Shown: positions 1 through 64,000 of the stretch, piece after piece
Numbering within the stretch: position 1 is the stretch's first letter
Layout: every line of letters begins with the position of its first letter
Source of the DNA: an uncultured Planctomycetota bacterium
GTDB lineage: Bacteria; Planctomycetota; Planctomycetia; Isosphaerales; Isosphaeraceae
Direction of reading: 5' to 3'
Length of the DNA: 64,000 nt
NCBI GenBank assembly: GCA_963823665.1
Contig: CAWGMQ010000003.1
Span: forward strand, 1,664,001-1,728,000
Translations under genes and position numbers: made by a program
Notes under the pieces: generated by a model
Seen by the model: only the letters and a program-made list of their open reading frames with translations
The model's database searches: none
What the model was told of the DNA's origin: nothing

Positions 1-326
1 GTCACGTTCCGCGACGCCCCGATGTTGACCCCGTAAGGCTTCGCCGAAAGCATCGGGATGGTCAGCCTCAGTGTGCTCGTCCCGTTATCCGTAACCTGGA
101 TCGCCCCCTGGCCAACAACCGCCAGGAATGGAAGATTCGCGGGATTCGCCGCCACCGCCGCCAGATTATCCACCACCTGCTGATACTGCAGCTCGGGCAG
201 CCTGCTGAGCGTCCGGTGGGCAGTGAACTCAAGCTGCCTGTGCAAACACCCCCCAGCGAACCCCAGCGCGAAAGCACTGTAAACCACTAAAGATAAAAGA
301 CTTCGTCGTCCCATCCTGGAGATCAT
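1..326 (-). CDS. Putative lipoprotein (5' part; runs off window start)
   Basis: Hand translation MISRMGRRSLLSLVVYSAFALGFAGGCLHRQLEF...YQQVVDNLA; signal peptide with lipobox-like AGGC; SD-like AAGGAG 8 nt upstream; not in ORF track. Confidence 0.75.
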   Translation of the reverse strand, partial: MISRMGRRSLLSLVVYSAFALGFAGGCLHRQLEFTAHRTLSRLPELQYQQVVDNLAAVAANPANLPFLAVVGQGAIQVTDNGTSTLRLTIPMLSAKPYGVNIGASRNV

Positions 327-585
327 CGGCGACACTCCTTGTTCGGACACGGTCCTGGTAATCCGGGGCCGGACTCGCCGCACTGGCTGTGCCGCACTTA
401 TTCATCGGACCTCAGAAGGGCTTTAATAAGCGTTTTAGTCGCCAAAATCGCAATTACCCAAAAACTCCGCGCCAACATCACGCTGGCGCGCTGGGAACTC
501 GTACTTGCGATGTTGAATCGAGTTCTCCCCCCCGGGACGTTGTAATCGCGCGAGATAGACGTGGCACACCAGCGACGGCGTTCCC

Positions 586-607
586 GTAGTGTGGGTGCAA
601 CCCACCG
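586..607. repeat. REP-like palindrome
   Basis: GTAG followed by hairpin GTGGGT-GCA-ACCCAC in an intergenic region. Confidence 0.4.
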
Positions 608-708
608 TCTTCACACAGCTTGCGGCAGGTCGCATCGGCTAAGTAGGCAACGAACCCGCGCTGGCCCCTGATGGCGTGCGATACGTTACCGATAGCAGAG
701 TTTGATCG

Positions 709-885
709 ATGACCGACCACAAATCCGAAGACAACGATCTTACTCCCGAGCAGTGGACGGCTGAAGTTAAGCAGTTCATCAGAGATTTGATCGTTCCTGG
801 CTTTATCCAGCAGCACGAAGGCAAATGGGTTCATCGAACGGATCCCGATACTTGGTATGAGTTCGATCCCTCACTAACGAAATAA
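709..885 (+). CDS. Small hypothetical protein (58 aa)
   Basis: ATG709..TAA885, MTDHKSEDNDLTPEQWTAEVKQFIRDLIVPGFIQQHEGKWVHRTDPDTWYEFDPSLTK; below ORF-track cutoff. Confidence 0.45.
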   Translation: MTDHKSEDNDLTPEQWTAEVKQFIRDLIVPGFIQQHEGKWVHRTDPDTWYEFDPSLTK

Positions 886-1005
886 CGATTTCAGCGAAAG
901 CGCTTCGATAAACCGATTCACGCGCACGAATCCGCGGTGCCTCTCTCCGATCGATCAAAGCGGCTTCGAATCCCCGCTCGTCATCATCCGTTCGACTTCA
1001 AACCC

Positions 1006-1205
1006 ACATTCTTGAATTCTTCGCGCCTTCCCTTGGCGCCTTTGCGACTTTGCATGTGTATATCTTCATACAAACATTCTTGAATTCGTCGCGCCATGCC
1101 TTTGCGACTTTGCGTGAGCCCGTCTCCCCTTTTCCGTTCAATAACCCGGCCCAAATCGTCACTCCCATTCGCGTGAGCTTCTCCTCCCGTGATACCGCCC
1201 ACGCC
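1006..1205. repeat. Dispersed repeat, left copy (partly duplicated internally); similar to 14037-14178
   Basis: 1011-1053 matches 14037-14079 at 41/43 nt; second partial unit from 1074; weaker similarity continues to GATACCGCC near 1200. Confidence 0.75.
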
Positions 1206-1269
1206 CGCGTGTGCTCGGGCATTCCGGTAGGCGTAGCCTGCGATGGAAGACGCATTCTCACACTCGCGA

Positions 1270-1956
1270 TCAACTCTCGCCTGGAATCCTGCTCTTGCGA
1301 CCCGGTTTCTTCGCCTTCTTCACTCGCTTTTCATCCTCGATCGTATCAACATATTCATCGAGCCAGTCGACACCCCCGCGGAGGTTCATCATGAAACAGC
1401 GAACCTCGATGTCCCAGAGATGTTTCAGAGACTCGAGATCCGGGTTCTTCCCGTAGGAACGCTTGACGATCTCCCGGAATCTCCTGGAGATCGGATCCGT
1501 CTCGCCAGGAGGATACGGGTCGACTCGACGCTCGCGGCAATAGTTGTCGATATCAGCCTTGAGCAAGAACGCCTGGCGGCTGTGATCCTTATGCTCGGCC
1601 TCCAGGTCATAAATGTTGTGGCCGGCATCCGGGTCGTACTTCACGTACGACTGATCAAAAAACTCCGTGTAGGCACCGCAATCGCGGTGCTCGACAACGT
1701 ATACATATTTAATTTGATGGAGGCCCACGGCCAGGACCAGGTGATCGAAGAACGCCTTGTGCCAGGCAGGCATCTGCATGGCACCGGCCGCCGCTCCGGC
1801 CAGGATGAACTGGTCGAAGCGGTTTTCAAGGTTCTCGAAATTCATGAACTTCACCAGATTATCCAGCAACCTCAGGTCCATGCAGCTCAAAAGGAGCACG
1901 TTCTTGCGAGGGGAGGTGTGGGTCGTGCTCTGGTAATCGGCTTGGCTGACGTCCAT
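1270..1956 (-). CDS. Beta-class carbonic anhydrase-like protein
   Basis: SCMDLR (CxDxR) and EHRDCGAY (HxxC) zinc-ligand motifs; start chosen at MDVSQ. Confidence 0.8.
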   Translation of the reverse strand: MDVSQADYQSTTHTSPRKNVLLLSCMDLRLLDNLVKFMNFENLENRFDQFILAGAAAGAMQMPAWHKAFFDHLVLAVGLHQIKYVYVVEHRDCGAYTEFFDQSYVKYDPDAGHNIYDLEAEHKDHSRQAFLLKADIDNYCRERRVDPYPPGETDPISRRFREIVKRSYGKNPDLESLKHLWDIEVRCFMMNLRGGVDWLDEYVDTIEDEKRVKKAKKPGRKSRIPGES

Positions 1957-2153
1957 AGATCGGTCCCTGATAGTTTCCCTGTTCTCGTTCACGATCCCCA
2001 CTGCCCGATTGTAAGATAATTTCAATTCGAGGACGGCGCCCGAGTCCTCTCGATTCGCTGTTGGGCGACTTCGAGTTCGTGGGTGGATATCCGGCCGGTA
2101 TTGTGTTGCGATGGGATGCGGTAAGGCTATCATCAACATTAGAATGTGTTCAT

Positions 2154-2213
2154 GCCTGACGAGGCGATCCAGCGGACCCGCCTGCGGCGGGCCGCTGAAC
2201 TTTCGCGTCAAAT
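2154..2213 (+). repeat. attC-like site, short class
   Basis: GCCTGAC..GATCCAGCGGACCCGC..GCGGGCCGCTGAAC..GTCAAAT. Confidence 0.85.
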
Positions 2214-2231
2214 GGCTTCGGGGGAGCGAGC

Positions 2232-2483
2232 GTGAAAACTGTCGTCGTGGTGCCGATACGCGGCCAGGGCAACGCCTGGAAGGTGGCCGAGCCGTCGGAT
2301 CCGCCCGCCAGGGTGCAAGATCGCGTGGTCACGCTCGAGATCCAGGGCAACGCCGCAGAGGGTTACCACCTCGTGATGAGCCCGGCCGGCTGCTTCACCG
2401 CGGACACTTGGCACGCGAGCGTCGAGGATGCCAAGGCCACCGCCGCGAAACTGTTTGGTGTCCCTCCCCAAGAGTGGTCATAG
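2232..2483 (+). CDS. Cassette hypothetical protein (83 aa)
   Basis: GTG start after GGGGAG; fills the space between two attC-like sites. Confidence 0.75.
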   Translation: MKTVVVVPIRGQGNAWKVAEPSDPPARVQDRVVTLEIQGNAAEGYHLVMSPAGCFTADTWHASVEDAKATAAKLFGVPPQEWS

Positions 2484-2485
2484 CC

Positions 2486-2590
2486 GCCTAACCATGACGG
2501 ATCGGAGTCCGCGAAGCCAGACCTCCAATCAATGTACAACAAGCCCGGCGATGACCGCGCAGAGCCCTGAGCATGGGAAACGCTCGGCGG
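2486..2590 (+). repeat. Degenerate attC-like site, long class
   Basis: GCCTAAC just after the stop, central GTACAAC, CCCTGAGC right arm; R' unclear. Confidence 0.5.
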
Positions 2591-2599
2591 CAGGGTCGA

Positions 2600-2737
2600 T
2601 CAACGATCGGTAAGCCCTGCCGTCTTTATCGCCTGAGGGTTCGCACCGCAGTCGCCACGCAGCACTCCTGGCTTCGCGTGCACCTGATCGAGCAGTCCGG
2701 GCGGCCTTGCATCACTCGTCGCGTGACCATTCGTCAT
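2600..2737 (-). pseudogene. intI: Possible decayed 5' remnant of an integron integrase
   Basis: MTNGHATSDARPPGLLDQVHAKPGVLR resembles IntI N-termini (P-x-LLDQVR-x-x-x-R-x-x-HYS); divergent from the downstream cassettes; no catalytic domain. Confidence 0.35.
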
Positions 2738-2921
2738 CTTTCTATGTTTTCGTTTGGAATCCCAATTCTGCGTCCGTAGGATCATTTGAAATCGAGGACA
2801 GTGCCTGACTGCTCGGCAGTGTTTCCTGCTCGACGTTGGGCAGCACGTCCGGCGGAATGAGAAAAAACGCGGTTTCTGTCGAATTCTTGTGAGCACACGT
2901 TCAAGCCACACTGATCCCAAG

Positions 2922-3372
2922 ATGAAGCGTCCACTTCGCATCGGCAGCTTGGCGCAGTACATCGAGGCGACGAACTCCGTACGCGACTCATGGATCGGGA
3001 AAGGCGCGTACTTCGACCCCTGGTTCCGTGGGCACACCGACGCCGACTGGGAACTTACTGCTTCTCTGATTCGGCTCGGCCTCGAAGATCACGAGGACGC
3101 GATTCGATCGGAGCTCATTTGATCCACCCCACATCGCTCGCCGCGTCGCGGTTCAGCAGAGCCGATTCACGATTCACGGGACCGCGGCGAACGGAATTGA
3201 GTTGTTAGGGCGGCGGCGGGGTTCGCGTTTACAGAAGTTGGTAATTGACCAGGAAGCAATTGTTAAGGTGCGCGTTGACCTGTACACTGCCGGCATCACG
3301 GACACCAGTGTCTTCCCCGACCTCCAGGGGCTCAGCCAGGAACTCACTCGCTACTTCACGGACGACTGGTAG
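2922..3372 (+). pseudogene. FRG domain protein cassette with internal deletion and frameshift
   Basis: N-part WFRGHTDADWELTASLIR stops at 3122; another frame gives PPHIARRVAVQQSRFTIHG...GITDTSVFPDLQGL to TAG3372; central QHYG-x-PTRLLDW segment missing. Confidence 0.75.
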
Positions 3373-3433
3373 CAGAACACGCTTTAAGCTTGCAGGACGC
3401 TCGACGGCAGGATCGCTCAACGATCATTCAGGC
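3372..3433 (+). repeat. Degenerate attC-like site
   Basis: GCAGAAC overlapping the FRG stop; eroded arms; TTCAGGC at the end. Confidence 0.35.
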
Positions 3434-3515
3434 ATGCGCCGCTGGTCGTGACTCGAGTATCGGGCCGCGGACGCCATATTGTCGGCGGCAGCCACTTTGC
3501 GGTAGTCTCCAAGGT

Positions 3516-3719
3516 ATGAGCGTAGAAGAACTCCAGGCCGCCGTCGCACAGCTCCCCGCTGAGGAGCTCGATCGCTTTTCGCACTGGTTCGAGGAGTTCC
3601 TGGCGGATCAATGGGATCGGCGAATCGAGGCCGATATCCTGGCCGGGCGCCTTGAAGCCGCGGGCCGCCGCGCCGACGAGGACTTCGAAGCCGGCCGCTG
3701 CACGCCGCTCTCGCCGTGA
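3516..3719 (+). CDS. Putative type II antitoxin
   Basis: MSVEELQAAVAQLPAEEL...WDRRIEADILAGRL; stop overlaps toxin start (GTGA). Confidence 0.8.
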   Translation: MSVEELQAAVAQLPAEELDRFSHWFEEFLADQWDRRIEADILAGRLEAAGRRADEDFEAGRCTPLSP

Positions 3720-3973
3720 ACCACTTCGCCACCCCGGAGTTCTGGTTCCACTATCGCCGCCTACCGGCGGAAACCCGCGACCTGGCTGACCAATGCTTCG
3801 CGATGCTCCAAGCTGATCCGCGCCATCCGTCGCTGCGATTCAAGAAGGTCGGGGATTTCTGGTCTGCTCGTGTCGGTCTCCGCATCCGCGCGCTCGCGAG
3901 GCAGCGCCCCGAGGGCTTGGTCTGGTTCTGGATCGGTCCCCATGATCGCTACGAGCAACTGATCGCTCAATGA
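3716..3973 (+). CDS. RelE/ParE-like type II toxin
   Basis: FWFHYRRLP...DPRHPSLRFKKVG..WSARVG...WFWIGPHDRYEQL pattern. Confidence 0.85.
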   Translation: MNHFATPEFWFHYRRLPAETRDLADQCFAMLQADPRHPSLRFKKVGDFWSARVGLRIRALARQRPEGLVWFWIGPHDRYEQLIAQ

Positions 3974-4034
3974 ACGACAAGCGGACCCGCCCCAGCGGAC
4001 CCGCTCCGCGGGCCGGCGGTCTGCGGCGTTAGCC
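3969..4034 (+). repeat. attC-like site (partly degenerate)
   Basis: AATGAAC..CAGCGGACCCGC..GCGGGCCG..GTTAGCC. Confidence 0.7.
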
Positions 4035-4048
4035 TGCGGGAGGCGCGG

Positions 4049-4414
4049 ATGCTCGGGCTGCTCGAAGTTCTCTGGTGGCATCACTGGTCCTGTCCCCGAA
4101 CCATCGAGTCGGCCGCGCATGACTTCCTCAACGCTCGCAACCCGGAGCGAGTCAGGGCTGTCACGCACGTGGGATCGCGGGCCGCCTGGCCCATTCGCTG
4201 GCCCAACTGGAGGCTCAATCGACCGCGGTCGTAGCCGACACCGCGCGGCGGGCGATCCACGACGTGTGGCTGGCAATCGTCGACGATTACGAGAACGGTC
4301 GATCAAATCTGTCGAGCGCTTATCTCGCCAATGTTCATGCGAGGCTAGCGGCGGCTAGCTCGGGAGTACGCGAGACAGCAGGCGCCAGGCGGCGGCGCTC
4401 CGGGCATCGCATAA
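4049..4414 (+). pseudogene. Disrupted cassette ORF, hypothetical
   Basis: ATG after GGAGG; coding signal split over several frames; final frame ends at TAA inside R'' GCATAAC. Confidence 0.5.
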
Positions 4415-4506
4415 CCGTCGCTGCAACGGACCCGGCCCGCCGCGGCTTCGTGATACAATCCACGCTCGTGCTCGGTGGGCCGGGCCGCTGAGCTCATGCG
4501 TTAGGG
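4409..4506 (+). repeat. attC-like site, long class, TGATACAAT in central region
   Basis: GCATAAC..CAACGGACCCGGCCCGCC..GGTGGGCCGGGCCGCTGAGC..GTTAGGG. Confidence 0.9.
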
Positions 4507-4523
4507 GGCGGGGGGTCCACAAG

Positions 4524-4775
4524 ATGGTGGATGCATGTCCCAGTTGCGGCGCGCCAGTCGGCCAGCTTCACGAGCCGTTCTGCAACCGGGAGCTGTGTCC
4601 CTTCTGCGGCGACTTCATCACCACTTGCGACTGCATCTTCGAGGTGCTGTCGCTCACGGCCGAGGAGTGTGAGCTCGTCGAGAAGTTCGAGGACGACTCA
4701 GTCCAGCCCCTCCGGGGTATCTGCGACCGCTGGAGCGAAGCAGTTGAAGCCAAGGGGCGGGTTCCGTACGCTTGA
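4524..4775 (+). CDS. Cys-rich putative zinc-binding cassette protein
   Basis: CPSCG...H..FC...CPFCG...CDC. Confidence 0.75.
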   Translation: MVDACPSCGAPVGQLHEPFCNRELCPFCGDFITTCDCIFEVLSLTAEECELVEKFEDDSVQPLRGICDRWSEAVEAKGRVPYA

Positions 4776-4812
4776 GTCACTGCTTAAGCATCGGCGGCCT
4801 CAGCCGTGACAA

Positions 4813-4872
4813 CCCCTACATTGCGATGCAGCGGACCCGCCTGCGGCGGGCCGCTGATCCTTGTCGTCAGGC
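4813..4872 (+). repeat. attC-like site, short class
   Basis: CCCCTAC..GATGCAGCGGACCCGCCTGCGGCGGGCCGCTGATC..GTCAGGC. Confidence 0.85.
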
Positions 4873-4891
4873 CTGCACGGACCACGGACAC

Positions 4892-5209
4892 ATGGCAACG
4901 TGGCAATACGAGCTTGTGGACCCGCCCTTCGAACCTCGGGCTCGCGAACTCTGGCTGCAGCACGCTGCAGGGTTCATCATCTTTCAGGATGTTTGTGACA
5001 AGGCGACGGAATGTGCATGGGCTATCACGGCTGGCTCGAAGGTGATTTTGGCAAACATCCAGTCGCGGTATCGCGACCCAGCGAGGGTGATGGCGAGGCC
5101 CAGCCCTGACGAATCGCCGCGTCAGCCCCGGCCCCCGGCGATGCTTTGTGTTAGATTCGTGGCTGCGCCCGGCCAGCCCCTCGCACGCCGGGCGCGGAAC
5201 GCCGCCTGA
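4892..5209 (+). CDS. Cassette hypothetical protein (possibly internally deleted)
   Basis: MATWQYELVDPP...; TGA overlaps R'' GCCTGAC. Confidence 0.55.
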   Translation: MATWQYELVDPPFEPRARELWLQHAAGFIIFQDVCDKATECAWAITAGSKVILANIQSRYRDPARVMARPSPDESPRQPRPPAMLCVRFVAAPGQPLARRARNAA

Positions 5210-5307
5210 CCGGCGAGCCAGCAGACAAGCCAGTCGGCTGGCCGCTGTTCTTTAGTACAATCACGGCTCCGCCCGACGGTCGGTCCGCTAAGCTTTGGTC
5301 GTCAGGC
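5204..5307 (+). repeat. attC-like site, long class, TAGTACAAT in central region
   Basis: GCCTGAC..CAGCAGAC..GTCCGCTAAGC..GTCAGGC. Confidence 0.8.
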
Positions 5308-5320
5308 ACCGAGGAAATCA

Positions 5321-5608
5321 ATGTCTCCAGTCGTCCCCGAAGCGTGGAAGCCGCGGCTGCGGCAGTATCTCCGCCAGCGGCGTGGCGAGGAGCGCGACCG
5401 CCTCTCGGCCGATGATTTCCCACCGGGGCTGTGCGTCCTCATCCGCTTCCCCGATGGTTCCCACGTCCTCTTTCGGTATGCGTTCGCCATCCTGGATGAG
5501 GCGGCCGGCGAGGTCATCGTCTTCACGGAGCACTGCGGGTACCATGTATTTCCGCTCGGTGATGCCGAGGTCGAAGAACTGCAATCGTCGGATTCACGGG
5601 TCCGCTGA
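5321..5608 (+). CDS. Cassette hypothetical protein (95 aa)
   Basis: ATG after GAGGA; bounded by attC-like sites. Confidence 0.75.
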   Translation: MSPVVPEAWKPRLRQYLRQRRGEERDRLSADDFPPGLCVLIRFPDGSHVLFRYAFAILDEAAGEVIVFTEHCGYHVFPLGDAEVEELQSSDSRVR

Positions 5609-5609
5609 T

Positions 5610-5669
5610 GTCTAATATTGCGATGCAGCAGACACCGCTGCGCGGGGCCGCTGATCCGCGTTGTTAGCC
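5610..5669 (+). repeat. attC-like site, short class
   Basis: GTCTAAT..GATGCAGCAGAC..GGCCGCTGATC..GTTAGCC. Confidence 0.8.
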
Positions 5670-5687
5670 GAGGGGGGAAGGTGGACC

Positions 5688-6126
5688 ATGTCGTTCTCCG
5701 AGAACATGGCCAAGGTCGTGGCCGACCAGCTCGCTCGCTTCGTCACCCTCAACACGCATCAACTCGCTGGCCATGTGGCCAACCTCGACTTCTGGGTCTC
5801 TCAGGCCCGGCACGCCTTGGAGGTCATCGACGGCTACGAGCCACGATTCCGCCAGCTCAAGGCGGCGCAAGATCAGTACGTGGCCGAGCACCGGACCGAG
5901 AACCTTTCTGCCCAGCGACCCTGATATCCACGGGTCACCGGACCCGCCACGGCGTGTCGCACATGCGGCTCTGCGTGAGGCCCGTCGCTCGGTTACGGAG
6001 CCGACTTACCGCTTCCTGGTGCGCTGCTGCAACGACGGTCTGATCGCGGAGTCGAAGTTGCGAGCCATCTGCTTTAACCTGGATACCGGCGTCGAGTCCG
6101 CAGACATTCGTCGAAGACGGGGCTAA
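5688..6126 (+). CDS. Cassette hypothetical protein, frameshift near 5900
   Basis: MSFSENMAKVV... joins ...DPDIHGSPDPPRRV...RRRG; TAA inside GGCTAAC. Confidence 0.65.
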
Positions 6127-6181
6127 CGTTGCGATCCAGCGGACCCGCCTCGCGGCGGGCCCCGGAACTGGAGCTTCAGGC
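6121..6181 (+). repeat. attC-like site, short class, right end eroded
   Basis: GGCTAAC..GATCCAGCGGACCCGCC..GGCGGGCCCC. Confidence 0.75.
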
Positions 6182-6189
6182 GGCGCGAA

Positions 6190-6579
6190 ATACACCCTCA
6201 CGAGGCGGCGACAATTCGAGCATTTGTATCTCCGTCGCGTCGAGAGCGATGGCTCGGCCTCCTGGCATCGGCGAAGCGGCGTCGCTCGTTCCTCGGCCGA
6301 CTGAATCACTGCCGAGACATTGATGAACGATATGCCACGCCGGTTCCCTCGAGCGCCAACATCGCCGCAGTGCTCGGTTCTCATGGCGCACCGGAGACTT
6401 GCTACGTCCTCTCCGATATCCCGACGATAGACGGCCGGGAGTTACCCCTCGATGAGGCCATCGATCAGGTCGAGTTGGCCATGTGGGGAACACTCATCAG
6501 TTGCGTTCCCGGTCGCCTCGCGTACTACTATGATGAGTGTGGCGCTCGACGCTGGCTGCTACAGCGATCGACCGTTTGA
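6190..6579 (+). CDS. Cassette hypothetical protein, copy 1 (start reads ATA)
   Basis: 390-nt near-identical copy of 7812-8201. Confidence 0.7.
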   Translation: MHPHEAATIRAFVSPSRRERWLGLLASAKRRRSFLGRLNHCRDIDERYATPVPSSANIAAVLGSHGAPETCYVLSDIPTIDGRELPLDEAIDQVELAMWGTLISCVPGRLAYYYDECGARRWLLQRSTV

Positions 6580-6672
6580 CCCGGTGCTGCAGCGGACCCG
6601 CACGCCGCGGCGGCTTCTGGTACAATCGACAGCGGCTCGGGCGGGCCGGTCCGCTGAGCTTCGCTCTTGGAA
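6574..6672 (+). repeat. attC-like site, long class, TGGTACAAT in central region
   Basis: GTTTGAC..CTGCAGCGGACC..GGTCCGCTGAGC; R' degenerate. Confidence 0.8.
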
Positions 6673-6834
6673 GGTGATAACTATGCATGCGTGGGCGAGG
6701 CGAAACCTCGACGTCACTTACTATGCTCGATGGCTCAATCCGTATGCCCAGCATCGGTGACTTGGTCAAGTCTATCGAGTGTCGTGGGCTGGGCCTTGGG
6801 TCTCCTCGAAGCCGGCGGATTCGAGCTGGGGCGA

Positions 6835-6892
6835 GCCTGACGAGGCGATGCAGCGGGCCCGCTCCGCGGACCGCTAAATTCCGTCGTTAGGT
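6835..6892 (+). repeat. attC-like site, short class
   Basis: GCCTGAC..GATGCAGCGG..CCGCTAAAT..GTTAGGT. Confidence 0.8.
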
Positions 6893-6908
6893 TCAGCGGA
6901 GGTGAGCG

Positions 6909-7313
6909 GTGGCGCGACGCTGGAAGTTGTGGGTGATCGGGATCTCCGTCGCCGCTACCGCCGTCCTCCTGGGGTGGTGGGCGACCGGTAAGGTCCTAGC
7001 TCCTCCCCTGAGACCGGAGAACTTCAACCAATTGCGGACCGGGATGCCCCAGTCCGAAGTAGAAGAGTTGCTCGGCGGTCCGCCCGGCAACTACGGCCAC
7101 GGCGGTGAAGCGATGATGACGGACGAAGGGTTCCGCAGTCCGCCCGGGTCGGTCCAGCGGATCTGGTGCGATGACAAGAACAGGCTCGAGCTGTACTTCG
7201 ACACCCGGGCGCGATTGGTCGGGTACCACAAGCGGGCGGGCTATACCCAGTCCCCGCCCGACGGATTCTTGGCTCGTCCGTGGCAGTCGAGTCGACGATT
7301 CTTGGGGCTCTGA
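6909..7313 (+). CDS. Membrane-anchored cassette protein with SmpA/BamE-like motif
   Basis: N-terminal hydrophobic segment; ENFNQLRTGMPQSEVEELLGGPPG. Confidence 0.7.
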   Translation: MARRWKLWVIGISVAATAVLLGWWATGKVLAPPLRPENFNQLRTGMPQSEVEELLGGPPGNYGHGGEAMMTDEGFRSPPGSVQRIWCDDKNRLELYFDTRARLVGYHKRAGYTQSPPDGFLARPWQSSRRFLGL

Positions 7314-7348
7314 CCAGAGCGACGTCGGGCCTGACCTTGGCGTTAGCC
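7308..7348 (+). repeat. Internally deleted attC-like site (41 bp)
   Basis: CTCTGAC ... GTTAGCC with L boxes largely missing. Confidence 0.55.
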
Positions 7349-7361
7349 CGCGAGGGCACCG

Positions 7362-7748
7362 GTGAGACGTTCTCGAAAGGATAGCCGACGCCGCATCACC
7401 ATCGATGGCGTGGTCTACCGCTATCGTGTCTCTCCCAACAATGGCTTCATCACACTCACCGCGAAACCGAAAGGTTTCCGCGGGCAATTGCTCTCGGTCA
7501 CCTACGGCTACCACGACGATTGGGTGCCAGTCGGCGGCGGGGCTTTTACCTCAGGCGGTCACCGCCTCATACTGCCGCGTGTGGTGCGCCAGGCGATACT
7601 CGAAGGGCTGCGTCGAGGCTGGGATCCGATGGCATCAAAGCCGGGTGTATTCCGGGTGCATGATGGCGACAGCTTGCCCCAGGAAGACGAATGGCCCCGC
7701 TTCACTTCAGACCGGTCAACCTCGAAGCCATCGGGTGGCGTGCGCTAA
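7362..7748 (+). CDS. Cassette hypothetical protein (128 aa)
   Basis: RRITIDGVVYRYRV...ILPRVVRQAILEGLRRGWDP. Confidence 0.75.
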   Translation: MRRSRKDSRRRITIDGVVYRYRVSPNNGFITLTAKPKGFRGQLLSVTYGYHDDWVPVGGGAFTSGGHRLILPRVVRQAILEGLRRGWDPMASKPGVFRVHDGDSLPQEDEWPRFTSDRSTSKPSGGVR

Positions 7749-7803
7749 AACTGCGGTCTAGCGGACCCGCCTGGCGGCGGGCCCCTGATCTGGGACGTTC
7801 GGC
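7743..7803 (+). repeat. attC-like site, short class
   Basis: CGCTAAA..TAGCGGACCCGCC..GGCGGGCCCCTGATC..GTTCGGC. Confidence 0.8.
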
Positions 7804-7811
7804 GGCGGAAA

Positions 7812-8201
7812 ATGCACCCTCACGAGGAAGCGACAGTTCGAGCATTTGTATCTCCGTCGCGTCGAGAGCGATGGCTCGGCCTCCTGGCATCGGCGAAGCG
7901 CCGTCGCTCGTTCCTCGGCCGACCGAATCACTGCCGAGACATTGATGAGCGATATACCACGCCGGTTCCCTCGAGCGCCAACATCGCCGCACTGCTCCGT
8001 TCTCATGGCGCACCGGAGACTTGCTACGTCCTCTCCGATATCCCGACGATAGACGGCCGGGAGTTACCCCTCGATGAGGCCATCGATCAGGTCGAGTTGG
8101 CCATGTGGGGAACACTCATCAGTTGCGTACCCGGTCGCCTCGCGTACTACTATGATGAGTGTGGCGCTCGACGCTGGCTGCTACAGCGATCGACCGTTTG
8201 A
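7812..8201 (+). CDS. Cassette hypothetical protein, copy 2 (129 aa)
   Basis: Intact ATG; duplicate of 6190-6579. Confidence 0.8.
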   Translation: MHPHEEATVRAFVSPSRRERWLGLLASAKRRRSFLGRPNHCRDIDERYTTPVPSSANIAALLRSHGAPETCYVLSDIPTIDGRELPLDEAIDQVELAMWGTLISCVPGRLAYYYDECGARRWLLQRSTV

Positions 8202-8294
8202 CCGTGTGCTCCAGCGGACCCGCCCGCCGCGGCGTTTCTGCTACAATCAAGGTTCCGCCCGGCGGACCGAACCGCTAAGCTTTGGTCGTTAGGT
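8196..8294 (+). repeat. attC-like site, long class, TGCTACAAT in central region
   Basis: GTTTGAC..CTCCAGCGGACC..CCGCTAAGC..GTTAGGT. Confidence 0.85.
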
Positions 8295-8311
8295 GGCAGA
8301 GACTGCAGGCC

Positions 8312-8929
8312 ATGAGTGATCGAATCGGCGTCGCAACGATCTGCTTGCACAGTAGCTCTGCCATCTATTTGATCGCGGGCTTGGCCTTTCTCGGCTATTC
8401 GCGATTGCCAGCTCAGCCAACGAACCTGCCCTCGGAAGCAGGGTTGGTAGGCTGCATTACCTGCCTCACATTGGCTGCGGGCATCGAGCTGGTGGCTCGT
8501 GGCCTCCGGCGCCGAAGGTATTGGGCATGGGTCGCCGGCGTGTGCATCCTCACGCTCTACGTCCCAACTGTGTTCTTGCCCCTCGGGGCCCTAGGGCTCT
8601 GGGCCCTCCTGACGCCAGCAACAAGAGCCTTGTTCGGCGTCGGACCATTGACCTCGATATCCAGGCGTCCCGGATCGGTGTCCATGACAACCGTCGCGTT
8701 CCGCCTGCTCCTTCTAACAATCGCCTTGACCGGCGTCGCGGTCGCTTACGTCCATTTATCGGGCGTAGGCATGCCACCGTATTCGCCAGTGCCGGACCCT
8801 TCCGAACTCGAGCGGATTCACCGTCTCGTGGGCCTCGCCTTATTCGCGGTCGCTGCGCTCTCCGCCGCCTTATCGATCGCGGCTCTAGCCGCCGTTATAT
8901 TGGTCCGATATCGTCGTCGGCCCCCCTGA
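8312..8929 (+). CDS. Cassette multi-pass membrane protein
   Basis: Several hydrophobic segments; TGA inside CCCTGAC. Confidence 0.7.
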   Translation: MSDRIGVATICLHSSSAIYLIAGLAFLGYSRLPAQPTNLPSEAGLVGCITCLTLAAGIELVARGLRRRRYWAWVAGVCILTLYVPTVFLPLGALGLWALLTPATRALFGVGPLTSISRRPGSVSMTTVAFRLLLLTIALTGVAVAYVHLSGVGMPPYSPVPDPSELERIHRLVGLALFAVAALSAALSIAALAAVILVRYRRRPP

Positions 8930-8984
8930 CCCGGCGATCCAGCGGACACGTCTGTTGCCCGGCCGCTGATCTTTAGCGTTAGCC
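8924..8984 (+). repeat. attC-like site, short class
   Basis: CCCTGAC..GATCCAGCGGAC..GGCCGCTGATC..GTTAGCC. Confidence 0.85.
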
Positions 8985-8987
8985 GCC

Positions 8988-9385
8988 ATGGGAGAACCCG
9001 TGCAAGGTTCGAGCGCTGTCGAGGTAGTAATTGAGTACTGGCGCCTCATGGGCACCAATGACTTTGCTGCCGTCGGTGCCGTGCTGGCGCCCGAGTTCGT
9101 CCTCGAGTGGCCGCTGTCGCGCGAGCGCATTCGCGGGGCAGAGCGTTTTGCCCGGATGAATGCGGAGTACCCTGCCCATGGCCGTTGGTCCTTCACGGTC
9201 AATCGCTTGGTTGGCGGTCAGTCGGAAGCGGTCTCCGACGTCACGGTCACCGACGGAGTGCAAACCGCAAGGGTCATATCGTTCTTCGAGGTCAGCGGCG
9301 ACAAGATCACGCGGCTGGTCGAGTTCTGGCCCGAGCCGTATGAACCGCCTGCCAATCGGCGCATCTCGTGGAGCGCATGCAATGA
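8988..9385 (+). CDS. SnoaL-like / NTF2 family protein (frameshift near 9360)
   Basis: EWPLSRERIRG..F..MNAEYP..GRW...EFWPEPY; restoring 1 nt gives ANRAHLVERMQ* ending in R''. Confidence 0.8.
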
Positions 9386-9483
9386 CCCGCGCTGCAGCAG
9401 ATCCGAACCGCCGCCGAGCTTTGTGGTAAGATCGACGCGATGCGAGGCCCGGCCTGCCGGGCCGCTGAGCTCCGGCGTTACGC
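9380..9483 (+). repeat. attC-like site, long class, TGGTAAGAT in central region
   Basis: CAATGAC..CTGCAGCAGATCCG..CGGGCCGCTGAGC..GTTACGC. Confidence 0.8.
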
Positions 9484-9498
9484 AGCAGGGTCTGGCTG

Positions 9499-9840
9499 AT
9501 GCAACGGTTCCTGTTTGAATACATCGAGTTGTTCTCCTTCATCGGCGCCGGCACTCCGGAGGAGCCTGGCGGGGACTTCACCATGTACTGCTGGATCTCG
9601 GCGCCGGACAAGGCGGCTGCACTGGCATGGGGGTACGTCCTGATCGGCGACTACTGCAAGGCGCGATACGCGCACTCGGCAGACGGCCATCGGCACGACG
9701 GATCGCCGATCGAGGAGGGAGAGATCGTCGAAGACCCCGGGGTACTTGCTGCTGCCGTGCATTGGGATATTCCTGCATGCCGCGTCGGTGAGGTCCCCGA
9801 ATGGCGCGAGCCGTGGCGGTTATCCAACACCGGGAGATAG
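9499..9840 (+). CDS. Cassette hypothetical protein (113 aa)
   Basis: ATG 16 nt after R'; acidic protein. Confidence 0.65.
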   Translation: MQRFLFEYIELFSFIGAGTPEEPGGDFTMYCWISAPDKAAALAWGYVLIGDYCKARYAHSADGHRHDGSPIEEGEIVEDPGVLAAAVHWDIPACRVGEVPEWREPWRLSNTGR

Positions 9841-9845
9841 GCCAA

Positions 9846-10235
9846 GTGAAGCGCACGTGGACGATCATTGGGGTAGCCGATGTGGCCGGCAGCTTCAAAT
9901 GGTACCAGTCGCTCTTCGGCCAGCCGGAGATGCGTCCCGCCCATGACGACTTCGGGCAAATCCTCGACTCGGATGGCACGGTCTTGCTCTGCCTTCACGC
10001 GTGGGGTGCCCACGAGCATCCCTCCTTGATGAGCCCCGATCACGGGAAGCCTGGGAATGGCCTCCTCTTGTTCTTCCGTGTAGACGATTTCGACATGGCC
10101 CTGCCAAGGGCACGGGCTCTCGCCTCTCAGCTCGAAGCGGAGCCCCACGTGAACCCGAACACAGGAACCATGGAGTTCTCGCTCCGAGATCCAGACGGGT
10201 ATTATGTCACGATTAGTGCGCTCTCTGCGGCCTGA
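9846..10235 (+). CDS. VOC / glyoxalase family protein
   Basis: IIGVADVAGSFKWYQSLFG...LFFRVDDFD...EFSLRDPDGYYV. Confidence 0.9.
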   Translation: MKRTWTIIGVADVAGSFKWYQSLFGQPEMRPAHDDFGQILDSDGTVLLCLHAWGAHEHPSLMSPDHGKPGNGLLLFFRVDDFDMALPRARALASQLEAEPHVNPNTGTMEFSLRDPDGYYVTISALSAA

Positions 10236-10275
10236 CCACTCGCTCAATCGCACCGGCGCATCCTGGTTCATTCAG

Positions 10276-10734
10276 ATGACACAGGTCCGTCCTTCTAGCC
10301 TGCTGCTGTTCACCTTGGCGATATGTGCCGCGGGGTGCCGGAGCGCACCGGACCCGGACCCCCTGCCCCATACCAGTAGCGTTCGAGGTATCAAGGCGAG
10401 GTACTTCGACCCGACGACGAAACAGAAGCTGGAATTCGACGTACCGCGTAGCCATTGGGTTCCGATCATCTCGGCGATGAGGCCGAACCGTTCCGACCCG
10501 CAGCCGGCGGACTGGATGGTCCTCGGCGAACTGCGGATTACCCAGTTGGATGGGAGTCCGTTTTTCGTGGGCATGTATTCCATCCGAAGCGGGGAGGGGG
10601 CGTTCTCGGCGGGCGCGAGCTTCGAGAAGCGGTTATACTACAGGGGCGGGAGTACGCCCGACCTCGTCCGCGCCCTGAACGCCGCCTATGCGCAGTTCAG
10701 CGGCAAGCGAGGCGATGCGACGGATGCGAAATAG
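10276..10734 (+). CDS. Putative lipoprotein cassette
   Basis: LLLFTLAICAAGC lipobox. Confidence 0.7.
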   Translation: MTQVRPSSLLLFTLAICAAGCRSAPDPDPLPHTSSVRGIKARYFDPTTKQKLEFDVPRSHWVPIISAMRPNRSDPQPADWMVLGELRITQLDGSPFFVGMYSIRSGEGAFSAGASFEKRLYYRGGSTPDLVRALNAAYAQFSGKRGDATDAK

Positions 10735-10738
10735 CCCA

Positions 10739-10789
10739 GTCTAACGAGACGCTGCAGCCGATCCGCCTGTCGGCGGGCGGTCGTTACCA
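10739..10789 (+). repeat. attC-like site with shortened right arm
   Basis: GTCTAAC..CTGCAGCCGATCCGCC..GGCGGGCGG..GTTACCA. Confidence 0.65.
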
Positions 10790-10848
10790 GGCAGAGAGAG
10801 ATACGAGGAGCGCACGCAGTAACCCGCGCCACAGATGAGAGGGTTGAG

Positions 10849-11205
10849 ATGGCGAAACACTTGCACAAAGGCGACGAGACACGGCGTCGCTGGAAGATTA
10901 TCGATGCCTCGCGGTCTGGTGACGCGAGCCTGCTGCCGCAGCTCCTCGCCCGCCTCGACGGCGGCGAGACCTACGATAATAGGCGCCATATCGTCCGGGC
11001 ACTCGGCAACATCGGCGGACCGCGATCCGAGGCCAAACTTCTTGAGTTGCTCGGCAGCGAGCGCGGGCTTATCCTCGGTGATATCGCTCGGGCTCTCGGC
11101 GAAATCGGCTGTCATCGAGCCGCCAATCCGCTTGAGAGTTTGCGCACGCACGAATCCGAGTGGGTTCGCCAGAATGTCACATTTGCGCTTCGACGGCTCT
11201 CATAG
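10849..11205 (+). CDS. HEAT repeat protein
   Basis: Repeated RALGNIGG / RALGEIG / WVRQN helical units. Confidence 0.85.
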   Translation: MAKHLHKGDETRRRWKIIDASRSGDASLLPQLLARLDGGETYDNRRHIVRALGNIGGPRSEAKLLELLGSERGLILGDIARALGEIGCHRAANPLESLRTHESEWVRQNVTFALRRLS

Positions 11206-11208
11206 CAT

Positions 11209-11240
11209 GGCTAACAATGCGATGTCGGAACTTGTCAGGC
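11209..11240 (+). repeat. Collapsed attC remnant (32 bp)
   Basis: GGCTAAC-AATGCGATG...GTCAGGC with the central stem deleted. Confidence 0.55.
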
Positions 11241-11305
11241 GTGGACGCGGCCCTCAAGCGCACGCCCAAGGGCCTTACAGGTGAAGGCCCAAACGGGAGC
11301 AGTTG

Positions 11306-11854
11306 ATGGCGTTATCCGACGACGACCTCCGGCGTAGTTTCGAGGCCTTCGAGAACCGCAAACGATATCCAGTGCTCGCACCCAGCGTCTTCGCTGGCAT
11401 CGGCGACGAGTCGGTCGAGCAGGCGATCCTCGATTTCGTCGAGATGAAGGTTGGTCGCAACTCGAAGCGCCAGTACAAGATCGTGACGGCGCTCCCATTC
11501 GGCATTCAAGCCGTTTACACAACCTACTTCCTTGATGCCGAGGTCCGCAATGGCGGCTTCAACCAGTACTTCTGGAATTCCACCGGTCAATTTGCAATCG
11601 AGGCCTTGGACGGACTTCGCTTCTTCGGCGCTACTGATCACGCGAGACTCCTCGAGGGCGCAGTTCAGACTTACATGCGAGAGGCACCCATTCTCACGCG
11701 ATTCCGCATGCGCAACACACTCAAGGCTTTCAGCACGTCGTACAAAGCTACCAGTCTCACCGAATTCGACCAACCGTGGTACCGGTTTCCGTCAATTAGC
11801 CCGCTGCGCGTCAGCCGAATTCGCGCCGAGCCAAGCCTCTTCTCCGCAAGATAG
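11306..11854 (+). CDS. DUF4375 / DMP19 family protein
   Basis: LDAEVRNGGFNQYFWNSTG motif. Confidence 0.85.
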   Translation: MALSDDDLRRSFEAFENRKRYPVLAPSVFAGIGDESVEQAILDFVEMKVGRNSKRQYKIVTALPFGIQAVYTTYFLDAEVRNGGFNQYFWNSTGQFAIEALDGLRFFGATDHARLLEGAVQTYMREAPILTRFRMRNTLKAFSTSYKATSLTEFDQPWYRFPSISPLRVSRIRAEPSLFSAR

Positions 11855-11969
11855 CACTGCCCGCGGGCGTACAAAGCGCCGCCGCTAACATGCGGATATG
11901 CTGGAGTCGCGGGTCAAGCTAGTATGGGAGTTGTTCGCGGATGTGCCGCCGGACACCTTGCCCACGGAC

Positions 11970-12022
11970 GGCTAACGAGCCGATCCAGCGGACCCATGGG
12001 CCGCTGATCTGGGGCGCTACGG
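11970..12022 (+). repeat. attC-like site, short class
   Basis: GGCTAAC..GATCCAGCGGACCC-AT-GGGCCGCTGATC..GCTACGG. Confidence 0.8.
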
Positions 12023-12038
12023 GCGGGAGGTTCACCCT

Positions 12039-12464
12039 TTGCGGATCACGCTCACTCGCTTCACCTCCGGGCTGCTTCGCGTCCTGCTTACGCCGATCGT
12101 CCTACCGATCAAGTTGTTGAGCGCGGTGACGGGGCGGGGCAAGAAGCCGGCTTATGCGAGCACCATTGCCGGCGATCCGCTCGCGTACTCCGGCGACAGG
12201 CCCGTCCTCATCGCCGTCTGGGCATCATGGGCGGGGGTGTGGCGTGCAGCAACCGAGCAGGTCGTCGAGCAATTGCGCGGCGAGTTCGCCGGCAGTTGCG
12301 AGTTCGCGTATGTCGAGTGCGACAGCAGCACCATCAAAGACGCCTATCGTGCCGATGTCGTGCCGGTCCTGATCTTGCGGCATCGGGGTCACGAGTTGGC
12401 CCGCTTCGTCAACACGCTTGAGGCCGCTAGAGTACGGCAGGCGATCGCAGAAGTTGCCGCCTGA
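12039..12464 (+). CDS. Thioredoxin-fold protein lacking CxxC
   Basis: PVLIAVWASWAGVW...VPVLILRHRGHELARFV; TTG start after GGAGG. Confidence 0.7.
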   Translation: MRITLTRFTSGLLRVLLTPIVLPIKLLSAVTGRGKKPAYASTIAGDPLAYSGDRPVLIAVWASWAGVWRAATEQVVEQLRGEFAGSCEFAYVECDSSTIKDAYRADVVPVLILRHRGHELARFVNTLEAARVRQAIAEVAA

Positions 12465-12557
12465 CCTGGCGCCGCACTGGCCCAGGCCCGCCGCGGCGAC
12501 TTTCGCGGTATCACGGCTTTGCTCCGCGGGCCTGGCCGCTGAGCTTGCTTGTTTGAC
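12459..12557 (+). repeat. attC-like site, long class
   Basis: GCCTGAC..CCAGGCCCGC..GGTATCAC..GCGGGCCTGGCCGCTGAGC..GTTTGAC. Confidence 0.8.
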
Positions 12558-12575
12558 AGCAGCGGGGCGAGTCAC

Positions 12576-13097
12576 ATGCGGATCCGGAAGGCGAGTGAGT
12601 CAGATGCGGAGGCGATCACGGCCGTACACATCGCTTCGATGCGGGAGGCGTATCGTACGCTCGTACCGCCCGAGGCGCTCGCGGGATTCGACGCGCAGGA
12701 CCGGACTCAGCGGTGGCGTGAGGTTCTCGCCGAGGGAACATCGACCACCCTGCTCGCGGAAGCCGGCGGCGAGCCCTTCGGCTTCGCCAGCTTCGGGAGG
12801 TGCCGGGATGAAGACATCTCGCCGGGGGCGGTCGGCGAGGTGATGGCCATCTACGTCCGCCCTGATGCCTGGGGCCAAGGCGTCGGTAGGGCGCTGCTGC
12901 GCGAGGCGCTCGATCGGCTGCGCAGTGACGGATTCGCCGAGGTGTCGCTATGGGTGATCGAGGCGAATCGGCAAGCGATCGAGTTTTACGAGCGGTTCGG
13001 GTTCCTCCGCGATGGCTCGCTTCGCCGCCATGAGATGCTCGGGACTCCTACGGTCATCATTCGGATGCGGTTGCGGTCGGGTATGGATACCGTCTAA
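12576..13097 (+). CDS. GNAT family N-acetyltransferase
   Basis: IYVRPDAWGQGVGRALL and NRQAIEFYERFGF motifs. Confidence 0.92.
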   Translation: MRIRKASESDAEAITAVHIASMREAYRTLVPPEALAGFDAQDRTQRWREVLAEGTSTTLLAEAGGEPFGFASFGRCRDEDISPGAVGEVMAIYVRPDAWGQGVGRALLREALDRLRSDGFAEVSLWVIEANRQAIEFYERFGFLRDGSLRRHEMLGTPTVIIRMRLRSGMDTV

Positions 13098-13107
13098 CAC
13101 TCTCGGA

Positions 13108-13467
13108 TTGCTGGTTCTACTACTGGTCGTCGCCGCCCCAATAGCCTGGTTCGCCTCGGAGTTCCAGGATCGGCGCTGGCTGTGTCTCGCCTTGGGTACC
13201 TTGACCATCCTGCTCTCCTTCGGCGTCGCGGCCCTGGTCGGATCGCTGGAGCGGTTCAATTCCAACGCCTGGTTCGGTCGCGCCACGAAGGAACTGATCG
13301 ACGCCGCGGTCACTGAACTGGAGGCAGGCAACCCGGCTCGGGTTCTGCGCTCGCTCAAAGACTTGCAGGGGCAATACACGCCCACCTACGAGAACCGAGC
13401 GCGATACGATATGCTGGTGCAGGAAGCGGTGAAGGAGATGCGATCGCCGGAGGGAAAGGCCCACTGA
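13108..13467 (+). CDS. Cassette membrane protein, probably 5'-truncated
   Basis: Two hydrophobic segments plus YTPTYENRARYD; begins just after a lone R'' GTCTAAC; start uncertain. Confidence 0.6.
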   Translation: MLVLLLVVAAPIAWFASEFQDRRWLCLALGTLTILLSFGVAALVGSLERFNSNAWFGRATKELIDAAVTELEAGNPARVLRSLKDLQGQYTPTYENRARYDMLVQEAVKEMRSPEGKAH

Positions 13468-13612
13468 CATCGCGATTCGACAAAGCTCACCCTCCCGGCC
13501 ACCACGAGTTGATCGGGGTCGGGCACTCTTGCTTCGGTGTCGGCGATCAGGCGGCGATCGTGGACAACCTGTTCGCCAATATCCAGAGCGTTCGGCACCG
13601 AGCGAGCAGACA

Positions 13613-14011
13613 ATGAAAATCTGGCAGCTAGCCATCACGCTGATCGTCTTGATCGTCTTGCGTGAGGTGTCCGGAAACCTCCTGATGCGACTTACGGGGT
13701 TGGCTGTGCTGGCCAATTTCGGGGGGCTGGCCATCGGCTCGTTCTTCTCCGGATGGCTGGCCGGTGCAATCAGCGAGCTCGGTCCTTCCCGTGGCCAGCT
13801 CTGGAGCTTGGCCGCGCTGGGTGTCATCGCAGCGATCGGGATTGGTTTCATCCAGGGTGCGAACTTTCTGGCGGTGGCCGTGGTATTCATGGTGCTGATC
13901 AACATACCACTGTCGTACGGTTGCCTACTCCTCGGTGCCCACGTCGCGGAGCCCCGCACAAAGATCCAGCCGCCGCCTCTAGAAGAGGATAGCCTCGGTT
14001 CGGACCCTTAG
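13613..14011 (+). CDS. Membrane protein, last ORF of the array
   Basis: Four hydrophobic segments; preceded by GTTCGGC at 13590. Confidence 0.7.
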   Translation: MKIWQLAITLIVLIVLREVSGNLLMRLTGLAVLANFGGLAIGSFFSGWLAGAISELGPSRGQLWSLAALGVIAAIGIGFIQGANFLAVAVVFMVLINIPLSYGCLLLGAHVAEPRTKIQPPPLEEDSLGSDP

Positions 14012-14036
14012 GCTTCACATGCATCCGCCGAGCTCG

Positions 14037-14178
14037 CTTGAATTCTTCGCGCCCTCCCTTGGCGCCTTTGCGGCTTTGCGTGATCCCATCTTCCCTGTTT
14101 CGCTGTGCTTCATTCCGGCCCGCATCTTCACTCCGATTTGCCTGATCAACTCTTCGCGCGATACCGCCAAAGCCCCGA
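14037..14178. repeat. Dispersed repeat, right copy
   Basis: CTTGAATTCTTCGCGCC...CTTTGCGGCTTTGCGTGA...GATACCGCC, similar to 1006-1205. Confidence 0.75.
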
Positions 14179-15140
14179 TTACGCAAACTCGGGATCGGTC
14201 ACTCCATCTCGACAGGCCTTTGCGTCCACGCCCTTGCGGGCAAGTTCCACCACAGCCCGATACCCCGGCATCGTCGAGTCCAGCGAAATTGTCTGCCCGT
14301 CGATCGCATGAATCCGCGCTCGCTCGATCGACGGCCCATCCACGTCCTGGCCCCGTTTCACATCGATTGAGTCAACACTTGAGAATGGAATCGATCGCCT
14401 GAGAAAAATGCTCCATAGCGCCAGCCCGGTCGGGTTCACCGTCAACTTCCGCGAGATCAATTCCAGACTGAGCATCGCCAGAAGCGGCGACGCGGCCACC
14501 GCCAGCACGCTGAGGTACCACACCGCGGGCGAATCGTCTACACGGCCGCTACCGGCCAGGTTGAGCCCGGATAAACCCCCGACCAAGAAGATCGGAACCA
14601 TCGTCGCCATCATCATGAACCCGACCGTCCTGGTCGGCCGGAACGACCCTCCGTGCTTGGCCAGATCGCGCAGGCCCTCCTCGCGCAAGGCGGCAAGACG
14701 AGGCTCGAGTCGCGCACGCAACTTCGAGCCCTCGAGCAGGTAATGAAATCGAATCGGAAGCCGCGTGCCATCCCGTCCATACAAAAACATGCGCCCGAAC
14801 GTCTTCTCAATCCCTTTGAAGCCGGTTGGGCACGACTCTTCGAAGCGAACCAGATCACTCCAGGCGACGACGCTTCGCCACCCCGAGGCGTGCCGTGTGA
14901 TCCCCTGATCATCCAGTGTGAAGCTGCGCCTGCCTCACCGGCTGCCAAAACCAGGAAAATCGCGGCGGCCGTCAGGCCCCCCATCAGGAAAATCGCCGCC
15001 GCGCAAGTTACCAGGTCGAACGTATGGATTTGGGGAACGGCCAGGCTGATGATTAAACCAGCGAAACACAGCAGCAAGCCACCCGTCAGCGCAAAAACCG
15101 CCGCCACGCCCCTATCCCCCTCGTATCGCTCCACGTCCAT
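14179..15140 (-). CDS. Membrane protein with probable bacterial PH-like domains (frameshift near 14915)
   Basis: ORFs 14613-15140 and 14179-14790 join; TM pairs followed by LTVNPTGL...IPFSSV pattern. Confidence 0.6.
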
Positions 15141-15215
15141 CGCTCCCCTGCCGGTCAGCTCGAATTCCGCGCAAATCTATTCGCTGCCAAACACCACCTA
15201 TTTCGCAACTCCCGC

Positions 15216-15262
15216 CGCCCCAACGGGGCGAAGGTCAATAGCCAGGGGCTTCCAGCCCCTGG
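15216..15262. repeat. REP-like double hairpin
   Basis: CGCCCC-AAC-GGGGCG and CCAGGGGCT-TCC-AGCCCCTGG. Confidence 0.6.
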
Positions 15263-15296
15263 TATCCTGATACGATACCCCAGGAGGACTCTTTTT

Positions 15297-18194
15297 ATGG
15301 CTTACGGCACGTTGCTCTGGATCGCGGCTATTATCGCACTCCCTCAAGACCTGCCTGCAAAAAAGGCCGCGGACGCGCCACCATCGGCGACGACTAACCA
15401 ATCAGACCGCCTCAAAGAAGCGCGCCATCTCTTGCGCAACGGCCGATACGCCGAAGCCGAGGAAAAACTCAACGATCTCCGCGACCAGTCGAAAAAGACG
15501 CCCGACGGTCTGACTCCGGTATTACGCGTATCTCTCGCCCTCGACCTCGCCGAATGCCAGGCCAGCCAGGGCGAATATGCCAAGGCGATCGATGGCCTCA
15601 AGGCGGCTGAGCTCGAGAATGTCAAGAACGCCGACATCCCCGCGCGACTCGCCGATCTGCATCTCTGGCGCGGCGATTGGGAAGCGGCAGCAGCATCAGC
15701 AGCCCGTGCCGTCACCCGAGACCCCAATCACTTGCAGGCCCGCTTCGTTCAGGCACGGCTGCTCGAGTTGAAGGGCGATCTCGAGAAATCCGTCGACGCC
15801 TTCAAATGGTTCGTCGATCGCTACAACGAGAAGCAGGCCGAAATTGTTACATCGGCCGAGGCTCTGGTCCTGGTCGGTCAAGCCTCCGAACGCTACTACC
15901 GCGCCCGTGCCCTCGGCGAGGAGCTTGCCGACTCCTTGAATGCCGTGATCAACGATATCTATGAGGCGGCCGCTCGCGTCGACCCCAATTGCTGGCAGGC
16001 GCCCCTGCTCGAAGCGCGGCTTTTTCTCTCAGGCTACAACGAGCGGGCGGCCGTCAAGGAGCTCGCCCGCGCTCAGCAGATCAACCCGCTTTCACCCGAA
16101 GTCCTGGTCACGCTCGGCAATGCCGATCTCCAGGGCTACCGGTTGGCGGCGGGGCGCACCAAAGCCGAACGGGCGCTCGCCACCAACCCTCACTTTGCAC
16201 CGGCATTTGTGCTCCTGGCCGACCTCAATATCTCGGACGAGCGATTCCTCGACGCCAAGGCCGCCGCGCAGAAGGCCGTCGCCGAAAACCCGCGCGACGA
16301 AGACGCCCTGGCTCGGCTCGCGGCCTCATGTCGCTTACTCGTCGATCCCGTGGGCGCCGCCGCCGCCGAGGCTCGGGCGCTGACAAACAACCCTCGCCCG
16401 GCCACCTTCTACGCCGCCCTCGGCGAGCGCCTGGCCGATCGCCGCAAATACCCCTCCGCCGAACGGGCCTTCATCCTGGCCACGGCCGCTGACCCGTTGC
16501 GTGCCGACGCCCCCATCGGACTCGGCATGCTCTACATGCAGATCGGCCGCGAGGCCGAGGCCAAAAGCCTCTTCGACACCGCCTTCGCCGCCGACCCGTT
16601 CAACGTCCGCGCCTTGAACATGATCCGTGTGCTCAAACACATGGCCTCTTATTCCAGCATCGATTCCGCACACTTCAGCGTCGTGATCGATCCCACCCAG
16701 GATGAGCTCCTCGGCCGATACATGTCGAAATATCTCGAATCGGCCTACCCGAAGCTCACCAGCCGCTTCGGCTATGCACCGCCGGGAAAGACCAAGATCG
16801 AGATCCTCAAGGACCACCAGTGGTTCAGCGGCCGCACCCTCGGCCAGCGGTTCATCCCCACCGTCGGCGCCTGCACCGGCAAAGTCGTCGCGCTTGCGAG
16901 CCCGCGTGCAACCCGGGTACCGTTCAACTGGGCCAGAGTGCTCGCCCACGAAGTCGTCCACGTCATCACGTTGCAGCAAACCGAGTTCAATATCCCTCAC
17001 TGGTATACCGAGGCCCTCGCCGTCGAAAGCGAGGGCTTTCCCCGCCCCCAGGATTGGAACCGCCTCCTGCTCGAGCGAGTTCCCAAGCGAAACAAGCTCT
17101 TGAATCTCGATACGATCAACCTGGGGTTCATCCGCCCCAACGAGCCCGACGACCGGCAAATGGCCTACTGCCAGGCCCAGCTCTATGCCCGATACATGCT
17201 CAAACGATTCGGCTCTGACGCCCTCATCAAGATGCTCATGGCCTACCGCCGCGGGCTCTCCACCGACCTCGCCATCGCCGACAGCTTCCAAGTCGATAAG
17301 GCCGACTTCGAAAAAGGCTACCTGGCTTATCTGGACGACGTGATCAAGACGATTCGCACCCGCGTGAGCGAAGAGCCGGTGAAGTTCTCCGAGCTCGAGC
17401 GCAAGCTCAAAGAGAAACCGGAAGACCCCGACTTGAATGCCCAGATGGCCTACGAGCACTGGGCCCGTCGCGATCTCAAAGAGGCCCGCCCTTTCGCAGA
17501 TAAGGCTCTCGAGCTCAAACCGCACCACCCCCTGGCCAGCTACGTCAAGGCCCAGCTCTTGGTCACCATCGGCGACGAAGACGCGGCCCTGCAAATCCTC
17601 GAGCCGGCGCTCGACCCTCTTCACCCGAACGAGCGCGTGATCGACCTGCTCGGCGAGCTCTTGATGAAGGCCGGCCGCCTGGACGAATCCGAAAAACTCT
17701 ACGAAATCGCTCGCAAGGACGACCCGTTCCGCACCAAGTGGATCTCCTGGCTTGCGAGAATCCACCTCCGCCAGAAGAAGACAGAGCAGTTCCTTGCCGA
17801 TCTGGTCATGATCGCGTCGTTCGACGCCGACAACATCGACATCCGCCGCGAGCTGGCCGTCCGCTACCTCGCCGAGAACGACGGCGTCTCGGCCGAGAAG
17901 TGGGCCGGCGAGTGTCTGTACATCAACGTCTATGACGCCACGGTCCACGTCCTTCTGGCCGATGCGCAATGTATGCTCAAGAAATTCCCCCAGGCGGCCG
18001 AAGAGTACCAGACCGCGCTGACCTTGAAGCCCAAGCGGCCCGACGACATCAAGGTCAAGCTCGCCCGCGCCCTCTTGGGCTCCGGCCACAAAGACCAGGC
18101 CAGGGCAACCCTCGAAGAGGTCTTGAAGACAGACCCGGACCATCCCGAGGGCAAGGCGCTCAAGTCGGAGATGGAGCAAACCAAGAACGGGTAG
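15297..18194 (+). CDS. Exported TPR protein with central zincin (peptidase MA-like) domain
   Basis: Signal peptide, many TPR-like helices, LAHEVVHV (HExxH) followed by PHWYTEALA. Confidence 0.85.
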   Translation: MAYGTLLWIAAIIALPQDLPAKKAADAPPSATTNQSDRLKEARHLLRNGRYAEAEEKLNDLRDQSKKTPDGLTPVLRVSLALDLAECQASQGEYAKAIDGLKAAELENVKNADIPARLADLHLWRGDWEAAAASAARAVTRDPNHLQARFVQARLLELKGDLEKSVDAFKWFVDRYNEKQAEIVTSAEALVLVGQASERYYRARALGEELADSLNAVINDIYEAAARVDPNCWQAPLLEARLFLSGYNERAAVKELARAQQINPLSPEVLVTLGNADLQGYRLAAGRTKAERALATNPHFAPAFVLLADLNISDERFLDAKAAAQKAVAENPRDEDALARLAASCRLLVDPVGAAAAEARALTNNPRPATFYAALGERLADRRKYPSAERAFILATAADPLRADAPIGLGMLYMQIGREAEAKSLFDTAFAADPFNVRALNMIRVLKHMASYSSIDSAHFSVVIDPTQDELLGRYMSKYLESAYPKLTSRFGYAPPGKTKIEILKDHQWFSGRTLGQRFIPTVGACTGKVVALASPRATRVPFNWARVLAHEVVHVITLQQTEFNIPHWYTEALAVESEGFPRPQDWNRLLLERVPKRNKLLNLDTINLGFIRPNEPDDRQMAYCQAQLYARYMLKRFGSDALIKMLMAYRRGLSTDLAIADSFQVDKADFEKGYLAYLDDVIKTIRTRVSEEPVKFSELERKLKEKPEDPDLNAQMAYEHWARRDLKEARPFADKALELKPHHPLASYVKAQLLVTIGDEDAALQILEPALDPLHPNERVIDLLGELLMKAGRLDESEKLYEIARKDDPFRTKWISWLARIHLRQKKTEQFLADLVMIASFDADNIDIRRELAVRYLAENDGVSAEKWAGECLYINVYDATVHVLLADAQCMLKKFPQAAEEYQTALTLKPKRPDDIKVKLARALLGSGHKDQARATLEEVLKTDPDHPEGKALKSEMEQTKNG

Positions 18195-18207
18195 ACGGAA
18201 CAAGTAT

Positions 18208-19534
18208 ATGTCCGCGGCCTTCACCGTCCTCTCGATCGGATCGTGCCTCTGCCTCGCTCCCGATTCCAATGCAGCGCCACCAGGGCCGTGCTCCCAACGT
18301 CGTGCTGGTGATCGCCGACGATATGGGCTACCGCGACTATGGTTTTATGGGCCACCGCCAGGTCCAGACGCCCCGGCTCGACCGCCTCGCGCGCGAGAGC
18401 CTGACCTTTCGCCGCGGTTACGTCACCAGCAGTCTCTGCTCTCCCAGCCTGGCGAGCATCCTGACCGGGCGCTATCCCCACCAGCATAAGATCACCAGCA
18501 ATGACCCTCCCCTGCCCCCCGGAGTTCCCGCCGCCGCCGCCGCGCAGCATCCGGCGTTCCTCGCTTCGCGGCGCGAGATGATCCGTCCGTTTGACGATCT
18601 GCCGGCCCTGCCGCGAATTCTTGCCTCATCCGGCTACTTGAGCTTCCAGGCCGGCAAGTGGTGGGGCGGCTCATACTCACGCGGCGGGTTCACGCACGGA
18701 ATGACGCACGGAGACCCGGCTCGCGGCGGACGCCACGGTGACCTCGGCCTCGCCATCGGCCGGCAGGGCATGCAGCCGGTCTTCGACTTCATTCGCATGG
18801 CCCAGGAGCGCCGGGCGCCGTTCTTCCTCTGGTACGCGCCCATGATGCCGCACTCGCCCCACAATCCGCCGCAGCGGTTCCTCGACAAGTACCGCGGCAC
18901 CGCACCCACGCTCGAAGTCGCCAGGTACTGGGCGATGTGCGAGTGGTTCGACGAGACCTGCGGACAGTTGCTCGACTTCCTCGACGACCGAAAAATAGCC
19001 GGCAACACCATCGTGGTCTTCCTCGCGGACAACGGTTGGATTCAGGACCCTGCCGCCGATCGCTATGCACCGCGGTCGAAGCAATCTCCCTACGACGGCG
19101 GCCTGCGAACCCCGATCTTGATTCGATGGCCCTCCAGGGTCGCGCCGCGGAATTGTGAAGATCTGGCGAGCGCATTCGACATCGCCCCGACCATTTTGAA
19201 GGCAGTGGGCCTGGAACCCGCAAGCGACTTGCAGGGTGTCAACTTGCTCGACCCACAGGCCCTCGCCGCCCGCACCGCCATCTTCGGCGAGATCTTCACG
19301 CATAACGCCGTCAACCTGGGCGATCCCGCCAGGAGCCTGCGCTACCGTTGGATCGTCTCCGGCGACTGGAAGCTGATCGTCCCTGAACGCAGAAACGAGC
19401 CAACCGAAACCGTCGAGCTCTTCGACATCGCCCACGACCCGGACGAGAAACGAAACCTGGCTCGGGAGCACCCGCAAAGAGTGATGGAGCTCTCGGCCCG
19501 ACTCGAAAAGTGGTGGCCGGCCCAAGAGCACTGA
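18208..19534 (+). CDS. Sulfatase family protein (N-terminal frameshift near 18285)
   Basis: PNVVLVIADDMG, LCSPSLASILTG, FLADNG, YDGGLRTP. Confidence 0.9.
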
Positions 19535-19541
19535 TTCTCAC

Positions 19542-20102
19542 TTACGCCGGCAATCCCGCTTTGCCAAACAGATCTTTCACCGAGAGTCGAAATCCAGGCA
19601 GGATCGGCCCTCCATCGACCTCGTCCGCCTGCCCGAGCACTCTGACAGCCGTCGGCGAATCATAAACGTAAACTTTGTACTGGCGAGGATAAATGACCCA
19701 GACCTGCCGCACTCCGGCCGTGAAGTACTCTTCTAACTTTTCGGCCACTCCGTCCGCGCTGTTCGTAAGACTGATAATCTCCACCGCCAGGTCTGGAATG
19801 ACCGCCCATGAACGTGTCTGGGGTATGCCCCGGTCCTGCCCCCACCGCTGGAATGAAACAAATGCGACGTCCGGCCGGCGCTCCCGGTCGACATGAGGCC
19901 GGAGGTCAAAGATCATTTCCTGAACGACCCGACCACACGGATTGGTCTGGTTAAACGGGTCCAAAGATCCGAAGAGCACAGAGGCGAGCCAGCACTCGTA
20001 TGCACCCATCTGCTTCTCCACGATGCGGCCGGCCACGACTTCGTATGGACCTTCTGGCTCGTTTTGATCCGTAAGGCTCTCGATTAAATCAACCGTCGAC
20101 AT
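19542..20102 (-). CDS. Uma2 family endonuclease
   Basis: RRPDVAFVS, PDLAVEIIS, KLEEYF..GVRQVWVIYP. Confidence 0.92.
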   Translation of the reverse strand: MSTVDLIESLTDQNEPEGPYEVVAGRIVEKQMGAYECWLASVLFGSLDPFNQTNPCGRVVQEMIFDLRPHVDRERRPDVAFVSFQRWGQDRGIPQTRSWAVIPDLAVEIISLTNSADGVAEKLEEYFTAGVRQVWVIYPRQYKVYVYDSPTAVRVLGQADEVDGGPILPGFRLSVKDLFGKAGLPA

Positions 20103-20532
20103 GGCATAGCCTCACGCGAGGAGAGACATGACCGCCTTTCGGCATGATTATACCTCGAAAGATCGTACGATTCACGTGAGATCGCGCCGTTCGCGGAGAC
20201 TACCCCCAGAAATGTCACGTTCCAGCGGTTCAGCAACAGGTCCGGAGACCCCCGTCCGCGCCGATTATGGTCGCACGCCAATCGGGTAACGTGATAAGAT
20301 GATTCCACGAACCACCAGCCCCGGTCCGCCGTAACCTTGACAGCTTTCACCGCTCACCGGATGATCTTACAAATGTACGGTGAGATCGAACTGGGGATCG
20401 CCGGCCCGGGCCGCCGCCGGCAGCGCGATCAATATCGGTCAAGCCCGCGCGAATAACCGCCATCGAGCCTGGGGCGAGAATGTCCAAGAAGAGGGATCGG
20501 CAATCACCATGAAAGTCCAACGGGATCCCAGC

Positions 20533-22842
20533 ATGAAGACCGCGAACACGTCCGGTTTCTTGCGTCGGTGGCCGATCCTTTGGCTCGCCTTGCTTGCGGC
20601 GATTGGCCCTGCCGGCGCGTTCGCCGCCGCACCGGCCAAGATCGAGGTCGAGAACATCCGGGTCGGCTTCGACGTGCCCGGGAAAGGGTCAAACACATTC
20701 AAGATCGGCACCTGGACGCCGGTGTGGGTACAGCTTCGGGCAGGCCCGGAGCGTTTCAGCGGGTTCATGGAAGTTCTGGTCCACGACGATGACGGCACAC
20801 CCGTGGCCTATCGCATGCCGGTCGAAGTAGGAGCAAACAAGAGCGAGCGTTTCACCGCGTACGTGCGCCCGGGCGCGCGCGAGCCCGAAATCTCGATCAA
20901 CCTGTTCGACTCAAACGGCAGGCGCGCCGGCGGTGCTTCCCAGGACGCCGCGATGCCGCAGGGTCCCGAAGCGATCATGCCGAGTGAAAACCTGATCCTC
21001 ACCTTCGGCCGTCCCCAGGGTGTCGAAACCATGGTCGACCTGCCCGGGTTCAAGGTCGCCACCAGGGGCCCGAACAACGCCAGCGTCGAAGAGATTATCA
21101 CCGCAAGGATTGATGCACAATCCGGCTTGCTCCCCGGCCGATGGTACGGGTATGACGCGGCCCGAGCCATCGTCCTCGACACCAATGACCGCCAGGTCCT
21201 CTCGGCACTCGATGCTCTGCGCGGCCGTCCGCTGGTCGATTGGGTCGAGCGCGGCGGGCACCTGGTCATTGCCGTCGGTGCCAACTGGCAGATCGTGCGC
21301 GACAGCGTGCTGGCACCGATCCTTCCCGGCCTGCCGAGCGGCCAGGAGCGGGTGACATCGCTCGAGGCGCTCGATCACTTCGCAGGCTCGACCAAGCAGA
21401 TCACACCACCCGGCACCGGCTCCGCCCCGGTGATGGTAACCAGGCTCGAGGAGGTGAAAGAGCGAGGAGGCACGGTCCTGGCGGCCGTGACGTCGAGCCT
21501 GCCTCTGGTCGTCCGCGGCTCGCATGGCTTCGGCCGCGTGACCCTGATCACGATCGACGTCGACCAGAAGCCTTTCTCCGACTGGCCCGACCGCTCGCTC
21601 TTCTGGATCAAGGCCCTGGACCTCAGGCGCCCGCCGGTCGACACCACCGGTGGCGGCGGCCCGCCCACGCCTGGGCGCTGGTGGGGCGTTTCCGACCTCT
21701 CCAGTCAGCTCCGCGCCGCGCTCGAGCAGTTTCCCGGAGTGAAGCTCATTCCCTTCGGATGGGTTGCCTTCTTCATCTTTCTCTACATCCTCTTGATCGG
21801 CCCGGGCGATTACTTCTTCTTGAAGAAAGTGCTCAAGCGGATGGAGCTCACGTGGATCACGTTCCCGACAATCGTGCTGACTGTGAGCCTCGTGGCCTAT
21901 TACGCCGCCTACGTCCTCAAGGGAAACGACCTGCTGGTCAACAAGGTCGATCTGGTCGACATCGACCAGGAAGCGGGTTTCGCCCGCGGCAACACCTGGA
22001 TCAGCCTTTTCAGCCCTCAGAATCGTGACTACACCATCCACGCGATCCCGACTCCCCTGAATTCGGAAGATTCAGGCGCGACGGCAGCTTCCAGCGGCGA
22101 AACACCCCGCGCACCGGCCGGCACCGAAGTCGTGATGAGCTGGTTCAGCTCCCCCGAAGATTCGATTCGGCGCCATGGGAAACTCGAGCCGCCGGTTCAG
22201 CTTCAGCGGCAGCGGCTATGCGTACGAACCCCCCGGAGGAGTCGAATTCCTGGAAAACGTGCGCATCCCGATCTGGAGCACAAAATGCATCACCGCCCAG
22301 TGGTTCGGTCCCGCCGCGCCCCTGGTCGAATCGGACTTGCAGCCAGGCCGGAACCGACCGCGTCGAGGGCACCGTCACGAACCGTCAGACCATTCCGCTT
22401 GAAGATGCCGTGCTCGCCTACGGCAAAGACGGTCTACGTCCTGGGTAACTTGAGCCCCGGAAGCTTCGGTGCGCGTTGAGCTGGCCACCCAGCGGAATCT
22501 GTCGGGCCACCTCAAGGCCAAGGCCCACAGTTACACGTCTGAACAGCAGTGGAACCGCGACAGCTTCAAGATCGACCGCTCCGAGCTGCTTGCAGGCGAT
22601 GATGTTCCACGACAGCGAGGTCGCACCGACTAACGAGCGCGTGCTGGGCAACGGCCCGCTGCACCGTCTCGACCTCTCCGGTCAACTCGCCCTGGAGCCG
22701 CCCGATGCTGGTCGCCCGCATCAATCGCCACCGGGGCTCGTCTCGTGCTCGAAAAGGCTCCCTCGCCGCCCAGAGATCGATCAATTGACGTTGGTCCGAC
22801 TCATTCTTCCGCATCAAGAAATCTCAAGGCACACCGCGATGA
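20533..22842 (+). CDS. Large exported/membrane protein of an ABC locus (frameshifts after about 22170)
   Basis: Signal peptide, FKIGTWTPVWV, WVERGGHLV, TM segment FLYILLIGPGDYFFLKK; stop appears to overlap the ABC ATPase ATG. Confidence 0.7.
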
Positions 22843-23767
22843 TCGAAACCCACGACCTGACGAAGATGTACGGTGAGCTTTACGCTCTCAACCGGCTGAA
22901 CCTCACCCTGCAGCAAGGCGATGTCTACGGATTCATCGGCCCCAACGGCGCGGGCAAGACCACGACGATGCGCATTCTGGCCACGCTCTTGAACCCCTCC
23001 TGGGGCGAGGCCACCGTCTGCGGCTATTCGATCTACACCGGGTCGAAGGAGATCCGCCGCGTCATCGGTTACATGCCCGACTTCTTCGGCGTCTACGACG
23101 ATATGAAGGTCGTCGAATATCTCGAGTTCTTCGCCTCCGCCTATCGCATCAAGGGGGCCGCCCGCGAGAAGATCTGCGAGGAGGTTCTCGAGCTCGTCGA
23201 CCTCACCTACAAGCGCGATGCGCTCGTCACCAGCCTCTCCCGCGGCATGACCCAGCGACTGGGCCTGGCCCGCACCCTCCTGCACGATCCCCAGGTCCTG
23301 CTCCTGGACGAGCCCGCCTCCGGGCTTGATCCCGCGCGCACGAATCGAAATGCGTGCGTTGCTCAAAGAGCTGCGGAACATGGGCAAGACGATCCTGGTC
23401 TCCAGCCACATCCTCCCCGAGCTGGCGGATATCTGCAACAAGATCGGCATCATCGAGCAGGGCTGCCTGCTCGTCAATGGCGAGGTGAGCGAGGTCATGA
23501 AGCAGGTCCGCACCGACATCGTCTTGAACGTCGCCGTCGCCGAACGCCTCACCGACGCCGCCGGCATGCTCGAAAACCAGCCCGAGGTCGAGAGCGTTCA
23601 AGACAAGAACGGCGTCTTGATCGTCAAGCTCAACGAGGGCGTCTCCCAGTACGGCTTCCTGGCCAATCGCCTGGTCGAGCAAGGGCTACGAGCTCACCCT
23701 CTTCAAGGAAGACGAGATCAACCTCGAGACCGCGTTCATGCACCTGACCAAGGGAATCACGAGTTGA
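22839..23767 (+). CDS. ABC transporter ATP-binding protein (frameshifts near 23335 and 23683)
   Basis: GPNGAGKTT, LSRGM, LLLDEPASGLDP, VSSHIL. Confidence 0.9.
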
Positions 23768-24236
23768 CTCGTGAAACGCCGGCGACGTCACATCATTCAA
23801 TCATAATATATGATCCGTGCGTCCGTAGAATCGCTACAGTCGAGCGAATGCGATTCTTCGGAACGTCGGAAGTTCCCACCGAGCTACCGGTCCGAGAGTG
23901 GCGCGGCTAAGATGAACCGGAAGGGTCTCCTCGACTTGAGTCACCTCGCCTTCGTCACGCCCTTCCATTCAAATTGATCCGTTTCTCGGCCCGATCTCCA
24001 CGAGAAAGGCGCCGCGATGGTCTAGACTGCCGGATAATTCATGCACACAATGATGTGCGATTTCGTGACTGCATCTTGAGCCCGTTTTTGGCCTGGGTCG
24101 CTCTTGAACTGTGGGACCTCGCCGGCAAGCCGGCATCAGGTGCCCGAAGGATCGAGAAGTCTTGTAGTGAGATATAACAGGGTGAATTGATCGGTCCCTG
24201 GTGTCGGCGTCAGGGCTCAACTGGAGGGGTAAGTCG

Positions 24237-26837
24237 ATGCTCGAATTCTCGCAGCGCGCGTCAACGAACCGGGAGAAGGATCATCGCCGCGGGCTCCGCC
24301 GGCGGCACAGGTCTGCCATGAGGGGCCGGCGAGCGCACCTTCCTGGTCTCGAGGCGTTGGAAGTCCGAATCACACCGTCAACGGCAACCTGGACGGGTGC
24401 GGGAAGCAACTCGAACTGGATGACCGGCGCGAACTGGTCCTCCGGCATGGCGCCGCAAATCGATGATGCTCTTAACTTTCCGGCCGGCGCGACCAGCCTC
24501 AATTCGGTCGACGATTTCCCGGCGGGCACCAGCTTTGCTTCGATCGCGTTGGGCGCGCCTGGTTACACGTTGTCGGGCAACGCCGTGGATCTCACGGGGG
24601 GGATCAGTGCGACTTATTCGTCGGGCTCGTCGACGAGTATGATCCCGACGGAGCTCGGCGGCGGGACTGTATCGATCGCGACAGGCGGCCAGCTCAACCT
24701 TGACGGCGTGATCTCCGGTTCTGCCGGCCTGGCAGCCTCGGGTGGCGGCACGCTCGACCTCGAGGTTGCCAACACCTACACCGGTTTGACGACCATCAGC
24801 GGATCCGGGACGACCGTCTTGGTCGACGGCACGATCGGCGCGGTGCAGGTCAATGCAGGTAGCGTGCTGGGCGGCATCGGCACGGTCGGCGACGTGACCA
24901 GCAACGGAGGGACCATCAGCCCAGGCGACAGTCCGGGAGTTTTGAATTCGGGTAGCCTGACTCTCGACAGTAATTCGACGTTCCTGGCCGAGCTTGACGG
25001 CACCACACCCGGCAACGGGACCACGGGATACGACCAGGTGGTCGCCAGCGGAGCGATCAACCTGGGCGGGGCCAATTTGAGTGCGTCGCTCGGCGGCGGC
25101 TACACGCCGACGCTCGGCGACCAGTTGACGATTATCCAGAACACGAGCGGTTCGGCCATCACCGGCGCGTTCGCCCTGCTTCCCGAGGGGAGCGCCGTCA
25201 CGATCTCCGGGTCTCTGTTCCGGATCACATACCAGGGAGGTTTCAGCCAGCAAGATGTGGTCCTGACCTCCGTGGCGGCGACCACGTCGACCACGATCAT
25301 GGCCTCCGTGCCGACCTCAGTCTACGGCCAGCCGGTCACGTTCACGGCCCAGGTCACGGGCTCTCAGGCGACCCCGACTGGCACCGTGGCATTTTACGAC
25401 GGGACCCCGGCCGCCGGAGGAACCGTTATCGCCAGCCAACCGCTCGACGGGCAAGGCATGGCCTCCATCACGACGTCGGCGATCGGGGTCGCAGGCTCGC
25501 CGCATCAGATCTATGCGGTGTATATCCCGGAAGCCTCGAGCACATACGCCGGCAGCACATCGCGGCCCGCTACGTTGACAATCACTCCGGTCACCATCAG
25601 CGTCACGGACGTTGCTGCGGAGAACAAGATCTACGACAGCACGGCGATCGGCACACTCGATCTCGGCTCGGCAGTCCTCTCCGGCGTGATAAACGGCGAC
25701 CAGGTCACCCTGAACCCATTGGGGTATACTGCCAACTTCAACAATCCGAACGCCGGTAGTGGCAAGCCGGTCACGGTAACCGGCCTATCGCTCTTGGGCA
25801 GCGGTGCAACCAACTATGTCCTCGCACAGCCGACCGGCCTCACGGCGACGATTGCCCCGGCACCGCTGACCTTGCAAGCGAACAACCTCGCGATGAACAG
25901 CGGCCAGCCGGTACCCACCCTTACCTTCTCCGCCTCAGGCCTGGTCGGTTCCGACACAACGACGACCGCCTTCACGACGCCGCCAACCTTGACAACCACG
26001 GCGACGTCAACAAGTCCCGCGGGCGTGTATCCGATCAATATCAGCGGCGGCGTCGCGCCTAACTATACGATCACCCAGTACATACCGGGCACGCTGACCG
26101 TCAGCGTCTCGGACGCCACCACAACGACCTTGACCAGCTCGGTTAACCCCGCCGTGGGTGGTCAGCCGGTGACATTCATCGCAACCGTCTCGCCAGCCAG
26201 TCCCGCTGCGGGCACTCCCACCGGCCTGGTCATCTTCACCGCCAATGGTACCCCGATAGGCGAAGCCACGGTCGATCCCTCGACCGGCTTGGCGTCGATC
26301 ACGACCTCGACACTCCCCTTGGGCGCCTCGACCATCATCGCGGCCTACTCGGGCGACTCCGTGTTCCAGCCCAGTCAATCCGCCCCCGGCACGCAGTTCG
26401 TTACCACCGCAGGCACGCAGCCGATCGTGACGGCCGTTGCCGTCCGGAACCGGCTTGGCCGGCTCATCGCCGTGGACCTGGTGGCGCAGGTCGTGGTCTC
26501 GGCGCCGGGCGGCGGCGTGCCTATCGGCACGGTGACTTTTTTCCTTGGCACGTCCAACTATAAGTCGGTCTTGCTCAAGAACGGCACGGCCGTCTTGAAA
26601 CGCGCACCGTCGCAGGTGTTCGGGCATTTCGTTTTCGCGCGATACAATGGTGATCCCACCCACCAGTCGAGCTTTTCGAACAGCCAGGTCATCACGAGAC
26701 GGAGTTTGGCGAAGTCGACCCGGGTGGTAACCGCGGTTTCGTTGAATGGTCACGACCGGACGGAGTCGCCCCGCGGTCACTCTTTGCTCGCGCGAATCGC
26801 AGCAGCCGTAAGCCGGCCTCATCGACAGCAATCGTGA
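24237..26837 (+). CDS. Planctomycete-type exported adhesin-like protein (beta-strand repeats, Ig-like, YDG/MBG-like domains)
   Basis: LEALEVRITPS leader; ANTYTGLTTI; SVYGQPVTFTA; NKIYDST; GVYPI..SGG...NY. Confidence 0.85.
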   Translation: MLEFSQRASTNREKDHRRGLRRRHRSAMRGRRAHLPGLEALEVRITPSTATWTGAGSNSNWMTGANWSSGMAPQIDDALNFPAGATSLNSVDDFPAGTSFASIALGAPGYTLSGNAVDLTGGISATYSSGSSTSMIPTELGGGTVSIATGGQLNLDGVISGSAGLAASGGGTLDLEVANTYTGLTTISGSGTTVLVDGTIGAVQVNAGSVLGGIGTVGDVTSNGGTISPGDSPGVLNSGSLTLDSNSTFLAELDGTTPGNGTTGYDQVVASGAINLGGANLSASLGGGYTPTLGDQLTIIQNTSGSAITGAFALLPEGSAVTISGSLFRITYQGGFSQQDVVLTSVAATTSTTIMASVPTSVYGQPVTFTAQVTGSQATPTGTVAFYDGTPAAGGTVIASQPLDGQGMASITTSAIGVAGSPHQIYAVYIPEASSTYAGSTSRPATLTITPVTISVTDVAAENKIYDSTAIGTLDLGSAVLSGVINGDQVTLNPLGYTANFNNPNAGSGKPVTVTGLSLLGSGATNYVLAQPTGLTATIAPAPLTLQANNLAMNSGQPVPTLTFSASGLVGSDTTTTAFTTPPTLTTTATSTSPAGVYPINISGGVAPNYTITQYIPGTLTVSVSDATTTTLTSSVNPAVGGQPVTFIATVSPASPAAGTPTGLVIFTANGTPIGEATVDPSTGLASITTSTLPLGASTIIAAYSGDSVFQPSQSAPGTQFVTTAGTQPIVTAVAVRNRLGRLIAVDLVAQVVVSAPGGGVPIGTVTFFLGTSNYKSVLLKNGTAVLKRAPSQVFGHFVFARYNGDPTHQSSFSNSQVITRRSLAKSTRVVTAVSLNGHDRTESPRGHSLLARIAAAVSRPHRQQS

Positions 26838-27070
26838 GATCCCGGCAGGAAGGCACGCGATCTTTGGTCGGCGCAGGCCTGATGCCAGACAGAAACGACA
26901 CCGCACGCCGCCGGGATGCCGGAGCGTGCGGTGCTGGCTGCGTTTTCAGCATTCCTGAGATCATGTTCTGATCGAGCGCTGCCGCTTGTGCCGAGGATCT
27001 CTTGCCCACGCTCGATCGTTTGTCGATCAGGGGCGAGGCCCTCGCCACCAGCATTCGGGAATCGCACGAC

Positions 27071-28320
27071 TCACGGGGTTATCCCGCCCAGGGCGACGAC
27101 AAGGTTGTCTGCGATCGCCGCGGATGGCGGCAAGGCGGTCAGGAACTTCGGTGATATGCCGGGAGCGGTGCCCGTGTTAACCAGCAGTCGCGACGCCCCG
27201 CTTATGTTGCCTTCCACGTACATCGGGTTGACGATGTTCGCGGCGACCAGGAACTCGCTGCCAGGGTTAATGACGACATTGCCCTGGATGAAGGTACCGA
27301 TCGCGCTTGGAGTGTTAACGGAAGTGATCGTGTTCTGGAGTTGGTTGAAGTTCAGCAGCAAGACGTTGCTGCCGGTCCCCGTTCCCTTGGGCGGCTGGTT
27401 GACCAATCCGAGGTTTCGGCCGATCGAGAACTGAGCGCCGCCCGAAAGCGTCAGGCTGCCGCCGACGTTGAGCAGGTTGAGGTCGCGACCGACGAAAATG
27501 CCCGTTCCGGCGCCGCTCAGGCTGGCGCTGTTGAGCACATCAAGCGTGTTCACGTCTCCTCCGGTCGTGATCGATGCACCAGGGAGAATGTTTGCGAAGG
27601 CAATCCGGTCGATCGCGCCGGTGCCCGGCGAAACCAAGGGCCCGGAGAGCGAAGCGTCCTGGAAGCCCAGAATCGCGCCGATCTCGCCGCTGTTGATCGT
27701 GATCTGCCCGACGTTCAGCACGTGGCCCCGGTTTGACTCGCCGTACGCGAAACTGTGCGCAAAGCCCTTCTTCTGGGGCAGACCGAGCGGGTTGATCGCG
27801 AGCTCCGTGTTCAGGGTCGAGCCGTCCACGATGATTCCGACGCGCCCGCCCGACATCGGATAAGCTCGAACGGTGCCGATCGGCTGCGGGTACCGGGCGT
27901 TCTGCTGGCTGACTTGCTCGGACGAGGTCTCGGGCTCGTTGAAGCTCCGCCTTGCCCGTTGGTGCCCTCCGCGATGTTCGTCGCCAAGGTGTTCGAGCTG
28001 TAATCCAATGTGATCATGTAATGCGAGCCGTCGGTCGCCGTCACCTCGACGTTCTGGCCGCCGCGTGCCGTCTGTATACCGACCGCATCAATCTTCTTGA
28101 AGCCCCGTCCGCGATTGAAGTAAGGAGCATCCCCGGCGAGGAACGGAGGCTGATTGACGTTATAGGCCGCACGCGGCTTGGTGTGCTTCAGCAAGCCATG
28201 CGCCACCTTGATCAATTTCACCGTGCGCGTCAGCAGAACACGCTCTTCCAGCCGGCCGTCCAGGGTCGGACGAAATGTGCGCGAAGTTGCCCGCCGGGCG
28301 CTCGTGCGCGAATCCTTCAT
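27071..28320 (-). CDS. Planctomycete-type exported protein (frameshift near 27930)
   Basis: FRPTLDGRLEERVLL leader joined to Gly/Asn-rich beta-helix-like C-part. Confidence 0.7.
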
Positions 28321-28650
28321 CTGACGATCCTCCTGATCGAAGACAACCGCGATGCCCGCGTATTCCGCCTGATTCCGACCGACCGCTATCCTGACGCGGA
28401 ACGTCGAAATCCGCCGCGGCCCCTCGCCTGCGCCGGGTGCTCTCCGTCGTCCAAGACGCGTCACTCCCGGTCAACTCCGGTTGCGTGGCCTTCCTCGCTG
28501 AATTTATCGGCGGCCGGAGCGGTCGGGCCGCGTCCTATCGAGACGTTCAATATGCCTCGAGTTCCTGGCTCGCGGCTTGTGGCGGATCGCGCGGCGGTGC
28601 AGATCGCGCCGGTAGGACCGGTTGTCCGGATTGCGCTGCCGCTGCGCCAA

Positions 28651-28989
28651 TCATCTGGGCGCCGTTCTGCGCGTTTTCGCAGACCACCCCGACAGCACCC
28701 ACACGTTTCGGAGTTGCTGGCGGCACTGCGCCGGCATGCTGTCTGAAAACTCAAGCGCGATGCGGCCGTCCTTCACAACGCCCCGCACCCAACCATCCTC
28801 GACCCCGTGACGCACGCAGACCTCGCGCGCCTCCTGGAGGAAAGCCGGCGTGACCGTTCCCTGCCCCACGCGCGGCTCGCCGTGAGCAATCTTGAGCACA
28901 AACGCCGCGCGACCACGAGACGCCGACCACAAGGCCCACAGTATCGCGGCGGCTAGCGCAAGTAAAAGTACACTCGGGAGCATGAACAT
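28651..28989 (-). CDS. DUF3634-like small membrane protein
   Basis: N-terminal TM then FVLKI...GTVTPAFL...LEFSDSMP..CRQQLRNVW. Confidence 0.65.
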   Translation of the reverse strand: MFMLPSVLLLALAAAILWALWSASRGRAAFVLKIAHGEPRVGQGTVTPAFLQEAREVCVRHGVEDGWVRGVVKDGRIALEFSDSMPAQCRQQLRNVWVLSGWSAKTRRTAPR

Positions 28990-29006
28990 CGCTTTCGGCC
29001 TGACCG

Positions 29007-30313
29007 TCAGAACAGGGCTCGGACGGCCTTTCCCCCGTCGACGATCCGGATCGGCCTGCCGATCGGAGACATCATCTCCTTCGAGCTGTCCACCTTAAGC
29101 GTATGACAGATCGAAGCGAGCAGGTCGGGAACGCTGACCGGGTGGTCTTTCACGTCGGTGCCATCCGCGTTGGACTCCCCGATAACCTGCCCCCCCTTGA
29201 CGCCGCCGCCGGCCAGGGCCACGTTGAACACCTTCGGGAAATGATCGCGGCCCGCATTCGGGTTGATCTTGGGGGTGCGGCCGAACTCACCCATCCAGAT
29301 GACCAGCGTGCTCTCGAGCATGCCGCGTTGCTTCAAGATCGGCGACCAGGGCCGCGAATGCCGGATCGACCTGCCGGGCGAGCTCGCCGACTTTCTCGTG
29401 GTTCTGTTGATGGGTGTCCCACCCGTTCGACCGCACCTCCACGAACGTCACGCCGGCCTGGACCAACCGCCGCGCAAGCAGGCAGCCTTGCCCGAACGGG
29501 CTGCGACCATACGCGTCGCGAAGCGGATCGGGCTCGTCATCGAGACTGAAGGCCCTCATGTTCGGCGAAAGGATCATCTTGGCGGTCTGATGATAGAGTG
29601 CCCGGTGGTCCTTCACTCGGTCGGCCCCGCCGGTGCGCTCGAAACCCGCGGCTTCCAGGCGATCGAGCAGGCCGATGCGACGCCGGAATCGATCGCCGCC
29701 GACTTTCGGCTCGGTATTCTCGGGCGGTCGCTCGGAATTCTGTACGACGAACGGCTCGAGAGCAGCTCCCAGGAAACCCGCTCCAATCGTGCCGCCGCCG
29801 ATGCTCACGATGTGCGGCAGCTCGAACTTGCTCTCGCCCAGCTCGCTGACGATCGAGCAGCCGATGTGCGGATGCTTGATCGTGGCAGAGGGCACGTAAC
29901 CCGTATGGAGCTGGTAGGTCGCGCGTTGGTGGTTGCCCTCTTTGTTGGTCATCGAGCGCACGAGCGCGATGTCCTTCATCGTCTTGGCGGTCTGGTCCCA
30001 GCCCTCGGCGATCGAAACACCCGGAATGGCCGTGGAGATGGCACGCGTCTCGCCCCCGTGCTGCGTGCCGGGCTTGGGATCAAACGTCTCGAGCTGGCTC
30101 GGGCCCCCAGCCATCCAGAGCAGGATGCACGCCCTCTGCTGTTTTCTCAGATCGTCGGCGTGAAGCGCCATCCAATCGGTGAAACTGACCGGGATTCCGG
30201 CCGAGATCGCCACGCCCGCCGTCCCCAGGCCGATCGTCTGCAGGAAATGCCGGCGACCGATCACGCCAGCACCAGATCATCGCCACGTGCACCATCTCTT
30301 TTTCCAGGGCCAT
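29007..30313 (-). CDS. DUF1501 domain protein (frameshifts)
   Basis: RRHFL Tat-like motif, LWMAGGPSQLETFDPKP, GWDTH, GEFGRTPKIN..GRDH. Confidence 0.9.
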
Positions 30314-30331
30314 GTCCGTTCCCCCTCTGGG

Positions 30332-32394
30332 CTAGCGCCGGGTCAGGAACTCGGTCGAGTTGATCAGGCTCCAGTAGATGTCTTCAAACGCTTCCGCAGG
30401 ATTTCCGACCGCCATCAGATACTTGCTACACACTTCAACTTCCTGAGTGGTGGGCTGGCGCGACAGCACCCGCATGTACAGCACGCTCAAGGCCGCGCGC
30501 GGGTTCGGCGCCACGCTCATGATCTCTGCCAGCACCGTGCCGGGCCGGGCCTGAATGTGGCCGCTCACCACCGGGCCGTTCATGAGCCACAGCGCCTGCG
30601 GGATCGTGCCCACGACGTCTTCATTGGGAACCGACGGATCGAGCCCGAAGAGTCGATCAAACAGCAGCCGCTGGCCGCCTGGGCGCTTGGCGACGGCAGG
30701 CTTCTTGCCGGTCTGGGAAGCGAGTCCCAGTGCCTCGGCCGTCTTCTTCGCGTTCCCCTTGGTCACTCCCTGCGCTGCCAGTCTCCTGGGATCGGCCCCG
30801 CCAGGAAAGCCTCCACCCTTGAGACTGGCCTGCGCGACCCGCACCTGGGCGTTCGGGCCCGCTCGACCTCGGCCGCCGTTGCCGCCGCCCGGTGCCAGAT
30901 TGCCGTTGGCATCCAAGGATAACGCCAGGGCATGGACCAGCGCGTCAAACACCTGATCGGCACGATACCGGCTCGCGCAGCTCGAAGCAAACGGCGTTTT
31001 GCCTGCCGCGTTGTACGTTGAGCGCACCCGGCGCTGATAGGCGTCCGTGTTGAGAATCGTCCGGAACAGCCACCGGATGTCGTATCCCCCCTTCTGCCAT
31101 TGCGTGGCCAGCGGCTCGAGCACCTCGGGCGCCCTGCGCCGTGCGCTCGGGCCCGATGTCGTCAATCGGCTCGTAGAAAGCCTCTCCCATGAGCACATAC
31201 CAGACCCGGTTGATGTAGGCCTTTGCAAACCACGGATTGTCCTGGCCCGTGATGTACGAGGCCGCCAGCGCTCGCCGCTCTTTCACCGCGAGCCCCTCCG
31301 GCAGGGCCGGTGTCGCCCCCGCTTTCGAGCTCGCCAGGAAGAACTTGGGCGCGATCGGAATCTGTTTCTGAGGATTGTCGAGCTCCGGCATCGTGTACCG
31401 CCGCTGGCCGCCGGCAACGACGATCTCGAAAACAGCCTGCTCGCCCGGGCTCGCCTTCACTGCTTGATTCTGTTTTGTACCGGCGAAAAAGGCTGCGAAT
31501 TCATGGAACTGACGCCGTTTCCACGCGTCGGTCTTGTGGTCATGACACTGCGCACACTGGATCTGAACCCCCATGAAAATCCGGGAAGCCTCACCCGCCA
31601 TCTCCACCGGACCGCGCCTCGTGCGCCAGCGAGAACGCCACCGCTCCGTTCTCGTCGTTCCGCCCGGTCGCGGTGATCATGCCCGCCACGATCGTGTCCC
31701 AGGGCGTGTTCGCCTGGAACCTCTTGGCCAGCCAGTCTTCAAGTGCGTCGAACCGAACCCGGTCCAGATTCTCGTTGGTCGCGTGAAAACTGATCACGTC
31801 GCGCCAGTAGTTCGCCCAGTTGCGGGCGTACTCCGCGCTCGCGAGCAACCCATCGATGAGCCGGGCGCGCTTGTCTTTTGTATGGTCGTGAAGAAACGCC
31901 TCAACCTGAACCGGCGTGGGTGGGTGCCCGATCACGTCGAAATAGATCCGGCGCACGAACTCGATGTCCGTGGTCGGGGTCGCCGGCTCGACCTTGGGCG
32001 CCGTCGACGTGAGGAACTGCTTGATCAGCCCATCAACGTCAGCCGAAGTCAAGGAAGGCGCCGCAACCACCCGCTCCGGCCGCGGTGGCAAAGGCCCCTT
32101 GGGCCCTTCCCCCGCATCCGAGTCTCCTCGATTCTGCTTCCTCGCCGCTTTCGCCTTCGCTTGCGCCTTCTTTCGTGCTTCACCGCCCTCGGCCTGTTTT
32201 CCTTGCGCACCGCGTTTCTTGTCTGCGGCCCTGGGCGGCGCCTTGCCGTCGTCTTGCGGCGAAGGCTCGAATGACATCACAACCGTGCTAGAAGCCAGCA
32301 CCATGCCGGCACACGCACTCGCCACCAACCCGCGCACGATAGGTCGGAACCCAATCCACCCGGGGCCACACTCGCTGGTGCGTGTGCAAGTCAT
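30332..32394 (-). CDS. DUF1549/DUF1553 domain protein (frameshifts near 31610 and 31140)
   Basis: FVRRIYFDVIG, CAQCHDH, NPWFAKAYINRVW, WSLINSTEF. Confidence 0.9.
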
Positions 32395-32658
32395 GAAGAT
32401 TCCCTCATCCTCGACCAACGCTTTCATTCTAGAATAGCTCTACCAAATTGAACCCACCACTGCCCCGGAAGTTTCGAAAGTTTGACCGACCGTCGCTCGG
32501 CACGCCTTTTGCCCCCCAGATCTCAAGACGATTCAACTACATTGTGGTACGATGCATTTGGGCAAATCGTGTCACGCATCATGGTGAATCGACCAAAGGC
32601 GGCGGAAATTCTCAGATCGCGCATCAGGCGCGAATCGAACACCCAAAGGAGCACAGCC

Positions 32659-33576
32659 ATGTTGGGCGAACCGCGTCGTATCGGTGGAAAGCTTTCCTTG
32701 GTGGTCTTAAGCCTGGCCCTCACGATTTGGCTCGCCGGCGGCGTGACAGCATTCGCTCACGGTGGGGGCGGCGGTGGCGGCGGCGGGCACGGCGGTGGCG
32801 GTGGATTCGGTGGTGGTCACATGGGCGGGTTCGGCGGCGGGTTCGGCGGGTTCGGCGGCGGATACGGTGGCTTTGGCCGCGGCATCGGATATGGCGGATA
32901 TGGCGGATTCGGCGGACTCGGGCGGTTCGGTTATGGTGGATTCGGATACGGCGGATTCGGTTGGGGATATCCGTGGTACGGTTATGGGTTGGGCGGTTAC
33001 GGGTTAGGTTACGGGTACGGGGGTTACGGCTTGGGCGGCTACGGCTTGGGCGGCTACGGCTTGGGCGGCTACGGCTTGGGCGGCTACGGAATGGGCGGCT
33101 ACGGAATGGGCGGCTACGGAATGGGCGGCTACGGAATGGGCGGCTACGGAATGGGCGGCTATGGGTACCCTTACTACGGAAGCGGATACGGCTATCCTTC
33201 TTACGGGTACGGTGTCGCTTCGGCATATCCTGCCGCCGGCGCCGGCTTCAGCTATTCGCCAGCATACGTCGCGCCGGGTCAGGCGGCGTCTCCCGGCGTG
33301 GTGAACGGCCGTAGGATCCTGGGAATCGACGAAGAGCCGGTCGTGCTCTCCGACGGTCGCAAGGCGATGAAAATCACGAACGTTTACACGGACACCGGTG
33401 CCGCAAAGGCTGGGCTTCAGGTGGGCGACGTGCTGATTTCGGCCAACGGCTACCTCACCGAACAGCGCGGCAATCTGGCCTGGATCATCGCCAAAGCGAC
33501 CCCGGGGACCGAGCTGAAATTGGTTGTCCGCACCGTGAAAGACGGCAAGGACCACACCGTCATGGCCACGATCTGA
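32659..33576 (+). CDS. Exported Gly/Tyr-rich protein with C-terminal PDZ domain
   Basis: SD AAGGAG, signal peptide, GGYG repeats, AAKAGLQVGDVLISANG. Confidence 0.85.
   Translation: MLGEPRRIGGKLSLVVLSLALTIWLAGGVTAFAHGGGGGGGGGHGGGGGFGGGHMGGFGGGFGGFGGGYGGFGRGIGYGGYGGFGGLGRFGYGGFGYGGFGWGYPWYGYGLGGYGLGYGYGGYGLGGYGLGGYGLGGYGLGGYGMGGYGMGGYGMGGYGMGGYGMGGYGYPYYGSGYGYPSYGYGVASAYPAAGAGFSYSPAYVAPGQAASPGVVNGRRILGIDEEPVVLSDGRKAMKITNVYTDTGAAKAGLQVGDVLISANGYLTEQRGNLAWIIAKATPGTELKLVVRTVKDGKDHTVMATI
33019..33165 (+). repeat. Coding 15-bp tandem repeat (GGYGL / GGYGM)
   Basis: GGCGGCTACGGCTTG x3 and GGCGGCTACGGAATG x5 plus degenerate flanking units. Confidence 0.95.
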
Positions 33577-33589
33577 GAGCACAAGCGTT

Positions 33590-33614
33590 GGGCGCGGGTC
33601 TCCCGACCCCGCCC
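33590..33614. terminator. GC-rich hairpin between convergent genes (terminator or REP-like)
   Basis: GGGCGCGGGTC-TCCC-GACCCCGCCC. Confidence 0.4.
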
Positions 33615-33675
33615 GCAGCTCTCCAGCCGCGCGGGCCCGATAACGAGACGGGGTGCGCCCGCCCGCCAGGATCGC

Positions 33676-34023
33676 TCAGCCCCCAGACCAATCCATGATG
33701 AGGAACATCACGCCCAGAACGATCAGGCTGACGACGGCGAGCATCCCGCTCGGCATGAATTTCCGGGTTTTGGCCGCGTACCGATAAGCGAATAGGATGA
33801 ACAAGCTGATCGACAGGATCATCCCCAGCGCGATGCCCATGTTCCGATTCTTGTCGGCGAGTGAAAGCCCCACCGCCGCGAACGCAACCAGAGCGCTCAC
33901 CAAGCCGGCGATCAACGACGACCGGCTCCCCGCCTTCACGAAACCGATAATGCCTCCGACTCCCAGCAGCAGAGCATAAATCCCCAAGGTAATCGGCGCG
34001 ATCAGCGGGTTCGGTCCGAGCAT
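33676..34023 (-). CDS. TMEM14 family membrane protein
   Basis: YALLLGVGGIIGFVKAGSRSSLIAG...KFMPSG. Confidence 0.85.
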   Translation of the reverse strand: MLGPNPLIAPITLGIYALLLGVGGIIGFVKAGSRSSLIAGLVSALVAFAAVGLSLADKNRNMGIALGMILSISLFILFAYRYAAKTRKFMPSGMLAVVSLIVLGVMFLIMDWSGG

Positions 34024-34197
34024 CAGGTGGTTCTCCGGTGCACGTGTGCAGGATTCACTCTAGGGATCACGCAGCCGAACGTCAACGCGGCCGTTCGAAA
34101 ACAGCACGGCGAGAAGGGCGGCGCTTGCTCGCGCCTCCGCTCTCGCCGTGATCGTTGTGGTCGTCGCGACCGAATCAAGCGACCAAGCCGCTCGGAA

Positions 34198-34686
34198 TTA
34201 CTCCGGTTTCGCAGGTGGTGGCACTTCTCCCGGCGCCGGGGCGGCGGGAACAGGGGGCACTTGCGGCGGCGGAACAGCCCCGCCAGGCACTTCGGCGCCC
34301 GGCATTGCACCGGGAGCGCCCGGTGGCACCGTTTCTGGCATTGTGTTGATGTTCTGGATGCGGCCACCCCGTTGTATCGTTCCTTGCGTCGGGTCGATCG
34401 CACCACCACCGACCGGCCCCCCTCCCACCGGCGGAGGCGGCTCGATCCCCATCGCCCGCATCCGGGCTCGCTGCGTCGCCGCCTGCGAGTTCGCCCACGG
34501 GAAGTCAGGCCCCGATGGGAAATACTGGACGTCGTCGTGCATGTACCGGCCCGAGGGCAACGTCATCCCTGCGTATTCCACCTGGCAGCCGACCGAAGGC
34601 AATATCGTGCCGATCGCCAAGGCCGACCAAAGCGCCACGCGCCGCCTCGTGGACCCTCGCGGCGATCTCATCCGGGGCAAAACCAT
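34198..34686 (-). CDS. Planctomycete-type lipoprotein with Pro-rich tail
   Basis: SVGCQVEYAGMTLPSGRYMHDDVQYFPSGPDFP. Confidence 0.75.
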   Translation of the reverse strand: MVLPRMRSPRGSTRRRVALWSALAIGTILPSVGCQVEYAGMTLPSGRYMHDDVQYFPSGPDFPWANSQAATQRARMRAMGIEPPPPVGGGPVGGGAIDPTQGTIQRGGRIQNINTMPETVPPGAPGAMPGAEVPGGAVPPPQVPPVPAAPAPGEVPPPAKPE

Positions 34687-34756
34687 CGCTTCCACCCTCC
34701 TTGGCGTCTCCGGCGTTCTCACCCTCATTCTCGAGGGAACCAAACCGCCGTCGGGA

Positions 34757-34908
34757 GTCCATTCCTCGTCCCGCCACCCCGAGTCTGCTGGCCATCGTTG
34801 GTCAGGCTCTCCGCCTGACACGCCTCTGGTCCATTCCTCGCCCCGCCAGCACGAGACTGTTGGCCATCGAACGTCAGGCTCCAGCCCGACGCTCCTCCGG
34901 TCCATTCC
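34757..34908. repeat. Degenerate tandem repeat, period about 72 bp
   Basis: GTCCATTCC at 34757, 34829 and 34900 with aligned TGGCCATCG and GTCAGGCT blocks. Confidence 0.8.
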
Positions 34909-35193
34909 ACTCTCCGGCCGTGTTCAATCCACCTTCGGGCGCGGTCGTCGGGTTATTTACTCGCTTAAGGAATCGGCCGATTCGACCGTTTTGGACCAAT
35001 GATTCCTCTCGATTCCAAGAAATGTCTCTTGACGGTCGCAACGCGCCCACCACCAACCAACCCGACCCCGGCGTCGCATGGAACGATGCATGAAACCATC
35101 GATTCAGTTCCGATTTCACGGTATCCGCCCCGTACTCGGCGAGCGGCCCTGGTAGAATTCATCGTCAATGTAAACCGGAAACCGAGAGTGACC

Positions 35194-36084
35194 ATGCGTC
35201 TGGACAAGCGGATCGCTGTGGAGTTCGGCCTTTCGCGGAGAGCAAGCACGATCGCCGTCCAGCGCGGGCACGTCGATGTCGCCGGCCACACCTGCCTTGA
35301 CCCCGCCCGCGACATTGAGCCGATCACTCCGGTGACCTATCATCCCAGCCGCCCCAGACCTGAGACGATCGCGCGGCGGCTTCGTGTCCTTTTCGAGGAT
35401 CGCGATATCCTCATCGTCGACAAGCCCGCCGGTCTCTTGACCCAGCCCACCCCTGATCGCGAGCGCGACACGCTCCTTGAGCGCGCCGGCCGCTATCTCT
35501 CGCAGAAACGCGGCCTCGCTAGCCCCTACGTCGGCATCGTTCACCGGATCGACAAGCTGACTTCCGGCGTGATCCTCCTGGTCTGCTCACCCAGAGCGCT
35601 CCGGCCGTTTCAGGGCCTGTTTCGCTCGCATGCCATCGAGCGCTCGTATCTCGCCGTGGTCGACGGCGTCGTCCAATCGGCCAGGGGAACGATTGACCGG
35701 CCTCTCGTGGCCGACCGCGGCGACGGCCGCCGCGGCATCGCACACAGCGCGGAGCACGGCGTTCCGGCAATCACGCACTACGAGGTGATCGAACACTTCG
35801 GCCTCCGGGGCAGCCTGCTCACCTGCCGCCTCGAAACCGGGCGCACCCACCAGATCCGGATCCATCTCGCCGAGATCGGCCATCCGGTCGTGGGTGATCC
35901 CATCTACGGACGCAAAGCATCGAGCCGCTTCCCCGCCCCTCTCCCCCGCCAGGCACTTCACGCCCAGGCACTTGGATTCGTGCACCCGATGACCGGCCAA
36001 GCCCTGCGCGTCGAGGCTCCGCTGCCAACCGACATGAAGGACCTCATCGCAGGCCTGCGCGAGCAATTCGGATCGCAACGGTGA
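35194..36084 (+). CDS. RluA/RluD family pseudouridine synthase
   Basis: S4-like MRLDK, VDKPAGL, VHRIDKLTSG, ETGRTHQIR, RQALHA. Confidence 0.93.
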   Translation: MRLDKRIAVEFGLSRRASTIAVQRGHVDVAGHTCLDPARDIEPITPVTYHPSRPRPETIARRLRVLFEDRDILIVDKPAGLLTQPTPDRERDTLLERAGRYLSQKRGLASPYVGIVHRIDKLTSGVILLVCSPRALRPFQGLFRSHAIERSYLAVVDGVVQSARGTIDRPLVADRGDGRRGIAHSAEHGVPAITHYEVIEHFGLRGSLLTCRLETGRTHQIRIHLAEIGHPVVGDPIYGRKASSRFPAPLPRQALHAQALGFVHPMTGQALRVEAPLPTDMKDLIAGLREQFGSQR

Positions 36085-36097
36085 CGGAATGGACCGT

Positions 36098-36661
36098 TCA
36101 CTCGAAGAATCGACTGACTCGGACGCGGAAGTCACCGAGCACGTCTGGAATGGTTAGCTCCTCGTCGGCGCCTAGTAAACGAGTCATCCCGTCGGCTCGA
36201 TAGAGTTGTGCCATCCGCCGCTGATCGTCGAGCACGAGCACGACGATGGTGCCCGCATCGAGATACTCCGCAACCTTTCCCAGAACCTTCGGCCATCGGT
36301 CGCTGGGCGACCAGACCTCGACAACCAGGTCGGGTGCGACATCCAGGTAGCGGTCAGGCAGAGGGCCCTTGGGAACGCGGGCATAACTGTAGAAGGAGAT
36401 GTCAGCTCCTCGCACCGTGTCGGGACCGCGCTCAGTAATCACGCCCGTGCCGTTGCAGAAGACGCGACCTAGATCGCGCTCCTCGGCGTAATTCCCCAGG
36501 ATTCGTCCAGCTTTGTTGCAGATTTCGCCATGTCTCGGCTTGGGCATCGGCATCGGCACGATCCTTCCTCGAACAAGCTCCTCGGGATACCCAGGATCGG
36601 GCCGGGCGGCGAATTCTTCCGCGGTCATGAACGTTGGTGACGTCAGAGATGCGGTGGACAT
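36098..36661 (-). CDS. Uma2 family endonuclease
   Basis: ELVRGRIV, PDTVRGADISF, PDLVVEV.SP. Confidence 0.92.
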   Translation of the reverse strand: MSTASLTSPTFMTAEEFAARPDPGYPEELVRGRIVPMPMPKPRHGEICNKAGRILGNYAEERDLGRVFCNGTGVITERGPDTVRGADISFYSYARVPKGPLPDRYLDVAPDLVVEVWSPSDRWPKVLGKVAEYLDAGTIVVLVLDDQRRMAQLYRADGMTRLLGADEELTIPDVLGDFRVRVSRFFE

Positions 36662-36730
36662 GGCAACCTCCTGGATCGGTCTTCGTTTCGTTCATGACCG
36701 CATTCGAGCCAGGTGCTGAACACGCGGGAC

Positions 36731-37660
36731 CTACCTCGCCCCCGGTATCTGGTAAGCACCGACGATGACCGTCACATTGTCGGTTCCTCCGCGCAGCAGG
36801 GCTTCCTCGAGCAGGGCCCCGGCTGCGTCCTTCGGCTTTTCGTGGTTGAGCATGATCTCGGCGATCCCGGCGTCGTCGACCATGTCGGTCAAGCCGTCGC
36901 TGCATAAGAGGAGCCGGTCGCCGTCGGCAATACGCAGCCAGCGGACGTCGCCCTTGACCTTCCCGGAATGCCCCCCCAGGAAATTGGTGAGGACGTGCCG
37001 CTTCCGATGGTGGCGAACTTCCTCCGGTGCAATGTAGCCTGCGTCGGCCATCGCCTGGGCAACCGTATGGTCCTTCGTCAAAAGCTGCAAATGACCTTTT
37101 CTGAAGAGATAAGCACGTGAGTCGCCCAGGTGGATGATGAACAGGTCAACGCCCGCGCTGTACGCGACCGTGAGTGTCGTGCCCATCCCGAACAGCCGGT
37201 GGTCGCCCTCGCTCTTCTTGGTGATCGCTTCATCGATCGCCTTAACGTGGTCCCTGACTCGCGCGAAGAACTCGCGCGCTTCTTTCTTGTTGATCTGGAA
37301 GCCCCATTTGGGCGAGTGATTCACCAGTTTGAGCGCGGTCGTGATCGCCAGCCGGCTCGCCACTTCGCCGGCCGCCATACCCCCCATTCCGTCGGCAATG
37401 ATCATCGTGTAGCCGTCATCCTCATACCGGGTGGGAAGGTGACTGTCAATGACGTTGGTGCCAAGCACCTCATGGTTGCGGCTGACCTTCGAGACCAGAT
37501 AATGATCCTCGTTCTTGACACGCACCTTGCCGGGATCGCTCACCGCCGCAAAATCAAAGCCGACGACCGACGTCGGTGGCTTGAACTGGCCGGTCTCGAA
37601 CGCCGACGGCGAAATCGATATCTCGTAGTCCGTCGTTTCCATATCCAGGGAGAAAGCCAT
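36731..37660 (-). CDS. PP2C-family Ser/Thr phosphatase
   Basis: NEDH, IADGMGG, GTT, GDSRAY, LCSDGL, DNVT. Confidence 0.93.
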   Translation of the reverse strand: MAFSLDMETTDYEISISPSAFETGQFKPPTSVVGFDFAAVSDPGKVRVKNEDHYLVSKVSRNHEVLGTNVIDSHLPTRYEDDGYTMIIADGMGGMAAGEVASRLAITTALKLVNHSPKWGFQINKKEAREFFARVRDHVKAIDEAITKKSEGDHRLFGMGTTLTVAYSAGVDLFIIHLGDSRAYLFRKGHLQLLTKDHTVAQAMADAGYIAPEEVRHHRKRHVLTNFLGGHSGKVKGDVRWLRIADGDRLLLCSDGLTDMVDDAGIAEIMLNHEKPKDAAGALLEEALLRGGTDNVTVIVGAYQIPGAR

Positions 37661-37689
37661 CGGGGTTCGCTCCGAATCGTGAACAAGTG

Positions 37690-38617
37690 TTAGTTCGGGC
37701 GATCCTTCGCCGATTTTTCACCGGCCCCCGCGGCTTTCTCCTTCGTCGTTTCACCCGGAGTGCCCTTCCCCTGCTCGTCGCGCTTCGAGGCCTCGGCCGG
37801 CTTCTCAAAAATGATCACGTGCTGCCACGGCAGAAACTCGAGCGACTCCTTGAACGTGAAGCCCTGGGGCTCGACCTCAAGTCGCACTTGCTTGAGCGTC
37901 ATCTTGTGCTCGGGCTTGATCGGGACGTTTTCATCCTCCCCCCGGAATTCGACAAGCACGAGCCGTCCCTTGGGTTTGAGCGCACTGAAGAGCCCCTTCA
38001 AGCGTGATCTCCGGGTTTGTGCACTCATGATAGACGTCAACCATCAGGATGAGGTCAACCGCACCGGCCGGCAGCTTGGTGTCGAGCTGGGTGGCGCGGA
38101 TGGGCTTGATATTCGTCACCCTGGCCTCGCGCGCATTCCGCTGAAGCATCACCAGCATTTCCGGCTGCAAGTCAGTGGCGAGAACCACTCCCGTGGGGCC
38201 GACTCGTCGCGCCAGGCGGAGGCTGTGATAGCCCGCGCCGGCGCCGACGTCGGCCACGGTCGCGCCCTTGGATATCTTGAGCGCATCGAGCATGGCTTCG
38301 GGCTGCTCTTCCTCGACGCGCGTCTCGCGAAACAGCCAGTCGACCCCCTCCCACGACATCACGTCCGCGATCTGCCGGCCCATGTAAAAGCCGGGTTCGT
38401 CGCGCCGCGACTTCGCCTGCCTGGTGCGCGTGCCTTTGGATCTGGACTTCGCCTTGGATTTCGCCTTTGCGTCGTCGGAATCTTGCCCCGTCTTCTCGTC
38501 GGCCTTCGGCTGACTCTCCTGCTTTGCCTGGGGAGGCTCTGGCGCTGCCGTCTGGGCAAGGAGAGGATGTCCAGCAGCGGCGATCATCAGTCCCAGCAAG
38601 ACGGGCACCAGGCTCAT
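37690..38617 (-). CDS. Class I SAM-dependent methyltransferase with signal peptide (frameshift near 38000)
   Basis: [33 protein letters not shown]. Confidence 0.85.
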
Positions 38618-38655
38618 TCGAGGCAGAGAGCTTTCAGGCGACCATGGTTTCGTCC

Positions 38656-39410
38656 TCAGTCGGCGATTGCGTAGCGAATGATGCAATAAAGTGCCTGGAA
38701 CCCGTCTTTCAGCCCGATCTTTTTGCCTTCGCGATAGGTTCGCCCGTGATAGGCGACGGGAACCTCGTAGATCCGGCACGGCCGCGGCGCCTCGCCGTTC
38801 GCACCGGGTACCTTGAACCGGGCCACCTTGGCCGTCACCTCCGGCTCGAAGCCAAACCGGTCGCTCTTCAAGCTCGATTCCCTGGATCACCTCGCGGCGG
38901 AAAACCTTGTAGCAGACCTCCATGTCGGTCAGGTTCAGGTTCGTGAACATGTTGGATAAGAAGCGTCAGGAACTTGTTGGCCAGCGAATGCCAGAAGTAC
39001 AGCACCCGGTGCGTCTCACCGATGAACCGCGAGCCGAAGACAACGTCCGCCTGGCCCGCCACGATCGGCTGGATCAGCTCCGGATATTGCTCGGGATCGT
39101 ACTCCAGATCGGCATCCTGCACGATGACGATGTCGCCGGTGGCATAGCGGAAGCCGGTGCGAAGCGCTGCCCCCTTACCCTTGTTTCTCTCTTGAAAAAT
39201 GACCTTCAGATCGTCGTCGCTCGACTTCTCCAGCTCGCGCAGAATCTCACGAGTGCCATCCCGCGAACAGTCGTCGACCACGATGATCTGGGTCTTGATC
39301 GGAACCGCCCGCACTCGCCGCAGAATCTCGTGAATGGTGGCCCGTTCGTCATAGACTGGTATCACGACGGAAAGCGTGAGCGTATCCGGTATTGGGAAAC
39401 GGAATTCCAT
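38656..39410 (-). CDS. Glycosyltransferase family 2 (DPM1-like; frameshift near 38955; start may be 39494)
   Basis: [39 protein letters not shown]. Confidence 0.9.
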
Positions 39411-39790
39411 AGATTGCTGGGGATTCGTGATGGATTGTTCGTTGTTCGCGCTGCGACGATGCCACGTGATTTTCGAACTGCGTTCTTCAGACAACAGGAT
39501 AAGCGACGCTCCCGCTCAAGGGAAGCCGACATACTTCCAGCCGGAAGGCGTCCTGGCGGTGAACTTCCTGAGCGGCAAATCCCCCCTCTCGCGCTTTCAG
39601 AACATACTGCGGCCGGCAAAGCCTTCATGAACTCTTCATGGCGATGCAATCGCTGATCGAGCACGTCTCGACGCGCTGGTTTCTTGCGTTACTGGGTTTA
39701 GACGGCAAACAATTGTCACTCGGAAGAGCCAGCGCCGACCGCGAAAATTCCGAACACCCACCGAAATCTTGGCCCCAATCGAGGTGATTG

Positions 39791-41011
39791 ATGCGAAAGC
39801 ATGTCTTGTTTGTCATTTCGCCGGCAGTGTTCGTGAGCGTTGCATCGCTCGCCACCTCATTCGTCGCTGCGCAGGAAACGCCGTCGCCTGCCTTGCTCGT
39901 CCTGCATAAGGGCGAGAACGCGATGGCGATCATCGACCCGCAAACCGGGAAGATCTTCGGTCATGTGCCCACCGGGCAAGATCCGCACGAATTGGCGGTT
40001 TCCAGCGACGGCAAACTCGCTTTCGCCAGCAATTACGCGGGTCCAGGACCGCGCGGCGGCAATACGCTGTCCGTCATCGACATCGCGGCGCGGAAGGAGC
40101 TGCACCGAGTTGATCTCGGTCCGCTCAGCCGCCCGCACGGGCTGTGGTTTTCCGACGGCAAGCTGTACTTCACCGCCGAGGGAAGCATGGCCATCGCGCG
40201 CTACGACCCGCAGAGTAACAAGATCGATTGGCTGCTCGGGTTGGGTCAAGATCGCACGCACATGATCCTGGTCAGCAAGGACCAGAAGACGATTTTCACC
40301 TCGAATGTGAGCTCAAACACGATCAGCATCATTGAGCGCGGAACCTTCGGACGACCCGGCGGACCGGGTGGACCAGGCGGACCTCCTCCAGGCGGCCCGG
40401 GTGGACCCCCACCTGACCGTGCGGGCGGACCTCCTCCCGATGGACCAGGTGGACCCCCTCCCGGCCGACCGGACGGCGGGCCTCCTCCAGGTGGACAGGG
40501 CGGGCCAGGTGGAAGGCAGGGTGGACGACCGCCCGGGGGACCAGGCGGACCGGGTTGGAAGCAGACGGTTATCCCGGTGGGGAGGGGTCCCGAGGGCTTC
40601 GACCTCTCGCCGGACGGAAAGGAGATTTGGGCAGCACATTCGGGCGACGGACAAATCTCGGTCATCGACGTCGCCACCAAGAAGGTCGTACAGACGATCG
40701 ATGCCGGCGCGACCCGTGCCAACCGCCTGAAATTCACACCGGATGGAAAACTGGTGATCGTCTCTGAGCTAGGCGGTGGTGGGGGCGGTCTGGTCTTTCT
40801 CGACGCCGGCACGCGATCCATAAAGCAGCGCCTGAGGCTCGGGGGCGCCAGCGGAATCCTGATTCCGCCCGACGGATCTCGCGCCTATGTCGCGCTCACC
40901 GGCGCGAACGCCGTCGCAGTGATCGACCTCAAGGAGCTCAAAGAGATCGACCGCCTGAAGACCGGCTCCGGTCCCGACGGGATGGCCTGGCTGCCTGCGA
41001 AGGCACCATAA
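39791..41011 (+). CDS. YncE/YVTN beta-propeller protein with Gly/Pro-rich insert
   Basis: PTGQDPHELAVSSDGK, VGRGPEGFDLSPDGK repeats. Confidence 0.88.
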   Translation: MRKHVLFVISPAVFVSVASLATSFVAAQETPSPALLVLHKGENAMAIIDPQTGKIFGHVPTGQDPHELAVSSDGKLAFASNYAGPGPRGGNTLSVIDIAARKELHRVDLGPLSRPHGLWFSDGKLYFTAEGSMAIARYDPQSNKIDWLLGLGQDRTHMILVSKDQKTIFTSNVSSNTISIIERGTFGRPGGPGGPGGPPPGGPGGPPPDRAGGPPPDGPGGPPPGRPDGGPPPGGQGGPGGRQGGRPPGGPGGPGWKQTVIPVGRGPEGFDLSPDGKEIWAAHSGDGQISVIDVATKKVVQTIDAGATRANRLKFTPDGKLVIVSELGGGGGGLVFLDAGTRSIKQRLRLGGASGILIPPDGSRAYVALTGANAVAVIDLKELKEIDRLKTGSGPDGMAWLPAKAP

Positions 41012-41131
41012 GCCGGAGAATGCGCGGTTGCAGCGGTCAGACCCAGGTCGGAAAATCGCTCTTTAGCAAATAGGGTCTCCAGAGCTTCCGACCTGAAGCC
41101 GCTCGGCACCGACCGAGTTGTGATTGCAACC

Positions 41132-43717
41132 ATGATGTCATTCCTCGGCCCGGTTTTGGTCGCCGTGTTGGCAGCGGCCCAGGCACCCGCTCAAACGCCA
41201 CCTGATCGAAAGCTGTCCGGCGAAGTCGTCGACGGCGAAGGCAAGGCCGTGGCCGATGCCCGCGTGGTGTTCTACGTTCCGCCCGCAAACTTTCGGCGTG
41301 TTAGTCCCCTCGAGACGCAAGCGAGGACCGATCAAGCCGGCAAATTCAGCGTGGTTCGGCCTCGCGTAGAAGTACAGAGGCTCATCGGCGGCAACTTCCT
41401 GGCTTTTGCGCCGGGGCGGGCGATCGGGGCGGTGTCTTACATTGGGCAGCCGCGCCGATTGGTGCTGCAAAAGCCACGCACGCGAACGATCAAGATCGAA
41501 GGGCCCGACGGGCAGCCGGTCGCCGGTGCCCGGGTGGCCATCAGACTCCTCTCGGTCTTCCGCAGCACGATCGCCGAAGTTCCGCCGTCACTCGCGGATT
41601 CGCTCGCCACGAGCACCGGGCCGGATGGCACGACATCGATCGGCTACCTGGCAGAACGCGACCAGCTTGTTGCCGTCCGGATCACGGCCGATTCGATTGG
41701 GTCGCAAGACTTCCTGCTCGTGGAACGTCCCAGCCGCGCCTCCGAGCCACCCGTGATCACCATCAAGCTCAAGAGCACCGGCACAATTTCAGGCCGGCTC
41801 GTCGACGCGAACGCCCAGCCAGTCGCGGGACAAGTCGTCGAGGTTTGGACCAGAGGCGGGGGTACCCGGTTGCTGCCGAACCTGGTCGACTTCAAGGATG
41901 GCCCCCTCCGCACAGGTGCCGACGGCTCGTTCGAGACGCCGGCCAACCTCCAGAAAGGCACGCCCTACCGCGTGGCCGTCCGCGAGCCTGGCACAGATCC
42001 GATTTTTTCCGACTGGATCACGATCCAGGAGAAGTCGCATACGCTGCCGCTATGGGTGCAGCGACCGCTCCGGACCATCCGAGGACGCGTCGTCGACCGC
42101 CAGGGAAAGCCGGTCACGGGTGCCCGCCTTGTGCAGTCCGGCGATGGACCGGAGCGCACGGAGACGACGACCGACGCCGACGGCCGTTTTTCGCTGGCAG
42201 GGTTCCGCCAAGGCCCGGTGTTCATCTTCGTGCGCAGCGCCGGATTTCGATTCCACGGGCAACTGGTCAAGGCGACTGAAGTCGACGTGACGGCCGAGCT
42301 CACTCGCGAAGACGAGCGGCCGGCGCGGGAGATGAAGATGCTCCCGGATTTGATCCCGATCGACGAATCACGAGCGCTGGCGCGCCGGCTGCTCGAGCCC
42401 TGCTGGAAAGTCATAGCTGAAAAGTCTGACGACTTGACGAAAAACCGCTTCCTGTTGGATCTGCTGCCCGTCGACCCGGCCGGCGTGCTCCAGAAGCTGG
42501 AAGCCGTGAAATTCCAGTCGGAAACCCCGCGACTACTGCTGTTGCGGGAAATCGTGCTAGCGCTGGCCGAGCGTGATTTCGAGGAGGCCGCCACAGTAGC
42601 CGAGTCGATCCCGGACCCGGCGACGCGGTCCTGGGCCTTCGTTCGGTTGAGCGACCAGCTTCCAGATTCCGGCCGCGAGCGCAAGCTCGCGCTGCTCGAT
42701 CGAGCCTTGCAGCAAGCCAGAATCGCCAGCGACCAGGGCGATCGAGTAAATCAGATGGGCGAAGTCGCCGAGCGCTGGTATGAGCTGGGAAAGCCCGACA
42801 AGGCCAAAGCCCTCTTCGCCGAGGCCCTCAAAATCGCCACCGCGTTCACCGACAAGACCGATTTCAAGCGCGGCATGTTCGCCGCCAAGTTGGCATTAGT
42901 CGATCTTCCGGCGGCCGAGTTGATCGCCGGGGATTATAAGGGCGACCATTCCGAGGGTCGCATTCTCGCCAACATGGCCTTTCACCTCGCCGCGGAGAGG
43001 CCGGCTGATTGCGAGCGACTCTGGCAGCAGAGCCGGCTCAGCGTGATGGACACAGTACTCAGTTGGAAGCTGGCCACGGTCGATCCGTCACGTGCGCTTC
43101 GCGCGGTGAGCGCACGGTCAAAATCCACCCCTCAGCCCGAGCTCGAAATGTATATCGCCCTCGGAGCAAAGGCTCGCGACCAATCGATCTCTCGCCAGGC
43201 CGTACAAACCGCACTGCAAGGGCTCGACAAGCTCATGGAGGAACGGCCGGAGCGCTATGGGCTGGTCGCCGGACGTTTGTTGTGGCTGGTCGAACAGATC
43301 GACCCCACGATGCTGCCCGAGGTCTTTTGGCGCCAGCTCGCGGGCCGCTCACCTTACGGCAACCCGCGCGCTGATCACGCAGACGGTCCGACTGTCCGGG
43401 TCGCGGAGCTCGCCGTGTACGATCGTGAAGTCGCCGCGGCGCTGTTCCAGCCCACGCTCGCCCGCATGGAGCAGACCGATCCAACCGAGCTGGTCTCCTG
43501 GAGCTACGAGTTCATGTGCTGGTCGCTCATCGACCCCCGCGCCGCGGTTGCGCGGCTCGAGAAGATTCCTGTGCCGCAGGTGCCGGATTATCGGAAAGGA
43601 AACATCGCCGCGCGCCTGGCCGTCGCCCGTTTGCTCGCCCGCTCTAGCAAAGAACGCTGGCGCAATGAACGCGCTGACGAGCGCGAGGTCATCTTCGGCG
43701 GCAAACGAGGGTTTTAG
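41132..43717 (+). CDS. Exported carboxypeptidase-regulatory-like domain protein, paralog 1
   Basis: Repeated G-x-VVD-x-x-GKPV-x-GA beta modules plus helical C-half ending WSLIDPRAAV. Confidence 0.85.
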   Translation: MMSFLGPVLVAVLAAAQAPAQTPPDRKLSGEVVDGEGKAVADARVVFYVPPANFRRVSPLETQARTDQAGKFSVVRPRVEVQRLIGGNFLAFAPGRAIGAVSYIGQPRRLVLQKPRTRTIKIEGPDGQPVAGARVAIRLLSVFRSTIAEVPPSLADSLATSTGPDGTTSIGYLAERDQLVAVRITADSIGSQDFLLVERPSRASEPPVITIKLKSTGTISGRLVDANAQPVAGQVVEVWTRGGGTRLLPNLVDFKDGPLRTGADGSFETPANLQKGTPYRVAVREPGTDPIFSDWITIQEKSHTLPLWVQRPLRTIRGRVVDRQGKPVTGARLVQSGDGPERTETTTDADGRFSLAGFRQGPVFIFVRSAGFRFHGQLVKATEVDVTAELTREDERPAREMKMLPDLIPIDESRALARRLLEPCWKVIAEKSDDLTKNRFLLDLLPVDPAGVLQKLEAVKFQSETPRLLLLREIVLALAERDFEEAATVAESIPDPATRSWAFVRLSDQLPDSGRERKLALLDRALQQARIASDQGDRVNQMGEVAERWYELGKPDKAKALFAEALKIATAFTDKTDFKRGMFAAKLALVDLPAAELIAGDYKGDHSEGRILANMAFHLAAERPADCERLWQQSRLSVMDTVLSWKLATVDPSRALRAVSARSKSTPQPELEMYIALGAKARDQSISRQAVQTALQGLDKLMEERPERYGLVAGRLLWLVEQIDPTMLPEVFWRQLAGRSPYGNPRADHADGPTVRVAELAVYDREVAAALFQPTLARMEQTDPTELVSWSYEFMCWSLIDPRAAVARLEKIPVPQVPDYRKGNIAARLAVARLLARSSKERWRNERADEREVIFGGKRGF

Positions 43718-43774
43718 ACTCGACGAAATGCCATCATCCTTTTCGGGCATCCGCCACAAGTAACGAGTTCACAC

Positions 43775-46353
43775 GTGACCACTCTCCCACTTTCGATGCT
43801 TCTCCTGGCTTTGATTGCTCAAACCCGGCCCGCCCCACGGCCGGCGCGGGGCAACGTCGTGGATGGCGATGACAAACCCGTCGCAAACGCGCGGGTCGTG
43901 CTCTATGCCCCGCCCGTGGCTTACTTGAAAGGCGATCCCGTCGAGGTCAAAGCCAAGACCAATGCCGACGGCCAGTTCAGCCTGGTCATTCCTCCCCTGG
44001 AACGGGCCGTGGTCAACGGCATCAGTTTCGTAGCTTATGCACCCGGACTGGCAATCGGCGCCACGTCGATCCTTCGCGGTGCTCACATCGTGCTGCAAGC
44101 TCCACGTCCTCGATTCGTGAAAGTCGAAGGACCGGACGGCGAGCCCATCGCCGGCGCACGGGTGGCACTCCGAGTTCTCTACGCCTTTGGCGGCACGCAG
44201 GCCGAGATTCCCCAATCACTCGCCGATCCTCTGGCAACCACCACCGGCCCCGACGGCATGACATCGATCGGGTACCTCGCGCCCCGGGACCTGCTCGTCG
44301 CCGTCCGGATCACGGCAGATTCCATCGGCTCGCAGGACTTCGTGCTCGTCGAACGGCCAGGCCGCGGCTCCGAGCCGCCCGTGATCACCGTCAAGCTCAA
44401 GAACGGCTATCCGATCTCCGGTCGACTCGTCGACGAAAATGCCCACCCCGTGCCCGACCAGGTGGTCGAAGTCTGGTCGCGTGGCAACGGAAGCTGGCTC
44501 AAAGCAAATCAGGTCGGATTCAAGGACGGCCCGCCAAGAACTAACGCGGACGGCTCTTTCCACATACCGCCAAATCTTCAGCAAGGCTCAGCCTACCGCA
44601 TAGCGATTTGCGCACCGGGCAAAGACCCGATCTTTTCCGCCTGGATCACAATTCAGGACAAAGCACACACCTTGCCTCTGCTGGTGCAGCGATCGTTGCG
44701 GACCGTCCGCGGCCAGGTGGTCGACCGACAAGGGAATCCGGTCGCAGGCGCCCGGGTTTTCCAGTCGGGCGACGGCCCCGATCGCACCGAAACCACAACC
44801 GCCGCGGACGGCCATTTCTCCCTGGGCGGGTTCCGGCCGGGCCCTGTGTTCCTCCTCGTCCGCAAAGATGGATTCCGGTTACACGGCCAGTTGATCAAGG
44901 CCACCGACGTGAATGTCGCGGCCGAATTGACCCGCGAGAGCGAGCCTCCGTCACGGCCGATGAAGACGCTCCCCGACGTGATCACCATCGACGAATCGCG
45001 GGCGCTCGCACGGCGTTTGCTCGAGCCCTGCTGGAAAGTTCTGGAGGGAGCCGAAGACCCGAAGAAAGGCCGCTTCCTCGAAGCCCTTGTGCCAGCCGAC
45101 CCTGCGGGCGTACTCGACAAATTGGCCACGCTGAAATTCACGAATGAATCCTGGCGCTTCCTTCTCTTGCAAGAAATCGTGCTCGCGCTGGCCGAGCGTG
45201 ACCAGGAAGAAGCCGCGTCCGTCGCCGAATCGATCCCGGACCCGGCCACCAGATCGCTCGCGCTGGCCGAGTTGTCCGATCGCCTCCCAGAGCCACAGCG
45301 CGATCGCAGGCTGGCGCTGCTTGATCGCGCGTTGCAGCAAGCCAGAATCACTGCCCACCAAACTGATCGATTGGCTCGGCTGGGCGACGTGGCCCTCCGC
45401 TTGAGCGAGCTGGGACAATTGGACAAAGCCAAGGCTCTGTTCGCCGAGGGCTTGACGATCGCCACGCCGCTCACAGGCAAGACCGATTTCAAGCGCGGCA
45501 TCTTCGCCGCCAGGCTGGCGCTCGTTGACCTCCCCGCGGCCGAGAAAATGGTCCGTGACTTCAAGGGCGACCGCAGTGAGGCCCGTGTAGTGGACAACAT
45601 GGCCTTCGTGCTGGCTCAATCGCGGCCTGACGATGCCGAGCGGTTGTGGTGTCAGATTGCGAGAAGCGGGCGGTCACCAGCCATCATGGACGGGATCGTC
45701 GGTTGGAAGCTCGCGGGAGTCGACCCGCCTCGCGCACTACGGGTCCTCGACACGTTCCGGAAAACCGGCTACGGCCCCGCGGCCTATTTCTACCTCGCCC
45801 TGGGCGCTGCGCTCGCGACGAATCCATCTCTCGTCAAGCGTTTCAGACCGGCTTGCACGGTCTCGACCAGATGATCGAAGAACGTCCGGAGAGCTACCCG
45901 TTTGAGGCCTTAACATTGTTGCCGGTGGTCGAGGCCACGGACCCGGCGCTCGTGCCCGAGGTCCTCTGGCGCCACGTCGCGTCGCGCCTGCCATATGGAA
46001 ACCCGCGAGCACTTCTATCAGAAACATCCTCACTGCAAATCGCCGAGATTGCGTACTTTGACCGACAAGTGGCCGCGGCTCTCCTGGAGCCCACGCTCGT
46101 ACGCATGGAACAAGCAAGTCCAGATGATCTGGCTCACTGGCCCACCGAGTTCGTGGCGTGGTCGCTCATCGACCCCCGCGCCGCGTTCGACCGGCTCGAC
46201 AAGATCCCGGTCGCTCACGACACCGACATCAACTGCGGCAGCAACGCCGCTCGAATCGCCGTCGGCGCTTCCCTCGCGCGATCCCGTCTGGAGCGCTGGC
46301 GTGCCAAACACGACGAGCGAGAAATCATTTTTAGTGGAAAGCGGAACTCTTAA
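43775..46353 (+). CDS. Exported carboxypeptidase-regulatory-like domain protein, paralog 2 (frameshift near 45810)
   Basis: Colinear with paralog 1 across two ORFs. Confidence 0.8.
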
Positions 46354-46395
46354 GAATGCCCGGGCGACAATAATCTCGGAGGTTTCACTTCACTG

Positions 46396-47837
46396 ATGAA
46401 ATTGAACACAGCCGCATTCGCCCTGGCCCTGGCGCTGGTTCATCCTGCTTTTGATGCCCAAGCCCAAGCCGTCTCTGCTTCCCAGCCAGGCTGGCGCTAT
46501 GTTCTGCCCGCCCCCGGCGACCCGTTCGATCATGCTCCGTTCCGCGCCTTGGTCTTGACCCGAGAGAAGCCCGAGGAACTCGTCGAGAAAGCAGCCTATC
46601 GAGGCGAGAAATCCCGCCGCCGCTACGCACGCATCCGGTACGGCAGTCCCAGCTCGATCAGGGTGAGCATCGTGCTCGACGAGACGGTAAACGGAGAGGT
46701 CGACCTTTACGCCGATGCCGACCGCAACCTCCGCATCGACGACCGAGACCGCGTCAGCGCCCCGCCGGATCTACTGATCGAAGCGCACGGATTTGGCGGC
46801 TTCCCCTCGACGTGGCCGTCATCGAGAACGAGACCGTGCGACCCTTTCCGCGCGCGGTCGTGTTCCGCCTGGGCGCTAGCGGGCAAACGCTCGGTTATGC
46901 CACGGCAGGATACCTGGAGGGAACCGTCGTTGTGCGGTCCCACGAAGATGATAACGACAAACACAAACAGAACCGTGTCCTGGCCGCGCGGCGCGTCGAC
47001 GGCGACGGCAACGGGTTCCTCGCCGACATGCAGGACCGCCTGTACCTCGACCTCGATGGCGATGGGCGTTTTGATCCCGGCGTCGAACAATTCCTCTTCT
47101 CCACCGTGCTGAACCTCCAGGGCGCACGCTATATCGTCCGTTCCGACGAGCTGGGAAACCGGCTTGCGATCGATCCGCTCGAGGGCACGGGCACTCTCCG
47201 CCTGGCGCTTCAACAAAACGGGCCCTCGCCCGCTCCCAAGGTCCTCGAGATGCACGCGACGGCGATCGGCCGCGACGGCTCGGTGTTTGCCTTGTCGGGC
47301 AGCGAGCCAGCGGTCGTACCCGCCGGTGAGTATCGCCTTGGAAACCTGACCGTCTCGCTCGAGCACGCCAAGAGTGGTGAGGCGTGGACGTTCGTCTTCT
47401 CCGACGGCCTTTGGAGTCGCGGGCCCCGCTGGTACAAGGTCGACAAGGATGCCGCGGTCACGATCGACCCGGTCGGTAAGCCGAGTTTCGAGCTCGTGCG
47501 ATTCGATTCCAACGCGACAGCCACGCCCGGCGGGGACGTCGTCGTCCGCCCCGCCCTTTACACCGGCGACGGGCTGCTGATCATCGTCGGCTACTGCGGA
47601 AAGCCGGTGTCGCCCGCAACCCAGGAGCTTCTGGCCGCCCAGGTGAACTTGCTGAAAACCGACGGCCAGACGATGGCCACTGCCCACTCCGGCTTCTCCT
47701 GAGGCACTTTCTGCCAGGCCTCGGTTCGAGTGCCTTCGTCGCAGCCAACGGGGCCTGTCACGATCACCGCCGATTTCGACTCCGGCCCCCTCGCCGGGAC
47801 GTTGCACGCGACCACGACGGTGAACGTGACACCGTAG
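46396..47837 (+). CDS. Exported hypothetical protein; candidate selenoprotein (in-frame TGA 47700-47702; frameshift near 46770)
   Basis: Signal peptide; D-x-D-G-x-G loops; frame stays open 44 codons past TGA (GTFCQASVRVP...DFDSGPLAG...) to TAG47837. Confidence 0.7.
47716..47735 (+). promoter_or_regulatory. Candidate bacterial SECIS hairpin
   Basis: AGGCCTCG-GTT-CGAG(T)GCCT; loop begins with G, 21 nt after the TGA. Confidence 0.55.
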
Positions 47838-47907
47838 AGAGCGATCCCGTGTAGCAGGCACACTCCGTGTGCCGCCCGCTCACCCAAGTATCAAGGAGAT
47901 TTGAGGC

Positions 47908-50513
47908 ATGACGGCGCTACTCGGCCCCCTGCTCTCCGCGCTCTTTCTGATCCAGGCCCAGACCCATCGCACAGTTGCCGGAACCGTCATTGACAAAGAA
48001 GGCAAACCGATTGCGGGTGCCACAGTCGAAATGGCGCCACAGGCCAATCCCTATCTCCCGGGTGAGCCGGCCCGAGCCCAAGCAGCCGTCAAGGCTTTGA
48101 GCGACAGCAACGGTCGGTTCGAGCTCAGAATCCCGCCGGGCCGAATCTTCACGACCCAACTCCGTCTTTGGGCTCATCAACCGGGGCGAGCCGTCGCCAC
48201 TGAGCAGTTGCTGAACGTGAACGAGATTGGGAAGCCTCCTCAAATCGTGCTGTGGAAACCCGAGCCGCGCACCGTGAAAGTCGAGGGGCCCGACGGTAAA
48301 CCTGTCGTTGGCGCGCGGGTTGAACCCCGGTCGATCTCCTTTCCCGGCGGACCTGCCTTTGGTCGCATTCCCGCGTCCCTGGCCTCGCGACTGGCAGTGA
48401 CCACCGGACCGGACGGAACCGCAACGGTTGCGTACCTCGCCCGCCAGGACCGCCTCGTGGCGCGCGACTCACCGTCGATGCGATTGCTGAGCAGGACCTG
48501 CCGGTGGCGGAGGAAATGCGCAACGGCCCGCTCGGTCCCACCGTCGTGATCAAGCTCAAGAAGACGAGCCGGCTTTCCGGGCGGATTTTAGACGACGCAG
48601 GGAAGGGCGCGGCCGGCCAAACGGTCGACGTCTGGTGCCGAGTCAACGACGGCATATTCGCTTCCGGGTCGGTCACCTTCAAGAACGGTCCGGTGCGAAC
48701 GGCCGCGGATGGGTCGTTTCAGACCCCGGATAACCTCATGATAGGCTCATCCTATCGCTTGGTGGTCCGCGAGCCGGGTAGGGAGCCGATCATCTCCGAT
48801 TGGATCGGAATCACCGAACAGCCCGTGACAGTCGCTCCGCTCAAACGGCGGGCGGTTCATTCGGTCATCGGCCGGGTGATCGACCGGCAAGGGAAACCCG
48901 TCGCCAACGTCGAAGTCTTCCAATCGTTCAACGGGCCCGCCCAGACCCTCCGCACGGATGGCGACGGCGGCTTCGCGCTGGAGGGCTTGCCTCTTGACAC
49001 GGTGTTCCTGTTTGCACGGGGCGAAGGATTCCGGTTCCACGGTCAAATGCTCAAGCCGGGAGATGACGAGGTCACGGTCGTGCTGACGCGCAGCACCGAG
49101 CACCCGCAGCGCGAGTTAAGGAAGCTGCCCGACCCGATCCCGCTTGACGAGTCGCGCGCAATGGCCCGCCGGATCATGGAGCGGTGGTGGAAAGCGGCCG
49201 TCGATAAAGGCGACGAAAACGGCAAGTTCTTCGCCGTCCAGTTCCTCATCCCGGCCGATCCGGTCGGCGCTTTGCAGAAGATCGGTGCCGTCAAGTTTGC
49301 GACCGAGCAGTCGCGGTCCCGTCTTCAGAGCCTGGCAGCCCGCTCGCTGGCCCGGACCAATTTCGACGAGGGCGAGACAGTCGCCGAGTCGATCGTTGAC
49401 CCCGGCATTCGCGCGCGGAACTCTGGCACACCTGGCCGATGTTGCTGCCAGAGAGCGCAAAAGCAGCGCAAGCTGGCGATTGTCGAACAAGCGGCGGTCT
49501 CTGCCAAGGCGACGAGCACGCCTTCGGACCACGTGTCTGCGCTGGGCGAGGTGGCAGGGCGGTTGCTCGATCTGGGAAAGATGGATGAAGCCAAGACGCT
49601 CTTCGCGGAGGGCCTTCGCAATGCGAGGGAGTTCAAAGACGAGACGTTGCGGCGCAGGTCGTTCGCCGGGCTCCTGGCGCTGGTGGACCTGCCGGGGGCA
49701 ATAGAGCTGGCCAAGCAGGCCGGTGACGGGCGCTACGCGGCTGCCGCTCTCCACAGCATCGCCTTCGGCCTGGCCTGGGATAAACCGGCCCAAGCGGAGC
49801 AATTCTTGAAGGAATACCCGCCGGGAAAGGGCGCGGGTTGGCTGACTCCGAAGGTCACCTGGAAGGTCGCAACGCTCGATCCCAAGCGTGCCCGGCAGCT
49901 CGTTGACACCCGCCGCGATCAGCCAAATTACTTCGAGCACGAGTTTTGCCTGGCCCTGGGGGCGAAGGGGCGAGACGAGACAATTTCAAGGGCGGCAATC
50001 CAGGCCGGACTGCAAGCGCTCGATCTGACCCTCAAAAAACGGCCGCTCGTGCTGACCCGATCCGGTGGACCGTCACTGGCGATCATCGAAGCGATCGACC
50101 CGGCTCTGGTTGACGAGGTGATGTGGATCGCAATCGCGGCCCTGCCGCCCTCCGCGCGGGATATGCAGTTGAATGTGCCCGGCCCTGTTGTTGCACCGAG
50201 TGCCTGGTACGACCGCGATGTGGCCGCTGCGCTGCTTGCGCCGCGAGTACGGCGCATCGAGCAGGCTGCCGACCCCGCGCTCGTCAATGCGGAGCGGGTG
50301 CTCGACGTCTGGGCGCTGATCGACCCCCGCGCCGCGGTCGCCTGGCTCGAGAGAGCCCCGATGACCAGCACCAACCCCAACGACAACTTCGGGTGGATCT
50401 ATGTCGTCGAGAAGCTCTCCCTGGACAGAGACGAGCGCTGGCGAAAGACTTTTCTCGACTGGGCACCCGTCTTCAACCCGGCCAATCGCGATGTCATGTT
50501 CGACCGTTTCTGA
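47908..50513 (+). CDS. Exported carboxypeptidase-regulatory-like domain protein, paralog 3 (frameshifts)
   Basis: SD AAGGAG; colinear with paralogs 1-2; ends DVMFDRF. Confidence 0.8.
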
Positions 50514-50527
50514 AGGAGTGCTTCCAC

Positions 50528-53129
50528 ATGCTGGCCTTGGCTGCCCCCCTGCTCTCTGCCATCCTGCTGGCGCAGCCCGTGCCGGAAGGCAAAGTCGCCG
50601 GCACCGTCGTTGACGAGCAGGCCAAACCAGTCGCCGGTGTCCAGGTCGTGCTGTACGCGCCGCCAATCGGCAACTTCAAGGGCGATCCGGTCGAGGCAAG
50701 ATCCCAGACCGACCCAGCCGGCCGATTCGATTTCACGGCGCCGCCGCTGGGCCGAATCTACCGGCGCGGAGTCCACATCTGCGCATTCAAAGCGGGATTC
50801 GCCATCGCTGCGGTCGAGTTTCAGCTCAACAAACCGCACCAGATCGTGCTCCGCAAACCCGAGACTCGCCGCGTGCGGGTCGAAGGGCCCGACGGCAAAC
50901 CGGTCGCGGGCGCACGCATCGAAGCCGCGTCTGATCTCGTTCTCAGGCGGAACGGGCACCGCCGATATCCCGGCCTCGCTAGCCTCTCCTCTGGCCGCGA
51001 CCACCGGAGCCGACGGCACCGCGACCCTCGCTTTCCTCCGCGATCGCGATCGTCTCGTGGCAGCACGCTTGAGAGCGGACCCAGTCGGCGAGCAAGACCT
51101 GCCCGTTGCGGAGGTAACCGCGGCAGGTAAAGCCCCATCCACCTTCGAGATCAAGCTCAAGAAGACCGGCCGGCTCACGGGCCGTATCGTTGACCTCACC
51201 GGCCGCGGTGTCGCCGGTCAAGCCGTCGAGATCTGGTCCAGAGGTGCCTCCGGCGGGTTCATTCCCAATCCAGTCGGCTTCACTAACGGTCCGCCCAGAA
51301 CGGGATCCGACGGCGCCTTCCAGACACCTGCAAATCTCCTGATCGGCTCATCCTACCGGGTCGTCATTCGCGAGCCCGGCAACGAGCCGATCATCTCCGA
51401 TTTCTTCCCGGTCACCGAGGATTCCGTCGCGATTCCCACCCTCGAGCTGCGACCACTGCGCACCGTTTCCGGCCGGGTGGTCGACCGGCAGGGTAATCCC
51501 GTTCCGGACGTCGAAGTCTTCCAATCGGGCGATGGTCCCAAGCGAACGTCTGTCCGGACCGACGGCTCGGGTCGCTTCGCGCTCGGAGGGTTCCCGATCG
51601 GAACCGCCTACGTCTTTGCTCGCGGCGAGGGCTTCCGATTCCACGGCAAGCTGCTCAAGCCAGGCGAAAAGGAGGTTCACGGTCGAGCTCACGCGGTCTA
51701 ACGAGCGACCCGCACTCGGGCTGACCAAGCTCCCCGACCCGATCCCGATCGAAGAATCACGCGCCATGGCCCGCCGGATCATGGAGCGGTGGTGGAACGC
51801 CGCCGTCGAAAAAAGAGACGAAGGCGGCAAGTTCTTCGTCATTCAATTTCTCCTGCCGGCCGACCCCCTCGGCGCGATGCAGAAGATGAGTGCCGTCAAG
51901 TTCTCTTCGGAGAAGCTGCGCGGAGCCGACTTCACAGCCTCGTGGCCCGCGCCGTGGCCCGCACGGATTTCGAGGAAGGCGAGACCCTGGCCGAGTCGAT
52001 CGCCGACCCGGGCATCCGCGCCGGAACGCTCGCACACCTTGCCGACTTGCTCCCCTCGCGCGAGAAACAACGAAAGCTCGCGATCCTCGAGCGTGCCCTG
52101 ATCCAGGCCAGGGCGACGAACAGGCCGAATACCCGCGTGTACCAGTCCGGCGAGGTTGCCGGCCGTCTGCTCGAGCTCGGCGAGACGTCAAAAGCCCGCG
52201 CCCTCTTCGCCGAGGCACTTGCACAAGCAAAGCAGTCGAAGGATGTGTCGTTCGGACGACGAGCCTTCACCGCGATGCTCGCGCGCATCGACCCGGCCGG
52301 AGCGATCGAGATGGCCAAGCAGGTTGCCGACGACCAGCTCTACGGGCCGCTCGCGCTCTCAAGCGTCGCGTTCGGCCTGCCGTGGGACAAGCCGGCCGAG
52401 GCCGATCGGTTCCTTAGCCTTTATCCCCCTGACAAGCCGCCGAGCTGGCTCGAGCCCGTGATCGCCTGGAAGATCGCAACGCTCGATCCCGCCCGTGCGC
52501 GGAAACTGATCGAATCCCAGCGTGGCGAGCCCGATTATGTGCAGCACGCTTTTTGCGTGGCCCTGGGAGCGAAGGGGCGAGACGAGCCCACCATGAACGC
52601 CGCCGTTCTCGGCGGGTTTGCAAGATCTCGATCGCGTGCTCGACAAGGAACCGCACATGCTGATGCAATACGGCGGGGCGGTACTGGCGATCGCCGAAGC
52701 CATCGACCCCGCCCTTGTGCCGGAGGTGATGTGGCGCCTGGTCTCCGCCCGGAACTTCCCCGGCAATCCGCGGGTCGTCGGGCGCCTATTCTCCGATGCC
52801 GCTCGTCGAGTGCATCGCCTGGTACGACCGGGCGCTTGCCGCCGCGCTCCTCGAGCCCACTCTGGCGCGCATGGACAAGATCAGCGATGCCGAGCTCGGT
52901 GGATTGGGACTGGGCATTCGAAACCTGGACCCTCATCGACCCCCGCGCCGCGGTCGCCCGACTTGAAAAGATCCCGATGCAGAGCACCAACCCGAACGAC
53001 AACCGGCTCTGGATCTACGTCGTCGAGAAGCTGGCCCTGGACCACGACGAGCGCTGGCGAAAGACCTTCAACCAGTGGGAACCCATCTTCAACCCCCACG
53101 TCCGCGATTTCATGCTTGATCGCTTCTGA
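50528..53129 (+). CDS. Exported carboxypeptidase-regulatory-like domain protein, paralog 4 (several frameshifts)
   Basis: SD AAGGAG; MLALAAPLLSAILLAQ; ends DFMLDRF; closest to paralog 3. Confidence 0.8.
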
Positions 53130-53138
53130 CCTCCAAAG

Positions 53139-54485
53139 TCAAAAAGTCCACCCCTCCTTCCGCTTCATCGCCTTCTGACAATATTCAATCATCCTTTCAA
53201 TATCGATGCTGCCCGAGGTATCCGGAATTTCATCCGGACAGCTCGCTTCCCCGGACGGCAATCCCAGCTCCTGGCGAAGCGGATCGCGATACCGCTTGAG
53301 CCACGACAGCCGCCGATTCGGATCGGAGAAAGCAAGCAAATAGTCGCAGCCGCACTCCGCCAGCGCGCGCCGCAGCTCCGGGTCGTCGCCCAGGTCCGAA
53401 CAGGCAAGCGTGAAAAAGTTGTCGAGCTTGAAATACTCGATGTCCCTTCGTGACAGACCAAGCTTATTTCGCAAACATTTCGCCTCGGGTGTGCCTTGCA
53501 TCGTGAGAAAGAGAAATGTCTTCACGAACACAAAGTCCGCGTAAAGCTCCACCACAAAGTATCCCACCTTCCTGTCGGGCTCGCCCACTTCGACGAGAAA
53601 GGCGTCGACACCTTCCGCGCGGTGAAGCACGGGCCGCGCCAGTGCCTCGATCATGGACCTGTGCAACACGCTGCGGTCCAGGACGATGGGTACCCGCTCA
53701 TGCAACCTTCGGATCGCATGTTCGCTCACGTAAACCGGCAGGTCGCGGTCGTTGTCGCCGATTCCGATCACGGTCGGGTTCCATAACAATCGTCGCGTTG
53801 TGCCGTCCACCGGATCGGATCGTTCACAAAGGTAGGCTCTGCGCCGCCCTTCCGCCACCGGCAACGAAAGCGGAAGCGGCCGTTTCCTTCCCACAACGAT
53901 TCGGAACGCGGGCCGGGCCGGATATCGGGGGTTCTGTTCGACTCGACACCAGACAACTCGCTCATCGACGCGCAGGAAGAGATCGGCTGCTCTGTTCAAC
54001 TGCCGCGTGACTCTCCGGAAAACATTGTTGAGGTGGTGTTTTTCGAAATGAGCCATCCGCCGCTGCGATTCCTCGAGACGCTCGATCATTGCCGGCTTGA
54101 CGGGCTCTTTTCGTTTGGGCGCATGCTCGCCCAGGAAATACACGAGGTCCCGGACGTTCACCAGCCCTCGAAAAACGTCGTCGAGCGAGACTTCGCAGTC
54201 GTGGCCGTCAAGCTTGAAGCGCAGCGGCATCGCCACCGCTCGTTCGAATAGTGCCTTCACTTCCTCGATTTCCGGGTCGTCTTTCGAGCACTCGGAAATA
54301 TCCACGTCGATTCGGGGCGCGATCACGAACAGGATCGAGGACCTCGGCAGCCAGTCGAGAGGCGTGAAGACCGATTTCAGCCCGAATAGATCGAGCAGCC
54401 GCTCGATAACGTCATACCTGCGGTCATCAGCCTGCCGCCGCTTCGCTTCCTTGTGACGCAGCTTTTGCTTTTTGGTTTTTTTCAT
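53139..54485 (-). CDS. Hypothetical protein
   Basis: Long uninterrupted ORF; LPVYVSEHAIRRLHER, KTFLFLTMQGTPE. Confidence 0.75.
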   Translation of the reverse strand: MKKTKKQKLRHKEAKRRQADDRRYDVIERLLDLFGLKSVFTPLDWLPRSSILFVIAPRIDVDISECSKDDPEIEEVKALFERAVAMPLRFKLDGHDCEVSLDDVFRGLVNVRDLVYFLGEHAPKRKEPVKPAMIERLEESQRRMAHFEKHHLNNVFRRVTRQLNRAADLFLRVDERVVWCRVEQNPRYPARPAFRIVVGRKRPLPLSLPVAEGRRRAYLCERSDPVDGTTRRLLWNPTVIGIGDNDRDLPVYVSEHAIRRLHERVPIVLDRSVLHRSMIEALARPVLHRAEGVDAFLVEVGEPDRKVGYFVVELYADFVFVKTFLFLTMQGTPEAKCLRNKLGLSRRDIEYFKLDNFFTLACSDLGDDPELRRALAECGCDYLLAFSDPNRRLSWLKRYRDPLRQELGLPSGEASCPDEIPDTSGSIDIERMIEYCQKAMKRKEGWTF

Positions 54486-54547
54486 GATCGATCGGGCCTG
54501 GTTATTGCGATTTCCGCCAAACCAGGCAAGATCGATTTCAGGTGCGA

Positions 54548-55312
54548 TCAAGCCGTCGCCCCGCCGTCCACCACGAAAACCTGGCCGGTTACGAACGAAG
54601 CTTGATCGGAAGCGAGGAAAACCGCTAAACCCGTGACATCCTCCGGCTGCCCCAGCCGCCTGATCGGCTGCGCGCCCACTAATTGCTGACGGCGCGACTC
54701 GTCTTCCCAGAAATAAGCACTGAAATCCGTTTGAATCAAGCCAGGCGCCAGCGCGTTGACCCGAATGCCATGCACCCCAAACTCGCGCGCCGAGGAGCGC
54801 GTCATCATGATCAGACCCGCCTTCGTGAAGCTGTACAGCATCCCCATCGGTTGGGGTCGCAGCCCGGATATCGAGCTCACGTTGATGATTGACCCGACGC
54901 GCCGATCCTCGATCATCCGCGGCACCGTGAGCCGCACCAACCGCAGCGCCGCCTTGATATTGATCTCGATCATCTTGTCCAGCATCTCATCCGTGACATC
55001 CAGCGACGCCCCCTGCCCCACATTCGTCGCGCTATTGTTCACCAGAATATCAACCGGACCCAGCCGGCCCTCGGTCTGCTTCACGAGCGCCTCGACTTGC
55101 TCCACTCGTCCCAGGTGGCAAACGATCGGAACCACTTTGCCCGCAAGATTCGCCAGTTCTTCCGCCGCGGCATCCAGGTTCTCTTTCTTGCGGCTGGCAA
55201 TCACGACATTCGCTCCCGCCTCCGCAAGCCGCCCTGCAATCGCCTTGCCGATTCCGCGGCCGCCGCCGGTTACGAGCGCAACCTTGCCGGTCAAGTCAAT
55301 CGCGTTGCTCAT
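54548..55312 (-). CDS. SDR family oxidoreductase
   Basis: [13 protein letters not shown] (YxxxK), VNALAPG, VDGG. Confidence 0.93.
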
Positions 55313-55336
55313 AGTGACTCCTTTGCCCCATATGCG

Positions 55337-56407
55337 TCAAAACCGCCGGGTATCGATCGCACGCACCGCACCGAGCCCCAGCGCGGCAACCAGTTTGTTG
55401 AACCCGGCAAACCGCGGGTCCTTGGTCATTCCACGAACATATCGGGCGTAGATCTGCTGCGCGATCACGGCGACCTTGAATAGACCGCAAACGTAACAAA
55501 ACAGCATGCTGGAAACATCCCGGCCCGTCATCCGGGCGTAGCGCTCGACAATCTCCAAACGGCTCAGGCTGCCGGGCGCCTCGGTCGGCCCGACGATGTG
55601 GAAGTGCAGCGGCTCGGGATCGGACGCCTGGGTCCAGTACGCAAGAGTTGTCCCGAGATCCATGAGCGGATCGCCAATCGTGGCCATTTCCCAGTCGAGC
55701 AGCGCCACGATGTGCGTCAAGTCCGCCGGATCCAGCACGAGATTGTCGAACTTGAAATCGTTGTGAATCAAGCTCGATCCGCCCGATTCGGCCGGAATGT
55801 TCTCGGCCAGCCAAGCCGCAGCTCGCTCCACATCGGGCATCTCGTCCGTGCGGGCGTCTTGATAACGCTTGATCCAGCCTGTCACCTGGCGTAGGGCATA
55901 TCCTTGCGGCTTGCCCAGCTCGGCCAACCCCGCCGCGCCATAGTCGAGCGCATGCAGCTCGGCCATGCGATCGACCAGGGTCTCGCAAAGCCGCCGGACC
56001 AGCTCGGGGGCCAGCGGGCGGTCAGCCGAAGGCGACCCGCGCAAGATCACCCCGCGGCGGCGCTCCATCAGATAGAACGGAGCGCCGAGGACCGATTCGT
56101 CCTCACAATGAAGCACAGGCTGCGGGGCAAGTGGATAAACGGTGTGCAGCCGCGACAGGATGCGATACTCGCGGCCCATGTCGTGCGCCGTCTTGACCCG
56201 GTTCCCGAACGGCGGACGCCGCAGCACCCATTCATCGGCCCCGACCTTGATCAAGTAAGTCAAGTTCGAGTGCCCGTGCAGGAACTGCTCGACGGAAACC
56301 GGCTCATTGGCGCGTGGAAGGTGCGCGGCCAGATAGGCGCTCAGTTTCTCGATGTCGAGCTGCTCGCCGTCACGCACCGGCCGCGCCTGGTCGATCGAGA
56401 AGCTCAT
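55337..56407 (-). CDS. APH-like phosphotransferase (ACAD10/11 kinase-type)
   Basis: GHSNLTY, VLRRPP, HDMGREY, HNDFKFDN, LDWEMAT.GDP. Confidence 0.92.
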   Translation of the reverse strand: MSFSIDQARPVRDGEQLDIEKLSAYLAAHLPRANEPVSVEQFLHGHSNLTYLIKVGADEWVLRRPPFGNRVKTAHDMGREYRILSRLHTVYPLAPQPVLHCEDESVLGAPFYLMERRRGVILRGSPSADRPLAPELVRRLCETLVDRMAELHALDYGAAGLAELGKPQGYALRQVTGWIKRYQDARTDEMPDVERAAAWLAENIPAESGGSSLIHNDFKFDNLVLDPADLTHIVALLDWEMATIGDPLMDLGTTLAYWTQASDPEPLHFHIVGPTEAPGSLSRLEIVERYARMTGRDVSSMLFCYVCGLFKVAVIAQQIYARYVRGMTKDPRFAGFNKLVAALGLGAVRAIDTRRF

Positions 56408-57605
56408 GCGCCACCTCGCTGGTAGCCGTGTAAGATTCGCTTGGTCACCACCACCTTGTGCACTTCATCAGGGCCATCGTAAATGCGGGCCGCGCGCTCC
56501 TGGCGATAGAACCAGGAGAGAACCGTGTCGTCGCTGATCCCGAGCGCCCCGTGAACCTGGACGGCCCGATCGACCACTTCCTGCATCACGCCCGCAACGT
56601 GGAACTTGATCAGCGAGATCGCTTCGCGGGCCCCGGCCATCCCCTGTGTGTCGATCGTCCAGGCCGCATGCAGCACCAGGAGCCGCGCCGCGTCGATGGC
56701 CGCCCGGCTTTCGGCAATCCAGCCCTGCACAATTTGCCGGCTACCGAGTGTATCGCCGGGGGCCAGCTCACGCGACGCGGCCCGACCGCACATAAGCTCA
56801 AGCGAGCGCCGGCACACCCCGATCCAGCGCATGCAATGCTGAATTCGCCCTGGTCCAAGCCGGGCTTGTGCCATGGCAAACCCTTGTCCTTCTTCGCCCA
56901 GCAGATTCTCTCGCGGCACGCGGCAATCGTTGAAGAGTAGCTCGCCGTGGCTCGCCCAATCGTCGCCAGCGTGCCCCATGCACGAAATGTTGCGCACGCG
57001 GCGGAAGCCGGGTGTGTCGGTCGGGACGATGATCATGCTCGCGCGCGATGGGGATCGGCATCGGCATCGGTCACCGCCATCACAATCGCGAACCGCGCCC
57101 CATCGGCCGCCGAGGCAAACCACTTGCGACCGTTCAATACATACTCGTCGCCCTGTCGCTGCGCCGTCGTTCCCATCCACACCGGGTTCGACCCCGGATG
57201 GTCGGGCTCGGTCATGGCAAAGCAACTGCGAATCTCGCCCGCGACGAGCGGTAGCAACCAGCGCTCTCGCTGCGCAGGCGTGCCAAACTCCCGGAGGATC
57301 TCCATATTGCCCGCGTCCGGCGCCTGGGCATTGAACGCGTAATGCCCCAGCGGGCTGCGACCGAGTTCTTCACCCACCAGGGCATACTCAACGCAATTAA
57401 GCCCGAGCCCAGCGCAATCCTTCGGAACGTGCGGCGCCCATAAGCCCATCTGCTTGACCTGCTGGCGAACCCGGTTGAGCGAAGGGACGAGCTGCGCGAA
57501 CGGCCCCGACAAGAGCGCCGGCTCGAGGGGAATCACTTCACTCTCGATCAGCTTGTGCACCCTGGGCAGCACGTCTTCGATCGATCGCGGTATCGAGAAG
57601 TCCAT
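56404..57605 (-). CDS. Acyl-CoA dehydrogenase (ACAD10/11-type; frameshift near 57045)
   Basis: QAPDAGNMEIL, FAMTEP, QARLGPGRIQHCMR, RIYDGPDEVH. Confidence 0.92.
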
Positions 57606-57985
57606 GGCGCGCCTCACGCGACGGGTCAGGGGCCCGACGAAATCGATCGACCCTCCCCGCAGCAATTCGACGTCCGTGAGAAGGTCCGCATTAGCCGTGC
57701 AGATGGCCCACCAGAGGTTACTCGTTTGGCGCACTTTGGGAAACCACCTCACCCCCCCGTCCGCCGGATAAAGTCTCGAGCGTTCGTCAAGTTCATGACG
57801 ATGGGCGACCGCCGGGCGAGCGACGTCTCCACCGGTCCCATTATTCTCCGAATCCGGAAAAGTTTTCGTTGACTGCCGATCTTTCCAGATTAATGATGGA
57901 GAGGTGGTGAAACGACCGACGTGAGGCGTTCACTGATTCCACTCTGAGTTGGACCTGTTCTCGGTGATCTCGCGAGGAATTCACA

Positions 57986-58372
57986 ATGGTAATGGTCAGA
58001 ACGGTGCCGTGTCCGACGTGGGGCGGGATTACTCTTCCACCAGGTATACTCCAGCCGAACACCCAGTACCCTTTCATCGTTTATGGCTCGGGCCTTCATG
58101 CTGCCTACGTTGCCGGCGCCATCTTCAGCCCTCTAATCGTCGACTATAACAATCTCTCGTCCCTGTCGTGGGGAAGCTACTCATACGAGCCCCCTGTACC
58201 GGGCAGCGGGGGTGGTCAGGACCAATTGACCATCTACTCGAGCTACACGGTGGCGTCGGGCACAACGCCGAATCCCAGCGGCATCCTGACGATCACAGTC
58301 ACAATCACGTCTCCGCCCAATACCTGCGGCATCGGGAGTTGGCCGAACCAAGAGGTGACTTATAGTGTCTAA
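57986..58372 (+). CDS. Ser/Thr/Pro-rich hypothetical protein
   Basis: 128-aa ORF filling the intergenic gap; beta-rich composition. Confidence 0.5.
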   Translation: MVMVRTVPCPTWGGITLPPGILQPNTQYPFIVYGSGLHAAYVAGAIFSPLIVDYNNLSSLSWGSYSYEPPVPGSGGGQDQLTIYSSYTVASGTTPNPSGILTITVTITSPPNTCGIGSWPNQEVTYSV

Positions 58373-58392
58373 CGAGCGTGATTCCGCACCGA

Positions 58393-60879
58393 TCAGGGCT
58401 TGGATGCGTCTCTTGAGCGGATCTCGTCCCGACCGCGAGTCGCGGCGTCGAGCAGATTCCGATACATCGTGACGCGGGGAAAGGCCTCGACCAGGCTCGA
58501 CGACTCTGCGATGGCATGCTCGAAGTGGTCCGTGGCCAGGGATCGGCGCTCGGAATCCGACGCGAGCAGCAGTCCGAGTTCGAGCTCCGCCTGCGAGCGT
58601 GCATACGATATGCTCGGTAGCAACGCGGGAACGTTTTTCTGGGACGGCGAGGAGGCCGCGCCGAGTTGCTTCAGAATCGATTTCGCAACGTCGATCGATT
58701 GCCGAAGCCGCTGCTCGGCCTGCTTGGGATGGCCGGATTGCCGCAGTGCTTTGCCCCAGTTGTCGAGCGCCAGTAATAACAGGGTCGCATTACGCGCTCC
58801 ATCGGTCGGGTGCCCCGTCAAGCCGCCGAAGATCCGCGCCGCGATCTCGGCCGAGCGACAAGCTTCGTCCGTCTGCCGCAGGTCGATCTGCACCTGCGCG
58901 AGGCACAACAGGCCCATGGCCCGCGCCAGATAGCAGTTTTGGTCGTTGGGCCTCCGTTTGAGCAGCCGATCAGCGATGGCCACGGCGCCCAAGCAGGTTT
59001 GCTCTGCCTTCTGCAATTCGCCTTCCGCGCGCTCGAATTCACCCCGGTCCGCCAGGGTCAACGCGAGATTGAGCTCGTCGTTCATGTCCCCGGGGAATTC
59101 GGCGAGAAGTCGTTCGCCAAGCGCGATCGATTGGCCGTACGACCTGGCGGCGTCCTTGGGCAAGTTGAGCATGCGCTCGATGTTCGCCACCTTGCGGTAG
59201 GTCAAAGCCGCCTCGCGAATGACGGCCGGGTCGCGTGGTCGCTGCCGGAGAATACGTTCGTTGAACTCCGACACGTCCTTTGCCACATGGAGCCGCAGCT
59301 CCTCCGCTTGCGGCACGGCCGCCAGCGGTCCTTCCGCGGCCTCCGAAAGCACCCGATTCACCGCCTCACGAGCCAACACGAAATTATCCTCCGCAACGGC
59401 GCGCTCTCGCCCGACGCGCACCACGTCCACGCATAAGCCGATCACGACACACACCACCAGCACTGCTGCGGCGGCCACGAGCGGCTTATGGCGTCTGATC
59501 CAGCGGCCGAGGCGGACGAACAGAGGTTCTCGATAAACCGAGACGGGCGCGTCGGCGAGCCATCGCTCGATATCTTCAGCCAGGGCTCGGGCTGTCTTGT
59601 AGCGGTGCTCCGGCTCAAGCGCCATCGCCTTGAGGCACACGGCCTCGAGCGCCGCCGGAACAGCCGCCTCGAGCTCTCGCGGCTTGCGGAAACCCCCCGA
59701 GCGAACCTTCGTGAGTATGGACACAGCATCGTTTGACTCACCCTGGAATGGGGCCTTGCCGGTGAGTAGGCAATAGAGCGTCGCACCCAGCCCATAGATG
59801 TCGCTGGCAAAGCTCACCCGCTCAATAGCACCGGAGGCTTGCTCGGGGCTCATGTAGCTGGGCGTTCCGACTGCCCCCACAGTTGGTGTCCCCTGATCAC
59901 TTCGGCTCGAGAGTCGTGACGTTATCTCGCGCTCGTCCGCCGCTACCTCGGGCCGGCCAATCGATTTCGCCAGTCCCCAGTCGACCACCAGCGTCTCACC
60001 ATACGGACCGAGCATGATGTTCGCGGGCTTGATGTCGCGATGGACGACGCCCCGATTGTGGGCATACGAGATGGCGTTGCACACATCCAGGAACCTCCTC
60101 AGGAGGTTCGGCAGCGCGAGAGCCGGCGCAGCAGCGTCTCCGCCCGAGTTGCTCCTCTCTGCGTGGTGCCTGGCAATCGCCGTCCTGAGACTTTCGCCCT
60201 CGATGAACCGCATGGCGTACTCGGGCCGGCCGTCGCCAAACTTGCACAAGCCGTACACGGGGACAATGCCCGGATGCTCGAGTCTCCCGGTGATCTCAGC
60301 CTCTCTGACGAATCGCACGCGACAATTGGGGTCGCACGCGGCTTCATCCTTCATTCGCTTGAGTGCGACATCGCGATTCAGCTCCTCGTCCCGAGCGACA
60401 AAGATCGCGCCAAGAGCCCCCTCGGCGTGAAACCGCAGAATGCGGAATCGGCCGCCGGACCGCGCAGACACCTCCGGTTCGTACGACACCGTGCCATCGC
60501 TCGCATCGGTCGTACCAAGAGGGTCGTAACTGTCCTCTGGCAACTTCACAGTCGAGAGCAGGCCGAGCGTCTCCTGGGCATCCGGGTCAAGGCTCCGCTC
60601 GAGCTCGGACCGCACGCGATCGTGGAGGCCCAGCGTTGCCACCACCCAGCGCTCCAGCCTCCGGCCGTCGTCTTGCCGATGAACCGCCACGAGTGCATCG
60701 ATCGCATTCTTCCGGTCTTGATCGAGATCACCGCAAGCGACGAGGTACGCCGCCAGCGATTGGCTTTTGTCGCGCTCCCAGCCATGAAACGCGGTGACCA
60801 GGCCCGATTGGTCAATGAATCCGTTCTGCAGCGCAACGAGACCGAACAGCAGATCGCGGTTCACTTCGCCTTTGGCCAT
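58393..60879 (-). CDS. Hanks-type Ser/Thr protein kinase with TM and TPR-like C-terminus
   Basis: VALK, HRDIKPAN, DWGLAK, GTPSYMSPEQ, SDIYGLG. Confidence 0.95.
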   Translation of the reverse strand: MAKGEVNRDLLFGLVALQNGFIDQSGLVTAFHGWERDKSQSLAAYLVACGDLDQDRKNAIDALVAVHRQDDGRRLERWVVATLGLHDRVRSELERSLDPDAQETLGLLSTVKLPEDSYDPLGTTDASDGTVSYEPEVSARSGGRFRILRFHAEGALGAIFVARDEELNRDVALKRMKDEAACDPNCRVRFVREAEITGRLEHPGIVPVYGLCKFGDGRPEYAMRFIEGESLRTAIARHHAERSNSGGDAAAPALALPNLLRRFLDVCNAISYAHNRGVVHRDIKPANIMLGPYGETLVVDWGLAKSIGRPEVAADEREITSRLSSRSDQGTPTVGAVGTPSYMSPEQASGAIERVSFASDIYGLGATLYCLLTGKAPFQGESNDAVSILTKVRSGGFRKPRELEAAVPAALEAVCLKAMALEPEHRYKTARALAEDIERWLADAPVSVYREPLFVRLGRWIRRHKPLVAAAAVLVVCVVIGLCVDVVRVGRERAVAEDNFVLAREAVNRVLSEAAEGPLAAVPQAEELRLHVAKDVSEFNERILRQRPRDPAVIREAALTYRKVANIERMLNLPKDAARSYGQSIALGERLLAEFPGDMNDELNLALTLADRGEFERAEGELQKAEQTCLGAVAIADRLLKRRPNDQNCYLARAMGLLCLAQVQIDLRQTDEACRSAEIAARIFGGLTGHPTDGARNATLLLLALDNWGKALRQSGHPKQAEQRLRQSIDVAKSILKQLGAASSPSQKNVPALLPSISYARSQAELELGLLLASDSERRSLATDHFEHAIAESSSLVEAFPRVTMYRNLLDAATRGRDEIRSRDASKP

Positions 60880-61044
60880 GATTGGCGATGCTCCCGGGTG
60901 TCGGCGCGTTCCGATTGCGCCGTCGCGCGGACATCACTGCGGAAAGGCTCGTGCCTCTCAAGTCGGAACGCTCGATTCTTGGATTGTACACCACTCCTCC
61001 ATTCGCATCTCCATTCCGGCGTCACACAGCACCACGCCATTTCC

Positions 61045-61170
61045 CCAAGCTTGACCTTCTTCACGATGCCCATCGGGGAGATCTGGGCGAGAAAAGGTGG
61101 ATCCGTTACATATTTTTCGGTGAACCAGAAGTTTCCGTCCGCCCCGGCAGCGAACGAAGCGACGGGATAG
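61045..61170 (-). pseudogene. Isolated Vgb-like (virginiamycin B lyase-type) propeller repeat fragment
   Basis: AAGADGNFWFTE...LAQISPMGIV with no surrounding ORF. Confidence 0.45.
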
Positions 61171-61278
61171 GGCGCTCGAATTGTGGAGTCAGCGAAAGAG
61201 ACTTGACGCCGGTTGGTTGCCCCGTGTTATGATCACTTTGCATTGCAAAGTTGCCGATCGTCAGGCCGCAGGTTCCTC

Positions 61279-62043
61279 ATGCACGCCTTCAAACGAAAGC
61301 AAGCTCTCGGAGCGGAAGTCACAGAGCGTCGGTTCGTCGTCGTCGTCCACGATGTGTGCCCGATTCACTCGGATGAAGTCCAGGAACTTTTTGCAGCTCT
61401 CGAGCCCCTGGTAGGACGTAGCATCTCGGCGGCGGTCGTACCCAACTGGCACGGAGCGCTTTTTGACACAGAGCTTGGTTTCGCCAAGTGGGTGATGCGC
61501 CAATTTGGCGAAATCCTCCTTCATGGCTGGACACACGAGCGAGAAGCAGGTCGCGGGTTCGTTTCGTACTGCACGAGCGCTTCGGACGAGTTCACGGCGC
61601 TCAGCCACGACGAAACGAGCTCACGAGTTAGGCTCGGGCAAAATCAACTGAAAAACCTTTTCGGACACCGAAGTGCGGGATTCGTTCCGCCGGCGTGGCA
61701 ACGAGGTCTCGTCGACCGGAAAACGCTCTGCGAGCACGGGCTGGAATTTCTATTTGGATATATGGCAATTGATTTCGTAGACGGCAGGCGGATTCCCCTC
61801 TCGACCATCACCTGGGATGTCGGCCGATTCGGGCGATTGGGCTACGTTGCGGAGAGCATCGGGTGTGTTCTTGGCCGGGTTCGCGATCGCAGCCTGCGCT
61901 GCCTGGCTGCTCATCCCGTCGACGCTTCGCGAGGATACCTGCCGAGAATCGTCCGCACGGTGGATTCTTGGCTGCAATCCGGCCGCACACCGATTCTGCC
62001 GAGCGAGCTCCTGGCTCTGACCGACGAGGGTTCTTCATCGTGA
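61279..62043 (+). CDS. DUF2334 / polysaccharide deacetylase-like protein
   Basis: VHDVCP, AVVPNWHG, LHGWTH, GFVPPAW. Confidence 0.8.
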   Translation: MHAFKRKQALGAEVTERRFVVVVHDVCPIHSDEVQELFAALEPLVGRSISAAVVPNWHGALFDTELGFAKWVMRQFGEILLHGWTHEREAGRGFVSYCTSASDEFTALSHDETSSRVRLGQNQLKNLFGHRSAGFVPPAWQRGLVDRKTLCEHGLEFLFGYMAIDFVDGRRIPLSTITWDVGRFGRLGYVAESIGCVLGRVRDRSLRCLAAHPVDASRGYLPRIVRTVDSWLQSGRTPILPSELLALTDEGSSS

Positions 62044-62657
62044 AATGGATCATGGACGGGCTATTGCGGCGCCGAGCAGCACGGCTGGTCCGCTTCATCT
62101 TGCCCGACCTGCCCACGGTTGGTCCCGTTCTCGACATTGGCTCGGGCACGGGCCACAACGCAGATTGCCTGGCCGGCCTTTCGGCGGTCGAGGTCATTGA
62201 AGCAGACGTCGTCGATATCCACCTGGTTGGCCGCGGGCCAGTGCTGTTCGATGGAAAGGTGCTGCCGTTTCCTGACTCTCAGTTCTCTACGTCGATTCTG
62301 CTGTTTGTCTTGCAGTACGCCGCTGAGCCCGACCTGCTGCTCAAGGAGACGCGCCGCGTGACATCCGGCCGGGTCATGGTCCTGCAATCGATCTATTCGG
62401 GACGAGTCGGGCACTCGGTCCTCAGAGCCTGGGATTTCGTCACCGGTCGGTTTGCGTTCGTCGTCGCCCGCACCTTTGGATTTATCTCCGCCAGAACGTG
62501 TGCTCTGCGTCCAGAACGATTCTTCACCCGTGAGAGCCTGGAGCAACTCCTGGGCAATTCTGGATTTCGCATGCTCGCAGTTCGCCGATTCGACGCACTC
62601 AGCCTTCACGTGAGTCGCGAATTGTACGTGTTGGAGCCGCCAGCGCCATGTCCTTGA
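62040..62657 (+). CDS. Class I SAM-dependent methyltransferase
   Basis: VLDIGSGTG, FDGKVLPFPD; GTG start overlaps upstream TGA. Confidence 0.85.
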   Translation: MKWIMDGLLRRRAARLVRFILPDLPTVGPVLDIGSGTGHNADCLAGLSAVEVIEADVVDIHLVGRGPVLFDGKVLPFPDSQFSTSILLFVLQYAAEPDLLLKETRRVTSGRVMVLQSIYSGRVGHSVLRAWDFVTGRFAFVVARTFGFISARTCALRPERFFTRESLEQLLGNSGFRMLAVRRFDALSLHVSRELYVLEPPAPCP

Positions 62658-63433
62658 CCGTCTCCGTCATCATCCCCTCACTGAACGAAGAAGCGCTCAT
62701 CCTCGAGACGCTGGAAAGCGTGCAGCGAGCACTGGGCGTCCTGCCAAGCGAGGTCACGGCCGAGATTATCGTAGTCGACAACGGCAGCACCGATAACACC
62801 CGCCAATTAGTCGAACGAGCCAGCGGCCTCGTTAGGTTGTTACACTGCCCGTCGAAAGGTGCCGCCCATGCAAGAAACCTCGGCGCGCGATTCTCAAGCG
62901 GCGACATTCTGGTTTTTCTGGATGCAGACACGACGATCCCGGTCCGCTCGATCGATCATCTTGTTGAACAATGCTCTCGCAACGGCATCAGCGCGGGAAT
63001 GACAAAGCTCGGTCCTCGGGACGGTGGATTTCGCGCGTGTTGCTGGTGGTCTTTCTGGAATTCCGTCCGGCGGCTTCCGCTGCCGCGCGCCAAGGCGATG
63101 CCGGCATTCATGTTTTGCACGAGGACGACCTTCGACGACCTGGGACCGTTCAACGAAGATGTGGCGATTGGTGAGGAATGGCCGATTCTCGCCAGGCTCT
63201 ATCGATCGCGGCGAAACGAGTTCATCTATCTGCGTTCCATCACGGCTCGCACGTCCAGCCGTCGGATGGAGCTGATCCCATTTGGTTACACCCGGCTGTT
63301 CCTGAAGTATGTCTGGGCCATCCTGCACTATCGGGGCCGAATTCATTACGCCGACACGATCCGGCATCGCGCTGCGGCCCTGCACCGTGCAAAGCTCATT
63401 TCATCGCTTCCGAAAAAAAATCACCAATTTTGA
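62648..63433 (+). CDS. Glycosyltransferase family 2
   Basis: VIIPSLNEE, VVDNGSTDNT, FLDADT, TSSRR. Confidence 0.9.
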   Translation: MSLTVSVIIPSLNEEALILETLESVQRALGVLPSEVTAEIIVVDNGSTDNTRQLVERASGLVRLLHCPSKGAAHARNLGARFSSGDILVFLDADTTIPVRSIDHLVEQCSRNGISAGMTKLGPRDGGFRACCWWSFWNSVRRLPLPRAKAMPAFMFCTRTTFDDLGPFNEDVAIGEEWPILARLYRSRRNEFIYLRSITARTSSRRMELIPFGYTRLFLKYVWAILHYRGRIHYADTIRHRAAALHRAKLISSLPKKNHQF

Positions 63434-63585
63434 CCCTCGGCCAGCGCCTTTTTCAGATGACTTCCGGGTGGGAGGGCGAAGTGCGGGCGCATCGGCCAAG
63501 ATTTGCTGCCTCGAGCGCACTTACGTGCACTTCGCCAACTGTCTGCGCGACGTCGCAACGAGGTTCACCAACCAGGAGAGCAACG

Positions 63586-64000
63586 ATGAACGCGATCTTT
63601 GAGTCACTTACACTTGTTGCGAAGGCGAACGAGCGACCGCAGACTGCTCCCCGAAGGCGACGGTTCCTCGCTATCGAGCACATGGAGGAGCGCACGCTCC
63701 TCTCGGCATCACCAATCCGGATCGGCAGCCTGGGCGACAGCCTTACGGATGAATATGCGTTCTATGCCCCGTACAGACCGGCGGCGCAAAACTGGGTGCA
63801 GATTCTTTCGGCCCTCCGAGGACCGCAAGCAACTAACCAGCTCACGTTCGGCGCCTATACCACGACCCTCGCCAGGGGCGAGAACCCGCAACAATGGCTA
63901 CGCGCAGGACTGGGCGCGCAGCGGCGCCACTGCGGTCGGGAACGATGTCGTCGGAGCGATGACGACCCTGGTCAATCAGTACGATGGCGGGTACAACAAC
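63586..64000 (+). CDS. Planctomycete-type exported SGNH/GDSL hydrolase-like protein (partial)
   Basis: SD AGGAG; IEHMEERTLLS leader; GSLGDSLTDEY; runs off window end; not in ORF track. Confidence 0.7.
   Translation, partial: MNAIFESLTLVAKANERPQTAPRRRRFLAIEHMEERTLLSASPIRIGSLGDSLTDEYAFYAPYRPAAQNWVQILSALRGPQATNQLTFGAYTTTLARGENPQQWLRAGLGAQRRHCGRERCRRSDDDPGQSVRWRVQQ

Follow-up and report, generated by a model that had tools for sequence, protein, structure and literature searches.

A decaying, integrase-less integron cassette array in an Isosphaeraceae genome whose long attC sites carry a likely promoter in their loops

In the standard integron model, cassettes are promoterless, expression comes from one Pc, and distal cassettes form a silent reserve. 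Their attC sites are imperfect palindromes of 57-141 bp, laid out as R''-spacer-L'' ... L'-spacer-R' with an unpaired 5-6 nt spacer, and their loops affect how the site folds and which strand is chosen (PMC5027507). Integrase-less cassette arrays (CALINs) numbered 279 in a 2016 survey, in which 95% lacked an intI pseudogene nearby and 83% held fewer than six sites (PMC4889954). Chromosomal attC sites are known in Planctomycetes, for which a taxon model has been made (Ghaly et al. 2021, PMC8352920). Transcription independent of Pc has also been described, from one junction promoter in DAT722 (PMC2945992) and from one scattered TSS inside the attC of the gene-less cassette F2, which its authors linked to possibly spurious transcription (PMC11014356). 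Other cassettes carry promoters in their 5' UTRs, such as cmlA, qac, ereA, qnrVC and TA cassettes (PMC8876359), and gene-less cassettes carrying promoters exist (PMC11014356).

Here, we analyzed a 64-kb stretch of DNA (the window) from an uncultured Isosphaeraceae bacterium and found that 2154..14011 on the + strand is a decaying CALIN between conserved flanks, which by itself is ordinary. Like the CALINs surveyed, which have at least two co-oriented attC sites, neither intI nor its pseudogene nearby and cassettes mostly of unknown function (PMC4889954), it holds 15 two-armed attC sites, all on the + strand (9 short and 6 long), with no intI nearby and no intI adjoining an attI as in a complete integron. 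Unlike most of those CALINs, the array is larger and is orthologous but reordered in two integrase-less species, and unlike them it has an extended -10 box in its long sites (PMC4889954). The reading we favor, and consider probable, is that an array without an integrase in the assembled genome, and with decayed recombination boxes, has ~100-bp attC loops whose extended -10 box likely promotes the next cassette.

An arm-profile scan trained on sites of the array itself scored 14 two-armed sites, on the + strand only and from 2154 to 12557 (8 of 53-61 bp and 6 of 98-105 bp). At a lower threshold, the scan returned 13 sites between 2154 and 12022 and zero elsewhere in the window, while three shuffled windows gave 1, 1, and 0 sites and the reversed window 0. 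A covariance model from 8 short sites added a degenerate site at 3980-4034 (E 8e-5). Our own attC model R1 was built from these sites and is circular for them. The original prediction had described short ORFs in one orientation, set apart by related palindromes in two size classes; we observed this pattern as well, and the palindromes are imperfect. Its count of about 24 palindromes is right only if roughly nine one-armed or deleted remnants, read by eye at 2486, 5101, 7308-7348, 10230, 10739, 11209-11240, 11883, 13092, and 13462, are included. The remnants at 10739 and 11209 are also weak covariance-model matches (E about 0.06).

The sites follow the attC layout at 53-61 and 98-105 bp, with site 11970 falling 3-4 bp below the published length range (PMC5027507). 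The extra C and extra A noticed at the outset are present, the C in L'' and the A three bases further on, and folded as bottom-strand bulges at sites 2154 and 4813, placing an extrahelical G and then a T on the R''-L'' arm. Across 48 box-bearing sites of the family, the extra-C column had a mean pairing probability of 0.19 compared to 0.68-0.98 for its neighbors. When compared to shuffles, the bottom-strand fold gave z -4.1 at site 2154 and z -2.6 at site 4813, while six other sites ranged from -1.9 to +0.2 and intact relatives reached -3.6 and -4.3; several sites fold no better than shuffles (9380, z +0.2; 8196, z -0.9). It is very improbable that the repeats are REP-like or terminator-like palindromes. 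That reading would agree with an Rfam search that gave zero matches and with covariation over 8 sites that was not above shuffles, but it is largely refuted by near-identical sites in arrays adjoining intact intI genes. The R''-spacer-L''/L'-spacer-R' layout with both extrahelical bases, the strict single-strand orientation, and a cassette common to a complete integron also speak against it.

The original prediction had the array start at 2154, but it probably began further left. A probable decayed first cassette at 645..905 (+; low confidence), with an ORF at 709-885 between an R'-like GTTACCG at 685 and an R''-like remnant past the stop, and a right-arm score of 9.4 at 667, suggests as much. 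At the equivalent place, the same-genus relative G001 has an attC-like stretch and an attI-like motif, found in G001 only, that matches the candidate attI of G026 at 16/19 bases. The gene at 1270..1956 (-), opposite in orientation to the array, was rejected as an integrase; it is carbonic-anhydrase-like (weak PF20393 match) and present in 3/121 family genomes. Its four-fold-site identity to G001 (0.87) resembles that of the cassettes, and it traveled along with the array. Immediately 5' of the first scored attC lies a candidate Pc-like promoter, TTGCGA-16-TATCAT (2106..2133, +), which agrees in form with host tRNA promoters and is not significant alone, since 2 of this type were found vs 3.7 expected in shuffles.

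The first scored site is a short attC with a GAC/GTC core (2154..2213, +) and the best fold. It is followed by a ~135-bp non-coding element (2486..2620, +) that begins with an R''-like GCCTAAC and has a partial copy at 3397-3437; copies 86-87% identical occur in G001 and in C7, another array of this genome, and the element is possibly a third, diverged attC class. A toxin-antitoxin-like gene pair (67 aa + 85 aa; 3516..3973, +; PF24732 ParE-like, E 0.0014, under the cut-off), also in G001, precedes the degenerate short attC at 3980..4034 (+). The long attC at 4409..4506 (+), with box TGATACAAT at 4451-4459, is the sole scored site keeping AAC and GTT together. Beyond it are a short attC (4813..4872, +), a long-attC remnant (5101..5203, +; box TGTTAGATT at 5149-5157), a chimeric long attC whose left part is short-type and right part long-type (5204..5307, +; TACAAT at 5256-5261 without TG), and a short attC from the arm-profile scan (5610..5669, +). 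The cassette at 5663..6181 (+), which ends in the short attC 6121-6181, has perfect ends (GTTAGCC/GGCTAAC) and a gene that is frameshifted here and intact in the C7 copy (85% identical). A duplicate cassette is present as copy 1, with its start codon lost (6175..6672, +; long attC 6574-6672; box TGGTACAAT at 6618-6626), and copy 2, with ORF 7812-8201 (7797..8294, +; long attC 8196-8294; box TGCTACAAT at 8239-8247). Between them lie a short attC from the arm-profile scan (6835..6892, +) and a cassette (7342..7803, +) with ORF 7362-7748 and a decayed short attC at 7743-7803.

The right part, also entirely on the + strand, opens with a short attC (8924..8984, arm-profile scan) and a SnoaL-like gene (8988..9383; PF12680, E 1.2e-11) whose reading frame continues through the attC. 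The long attC at 9380..9483 has box TGGTAAGAT at 9424-9432 and folds at shuffle level. A glyoxalase/VOC gene (9846..10235; PF00903) is followed by the attC remnant at 10230, whose G001 counterpart is a two-armed long attC, and a HEAT-repeat gene (10849..11240; PF13646) has an internally deleted attC (11209-11240). These are followed by a DMP19-like gene (11306..11854; PF14300, E 1.1e-19), a short attC with a shortened loop (11970..12023, arm-profile scan), and a long attC with a degenerate box (12459..12557; TATCAC at 12509-12514). A GNAT acetyltransferase gene (12576..13097; PF00583, E 1.8e-22), which matched none of the named NCBIfam families searched at cut-off, precedes the last two cargo genes (13093..14011), 13093-13467 (5'-truncated) and 13613-14011, which are both in G001 in a different order. 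The cargo also includes a weak thioredoxin domain.

That no integrase lies near the array had been stated before, and our IntI search extended this to the whole assembly. In this assembly (92% complete), no IntI was over the cut-off (best 112.6 bits vs 265); neither IntI nor a fragment of it was found here or in G001 (84% complete), and a tyrosine recombinase search of contig C3 gave zero matches. Since both assemblies are incomplete, an intI could be unassembled, and IntI is common in the family, exceeding the TIGR02249 cut-off in 35/121 genomes. The array could still be live, served in trans by IntI encoded either on a passing mobile element or in a portion of the genome missing from the assembly. 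We consider this improbable, even though the cassettes postdate the divergence of the two species and are arranged differently in each, a few sites still fold well, and GTC cores are as proficient as GTT in recombination with wild-type attI1 (PMC2811028, Table 4). Along with the absence of IntI or its fragments from either assembly, the state of the sites argues against it. Among the 14 scored window sites, AAC is found at 3, GAC at 8, GTT at 8, and both canonical boxes at 1, whereas homologous IntI-linked sites have R'' AAC in 31/33 and R' GTT in 30/33; the AAC/GTT pair typical of the attC family is mostly lost in the window copy. The GAC variant is not purely decay, since it also occurs in IntI-bearing genomes (10 vs 34 TAAC in G104; 5 vs 59 TAAC in G021). 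Perfect self-complementary ends were seen in 2/18 candidate cassettes tested vs 8/12 neighbor pairs in two IntI-linked arrays; of three such cassettes reported earlier, 4866/5204 and 5663/6121 are perfect, but 4500/4813 matches at 5/7. Furthermore, about nine sites are remnants, and several array genes are frameshifted or truncated. With no IntI found and the core boxes decayed, the suggestion of service in trans gained no support. The earlier reading had overlooked this decay, as well as the genome's further arrays and the extended -10 box conserved in the long sites.

In G001, the same locus has conserved flanking genes, which are 36.6 kb apart there and 12.2 kb here, and seven cassette stretches are common to both species in a different order. 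In addition, 7326-7802 is 85% identical to a cassette with an intact attC in the IntI-bearing integron of G021, while 5665-6127 and 13100-13448 recur in the C7 array. The canonical site architecture, the cassettes common to a complete integron and to a second array of this genome, and the changed order all uphold the attC/CALIN reading of the original prediction. The genome also holds scattered single attC sites and small clusters, as in SALINs and attG insertion (bioRxiv 10.1101/2022.09.11.507474). Four-fold-site identity to G001 was 0.84 for cassettes (481 sites, 9 genes) vs 0.71 for the flanks (5056 sites, 27 ORFs), which points to cassette traffic after the species split. We infer that, once the two species had diverged, an IntI assembled the array and shuffled its cassettes, that this integrase later was lost or departed, and that the array has since worn down through deletions and through recombination of its attC repeats with one another.

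The differences in order and the mosaic sites might alternatively be the product of integrase-free events in a longer ancestral array, in which attC repeats and duplicated cassettes underwent homologous recombination, conversion, and deletion with one another; we regard this as unlikely while giving it some weight. The duplicated cassette is 96% identical in its gene and 73% in its attC; site 8196 is nearest 6574 on its left (0.85) and 5204 on its right (0.83); the block shared with G001 at 5258 begins within a long attC loop instead of at the R' crossover; and microhomology deletions are seen at some of the junctions. On the other hand, other common blocks begin at R' (5663 vs C7; 7342 vs G021), displacing a cassette beyond three neighbors through deletions only would require duplicates in the ancestor, of which none were seen, and the origin of the cassettes is left unexplained. 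Such integrase-free recombination likely acted in addition to the integrase.

The ~100-bp attC class carries a TGnTAnnnT box in its loop, at a fixed position and pointing at the next cassette. An extended -10 promoter of the sigma70 family consists of TGn and then TAnnnT, with A2 and T6 the most constrained. We found TGnTAnnnT on the top strand of 41/86 non-redundant long sites, compared to 2 on the bottom strand and 0.7 in shuffles (max 3), although the long sites are homologous, so that box counts among them are not independent and P values are overstated. Family-wide, there were 100 matches in 33/121 genomes (control 1), and the box-bearing class occurred in 20/53 genera searched. The sixth position was T in 46/48 sites beginning TA vs 9/32 others, and parsimony required a single change each for this T and for the G of TG, but 20, 15, and 8 for the inner three positions. 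The loop box thus fits the extended -10 pattern, in which the bases read by a sigma70-type factor are near-invariant and their neighbors vary. In the two integrase-less genomes, the R/L boxes are at 0.81 of consensus vs 0.94 elsewhere, and no such drop is seen at the four key bases of the box (0.74 vs 0.72), in a comparison set mostly chosen by an exact left-arm pattern, which favors intact sites. As judged from sequence, the box is likely a promoter for the next cassette.

Host promoters were compared as well. TTG(A/C)nn-16/18-TAnnnT lay upstream of 16/30 host tRNA genes (antisense 1; shuffles 0.48), and the tRNA -10 hexamers TATCAT, TAACAT, TAGAAT, and TATGAT occur in attC loops too. A TG extension was present at 4/30 tRNA upstream regions vs 2.1 in shuffles, and in 2/16 of the tRNA promoter matches; genome-wide, TGnTAYMAT faced a nearby same-strand gene in 7/30 cases vs 4/30 controls, which was not significant. 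This lack of clear enrichment of the TG extension would suit a CALIN whose loop box is not a promoter but an inherited AT-rich apex aiding hairpin or cruciform extrusion, a strand skew, or the site of another DNA-binding protein. So would the effect of loops on folding and strand choice (PMC5027507), the common ancestry of all sites, the nearly palindromic commonest form (TGGTATCA), and the ability of TG to pair with CA past the box (pairing about 0.4). We find such an explanation somewhat doubtful, since structure alone predicts no fixed T-A-n-n-(A)-T with free inner positions, of which there are 17 complete variants; TACAAT, TAGAAT, TAAGAT, and TATAAT break the palindrome, and the key T bases are unpaired in the bottom strand (pairing 0.10, 0.16). 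Box-less long sites also exist beside IntI, so recombination does not need the box. Against a promoter role, about half of the long sites are without the box, and one long subfamily lacks it.

In the promoter reading that we prefer, the GC-rich recombination stem (CGGCCC) occupies the -35 position, so the site would use a -35-independent TGn-TAnnnT promoter. Transcription would begin in the loop and run ~35 nt across the right arm and R', with the next gene start 15-30 nt on. Each long attC would then be a portable Pc, moving with its cassette, expressing any cassette landing behind it, and keeping distal or stranded cassettes expressed without the integron platform. We lean, by a narrow margin, toward the broader proposal that the whole attC class in the family is bifunctional, combining the IntI hairpin with a selected -35-independent loop promoter, so that arrays may be expressed throughout and the promoter may outlast the recombination boxes after integrase loss. 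As in DAT722 and F2, Pc-independent transcription from or at attC would drive the next cassette, here predicted from sequence; unlike those single cases, the box is contained entirely within the loop at a constant offset and shows conservation over an attC class (PMC2945992, PMC11014356). As with cassette-borne promoters, expression is predicted to be independent of array position, but those promoters sit in the cassette body, whereas the candidate loop promoter belongs to the attC of the cassette before (PMC8876359, PMC11014356). It would therefore drive the neighbor in an array and face its own gene in an excised circle. SALIN and attG cassettes need a resident promoter, while an attC with a built-in promoter would supply one, directed at the sequence downstream of the insertion (bioRxiv 10.1101/2022.09.11.507474). 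The word "promoter" is absent from the main text of Ghaly et al. 2021 (PMC8352920), whereas the long sites here carry a promoter-like box. Altogether, the array is of a known kind, and its promoter-bearing attC variant is apparently undescribed.

Since the promoter-like signal in the long sites likely switches on the next cassette, stranded cassettes could stay expressed. If true, a promoter in the recombination site would offer a simple account of the expression and persistence of long arrays and of CALINs without a Pc, and cassette order would matter beyond distance from Pc, by deciding which gene follows a promoter-bearing site.

We found that the co-oriented short ORFs of the array (2154..14011, + strand) are set apart by two size classes of related repeats, as the original prediction had it. 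With an arm profile that we trained on sites of the window itself, we recovered 14 two-armed sites, all on the + strand, of which 8 span 53-61 bp (short attC) and 6 span 98-105 bp (long attC); at a lower threshold, the same scan gave 1, 1, and 0 matches in shuffled windows and 0 in the reversed window. A covariance model of the 8 short sites added a degenerate site at 3980-4034, and about nine more places hold what appear by eye to be one-armed or internally deleted remnants, so that the roughly 24 palindromes counted earlier comprise 15 whole sites, the rest being remnants. We replaced a strict generic attC grammar, which had only 4 real sites among its 16 matches, by the trained profile. The sites follow the order R'', 5-nt spacer, L'', loop, L', 6-7-nt spacer, and R', which is the layout of attC in the available sections of PMC5027507. 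L'' carries an extra C, with an extra A three bases further, and the bottom strands of the sites at 2154 and 4813 fold with both of these predicted extrahelical bases as bulges (z of -4.1 and -2.6); folding was weaker in six other tested sites (z from -1.9 to +0.2). Among three cassettes thought to have self-complementary ends, two have perfect pairs and the third matches at 5/7 positions. An Rfam search with the repeats gave no match, and covariation among the 8 short sites was no better than in shuffles. An exact GTDB scan for the long repeat's left arm gave 100 stretches, and those among the matches listed (80) lie mostly in Isosphaeraceae or other Planctomycetota, which makes Isosphaeraceae the probable family of the host. 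Tautonia records also match this arm.

Near-identical short and long sites are present in arrays beside intI genes of the family, and cassette 7326-7802 is 85% identical to one in the IntI-bearing integron of another family genome, G021. A second array of the same genome (contig C7, 270-282 kb) also holds cassettes 5665-6127 and 13100-13448, and a model built from the array's sites gave 40 matches at E up to 1 across this genome (16.5 Mb, 92% complete, 12 contigs), including clusters on C7, C10, and C11. These further clusters and single sites (C7:270401-282100, C11:650542-653079, C11:889169-890169, C10:536956-537851, and C6:382082) have no intI beside them, and the scattered single sites fit attG-type insertion as described in the accessible part of 10.1101/2022.09.11.507474. 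According to the sections available, CALINs are a common find and in many cases have no intI pseudogene (PMC4889954), and planctomycete attC sites have already been modeled (PMC8352920). Together, the site family found beside intI, the shared cassettes, and the absent integrase support the predicted CALIN reading, and the array is almost certainly an integron cassette array without an integrase.

The predicted absence of an intact integrase nearby was borne out and extends to the whole assembly, where TIGR02249, whose cut-off is passed by 35/121 family genomes, gave nothing above its cut-off (best 112.6 vs 265 bits). With a family IntI as the query, pieces of just 31-57% identity turned up here and in the same-genus relative G001, none of them on contig C3, which carries the array. 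The top TIGR02249 matches were ruled out as IntI since they lack the IntI-specific middle segment; we take them to be Xer-type or transposase-associated recombinases. Similar elements, pairing a tyrosine recombinase with a transposase, include one directly at the candidate attI of the integron in G011, another family genome (L052:12900-14500), which we assume from its motifs to be IS91-like.

The recombination sites themselves are decayed. In the 14 scored window sites, R'' reads AAC in 3 and GAC in 8, R' reads GTT in 8, and only 1 site has both AAC and GTT, compared to 31 with AAC and 30 with GTT among 33 IntI-linked sites. TGAC is found in 10/31 sites of this genome and 6/23 of G001 vs 0/33 in IntI-linked loci, and the GAC variant also occurs outside the genus (10 vs 34 in G104 and 5 vs 59 in G021). 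We weighed a separate integrase specific for GTC and set it aside, since GAC is present at low rates in IntI-bearing genomes and since GTC x GTC recombination is poor with IntI1; as reported in Table 4 of PMC2811028, recombination of a GTC core is normal when the partner is GTT and at 5.6e-3 when it is GTC. In the cassette common to G021, the attC has lost AAC, has changes in both L boxes, and is 48/61 identical. Genes are also broken: 5688 is frameshifted in the window and intact on C7, 13093 is truncated, and the first copy of a duplicate cassette (6175-6672 vs 7797-8294) has no ATG. The two copies are 96% identical in their bodies (390/406) and 73% in their attC (74/101). Long sites are mosaics with breakpoints near a box in their loops; at 8196, for instance, the left part resembles 6574 and the right part 5204. 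With the sites decayed and the assembly without an IntI match, the earlier suggestion of service in trans is unsupported today, and very probably no integrase services the array at present. Altogether, the array is a real but ordinary, decaying CALIN.

Several smaller features accompany this array. At 5250-5262, the left part of a short-type attC is joined to the right part of a long-type one exactly at G/TACAAT, which could reflect integrase insertion into a long-site loop, and a similar fusion is seen in G001 at the homologous cassette. An approximately 135-bp element (2486-2620 and 3397-3437), with an R''-like box at its start, may be a third attC class; its copies in G001 and on C7, at 86-87% identity, have R'-like sequence at their ends. 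Broken gene fragments at 2889-3372 are possibly a decayed defense cassette; PADLOC matches to 2889-3122 were to PDC-S15 only and weak (best E 7.5e-6). The sequence TAGTCT, 7 nt ahead of an antitoxin-like gene's ATG (3503-3518), is kept in G001 and is a possible leaderless promoter of the toxin-antitoxin pair. Beyond the array, a hairpin at 15216-15262 (- strand), upstream of a 965-aa gene at 15297, resembles Rfam Acido-Lenti-1 at 29.5 bits, under the gathering score of 37, and has many 84-96% identical copies in G001.

In G001, the locus is flanked by the same genes as here and spans 36.6 kb rather than 12.2 kb; it has 16 scored sites, and seven cassette stretches are common to both genomes at 89-94% identity. 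The order of shared cassettes, a comparison set beforehand, differs: TA, 5258, SnoaL, VOC, HEAT, 13096, 13613 in the genome under study and TA, SnoaL, VOC, HEAT, 13613, 5258, 13096 in G001. Four-fold-site identity is 0.84 for array genes (481 sites, 9 genes) vs 0.71 for flanks (5056 sites, 27 ORFs, including two overlapping wrong-frame ORFs that raise the flank value). Since the shared array genes are closer than the flanks, we infer that the species had already split when the array DNA moved or was acquired. A probable decayed cassette lies at 685-890, so the start of the array was likely to the left of 2154. Right after the shared left flank, upstream of a carbonic-anhydrase-like gene, G001 has an attI-like stretch matching the candidate attI of family genome G026 at 16/19 bases, with no room for intI. 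The carbonic-anhydrase-like gene (1270-1956, - strand) is found in 3/121 family genomes, appears as young as the cassettes, and would belong to the array if the attI-like site of G001 is where the array starts. The variable region has related direct repeats close to either end (1011-1206 and 14037-14175; 77-86% identical), and each is downstream of a gene on the minus strand. A pattern made from these repeats picked up few further copies in the compared loci.

On the + strand of 1-15300, TACAAT occurs four times, always in a long attC loop; the fifth and sixth long sites read TAAGAT and TATCAC. With a TG two bases before the start region of the hexamer, 4/6 long window sites fit the extended -10-like box TGnTAnnnT. 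Across all loci compared, we collected 176 unique sites, most drawn by a left-arm pattern excluding the loop, of which 118 are long and 86 remain after near-duplicate removal. In these 86, TGnTAnnnT is found 41 times on the top strand and 2 on the bottom, in a window extended by 4 nt at either side relative to that of the shuffled loops, which gave 0.7 (max 3); TAnnnT is found in 56, 6, and 11.0 (max 24), respectively. The box sits mostly at offset 48, and its sixth-position T is present in 46/48 sites with TA vs 9/32 others. On a site tree built without the box, this T and the G of TG each changed once, compared to 20, 15, and 8 changes at inner positions and 10-23 at other loop positions; the complete hexamer has 17 variants, with 0.33 and 0.56 bits at positions 3-4. 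In the bottom strand, the two T bases of the box are unpaired. Sites with the box did not cluster on the tree (26 changes vs 28.6 shuffled), which may reflect its poor resolution.

A box-bearing attC pattern gave 100 matches in 33/121 family genomes and 20/53 genera (control, 1). Across the phylum, a pattern for such sites matched 0/401 genomes in a set that includes the genome under study and has no positive control, and therefore says only that this pattern did not find the box there. Long sites without the box also exist, including a subfamily in G112, G013, G110, and others with a different stem and pyrimidine-rich loops, which is found alongside box-bearing sites within single genomes and forms a natural negative control. 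In the 17 long sites of the two integrase-less congeners, R/L boxes match the consensus at 0.81 vs 0.94 elsewhere, the right stem at 0.81 vs 0.90, and the four key box bases at 0.74 vs 0.72, with a comparison set biased to intact left arms and one mis-joined site included.

Upstream of the 30 best-scoring of 77 tRNA genes, TTG(A/C)nn-16/18-TAnnnT occurs within 150 nt in 16/30 (antisense 1; shuffles 0.48), and the host is thus predicted from its sequence to read this hexamer class. The -35 position in attC is stem sequence (CGGCCC in 32 sites), which would fit reliance on the TG extension, as sigma70 is known to allow when a -35 is missing. TG was not enriched at the tRNA promoters (4/30 vs 2.1). 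Genome-wide, TGnTAYMAT is 1.5x its reversed control (350 vs 230) and falls outside called genes in 22/30 vs 13/30 (P 0.035); its orientation toward a nearby gene, at 7/30 vs 4/30 with gene calls covering 59% of the sequence, is not significant. We set aside a single-strand (hairpin) promoter that would prime on excised circles, as the box is in the top-strand loop and not in a stem. The loop box probably functions as a promoter.

Expression independent of Pc has been described, in the sections available, from promoters in cassette 5' UTRs (PMC8876359), in gene-less cassettes with one TSS inside attC (PMC11014356), and from one promoter bridging an attC junction (PMC2945992), and those of PMC3518468 hold nothing on promoters in attC. 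The literature searched, with few subscription journals and no supplements, yielded neither an attC class with a conserved promoter box in its loop nor planctomycete promoter data.

From the family context and the order change, IntI would have put together and reshuffled the cassettes and then been lost or departed, and the array would now be eroding through deletions and through recombination of its repeats with one another. The box of a long site is followed after 39-45 nt by the G of R' and, approximately 17-30 nt beyond that, by the next start codon. If transcription begins about 7 nt past the box, the transcript would arrive at the next gene within about 50-70 nt. It would hold only the right attC arm and therefore could not form the hairpin. 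On an excised circle, the box would face the cassette's own gene. The interest of this array lies in the promoter-like loop of its long attC class, which is well supported at the sequence level.

Follow-up and report, generated by a model that had tools for sequence, protein, structure and literature searches.

In the textbook integron, distal cassettes stay silent and are expressed only once they have been moved to attI, beside Pc. The standard model likewise describes cassettes as promoterless and distal ones as silent (PMC13108822). In Vibrio sp. DAT722, a sigma70 promoter at the junction of cassettes 20 and 21 overlaps attC and drives the downstream cassette, as followed by qPCR (PMC2945992). 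Gene-less promoter cassettes act as mobile promoters that drive downstream cassettes in arrays, and dispersed start sites inside the attC of cassette F2 are discussed as possibly spurious (PMC11014356, PMC6557892). Pout, the outward promoter of group IIC-attC introns, is located at attC and restores expression of the following cassette (PMC3001079). In a set of 136 mobile-integron resistance cassettes, secondary promoters and attC sites add little to downstream expression (PMC11511950). A search of the openly accessible literature found no attC family in which a promoter is described as a conserved element, although start-site tables in supplements, for example of Vibrio studies, may be relevant. 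Here we propose, at a probability of about 70%, that in many long attC sites of this planctomycete family the loop (variable terminal structure) carries a TGn/-10 promoter read by the housekeeping sigma70, which would transcribe whichever cassette lies behind it.

The window, a stretch of 64,000 nt from an uncultured planctomycete, contains the following features.

2106..2133, + strand: candidate ordinary sigma70 promoter, TTGCGA-16-TATCAT, just 5′ of the first attC
2150..14011, + strand: decayed cassette array without an integrase (CALIN); short co-oriented genes with short and long attC sites between them
2154..2213, + strand: first short attC, without the loop motif
near 3968, 4806, 5610, 6121, 6835, 7741, 8924, 10739 and 11970, + strand: similar short attC sites without the loop motif
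3516..3973, + strand: two small ORFs that overlap; the second is ParE-like but scores below the Pfam cut-off
4408..4506, + strand: long attC; TGATACAAT at 4451-4459 in the apical loop; crossover G 4500; next ORF 4524-4775
5204..5307, + strand: long attC, left arm decayed; TAGTACAAT at 5253-5261, which is TACAAT without TG; crossover G 5301; next ORF 5321-5608
6574..6672, + strand: long attC; TGGTACAAT at 6618-6626; R′ is CTTGGAA; a very short remnant cassette lies directly behind
8196..8294, + strand: long attC; TGCTACAAT at 8239-8247; crossover G 8288; next ORF 8312-8929
9380..9483, + strand: long attC, arms decayed; TGGTAAGAT at 9424-9432; crossover G 9477; followed by ORF 9499-9840 and a glyoxalase-family gene, 9846-10235
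12459..12557, + strand: long attC with a degenerate box, predicted inactive; CGGTATCAC at 12506-12514; followed by a GNAT acetyltransferase ORF, 12576-13097

The array separates small, unrelated, co-oriented genes. A Pfam scan of 22 window proteins identified SnoaL, glyoxalase, GNAT, DMP19 and HEAT-repeat products among the cassette genes, together with orphans, and left 11 proteins without a match; the ORF pair at 3516..3973 is a probable toxin-antitoxin cassette. No integron integrase (IntI) scored above the TIGR02249 cut-off in the window's genome (G000, 91.87% complete), where the best match, below the cut-off, skips model positions 182-236. The attI regions of four relatives gave no match when compared with the window. 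In five of five chosen array-rich relatives intI and attI adjoin the array, an arrangement absent from the window, and intI in relatives adjoins arrays of the same attC sites. The candidate promoter at 2106..2133 may feed the start of the array, although the scan that produced it found one promoter where shuffles gave 2.2, which makes it a weak lead only. Rfam searches returned nothing significant in window positions 1-15000 or in L355 positions 5000-13000.

The sites between the genes are short (about 60 bp) or long (about 100 bp). R″ (RYYYAAC-like) and R′ (GTTRRRY-like) core sites bound the family consensus and the sites at 4408, 8196 and 9380; R′ deviates at 5301, where it reads GTC, and at 6666, where the G is absent. 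Because it lacks the crossover G, the 6574..6672 site is probably recombination-dead. On the bottom strand the consensus forms a canonical hairpin (-31.5 kcal/mol) with paired L″/L′ and a terminal loop; sites 4408, 6574 and 8196 fold through L″/L′, and the decayed sites 5204 and 12459 misfold. All six AT-rich 9-mers listed by the first-pass annotation are where it placed them, the last base 36-44 nt from the crossover G. The pattern TGnTAnnnT holds for only four of them, as the site at 5253 has no TG and the one at 12506 is degenerate, without T-15 and T-7; TAnnnT is present in five. A further trace near 2535 was not confirmed: it ends in C, has no TG, and its site aligns poorly with the family. 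Window positions 15001-64000 hold 18 instances of TGnTAnnnT on both strands, which predicts 0.04 in six 35-nt loops (Poisson P ~9e-8, an overstatement because the six sites are related). Loop TAnnnT is absent from 13 other attC-like stretches that were checked in the window, 12 of them short and the remaining one 92 nt long; one TAAATT among these overlaps an L′ box. A standard -35/-10 scan recovers none of the six long sites, as expected because they have no -35. Arm identity of the window sites to the family consensus is 0.72-0.84 against a family median of 0.93, a comparison biased because the relatives were found by their intact arms, and TAnnnT nevertheless persists in five of the six.

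We compared the window with 229 dereplicated relatives of its attC family, selected by their arms alone. TGnTAnnnT occurs in 94 on the cassette strand and in 8 on the opposite strand, compared with a mean of 5.4 and a maximum of 12 in 500 shuffles of the 229 loops. TA-n3-T is found in 120/229 loops, as against 14-37 for spacings of 1, 2, 4, 5 and 6; spacing 0 (TAT, part of TATCAT) is found in 90/229. The box occupies the hairpin apex on the cassette-sense strand, 33-40 nt before the crossover. TATCAT is the commonest hexamer (41/94), and TGnTATGGT, the sequence of galP1, appears once among the 94. The earlier observation that short sites lack the motif was borne out, with none in the 12 short window stretches and TGnTAnnnT in 0/66 short sites of the comparative set; nor was TGnTAnnnT seen, by eye, between the boxes of 38 loci of other, shorter attC families on viral contigs, which were left out of all counts. 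As a property of the long class, however, the motif fails: only 94/229 family sites have TGnTAnnnT and 129/229 TAnnnT, 100/229 are devoid of TAnnnT throughout the inter-box region, and the motif is missing from a long site on contig C7 of the window's genome and from most sites of three further long lineages (present in 1/20, 1/11 and 2/6). Genome-wide counts in G000 rest on searches and fetched stretches: TGSTATCAT was found 74 times against 19 for the reversed control, a contrast that we do not count in favour of the motif, since two TA steps occur in that control. Of 30 such matches, 17 fall outside predicted genes, against a predicted coding share of 68% of the DNA, which is no more than a mild sign.

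An alternative is that the box is bound or melted to serve recombination and not gene expression: an apex that opens easily, or that RNA polymerase opens, would nucleate the hairpin or cruciform required by the integrase, with any RNA a by-product. Consistent with this, T-12 is never more than 3.5 nt from the midpoint of the inter-box region in the 154 motif sites of the window's family, and TG(-15,-14) can pair with CA(-9,-8) in 59/94. The motif is also unrelated to the make-up of the next cassette, with a Shine-Dalgarno-led ORF lying behind 65/127 motif sites and 60/120 motif-less sites. However, simple A+T richness is excluded by the composition-preserving shuffles and the strand bias, and of all loop positions T-12 and T-7 pair least (0.09 and 0.10). 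Motif-less sites are common, including directly behind attI in the relatives' complete integrons, and the box persists in the integrase-less array of the window. In lineages C and D, moreover, the box is off-centre, in or beside the left arm. We consider a recombination role unlikely. The lack of a link to the next cassette nevertheless also speaks against the promoter reading, as does the failure of motif sites to keep apart from one another along arrays (P 0.33).

Within the box, positions -15, -14, -12, -11 and -7 are constrained and -13, -10 and -9 vary. T-12, A-11 and T-7 are the most constrained hexamer positions; among 137 TA-anchored instances T-15 and G-14 have frequencies of 0.82 and 0.86, with -13 free. 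Given TGnTA, the leading base reaches 0.95 at -7 (T) and 0.87 at -8 (A), compared with 0.70 at -9, 0.58 at -10 and 0.70 at -13. T-7 is kept in 94/99 sites with A-11 and in 7/33 without it, and of 33 disjoint nearest-neighbour pairs 26 point in the same direction, none in the opposite one, and seven are ties. Pairwise divergence at -7 is 0.09-0.12 for close and far flanks alike, and at -10 it is 0.58-0.64. On a tree built with the 9-mer masked, and weak at 83 columns, -7 changed 5 times and -8 11 times, compared with 21-44 at 14 other loop positions. This was the refutation check named by the first-pass annotation, and the motif came through it as better conserved than its neighbours. A formal independent-pairs test had one usable pair. 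A repeated element inserted at R″ confounds comparison of the attC sites of orthologous cassettes.

Shared ancestry alone would account for the box if an ancestral loop happened to hold TGGTATCAT and was copied with the family, without function. Loops are indeed lineage-conserved in motif-less families too, as in the conserved GTGATTCG loop; TATCAT and TAACAT together make up 55/94 hexamers, and motif state has some phylogenetic signal on the same weak tree (24 changes against a shuffled mean of 33). Neutral inheritance does not, however, predict a fixed -7 beside a variable -10 and -9, and it leaves the joint loss of A-11 and T-7 unexplained. The same three-letter pattern also stands at four registers in lineages with otherwise unlike loops. 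Four of seven attC lineages carry TAnnnT, at differing positions, and three are without it; at 24, 27, 18 and 11-12 nt after the L″ anchor it is found in 77/138, 29/44, 11/16 and 10/11 sites. Ranking of 1152 gapped three-letter patterns placed TAnnnT first and G-14/A-11/T-7 second, in four lineages chosen after the motif was seen in them. Against the promoter reading, lineages C and D keep G-14 but show neither the TG nor a clear -35. Ancestry without function is very unlikely in our view. Three other readings were rejected: a start or stop codon (ATG at -8 to -6 in 24/94, TAA/TAG at -12 in 25/94), a loop travelling with the downstream gene (shared by 0/33 pairs sharing only the downstream cassette), and, judged by eye, an ECF-sigma promoter in TGGTCAGTC-type loops. 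ECF-sigma promoters have a spacing shorter than ~23 nt, and the GGAC of L″ is about that distance away, too far.

TAnnnT is the host family's own -10 type, as seen at rnpB: it lies 9-24 nt upstream in 27/30 rnpB genes, with TTG at -35 in 9/27 and TG in 2/27. TAnnnT is also found upstream of tRNA genes, and RpoD of the window's genome contains PVHMIET, whose His and Glu we take to be the equivalents of H455 and E458. Those two sigma residues contact -14, and in TGn/-10 promoters TG compensates for a missing -35 (PMC2613000). The attC boxes have TTG at -35 in 0/94, which, set against 9/27 at rnpB, matches the compensation described there. That an extended -10 needs no -35, as the first-pass annotation put it, is nevertheless a misleading generalisation according to the same source, by whose account E. 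coli has few pure TGn/-10 promoters that do without help from upstream (PMC2613000). The DNA upstream of the attC box is very G+C-rich.

The box could instead be bound by some other host protein, such as a regulator or a nucleoid-associated one, and resemble a -10 by chance. Its occurrence is lineage-limited, its bias towards C-9 is unlike rnpB promoters (TATCAT is found at only 1/27), and with 12 sigma70-family matches in the genome another factor is possible. Yet the motif is not palindromic, it varies exactly where sigma70 tolerates variation, and 59/94 attC hexamers are among the 11 seen at rnpB. The C at -9 looks either inherited or the product of TG/CA pairing at the hairpin tip. We regard a site for another protein as highly improbable. 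Mapped planctomycete promoters were not found in the openly accessible literature.

Under the sigma70 promoter reading, the RNA polymerase holoenzyme would bind the double-stranded attC site and begin transcription some 7 nt past the hexamer, within the loop's right half. The leader of about 50-60 nt would hold only the right arm of the hairpin and run into the next cassette's start codon. Being located upstream of the crossover, the loop and its promoter would move with their own cassette, and any cassette joined behind would be transcribed. The claim that a cassette drives whichever lands behind it is supported in part: in relatives the same downstream cassette lies behind both motif-bearing and motif-less attC sites, but about half of the family is without the box. 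At the GTT junction relatives also have one cassette start behind different attC sites, an indirect indication that an integron integrase may recombine these sites. With about half of the sites carrying it, an array would therefore be a string of short transcription units, which would include distal cassettes and integrase-less arrays such as the window's. Stored cassettes may in this way be switched on by a neighbour rather than kept silent. Expression wholly without Pc, as first suggested, needs qualifying: complete integrons of relatives retain a Pc-like promoter, so the box would add to Pc and not replace it.

Tentatively, and at slightly less than even odds, we suggest that a promoter within attC has been selected and repeatedly acquired (or repositioned) in Planctomycetota arrays, that 'on' and 'off' attC sites are about equal in number, that each cassette either turns its downstream neighbour on or leaves it off, and that any excision or insertion, wherever in the array, rewires expression without a move to attI. 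If the promoter reading is right, expression would depend on which neighbour lies upstream, arrays without an integrase would still be of use, and for these lineages what a large array costs and what it brings would need rethinking. If the promoter is also selected, distal cassettes and scattered integrase-less arrays would be expressed modules, not a silent archive, and an excised circle or tandem duplicate would set the box before its own gene. The box offers a direct test of whether CALIN cassettes are expressed, and natural 'on' and 'off' sites a few bases apart occur in cultured relatives (Tautonia and Aquisphaera records).

The sites described here resemble those of sedentary chromosomal integrons and CALINs in their R″-L″-loop-L′-R′ order, bottom-strand hairpin, genes ending at R″ and genome-specific conserved site family. 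They differ from the standard model (PMC13108822) in that the loop holds a constrained promoter-like box. At the DAT722 junction attC supplies the -35 but only cassette 21 has the -10, so that a single cassette is served (PMC2945992), whereas here the box lies entirely within attC, ahead of the crossover, and is shared by many sites. In gene-less promoter cassettes the promoter is in the cassette body (PMC11014356, PMC6557892), and Pout belongs to the inserted intron (PMC3001079); here the putative promoter belongs to the attC sequence itself, the recombination site of ordinary gene cassettes. Like galP1 and lambda Pre*, the attC box has TG at -15/-14, TAnnnT and no -35; known TGn/-10 promoters often need an activator or A/T-rich upstream DNA (PMC2613000), whereas the putative promoter described here follows a G+C-rich stem.

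The region at 2150-14011 of the window holds small genes in one orientation, parted by imperfect inverted repeats of two size classes. These repeats have the layout of attC sites: a TAAC/TGAC end that runs over the stop codon comes first, then the boxes CAGCGGAC and CCGCTGA on either side of a loop, and last a GTT junction. The bottom strand of the family attC consensus has the canonical fold. Features of the window are as follows.

1011-1135 and 14037-14093: pyrimidine-rich repeat of ~57 nt, on both sides of the array region
1270-2001, minus strand: gene directed away from the array start, at the place of intI in complete integrons, with a weak, below-cut-off carbonic-anhydrase-like Pfam match
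2150-14011: cassette array
4408, 5204, 6574, 8196, 9380 and 12459: starts of the six long attC sites
6190-6672 and 7812-8294: duplicated cassette gene (copies 97% identical, the first without an ATG), each copy with the long attC site behind it
32992-33186: 15-nt tandem repeat encoding a Gly-Tyr-rich stretch
41200-53200: large gene unit in four tandem diverged copies, spaced ~2.6-4.2 kb

The attC reading is confirmed by five array-rich relatives, in each of which a single intI above the cut-off adjoins an array built from these attC sites. In the genome holding the window (16.5 Mb, 91.87% complete), the integron integrase family gave no match above the cut-off, and attI regions from four relatives were unmatched in the window and in three fetched stretches of that genome. 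The array is a cassette array without an integrase (CALIN). It is also decayed: identity of its attC arms to the family consensus is 72-84%, the crossover G is missing from one site, and a duplicated gene has lost the ATG in one of its two copies. Named records carrying this attC family come from Isosphaeraceae and other Planctomycetia, so that the window's host probably belongs there too; a strict arm pattern was found in 62/120 genomes of the host family and in 16/227 genomes from other families of the class. Elsewhere in the same genome, contig C7 has another small cluster of attC sites at ~273900-282100 (locus L055), and there is a lone attC-like stretch with TGGTATCAT on contig C4 near 2895686 (locus L423).

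The first-pass annotation had described a box of the extended -10 type, TGnTAnnnT, in the loops of all six long sites and its absence from short ones. All six 9-mers were recovered in place. Four match TGnTAnnnT in full (~0.04 matches expected by chance in six loops); of the others, one is a TAnnnT without TG and one lacks T-15 and T-7, the first and last motif positions. The box is indeed missing from the window's short sites and from those of the comparative set (0/66), and a 'trace' motif reported near 2535 does not hold, so that the observation is confirmed in part. The attC sites behind the two copies of the duplicated gene are just 77% identical, and both have TGnTACAAT; similar cases occur in fetched loci L340 and L368. 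Such pairs of one gene with different attC sites suggest exchange within attC.

Comparative attC sites were gathered by arm-only patterns and by fetching 40 array regions, with viral loci and the first search loci of the window's genome excluded. This sample holds at least 648 distinct sites among the matches listed, 582 of which have a long inter-box region; among these 582 listed sites, TGnTAnnnT lies on the cassette strand in 182 and on the opposite strand in 10. The window's own family, defined by stems, comprises at least 334 sites, or 229 once sites >90% alike were removed, and these 229 gave 94 forward and 8 reverse matches (mean after shuffling, 5.4). The box occupies two narrow registers in the family, 33-35 and 36-40 nt ahead of the crossover, at the hairpin apex.

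That the box reflects pure ancestry is very unlikely, since this conflicts with position-specific constraint. Anchoring on TA only (137 instances, 127 sites) gave 0.82 for T-15, 0.86 for G-14, 0.61 for -13, 0.55 for -10, 0.64 for -9, 0.80 for A-8 and 0.80 for T-7. Counts of co-occurrence and divergence cover the 132/229 sites where TGnT could be anchored unambiguously and leave out the remaining 97. T-7 is kept in 94/99 sites with A-11 versus 7/33 without it; with close flanks pairwise divergence at -7 is 0.12, with middle ones 0.10 and with distant ones 0.09, and at -10 it is ~0.6 for all three alike. Comparison with neighbouring loop bases, proposed earlier as a check, favoured the motif: on a weak tree with the 9-mer omitted, -7 needed 5 changes and -8 needed 11, the others 21-44. 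A formal independent-pairs test on the weak tree had one usable pair, and greedy disjoint nearest-neighbour pairs, which are not strictly independent, split 26 versus 0 with 7 ties.

Among seven stem-defined lineages, TAnnnT is present in 77/138, 29/44, 11/16 and 10/11 sites of four, at registers 24, 27, 18 and 11-12, respectively, and in merely 1/20, 1/11 and 2/6 sites of the remaining three; one positive lineage is drawn mostly from Phycisphaerae records. When 1152 gapped patterns were ranked in the four positive lineages, picked after the fact, TAnnnT came first and G-14/A-11/T-7 second. Because three contact bases are kept while their position shifts between lineages, the motif behaves like a protein-binding element on DNA rather than part of recombination geometry. 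The box might instead help to open the hairpin for recombination, which its apex position fits and the off-centre registers do not; we consider this unlikely. We conclude that, on these sequence comparisons, the box is a well-constrained, promoter-like element in a subset of attC lineages.

With rnpB as the reference for host promoters, TAnnnT was found 9-24 nt upstream in 27/30 rnpB genes of the host family (TATGAT, TATAAT, TAAGAT, TAGAAT, TACAAT and others), with TTG at -35 in 9 of these promoters and TG in 2. TACAAT and TAAGAT, hexamers of the window's boxes, are both present at rnpB, whereas TATCAT makes up 41/94 attC hexamers and 1/27 rnpB hexamers. Upstream regions of tRNAs in the window's genome (n=30) have TAnnnT in 18 and TTG in register in 10, and the opposite strand has 10 and 0. 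TTG at -35 was found in 0/94 attC boxes, TG being present instead. Compensation of this kind is described for TGn/-10 promoters in the accessible part of a review (PMC2613000), which also warns that most such promoters still rely on upstream contacts. PVHMIET is retained in RpoD.

We consider the box to be probably a working sigma70 promoter (probability roughly 0.7), and the earlier interpretation is partly supported. The basis shown for the promoter reading is position, strand, constraint pattern, the lack of a -35 and the host sigma residues; that the box is a site of another DNA-binding protein is, in our estimate, very unlikely. From the promoter, transcription would initiate ~7 nt past the hexamer with a leader of 50-60 nt, and the next cassette, or cassettes, would be transcribed; T-7 lies 57-67 nt from the following ATG at the window sites. 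The loop is 5′ of the crossover and so travels with its own cassette. In relatives, an identical cassette start stands behind both motif-bearing and motif-less attC sites. We found no association of the box with start signals of the next cassette, and no spacing pattern of motif sites along arrays. Travel of the loop with the downstream gene was rejected, a shared loop being found in 0/33 pairs with just the downstream cassette in common. By eye, 4/4 complete integrons examined have a conserved TTGC upstream of attI, with a CAnnnT-like hexamer 17 nt on; as complete integrons keep these elements, the attC box would supplement Pc, the cassette promoter near attI.

Arrays of the relative G101 (L349-L355) contain many near-identical copies of a non-coding element of ~380 bp, whose insertion point is precisely the R'' end in a wide range of attC sites (for example, L355 at ~7970-8349 and 8807-9187). 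With short inverted repeats close to its termini, it may be a non-autonomous element that targets attC, similar to IS1111-attC; it had no Rfam match. A 331-bp G101 cassette with a motif-less attC and no obvious gene occurs at least nine times in L349-L351 and L355, often in tandem and also first behind attI. In L465 of another relative, G041, the attI-proximal TAATCACTGTTAGGCGGC occurs twice, ahead of the first and second cassettes and within ~190-450 nt upstream of where intI starts; the first cassette thus looks as though it were closed by a copy of attI, not by an attC.

In a literature of mostly open main texts, no paper came to light that describes an attC family with a promoter as one of its conserved parts. 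The accessible portions of six reports (PMC13108822, 10.1101/2024.07.02.601686, 10.1101/2022.09.11.507474, 10.1101/2025.06.18.660453, PMC12690207 and 10.64898/2026.03.17.712381) keep the promoterless model or do not address attC-internal promoters, and attC sites of mobile-integron cassettes had little effect on downstream expression, according to the available text of PMC11511950. As far as the accessible text of the sources extends, already known are cassette-borne promoters (reviews PMC8876359 and PMC8618304), gene-less promoter cassettes (PMC11014356 and PMC6557892), Pout promoters of introns (PMC3001079) and a single junction promoter whose -35 falls within attC (PMC2945992).

Follow-up and report, generated by a model that had tools for sequence, protein, structure and literature searches.

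A candidate exported selenoprotein gene in an Isosphaeraceae genome points to a superfamily with selenocysteine on a predicted macroglobulin-like Ig domain

An in-frame TGA in a gene of an uncultured planctomycete is, judging from comparison of its homologs, almost certainly read as selenocysteine (Sec). The gene lies in a 64,000-nt stretch of contig CAWGMQ010000003.1 (assembly GCA_963823665.1, Isosphaeraceae), referred to here as the window, and its product is likely a 480-aa selenoprotein predicted to be exported. We consider it very likely that the gene represents a new selenoprotein superfamily, in which recoding of a known type is combined with an unusual fold and motif. The proposal as a whole, namely selenoprotein recoding together with likely export and a redox role in the cell envelope, has in our view somewhat better than an even chance of being right on the sequence evidence.

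RESULTS

A gene that continues past an in-frame TGA

46396..47837, + strand: predicted exported selenoprotein gene (480 aa with a missing base counted; Sec436 and Cys440)
46378..46382, + strand: ribosome-binding site GGAGG, read from the sequence, with the ATG 13 nt downstream
46396..46464, + strand: predicted signal peptide (K, hydrophobic stretch, A-Q-A), read from the sequence
46760..46763, + strand: C run short by one base, an apparent frameshift (short-read contig and comparison with locus L039)
47700..47702, + strand: in-frame TGA, predicted Sec codon (comparison of homologs)
47712..47714, + strand: Cys codon of the U-x-x-x-C motif, four residues past the TGA
47716..47735, + strand: predicted bacterial SECIS hairpin (GUU loop at 47724-47726, bulged U at 47731 on the 3' side, 8 pairs)

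An ORF with a GTG start at 46812 (46812-47702) is in frame with the TGA, and beyond it the frame stays open for 44 codons (GTFCQ...VNVTP) to a TAG at 47835-47837. Both this extension and the Cys four residues into it had been proposed in an earlier, sequence-only reading of the window, and translation confirms them. That reading also took 46396-47837 as one continuous gene for an exported protein. The gene does span these positions, but it is not a single frame: the ATG at 46396, where the signal peptide starts, is in a different frame from the TGA, the two frames join near 46760, and the one-base frameshift there had been missed.

Locus L039, from the same genus, has one base more than the window at 46760 and is intact, with 435 codons ahead of its TGA. 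A contig from run X1 (208 bases, depth 3.3, single contig) matches 46604-46810 without substitution and has an extra C behind 46759. Because of these two comparisons, and because three of the four neighboring paralogous genes also show frame changes, we read the base loss at 46760 as a likely assembly error, and on the same grounds a true pseudogene was rejected. The TGA itself is found in short-read data: a contig from run X2 is identical to the window across 47685-47871, TGA included, and extends just 15 bases 5' of the TGA. A hydrophobicity count over 90 full-length representatives gave a hydrophobic stretch within residues 1-35 in 80 of them, compared to 11 within residues 61-95, in line with the predicted signal peptide.

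The gene is present a second time in this genome (G000:C6:1760358-1761663; L011, L073, L113), with the TGA and the hairpin as in the window copy; this further copy contains several frame changes, and the partner-type gene upstream of it is fragmented. Directly past the stop codon of the window copy lies a short palindromic repeat (47845-47881, one copy in the window). Since many contigs of other loci match it, with a summed depth of up to 206, it is likely a multicopy REP-like element.

Homologs end at the TGA or carry Cys in its place

Features of the single sequence are not beyond chance: folding z-scores are weak (-0.5 to -1.5), and 13 of the 210 TGA-ended frames of at least 100 codons in the window also show at least 40 open codons and a SECIS-like hairpin. 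The case therefore rests on comparative data. A search found 271 homologs, labeled by source as Isosphaeraceae or Planctomycetota, and the following counts cover the 120 homologs listed. Of these, 115 end exactly at [SA]GF[AS], the TGA column; three run off before the column, and two read through it without Cys, with Trp in P0109 and Arg in P0038. Among 56 DNA loci, four do not reach the column and the other 52 all have TGA there (the 52 include duplicates, the window and its paralog, and collapse to 46 distinct sequences). The tail past the TGA is 40-57 codons long, varies synonymously and aligns up to its end. The Cys at +4 is present in 46/46 distinct loci picked by a motif pattern that itself demanded that Cys, and it is invariant in the TGA rows of alignment A2.

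A profile search returned 814 representatives at E 0.001 and 320 at 1e-30. Among the best 150 of the 814, 122 end at the column, 25 fall short of it and three read through (P0190, P0201 and P0271), all with Cys at the column in a Cys-G-x-x-Cys motif. P0274 is a fourth Cys form, and with L090 and L092 from the wider superfamily there are six Cys orthologs in all, an undercount because the 814-representative profile lost the columns past the TGA. With TGA or Cys at the column and conservation on both flanks, the homologs support the selenoprotein reading.

A SECIS-like hairpin kept by compensatory changes

Folding of 47703-47745 recovered the hairpin reported in the sequence-only reading, with its eight pairs, bulged U and GUU loop 21 nt after the TGA. 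The bacterial SECIS model, as described in PMC13188914, has a loop of 3-9 nt, a stem of 4-16 bp, a spacing of 16-37 nt, a G within the first two loop positions and an energy of -7.5 kcal/mol or lower, and the window hairpin falls inside it (3-nt GUU loop, 8 bp, 21 nt, -9.4 to -9.9 kcal/mol). Among close family members, the codons that make up the putative hairpin are locked (Ala GCC 45/45, Arg CGA 43/44, Val GTG 43/44), compared to upstream frequencies in the same genes of 0.56 for GCC, 0.07 for CGA and 0.29 for GTG, which shows constraint with little covariation.

Covariation was found further out. Across 29 distant members, 88% of cells pair around position +25, compared to at most 61% around other centers. 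When these were joined with 6 close members (35 sequences hand-picked for a TGA and a matching motif, the structure being derived from the same sequences), 86% of cells paired and two-sided changes occurred at 6/6 pairs. The observed level of covariation was reached in 0/500 shuffles and slid partners paired at 30-54%, while additional pair types were no more numerous than in shuffles (312/500). The predicted hairpin is kept in distant relatives by compensatory changes, and its varied sequences at a fixed distance make a natural test set for SelB recognition.

Were the TGA instead a true stop, or read as Trp or Cys, the tail would be conserved as a separate or non-coding element. Among the genuine stops of these genes, too, TGA is the commonest (36/46), one Trp and one Arg read-through form exist, and the hairpin alone is not unusually stable. 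Nevertheless, we judge this reading very improbable: the tail's codons change synonymously while its length is kept, it supplies strands of the predicted domain, neither TAA nor TAG was ever seen at the site in the 52 loci or in the 125 C-domain profile matches listed, and Cys orthologs exist. Whole-genome reassignment of TGA was rejected because ordinary TGA stops end neighboring genes. Recoding of the UGA as Sec is the reading that we carry forward.

Sec machinery and distribution of the gene

The machinery on which the sequence-only proposal depends is present: the window's genome has selA, selB and selD above cut-offs and a tRNA-Sec with anticodon TCA (UCA). It also encodes a second selenoprotein, of known type, in a formate dehydrogenase alpha-type gene (L168, G000:C5:531591-532334) with an in-frame TGA (QART-U-HS) and a hairpin.

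At the order level the gene occurs in 33 of 121 genomes, and selA (E 1e-60) is found in 29 of these 33 vs. 51 of the 88 others; the four gene-bearing genomes lacking selA at this threshold (69-83% complete) contain selB, tRNA-Sec or selA fragments. When 401 sampled genomes of the phylum were searched with a Sec-domain profile, 68 gave matches, at up to 8 copies per genome. Among the 125 C-domain profile matches listed, 107 have one internal TGA, four have two and 14 have none. The selA gene was found in 64/68 domain-bearing genomes (63/67 besides the window's own) vs. 290/401 in the same sample, an enrichment that is overstated because kin genomes are not independent. Four domain-bearing genomes lack a selA match. 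Copies in G072 and G225 carry TGC, the only two genomes seen with this codon, and the copy in G241 has neither Sec nor Cys at the site. G063 (90% complete), whose copies have TGA, counts as a counter-example unless selA is missing from its assembly.

In 11 of 67 domain-bearing genomes, selA and a match share a contig and are no more than about 2 kb apart; G209 is a twelfth. In G208, G376 and G055, superfamily members flank selA, selB and a third gene, which is NapH-like in the two scanned. These clusters (L107, G208:C105; L110, G376:C190; L111, G055:C97) have the form selA-selB-NapH-like ferredoxin with two or three superfamily genes flanking, and the ferredoxin is possibly a membrane electron donor. 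Two full-length selA matches per genome were seen in G208, G055, G376 and G088.

Proximity to selA and the high copy number in some genomes would suit a role in selenium handling, with the protein as an exported carrier, store or sensor of selenium linked to the Sec machinery. This seems to us improbable. A single Sec in 480 residues makes a poor store, linkage to selA is expected of any selenoprotein that travels with its machinery, selA and selB of the window's genome sit on a different contig from the window, and Cys forms persist in the two TGC-bearing genomes.

A predicted Ig-like domain carries the Sec

46492..47477, + strand: predicted N-terminal and middle all-beta domains with D-x-[DN]-x-[DN]-G loops, the N-terminal part common to TlpA-type redoxin fusions
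47478..47834, + strand: predicted C-terminal macroglobulin-like Ig domain carrying Sec, with its last strands encoded past the TGA (model pLDDT 89.5)

The model of full-length L039 is nearly all beta (pLDDT 89.4, pTM 0.86). In the model of the window's C-terminal domain, Sec is placed at a turn following a strand, and more strands are encoded past the TGA. The sequence-only reading had called the protein non-thioredoxin, and the models agree: a thioredoxin fold with UxxC/CxxU does not fit, since both models are nearly all beta strand, the spacing is U-x-x-x-C and no thioredoxin Pfam match was obtained.

The best structural match to the C-terminal domain was 4u48 (Z 11.8, rmsd 2.3, 97 aligned), followed by 2p9r (Z 10.6), and many unrelated Ig folds scored Z 9-10. 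Structural matches included macroglobulin, adhesin and S-layer Ig domains, and a whole-model Foldseek search returned only low TM-scores. A sequence search of solved structures gave nothing below E 0.02, and the wide structure search, which barely probed the N-terminal and middle domains, gave no match to them. Sec is thus predicted to sit on a loop of a macroglobulin-like Ig domain; this Ig fold is a common one and reveals no function. The D-x-[DN]-x-[DN]-G loops resemble calcium-binding loops and may be Ca2+ sites.

Five proteins have the N-terminal scaffold joined to a redoxin or thioredoxin-like domain, with WCGPC in two (P0296 and L094) and no CxxC in the other three. Support for the shared scaffold in P0296 is modest (hhalign 91.6%).

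Members and motif variants of the superfamily

The gene belongs to a phylum-wide superfamily that was not visible from the window by itself and whose members often, but not always, have the +4 Cys. P0279 aligns to the family at 98.6% probability, and a profile of P0279 relatives matches it at 99.7% over almost the full length; the motif in these relatives is FEYG-U-GG[TS]C-xYSWRVP and variants. Elsewhere in the superfamily we found CU, UU and CC forms, forms with Sec and no Cys close by, and copies that have neither residue. A resolving Cys is evidently not required, since the +4 Cys is missing from many distant members.

Two loci (L145, G287:C137; L147, G287:C249) have two adjacent TGA codons (GS-U-U-G and AS-U-U-G) where relatives have C-U or C-C, possibly a vicinal double Sec served by a single hairpin. 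In L077 and L078 (G254:C66 and G206:C2) the Sec domain lies mid-protein, and the approximately 485 codons past the TGA, with F5/8-like and LamG domains, are lost in standard annotation. L151 (G192:C442), L152 (G046:C26) and L148 (G109:C26) keep the domain with neither Sec nor Cys in the loop, and several such copies are tandem and short. Three homologs are the C-terminal part of BlaR1/M56 proteins, and 2/2 scanned match PF05569.

The vicinal CU, UU and CC motifs and the Sec-only forms raise the possibility that the exported protein uses its Sec to capture or sense soft metals or metalloids (Hg, Cu, Ag, As) by binding them, with no redox cycle. A BlaR1/M56 fusion suits a sensor, and CU motifs appear in the metal-related SaoL, HgcA and MbdU families of Table 1 in PMC13188914. 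We nonetheless consider metal binding unlikely: the flanking ORFs that were scanned included no recognizable metal-resistance or transporter gene, and the scaffold is otherwise joined to redoxin domains.

Neighboring partner-type genes

41120..43717, + strand: partner-type gene (CarboxypepD_reg repeats and helical repeats), intact, 865 aa
43775..46353, + strand: partner-type gene directly upstream of the selenoprotein gene, with a frame change near 45810
47908..50513, + strand: partner-type gene directly downstream of the selenoprotein gene, with a frame change near 48462
50585..53129, + strand: fourth partner-type gene, start approximate, with a frame change

The selenoprotein gene lies within this tandem array of four CarboxypepD_reg and helical-repeat genes (41120-53129), three of which are frame-changed, suggesting indel errors of the assembly. 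Between the array and a short-chain dehydrogenase gene is a 470-aa ORF (53139-54551) of no obvious family. A gene of the partner type is located upstream on the same strand in 35 of the 52 loci, many of which have only about 1.5 kb of flank, and these 35 include three genomes from other families. One partner is fused to an ECF sigma factor. The partner proteins are Cys-poor (1-11 Cys each); one column of their alignment has Cys in 12 of 22 and lacks it in the three window paralogs aligned.

Recurrent pairing with a repeat protein, and an all-beta multi-domain model that matches macroglobulin, adhesin and S-layer Ig domains, are also what might be seen if the product were a structural envelope protein or adhesin, with Sec and Cys forming a stabilizing bond or a covalent link to a partner and no catalytic cycle. 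To our knowledge, almost every characterized Sec is either catalytic or a ligand of a metal. Retention of a costly Sec throughout the phylum for a structural bond would be unusual, and we give this explanation little credence.

DISCUSSION

Proposed function

We propose that SelB, bound to the hairpin 3' of the UGA, would allow the UGA to be read as Sec. The product would be a 480-residue all-beta protein, probably exported, with Sec on a loop of a C-terminal Ig-like domain that would occupy the position held by thioredoxin in sister proteins. The exposed Sec would attack a disulfide or an oxidant and Cys440 would resolve it, so that Sec436 and Cys440 might cycle between reduced and selenenylsulfide states. 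The protein may act on, or sense for, envelope proteins, for example the upstream CarboxypepD_reg/helical-repeat protein. That it functions as an envelope redox protein or sensor is, in our estimation, roughly an even bet. The WCGPC redoxin fusions on the shared scaffold, the NapH-like gene after selA-selB and the BlaR1/M56 fusions point toward a redox role; counting against it are the optional second Cys, the Cys-poor partners, the three of five fusions without CxxC and the modest link to P0296.

Significance

Our broadest interpretation is a tentative one, to which we give a little less than an even chance. Here the family would be among the largest unrecognized bacterial selenoprotein superfamilies, with a Sec-bearing macroglobulin-like Ig domain replacing the thioredoxin domain on a shared exported scaffold across Planctomycetota. 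It would constitute a new non-thioredoxin envelope redox or sensing module, connected to large repeat proteins and to transducers of the BlaR1 type; its variants would be U-x-x-x-C, CU, UU and Sec-only, and it would be a main reason that many of these bacteria keep Sec machinery. In hundreds of protein clusters (the 814 and 320 of the profile search) the annotation seems to omit both the active residue and the final strands of the domain. The family would bring an exported Ig-fold class into a catalog in which thioredoxin folds and anaerobic metabolism prevail. It also suggests that selenium is spent on envelope chemistry in Planctomycetota, with selA so widespread in the sampled genomes. One member, P0121 (source name OJF2_66720), belongs to a cultured organism, Aquisphaera giovannonii, and the selenoprotein claim is therefore directly testable.

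Comparison with known systems

Pfam and NCBIfam 20.0 gave no relevant family match for the close, distant or Cys forms. NF049953 had no match in the genome, and the control for it matched nowhere either. Identity with "hypothetical protein DG" (172-position model, Desulfosediminicola) was rejected. In the 2026 catalog of 119 selenoprotein families, which includes the families of Haft and Tolstoy 2025 (Table 1 of PMC13188914, as far as available), we found neither the motif nor the family. The term "Planctomyc" has no mention in the main text, as available, of PMC13326102, PMC13745706 and PMC12013277. The literature as far as available, including PMC4807772, has no description of the family; supplementary candidate lists, or those of the groundwater survey of Deng et al., could contain it.

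The closest likeness in recoding is to selenoproteins of the formate dehydrogenase alpha subunit type, in which the UGA is likewise followed by a small in-frame 3' hairpin with an early loop G (model in PMC13188914). In the window's own genome, the formate dehydrogenase-type UGA is followed by such a hairpin as well, its GGUCU/GUC loop lying 18-19 nt downstream. The protein described here differs from that type in being predicted to be exported and all-beta, with U-x-x-x-C and no family model match.

The N-terminal domain of DsbD and DUF1573 are Ig-like folds with a redox Cys or Sec on a loop. DUF1573 with UGC is listed as a selenoprotein family in Table 1 of PMC13188914. The Sec family differs from both in its motif and has no Pfam match, and neither of them is among the fold matches listed.

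The MG domains of alpha-2-macroglobulin and complement are the best structural matches to the C-terminal domain, as a predicted model. The alpha-2-macroglobulin family has a thioester CGEQ motif and a multi-MG architecture of about 1500 aa. In contrast, the protein described here has a single MG-type domain in 480 aa, with identity of at most 21%, and its translation lacks the thioester motif and further macroglobulin domains.

The exported TlpA/AhpC-TSA redoxins of Planctomycetota (P0296 and L094) have the N-terminal beta scaffold and D-x-N-x-[DN]-G loops in common with the Sec family. They end in a thioredoxin domain (WCGPC), whereas the Sec family ends in a middle beta domain and the predicted Sec-bearing Ig-like domain.
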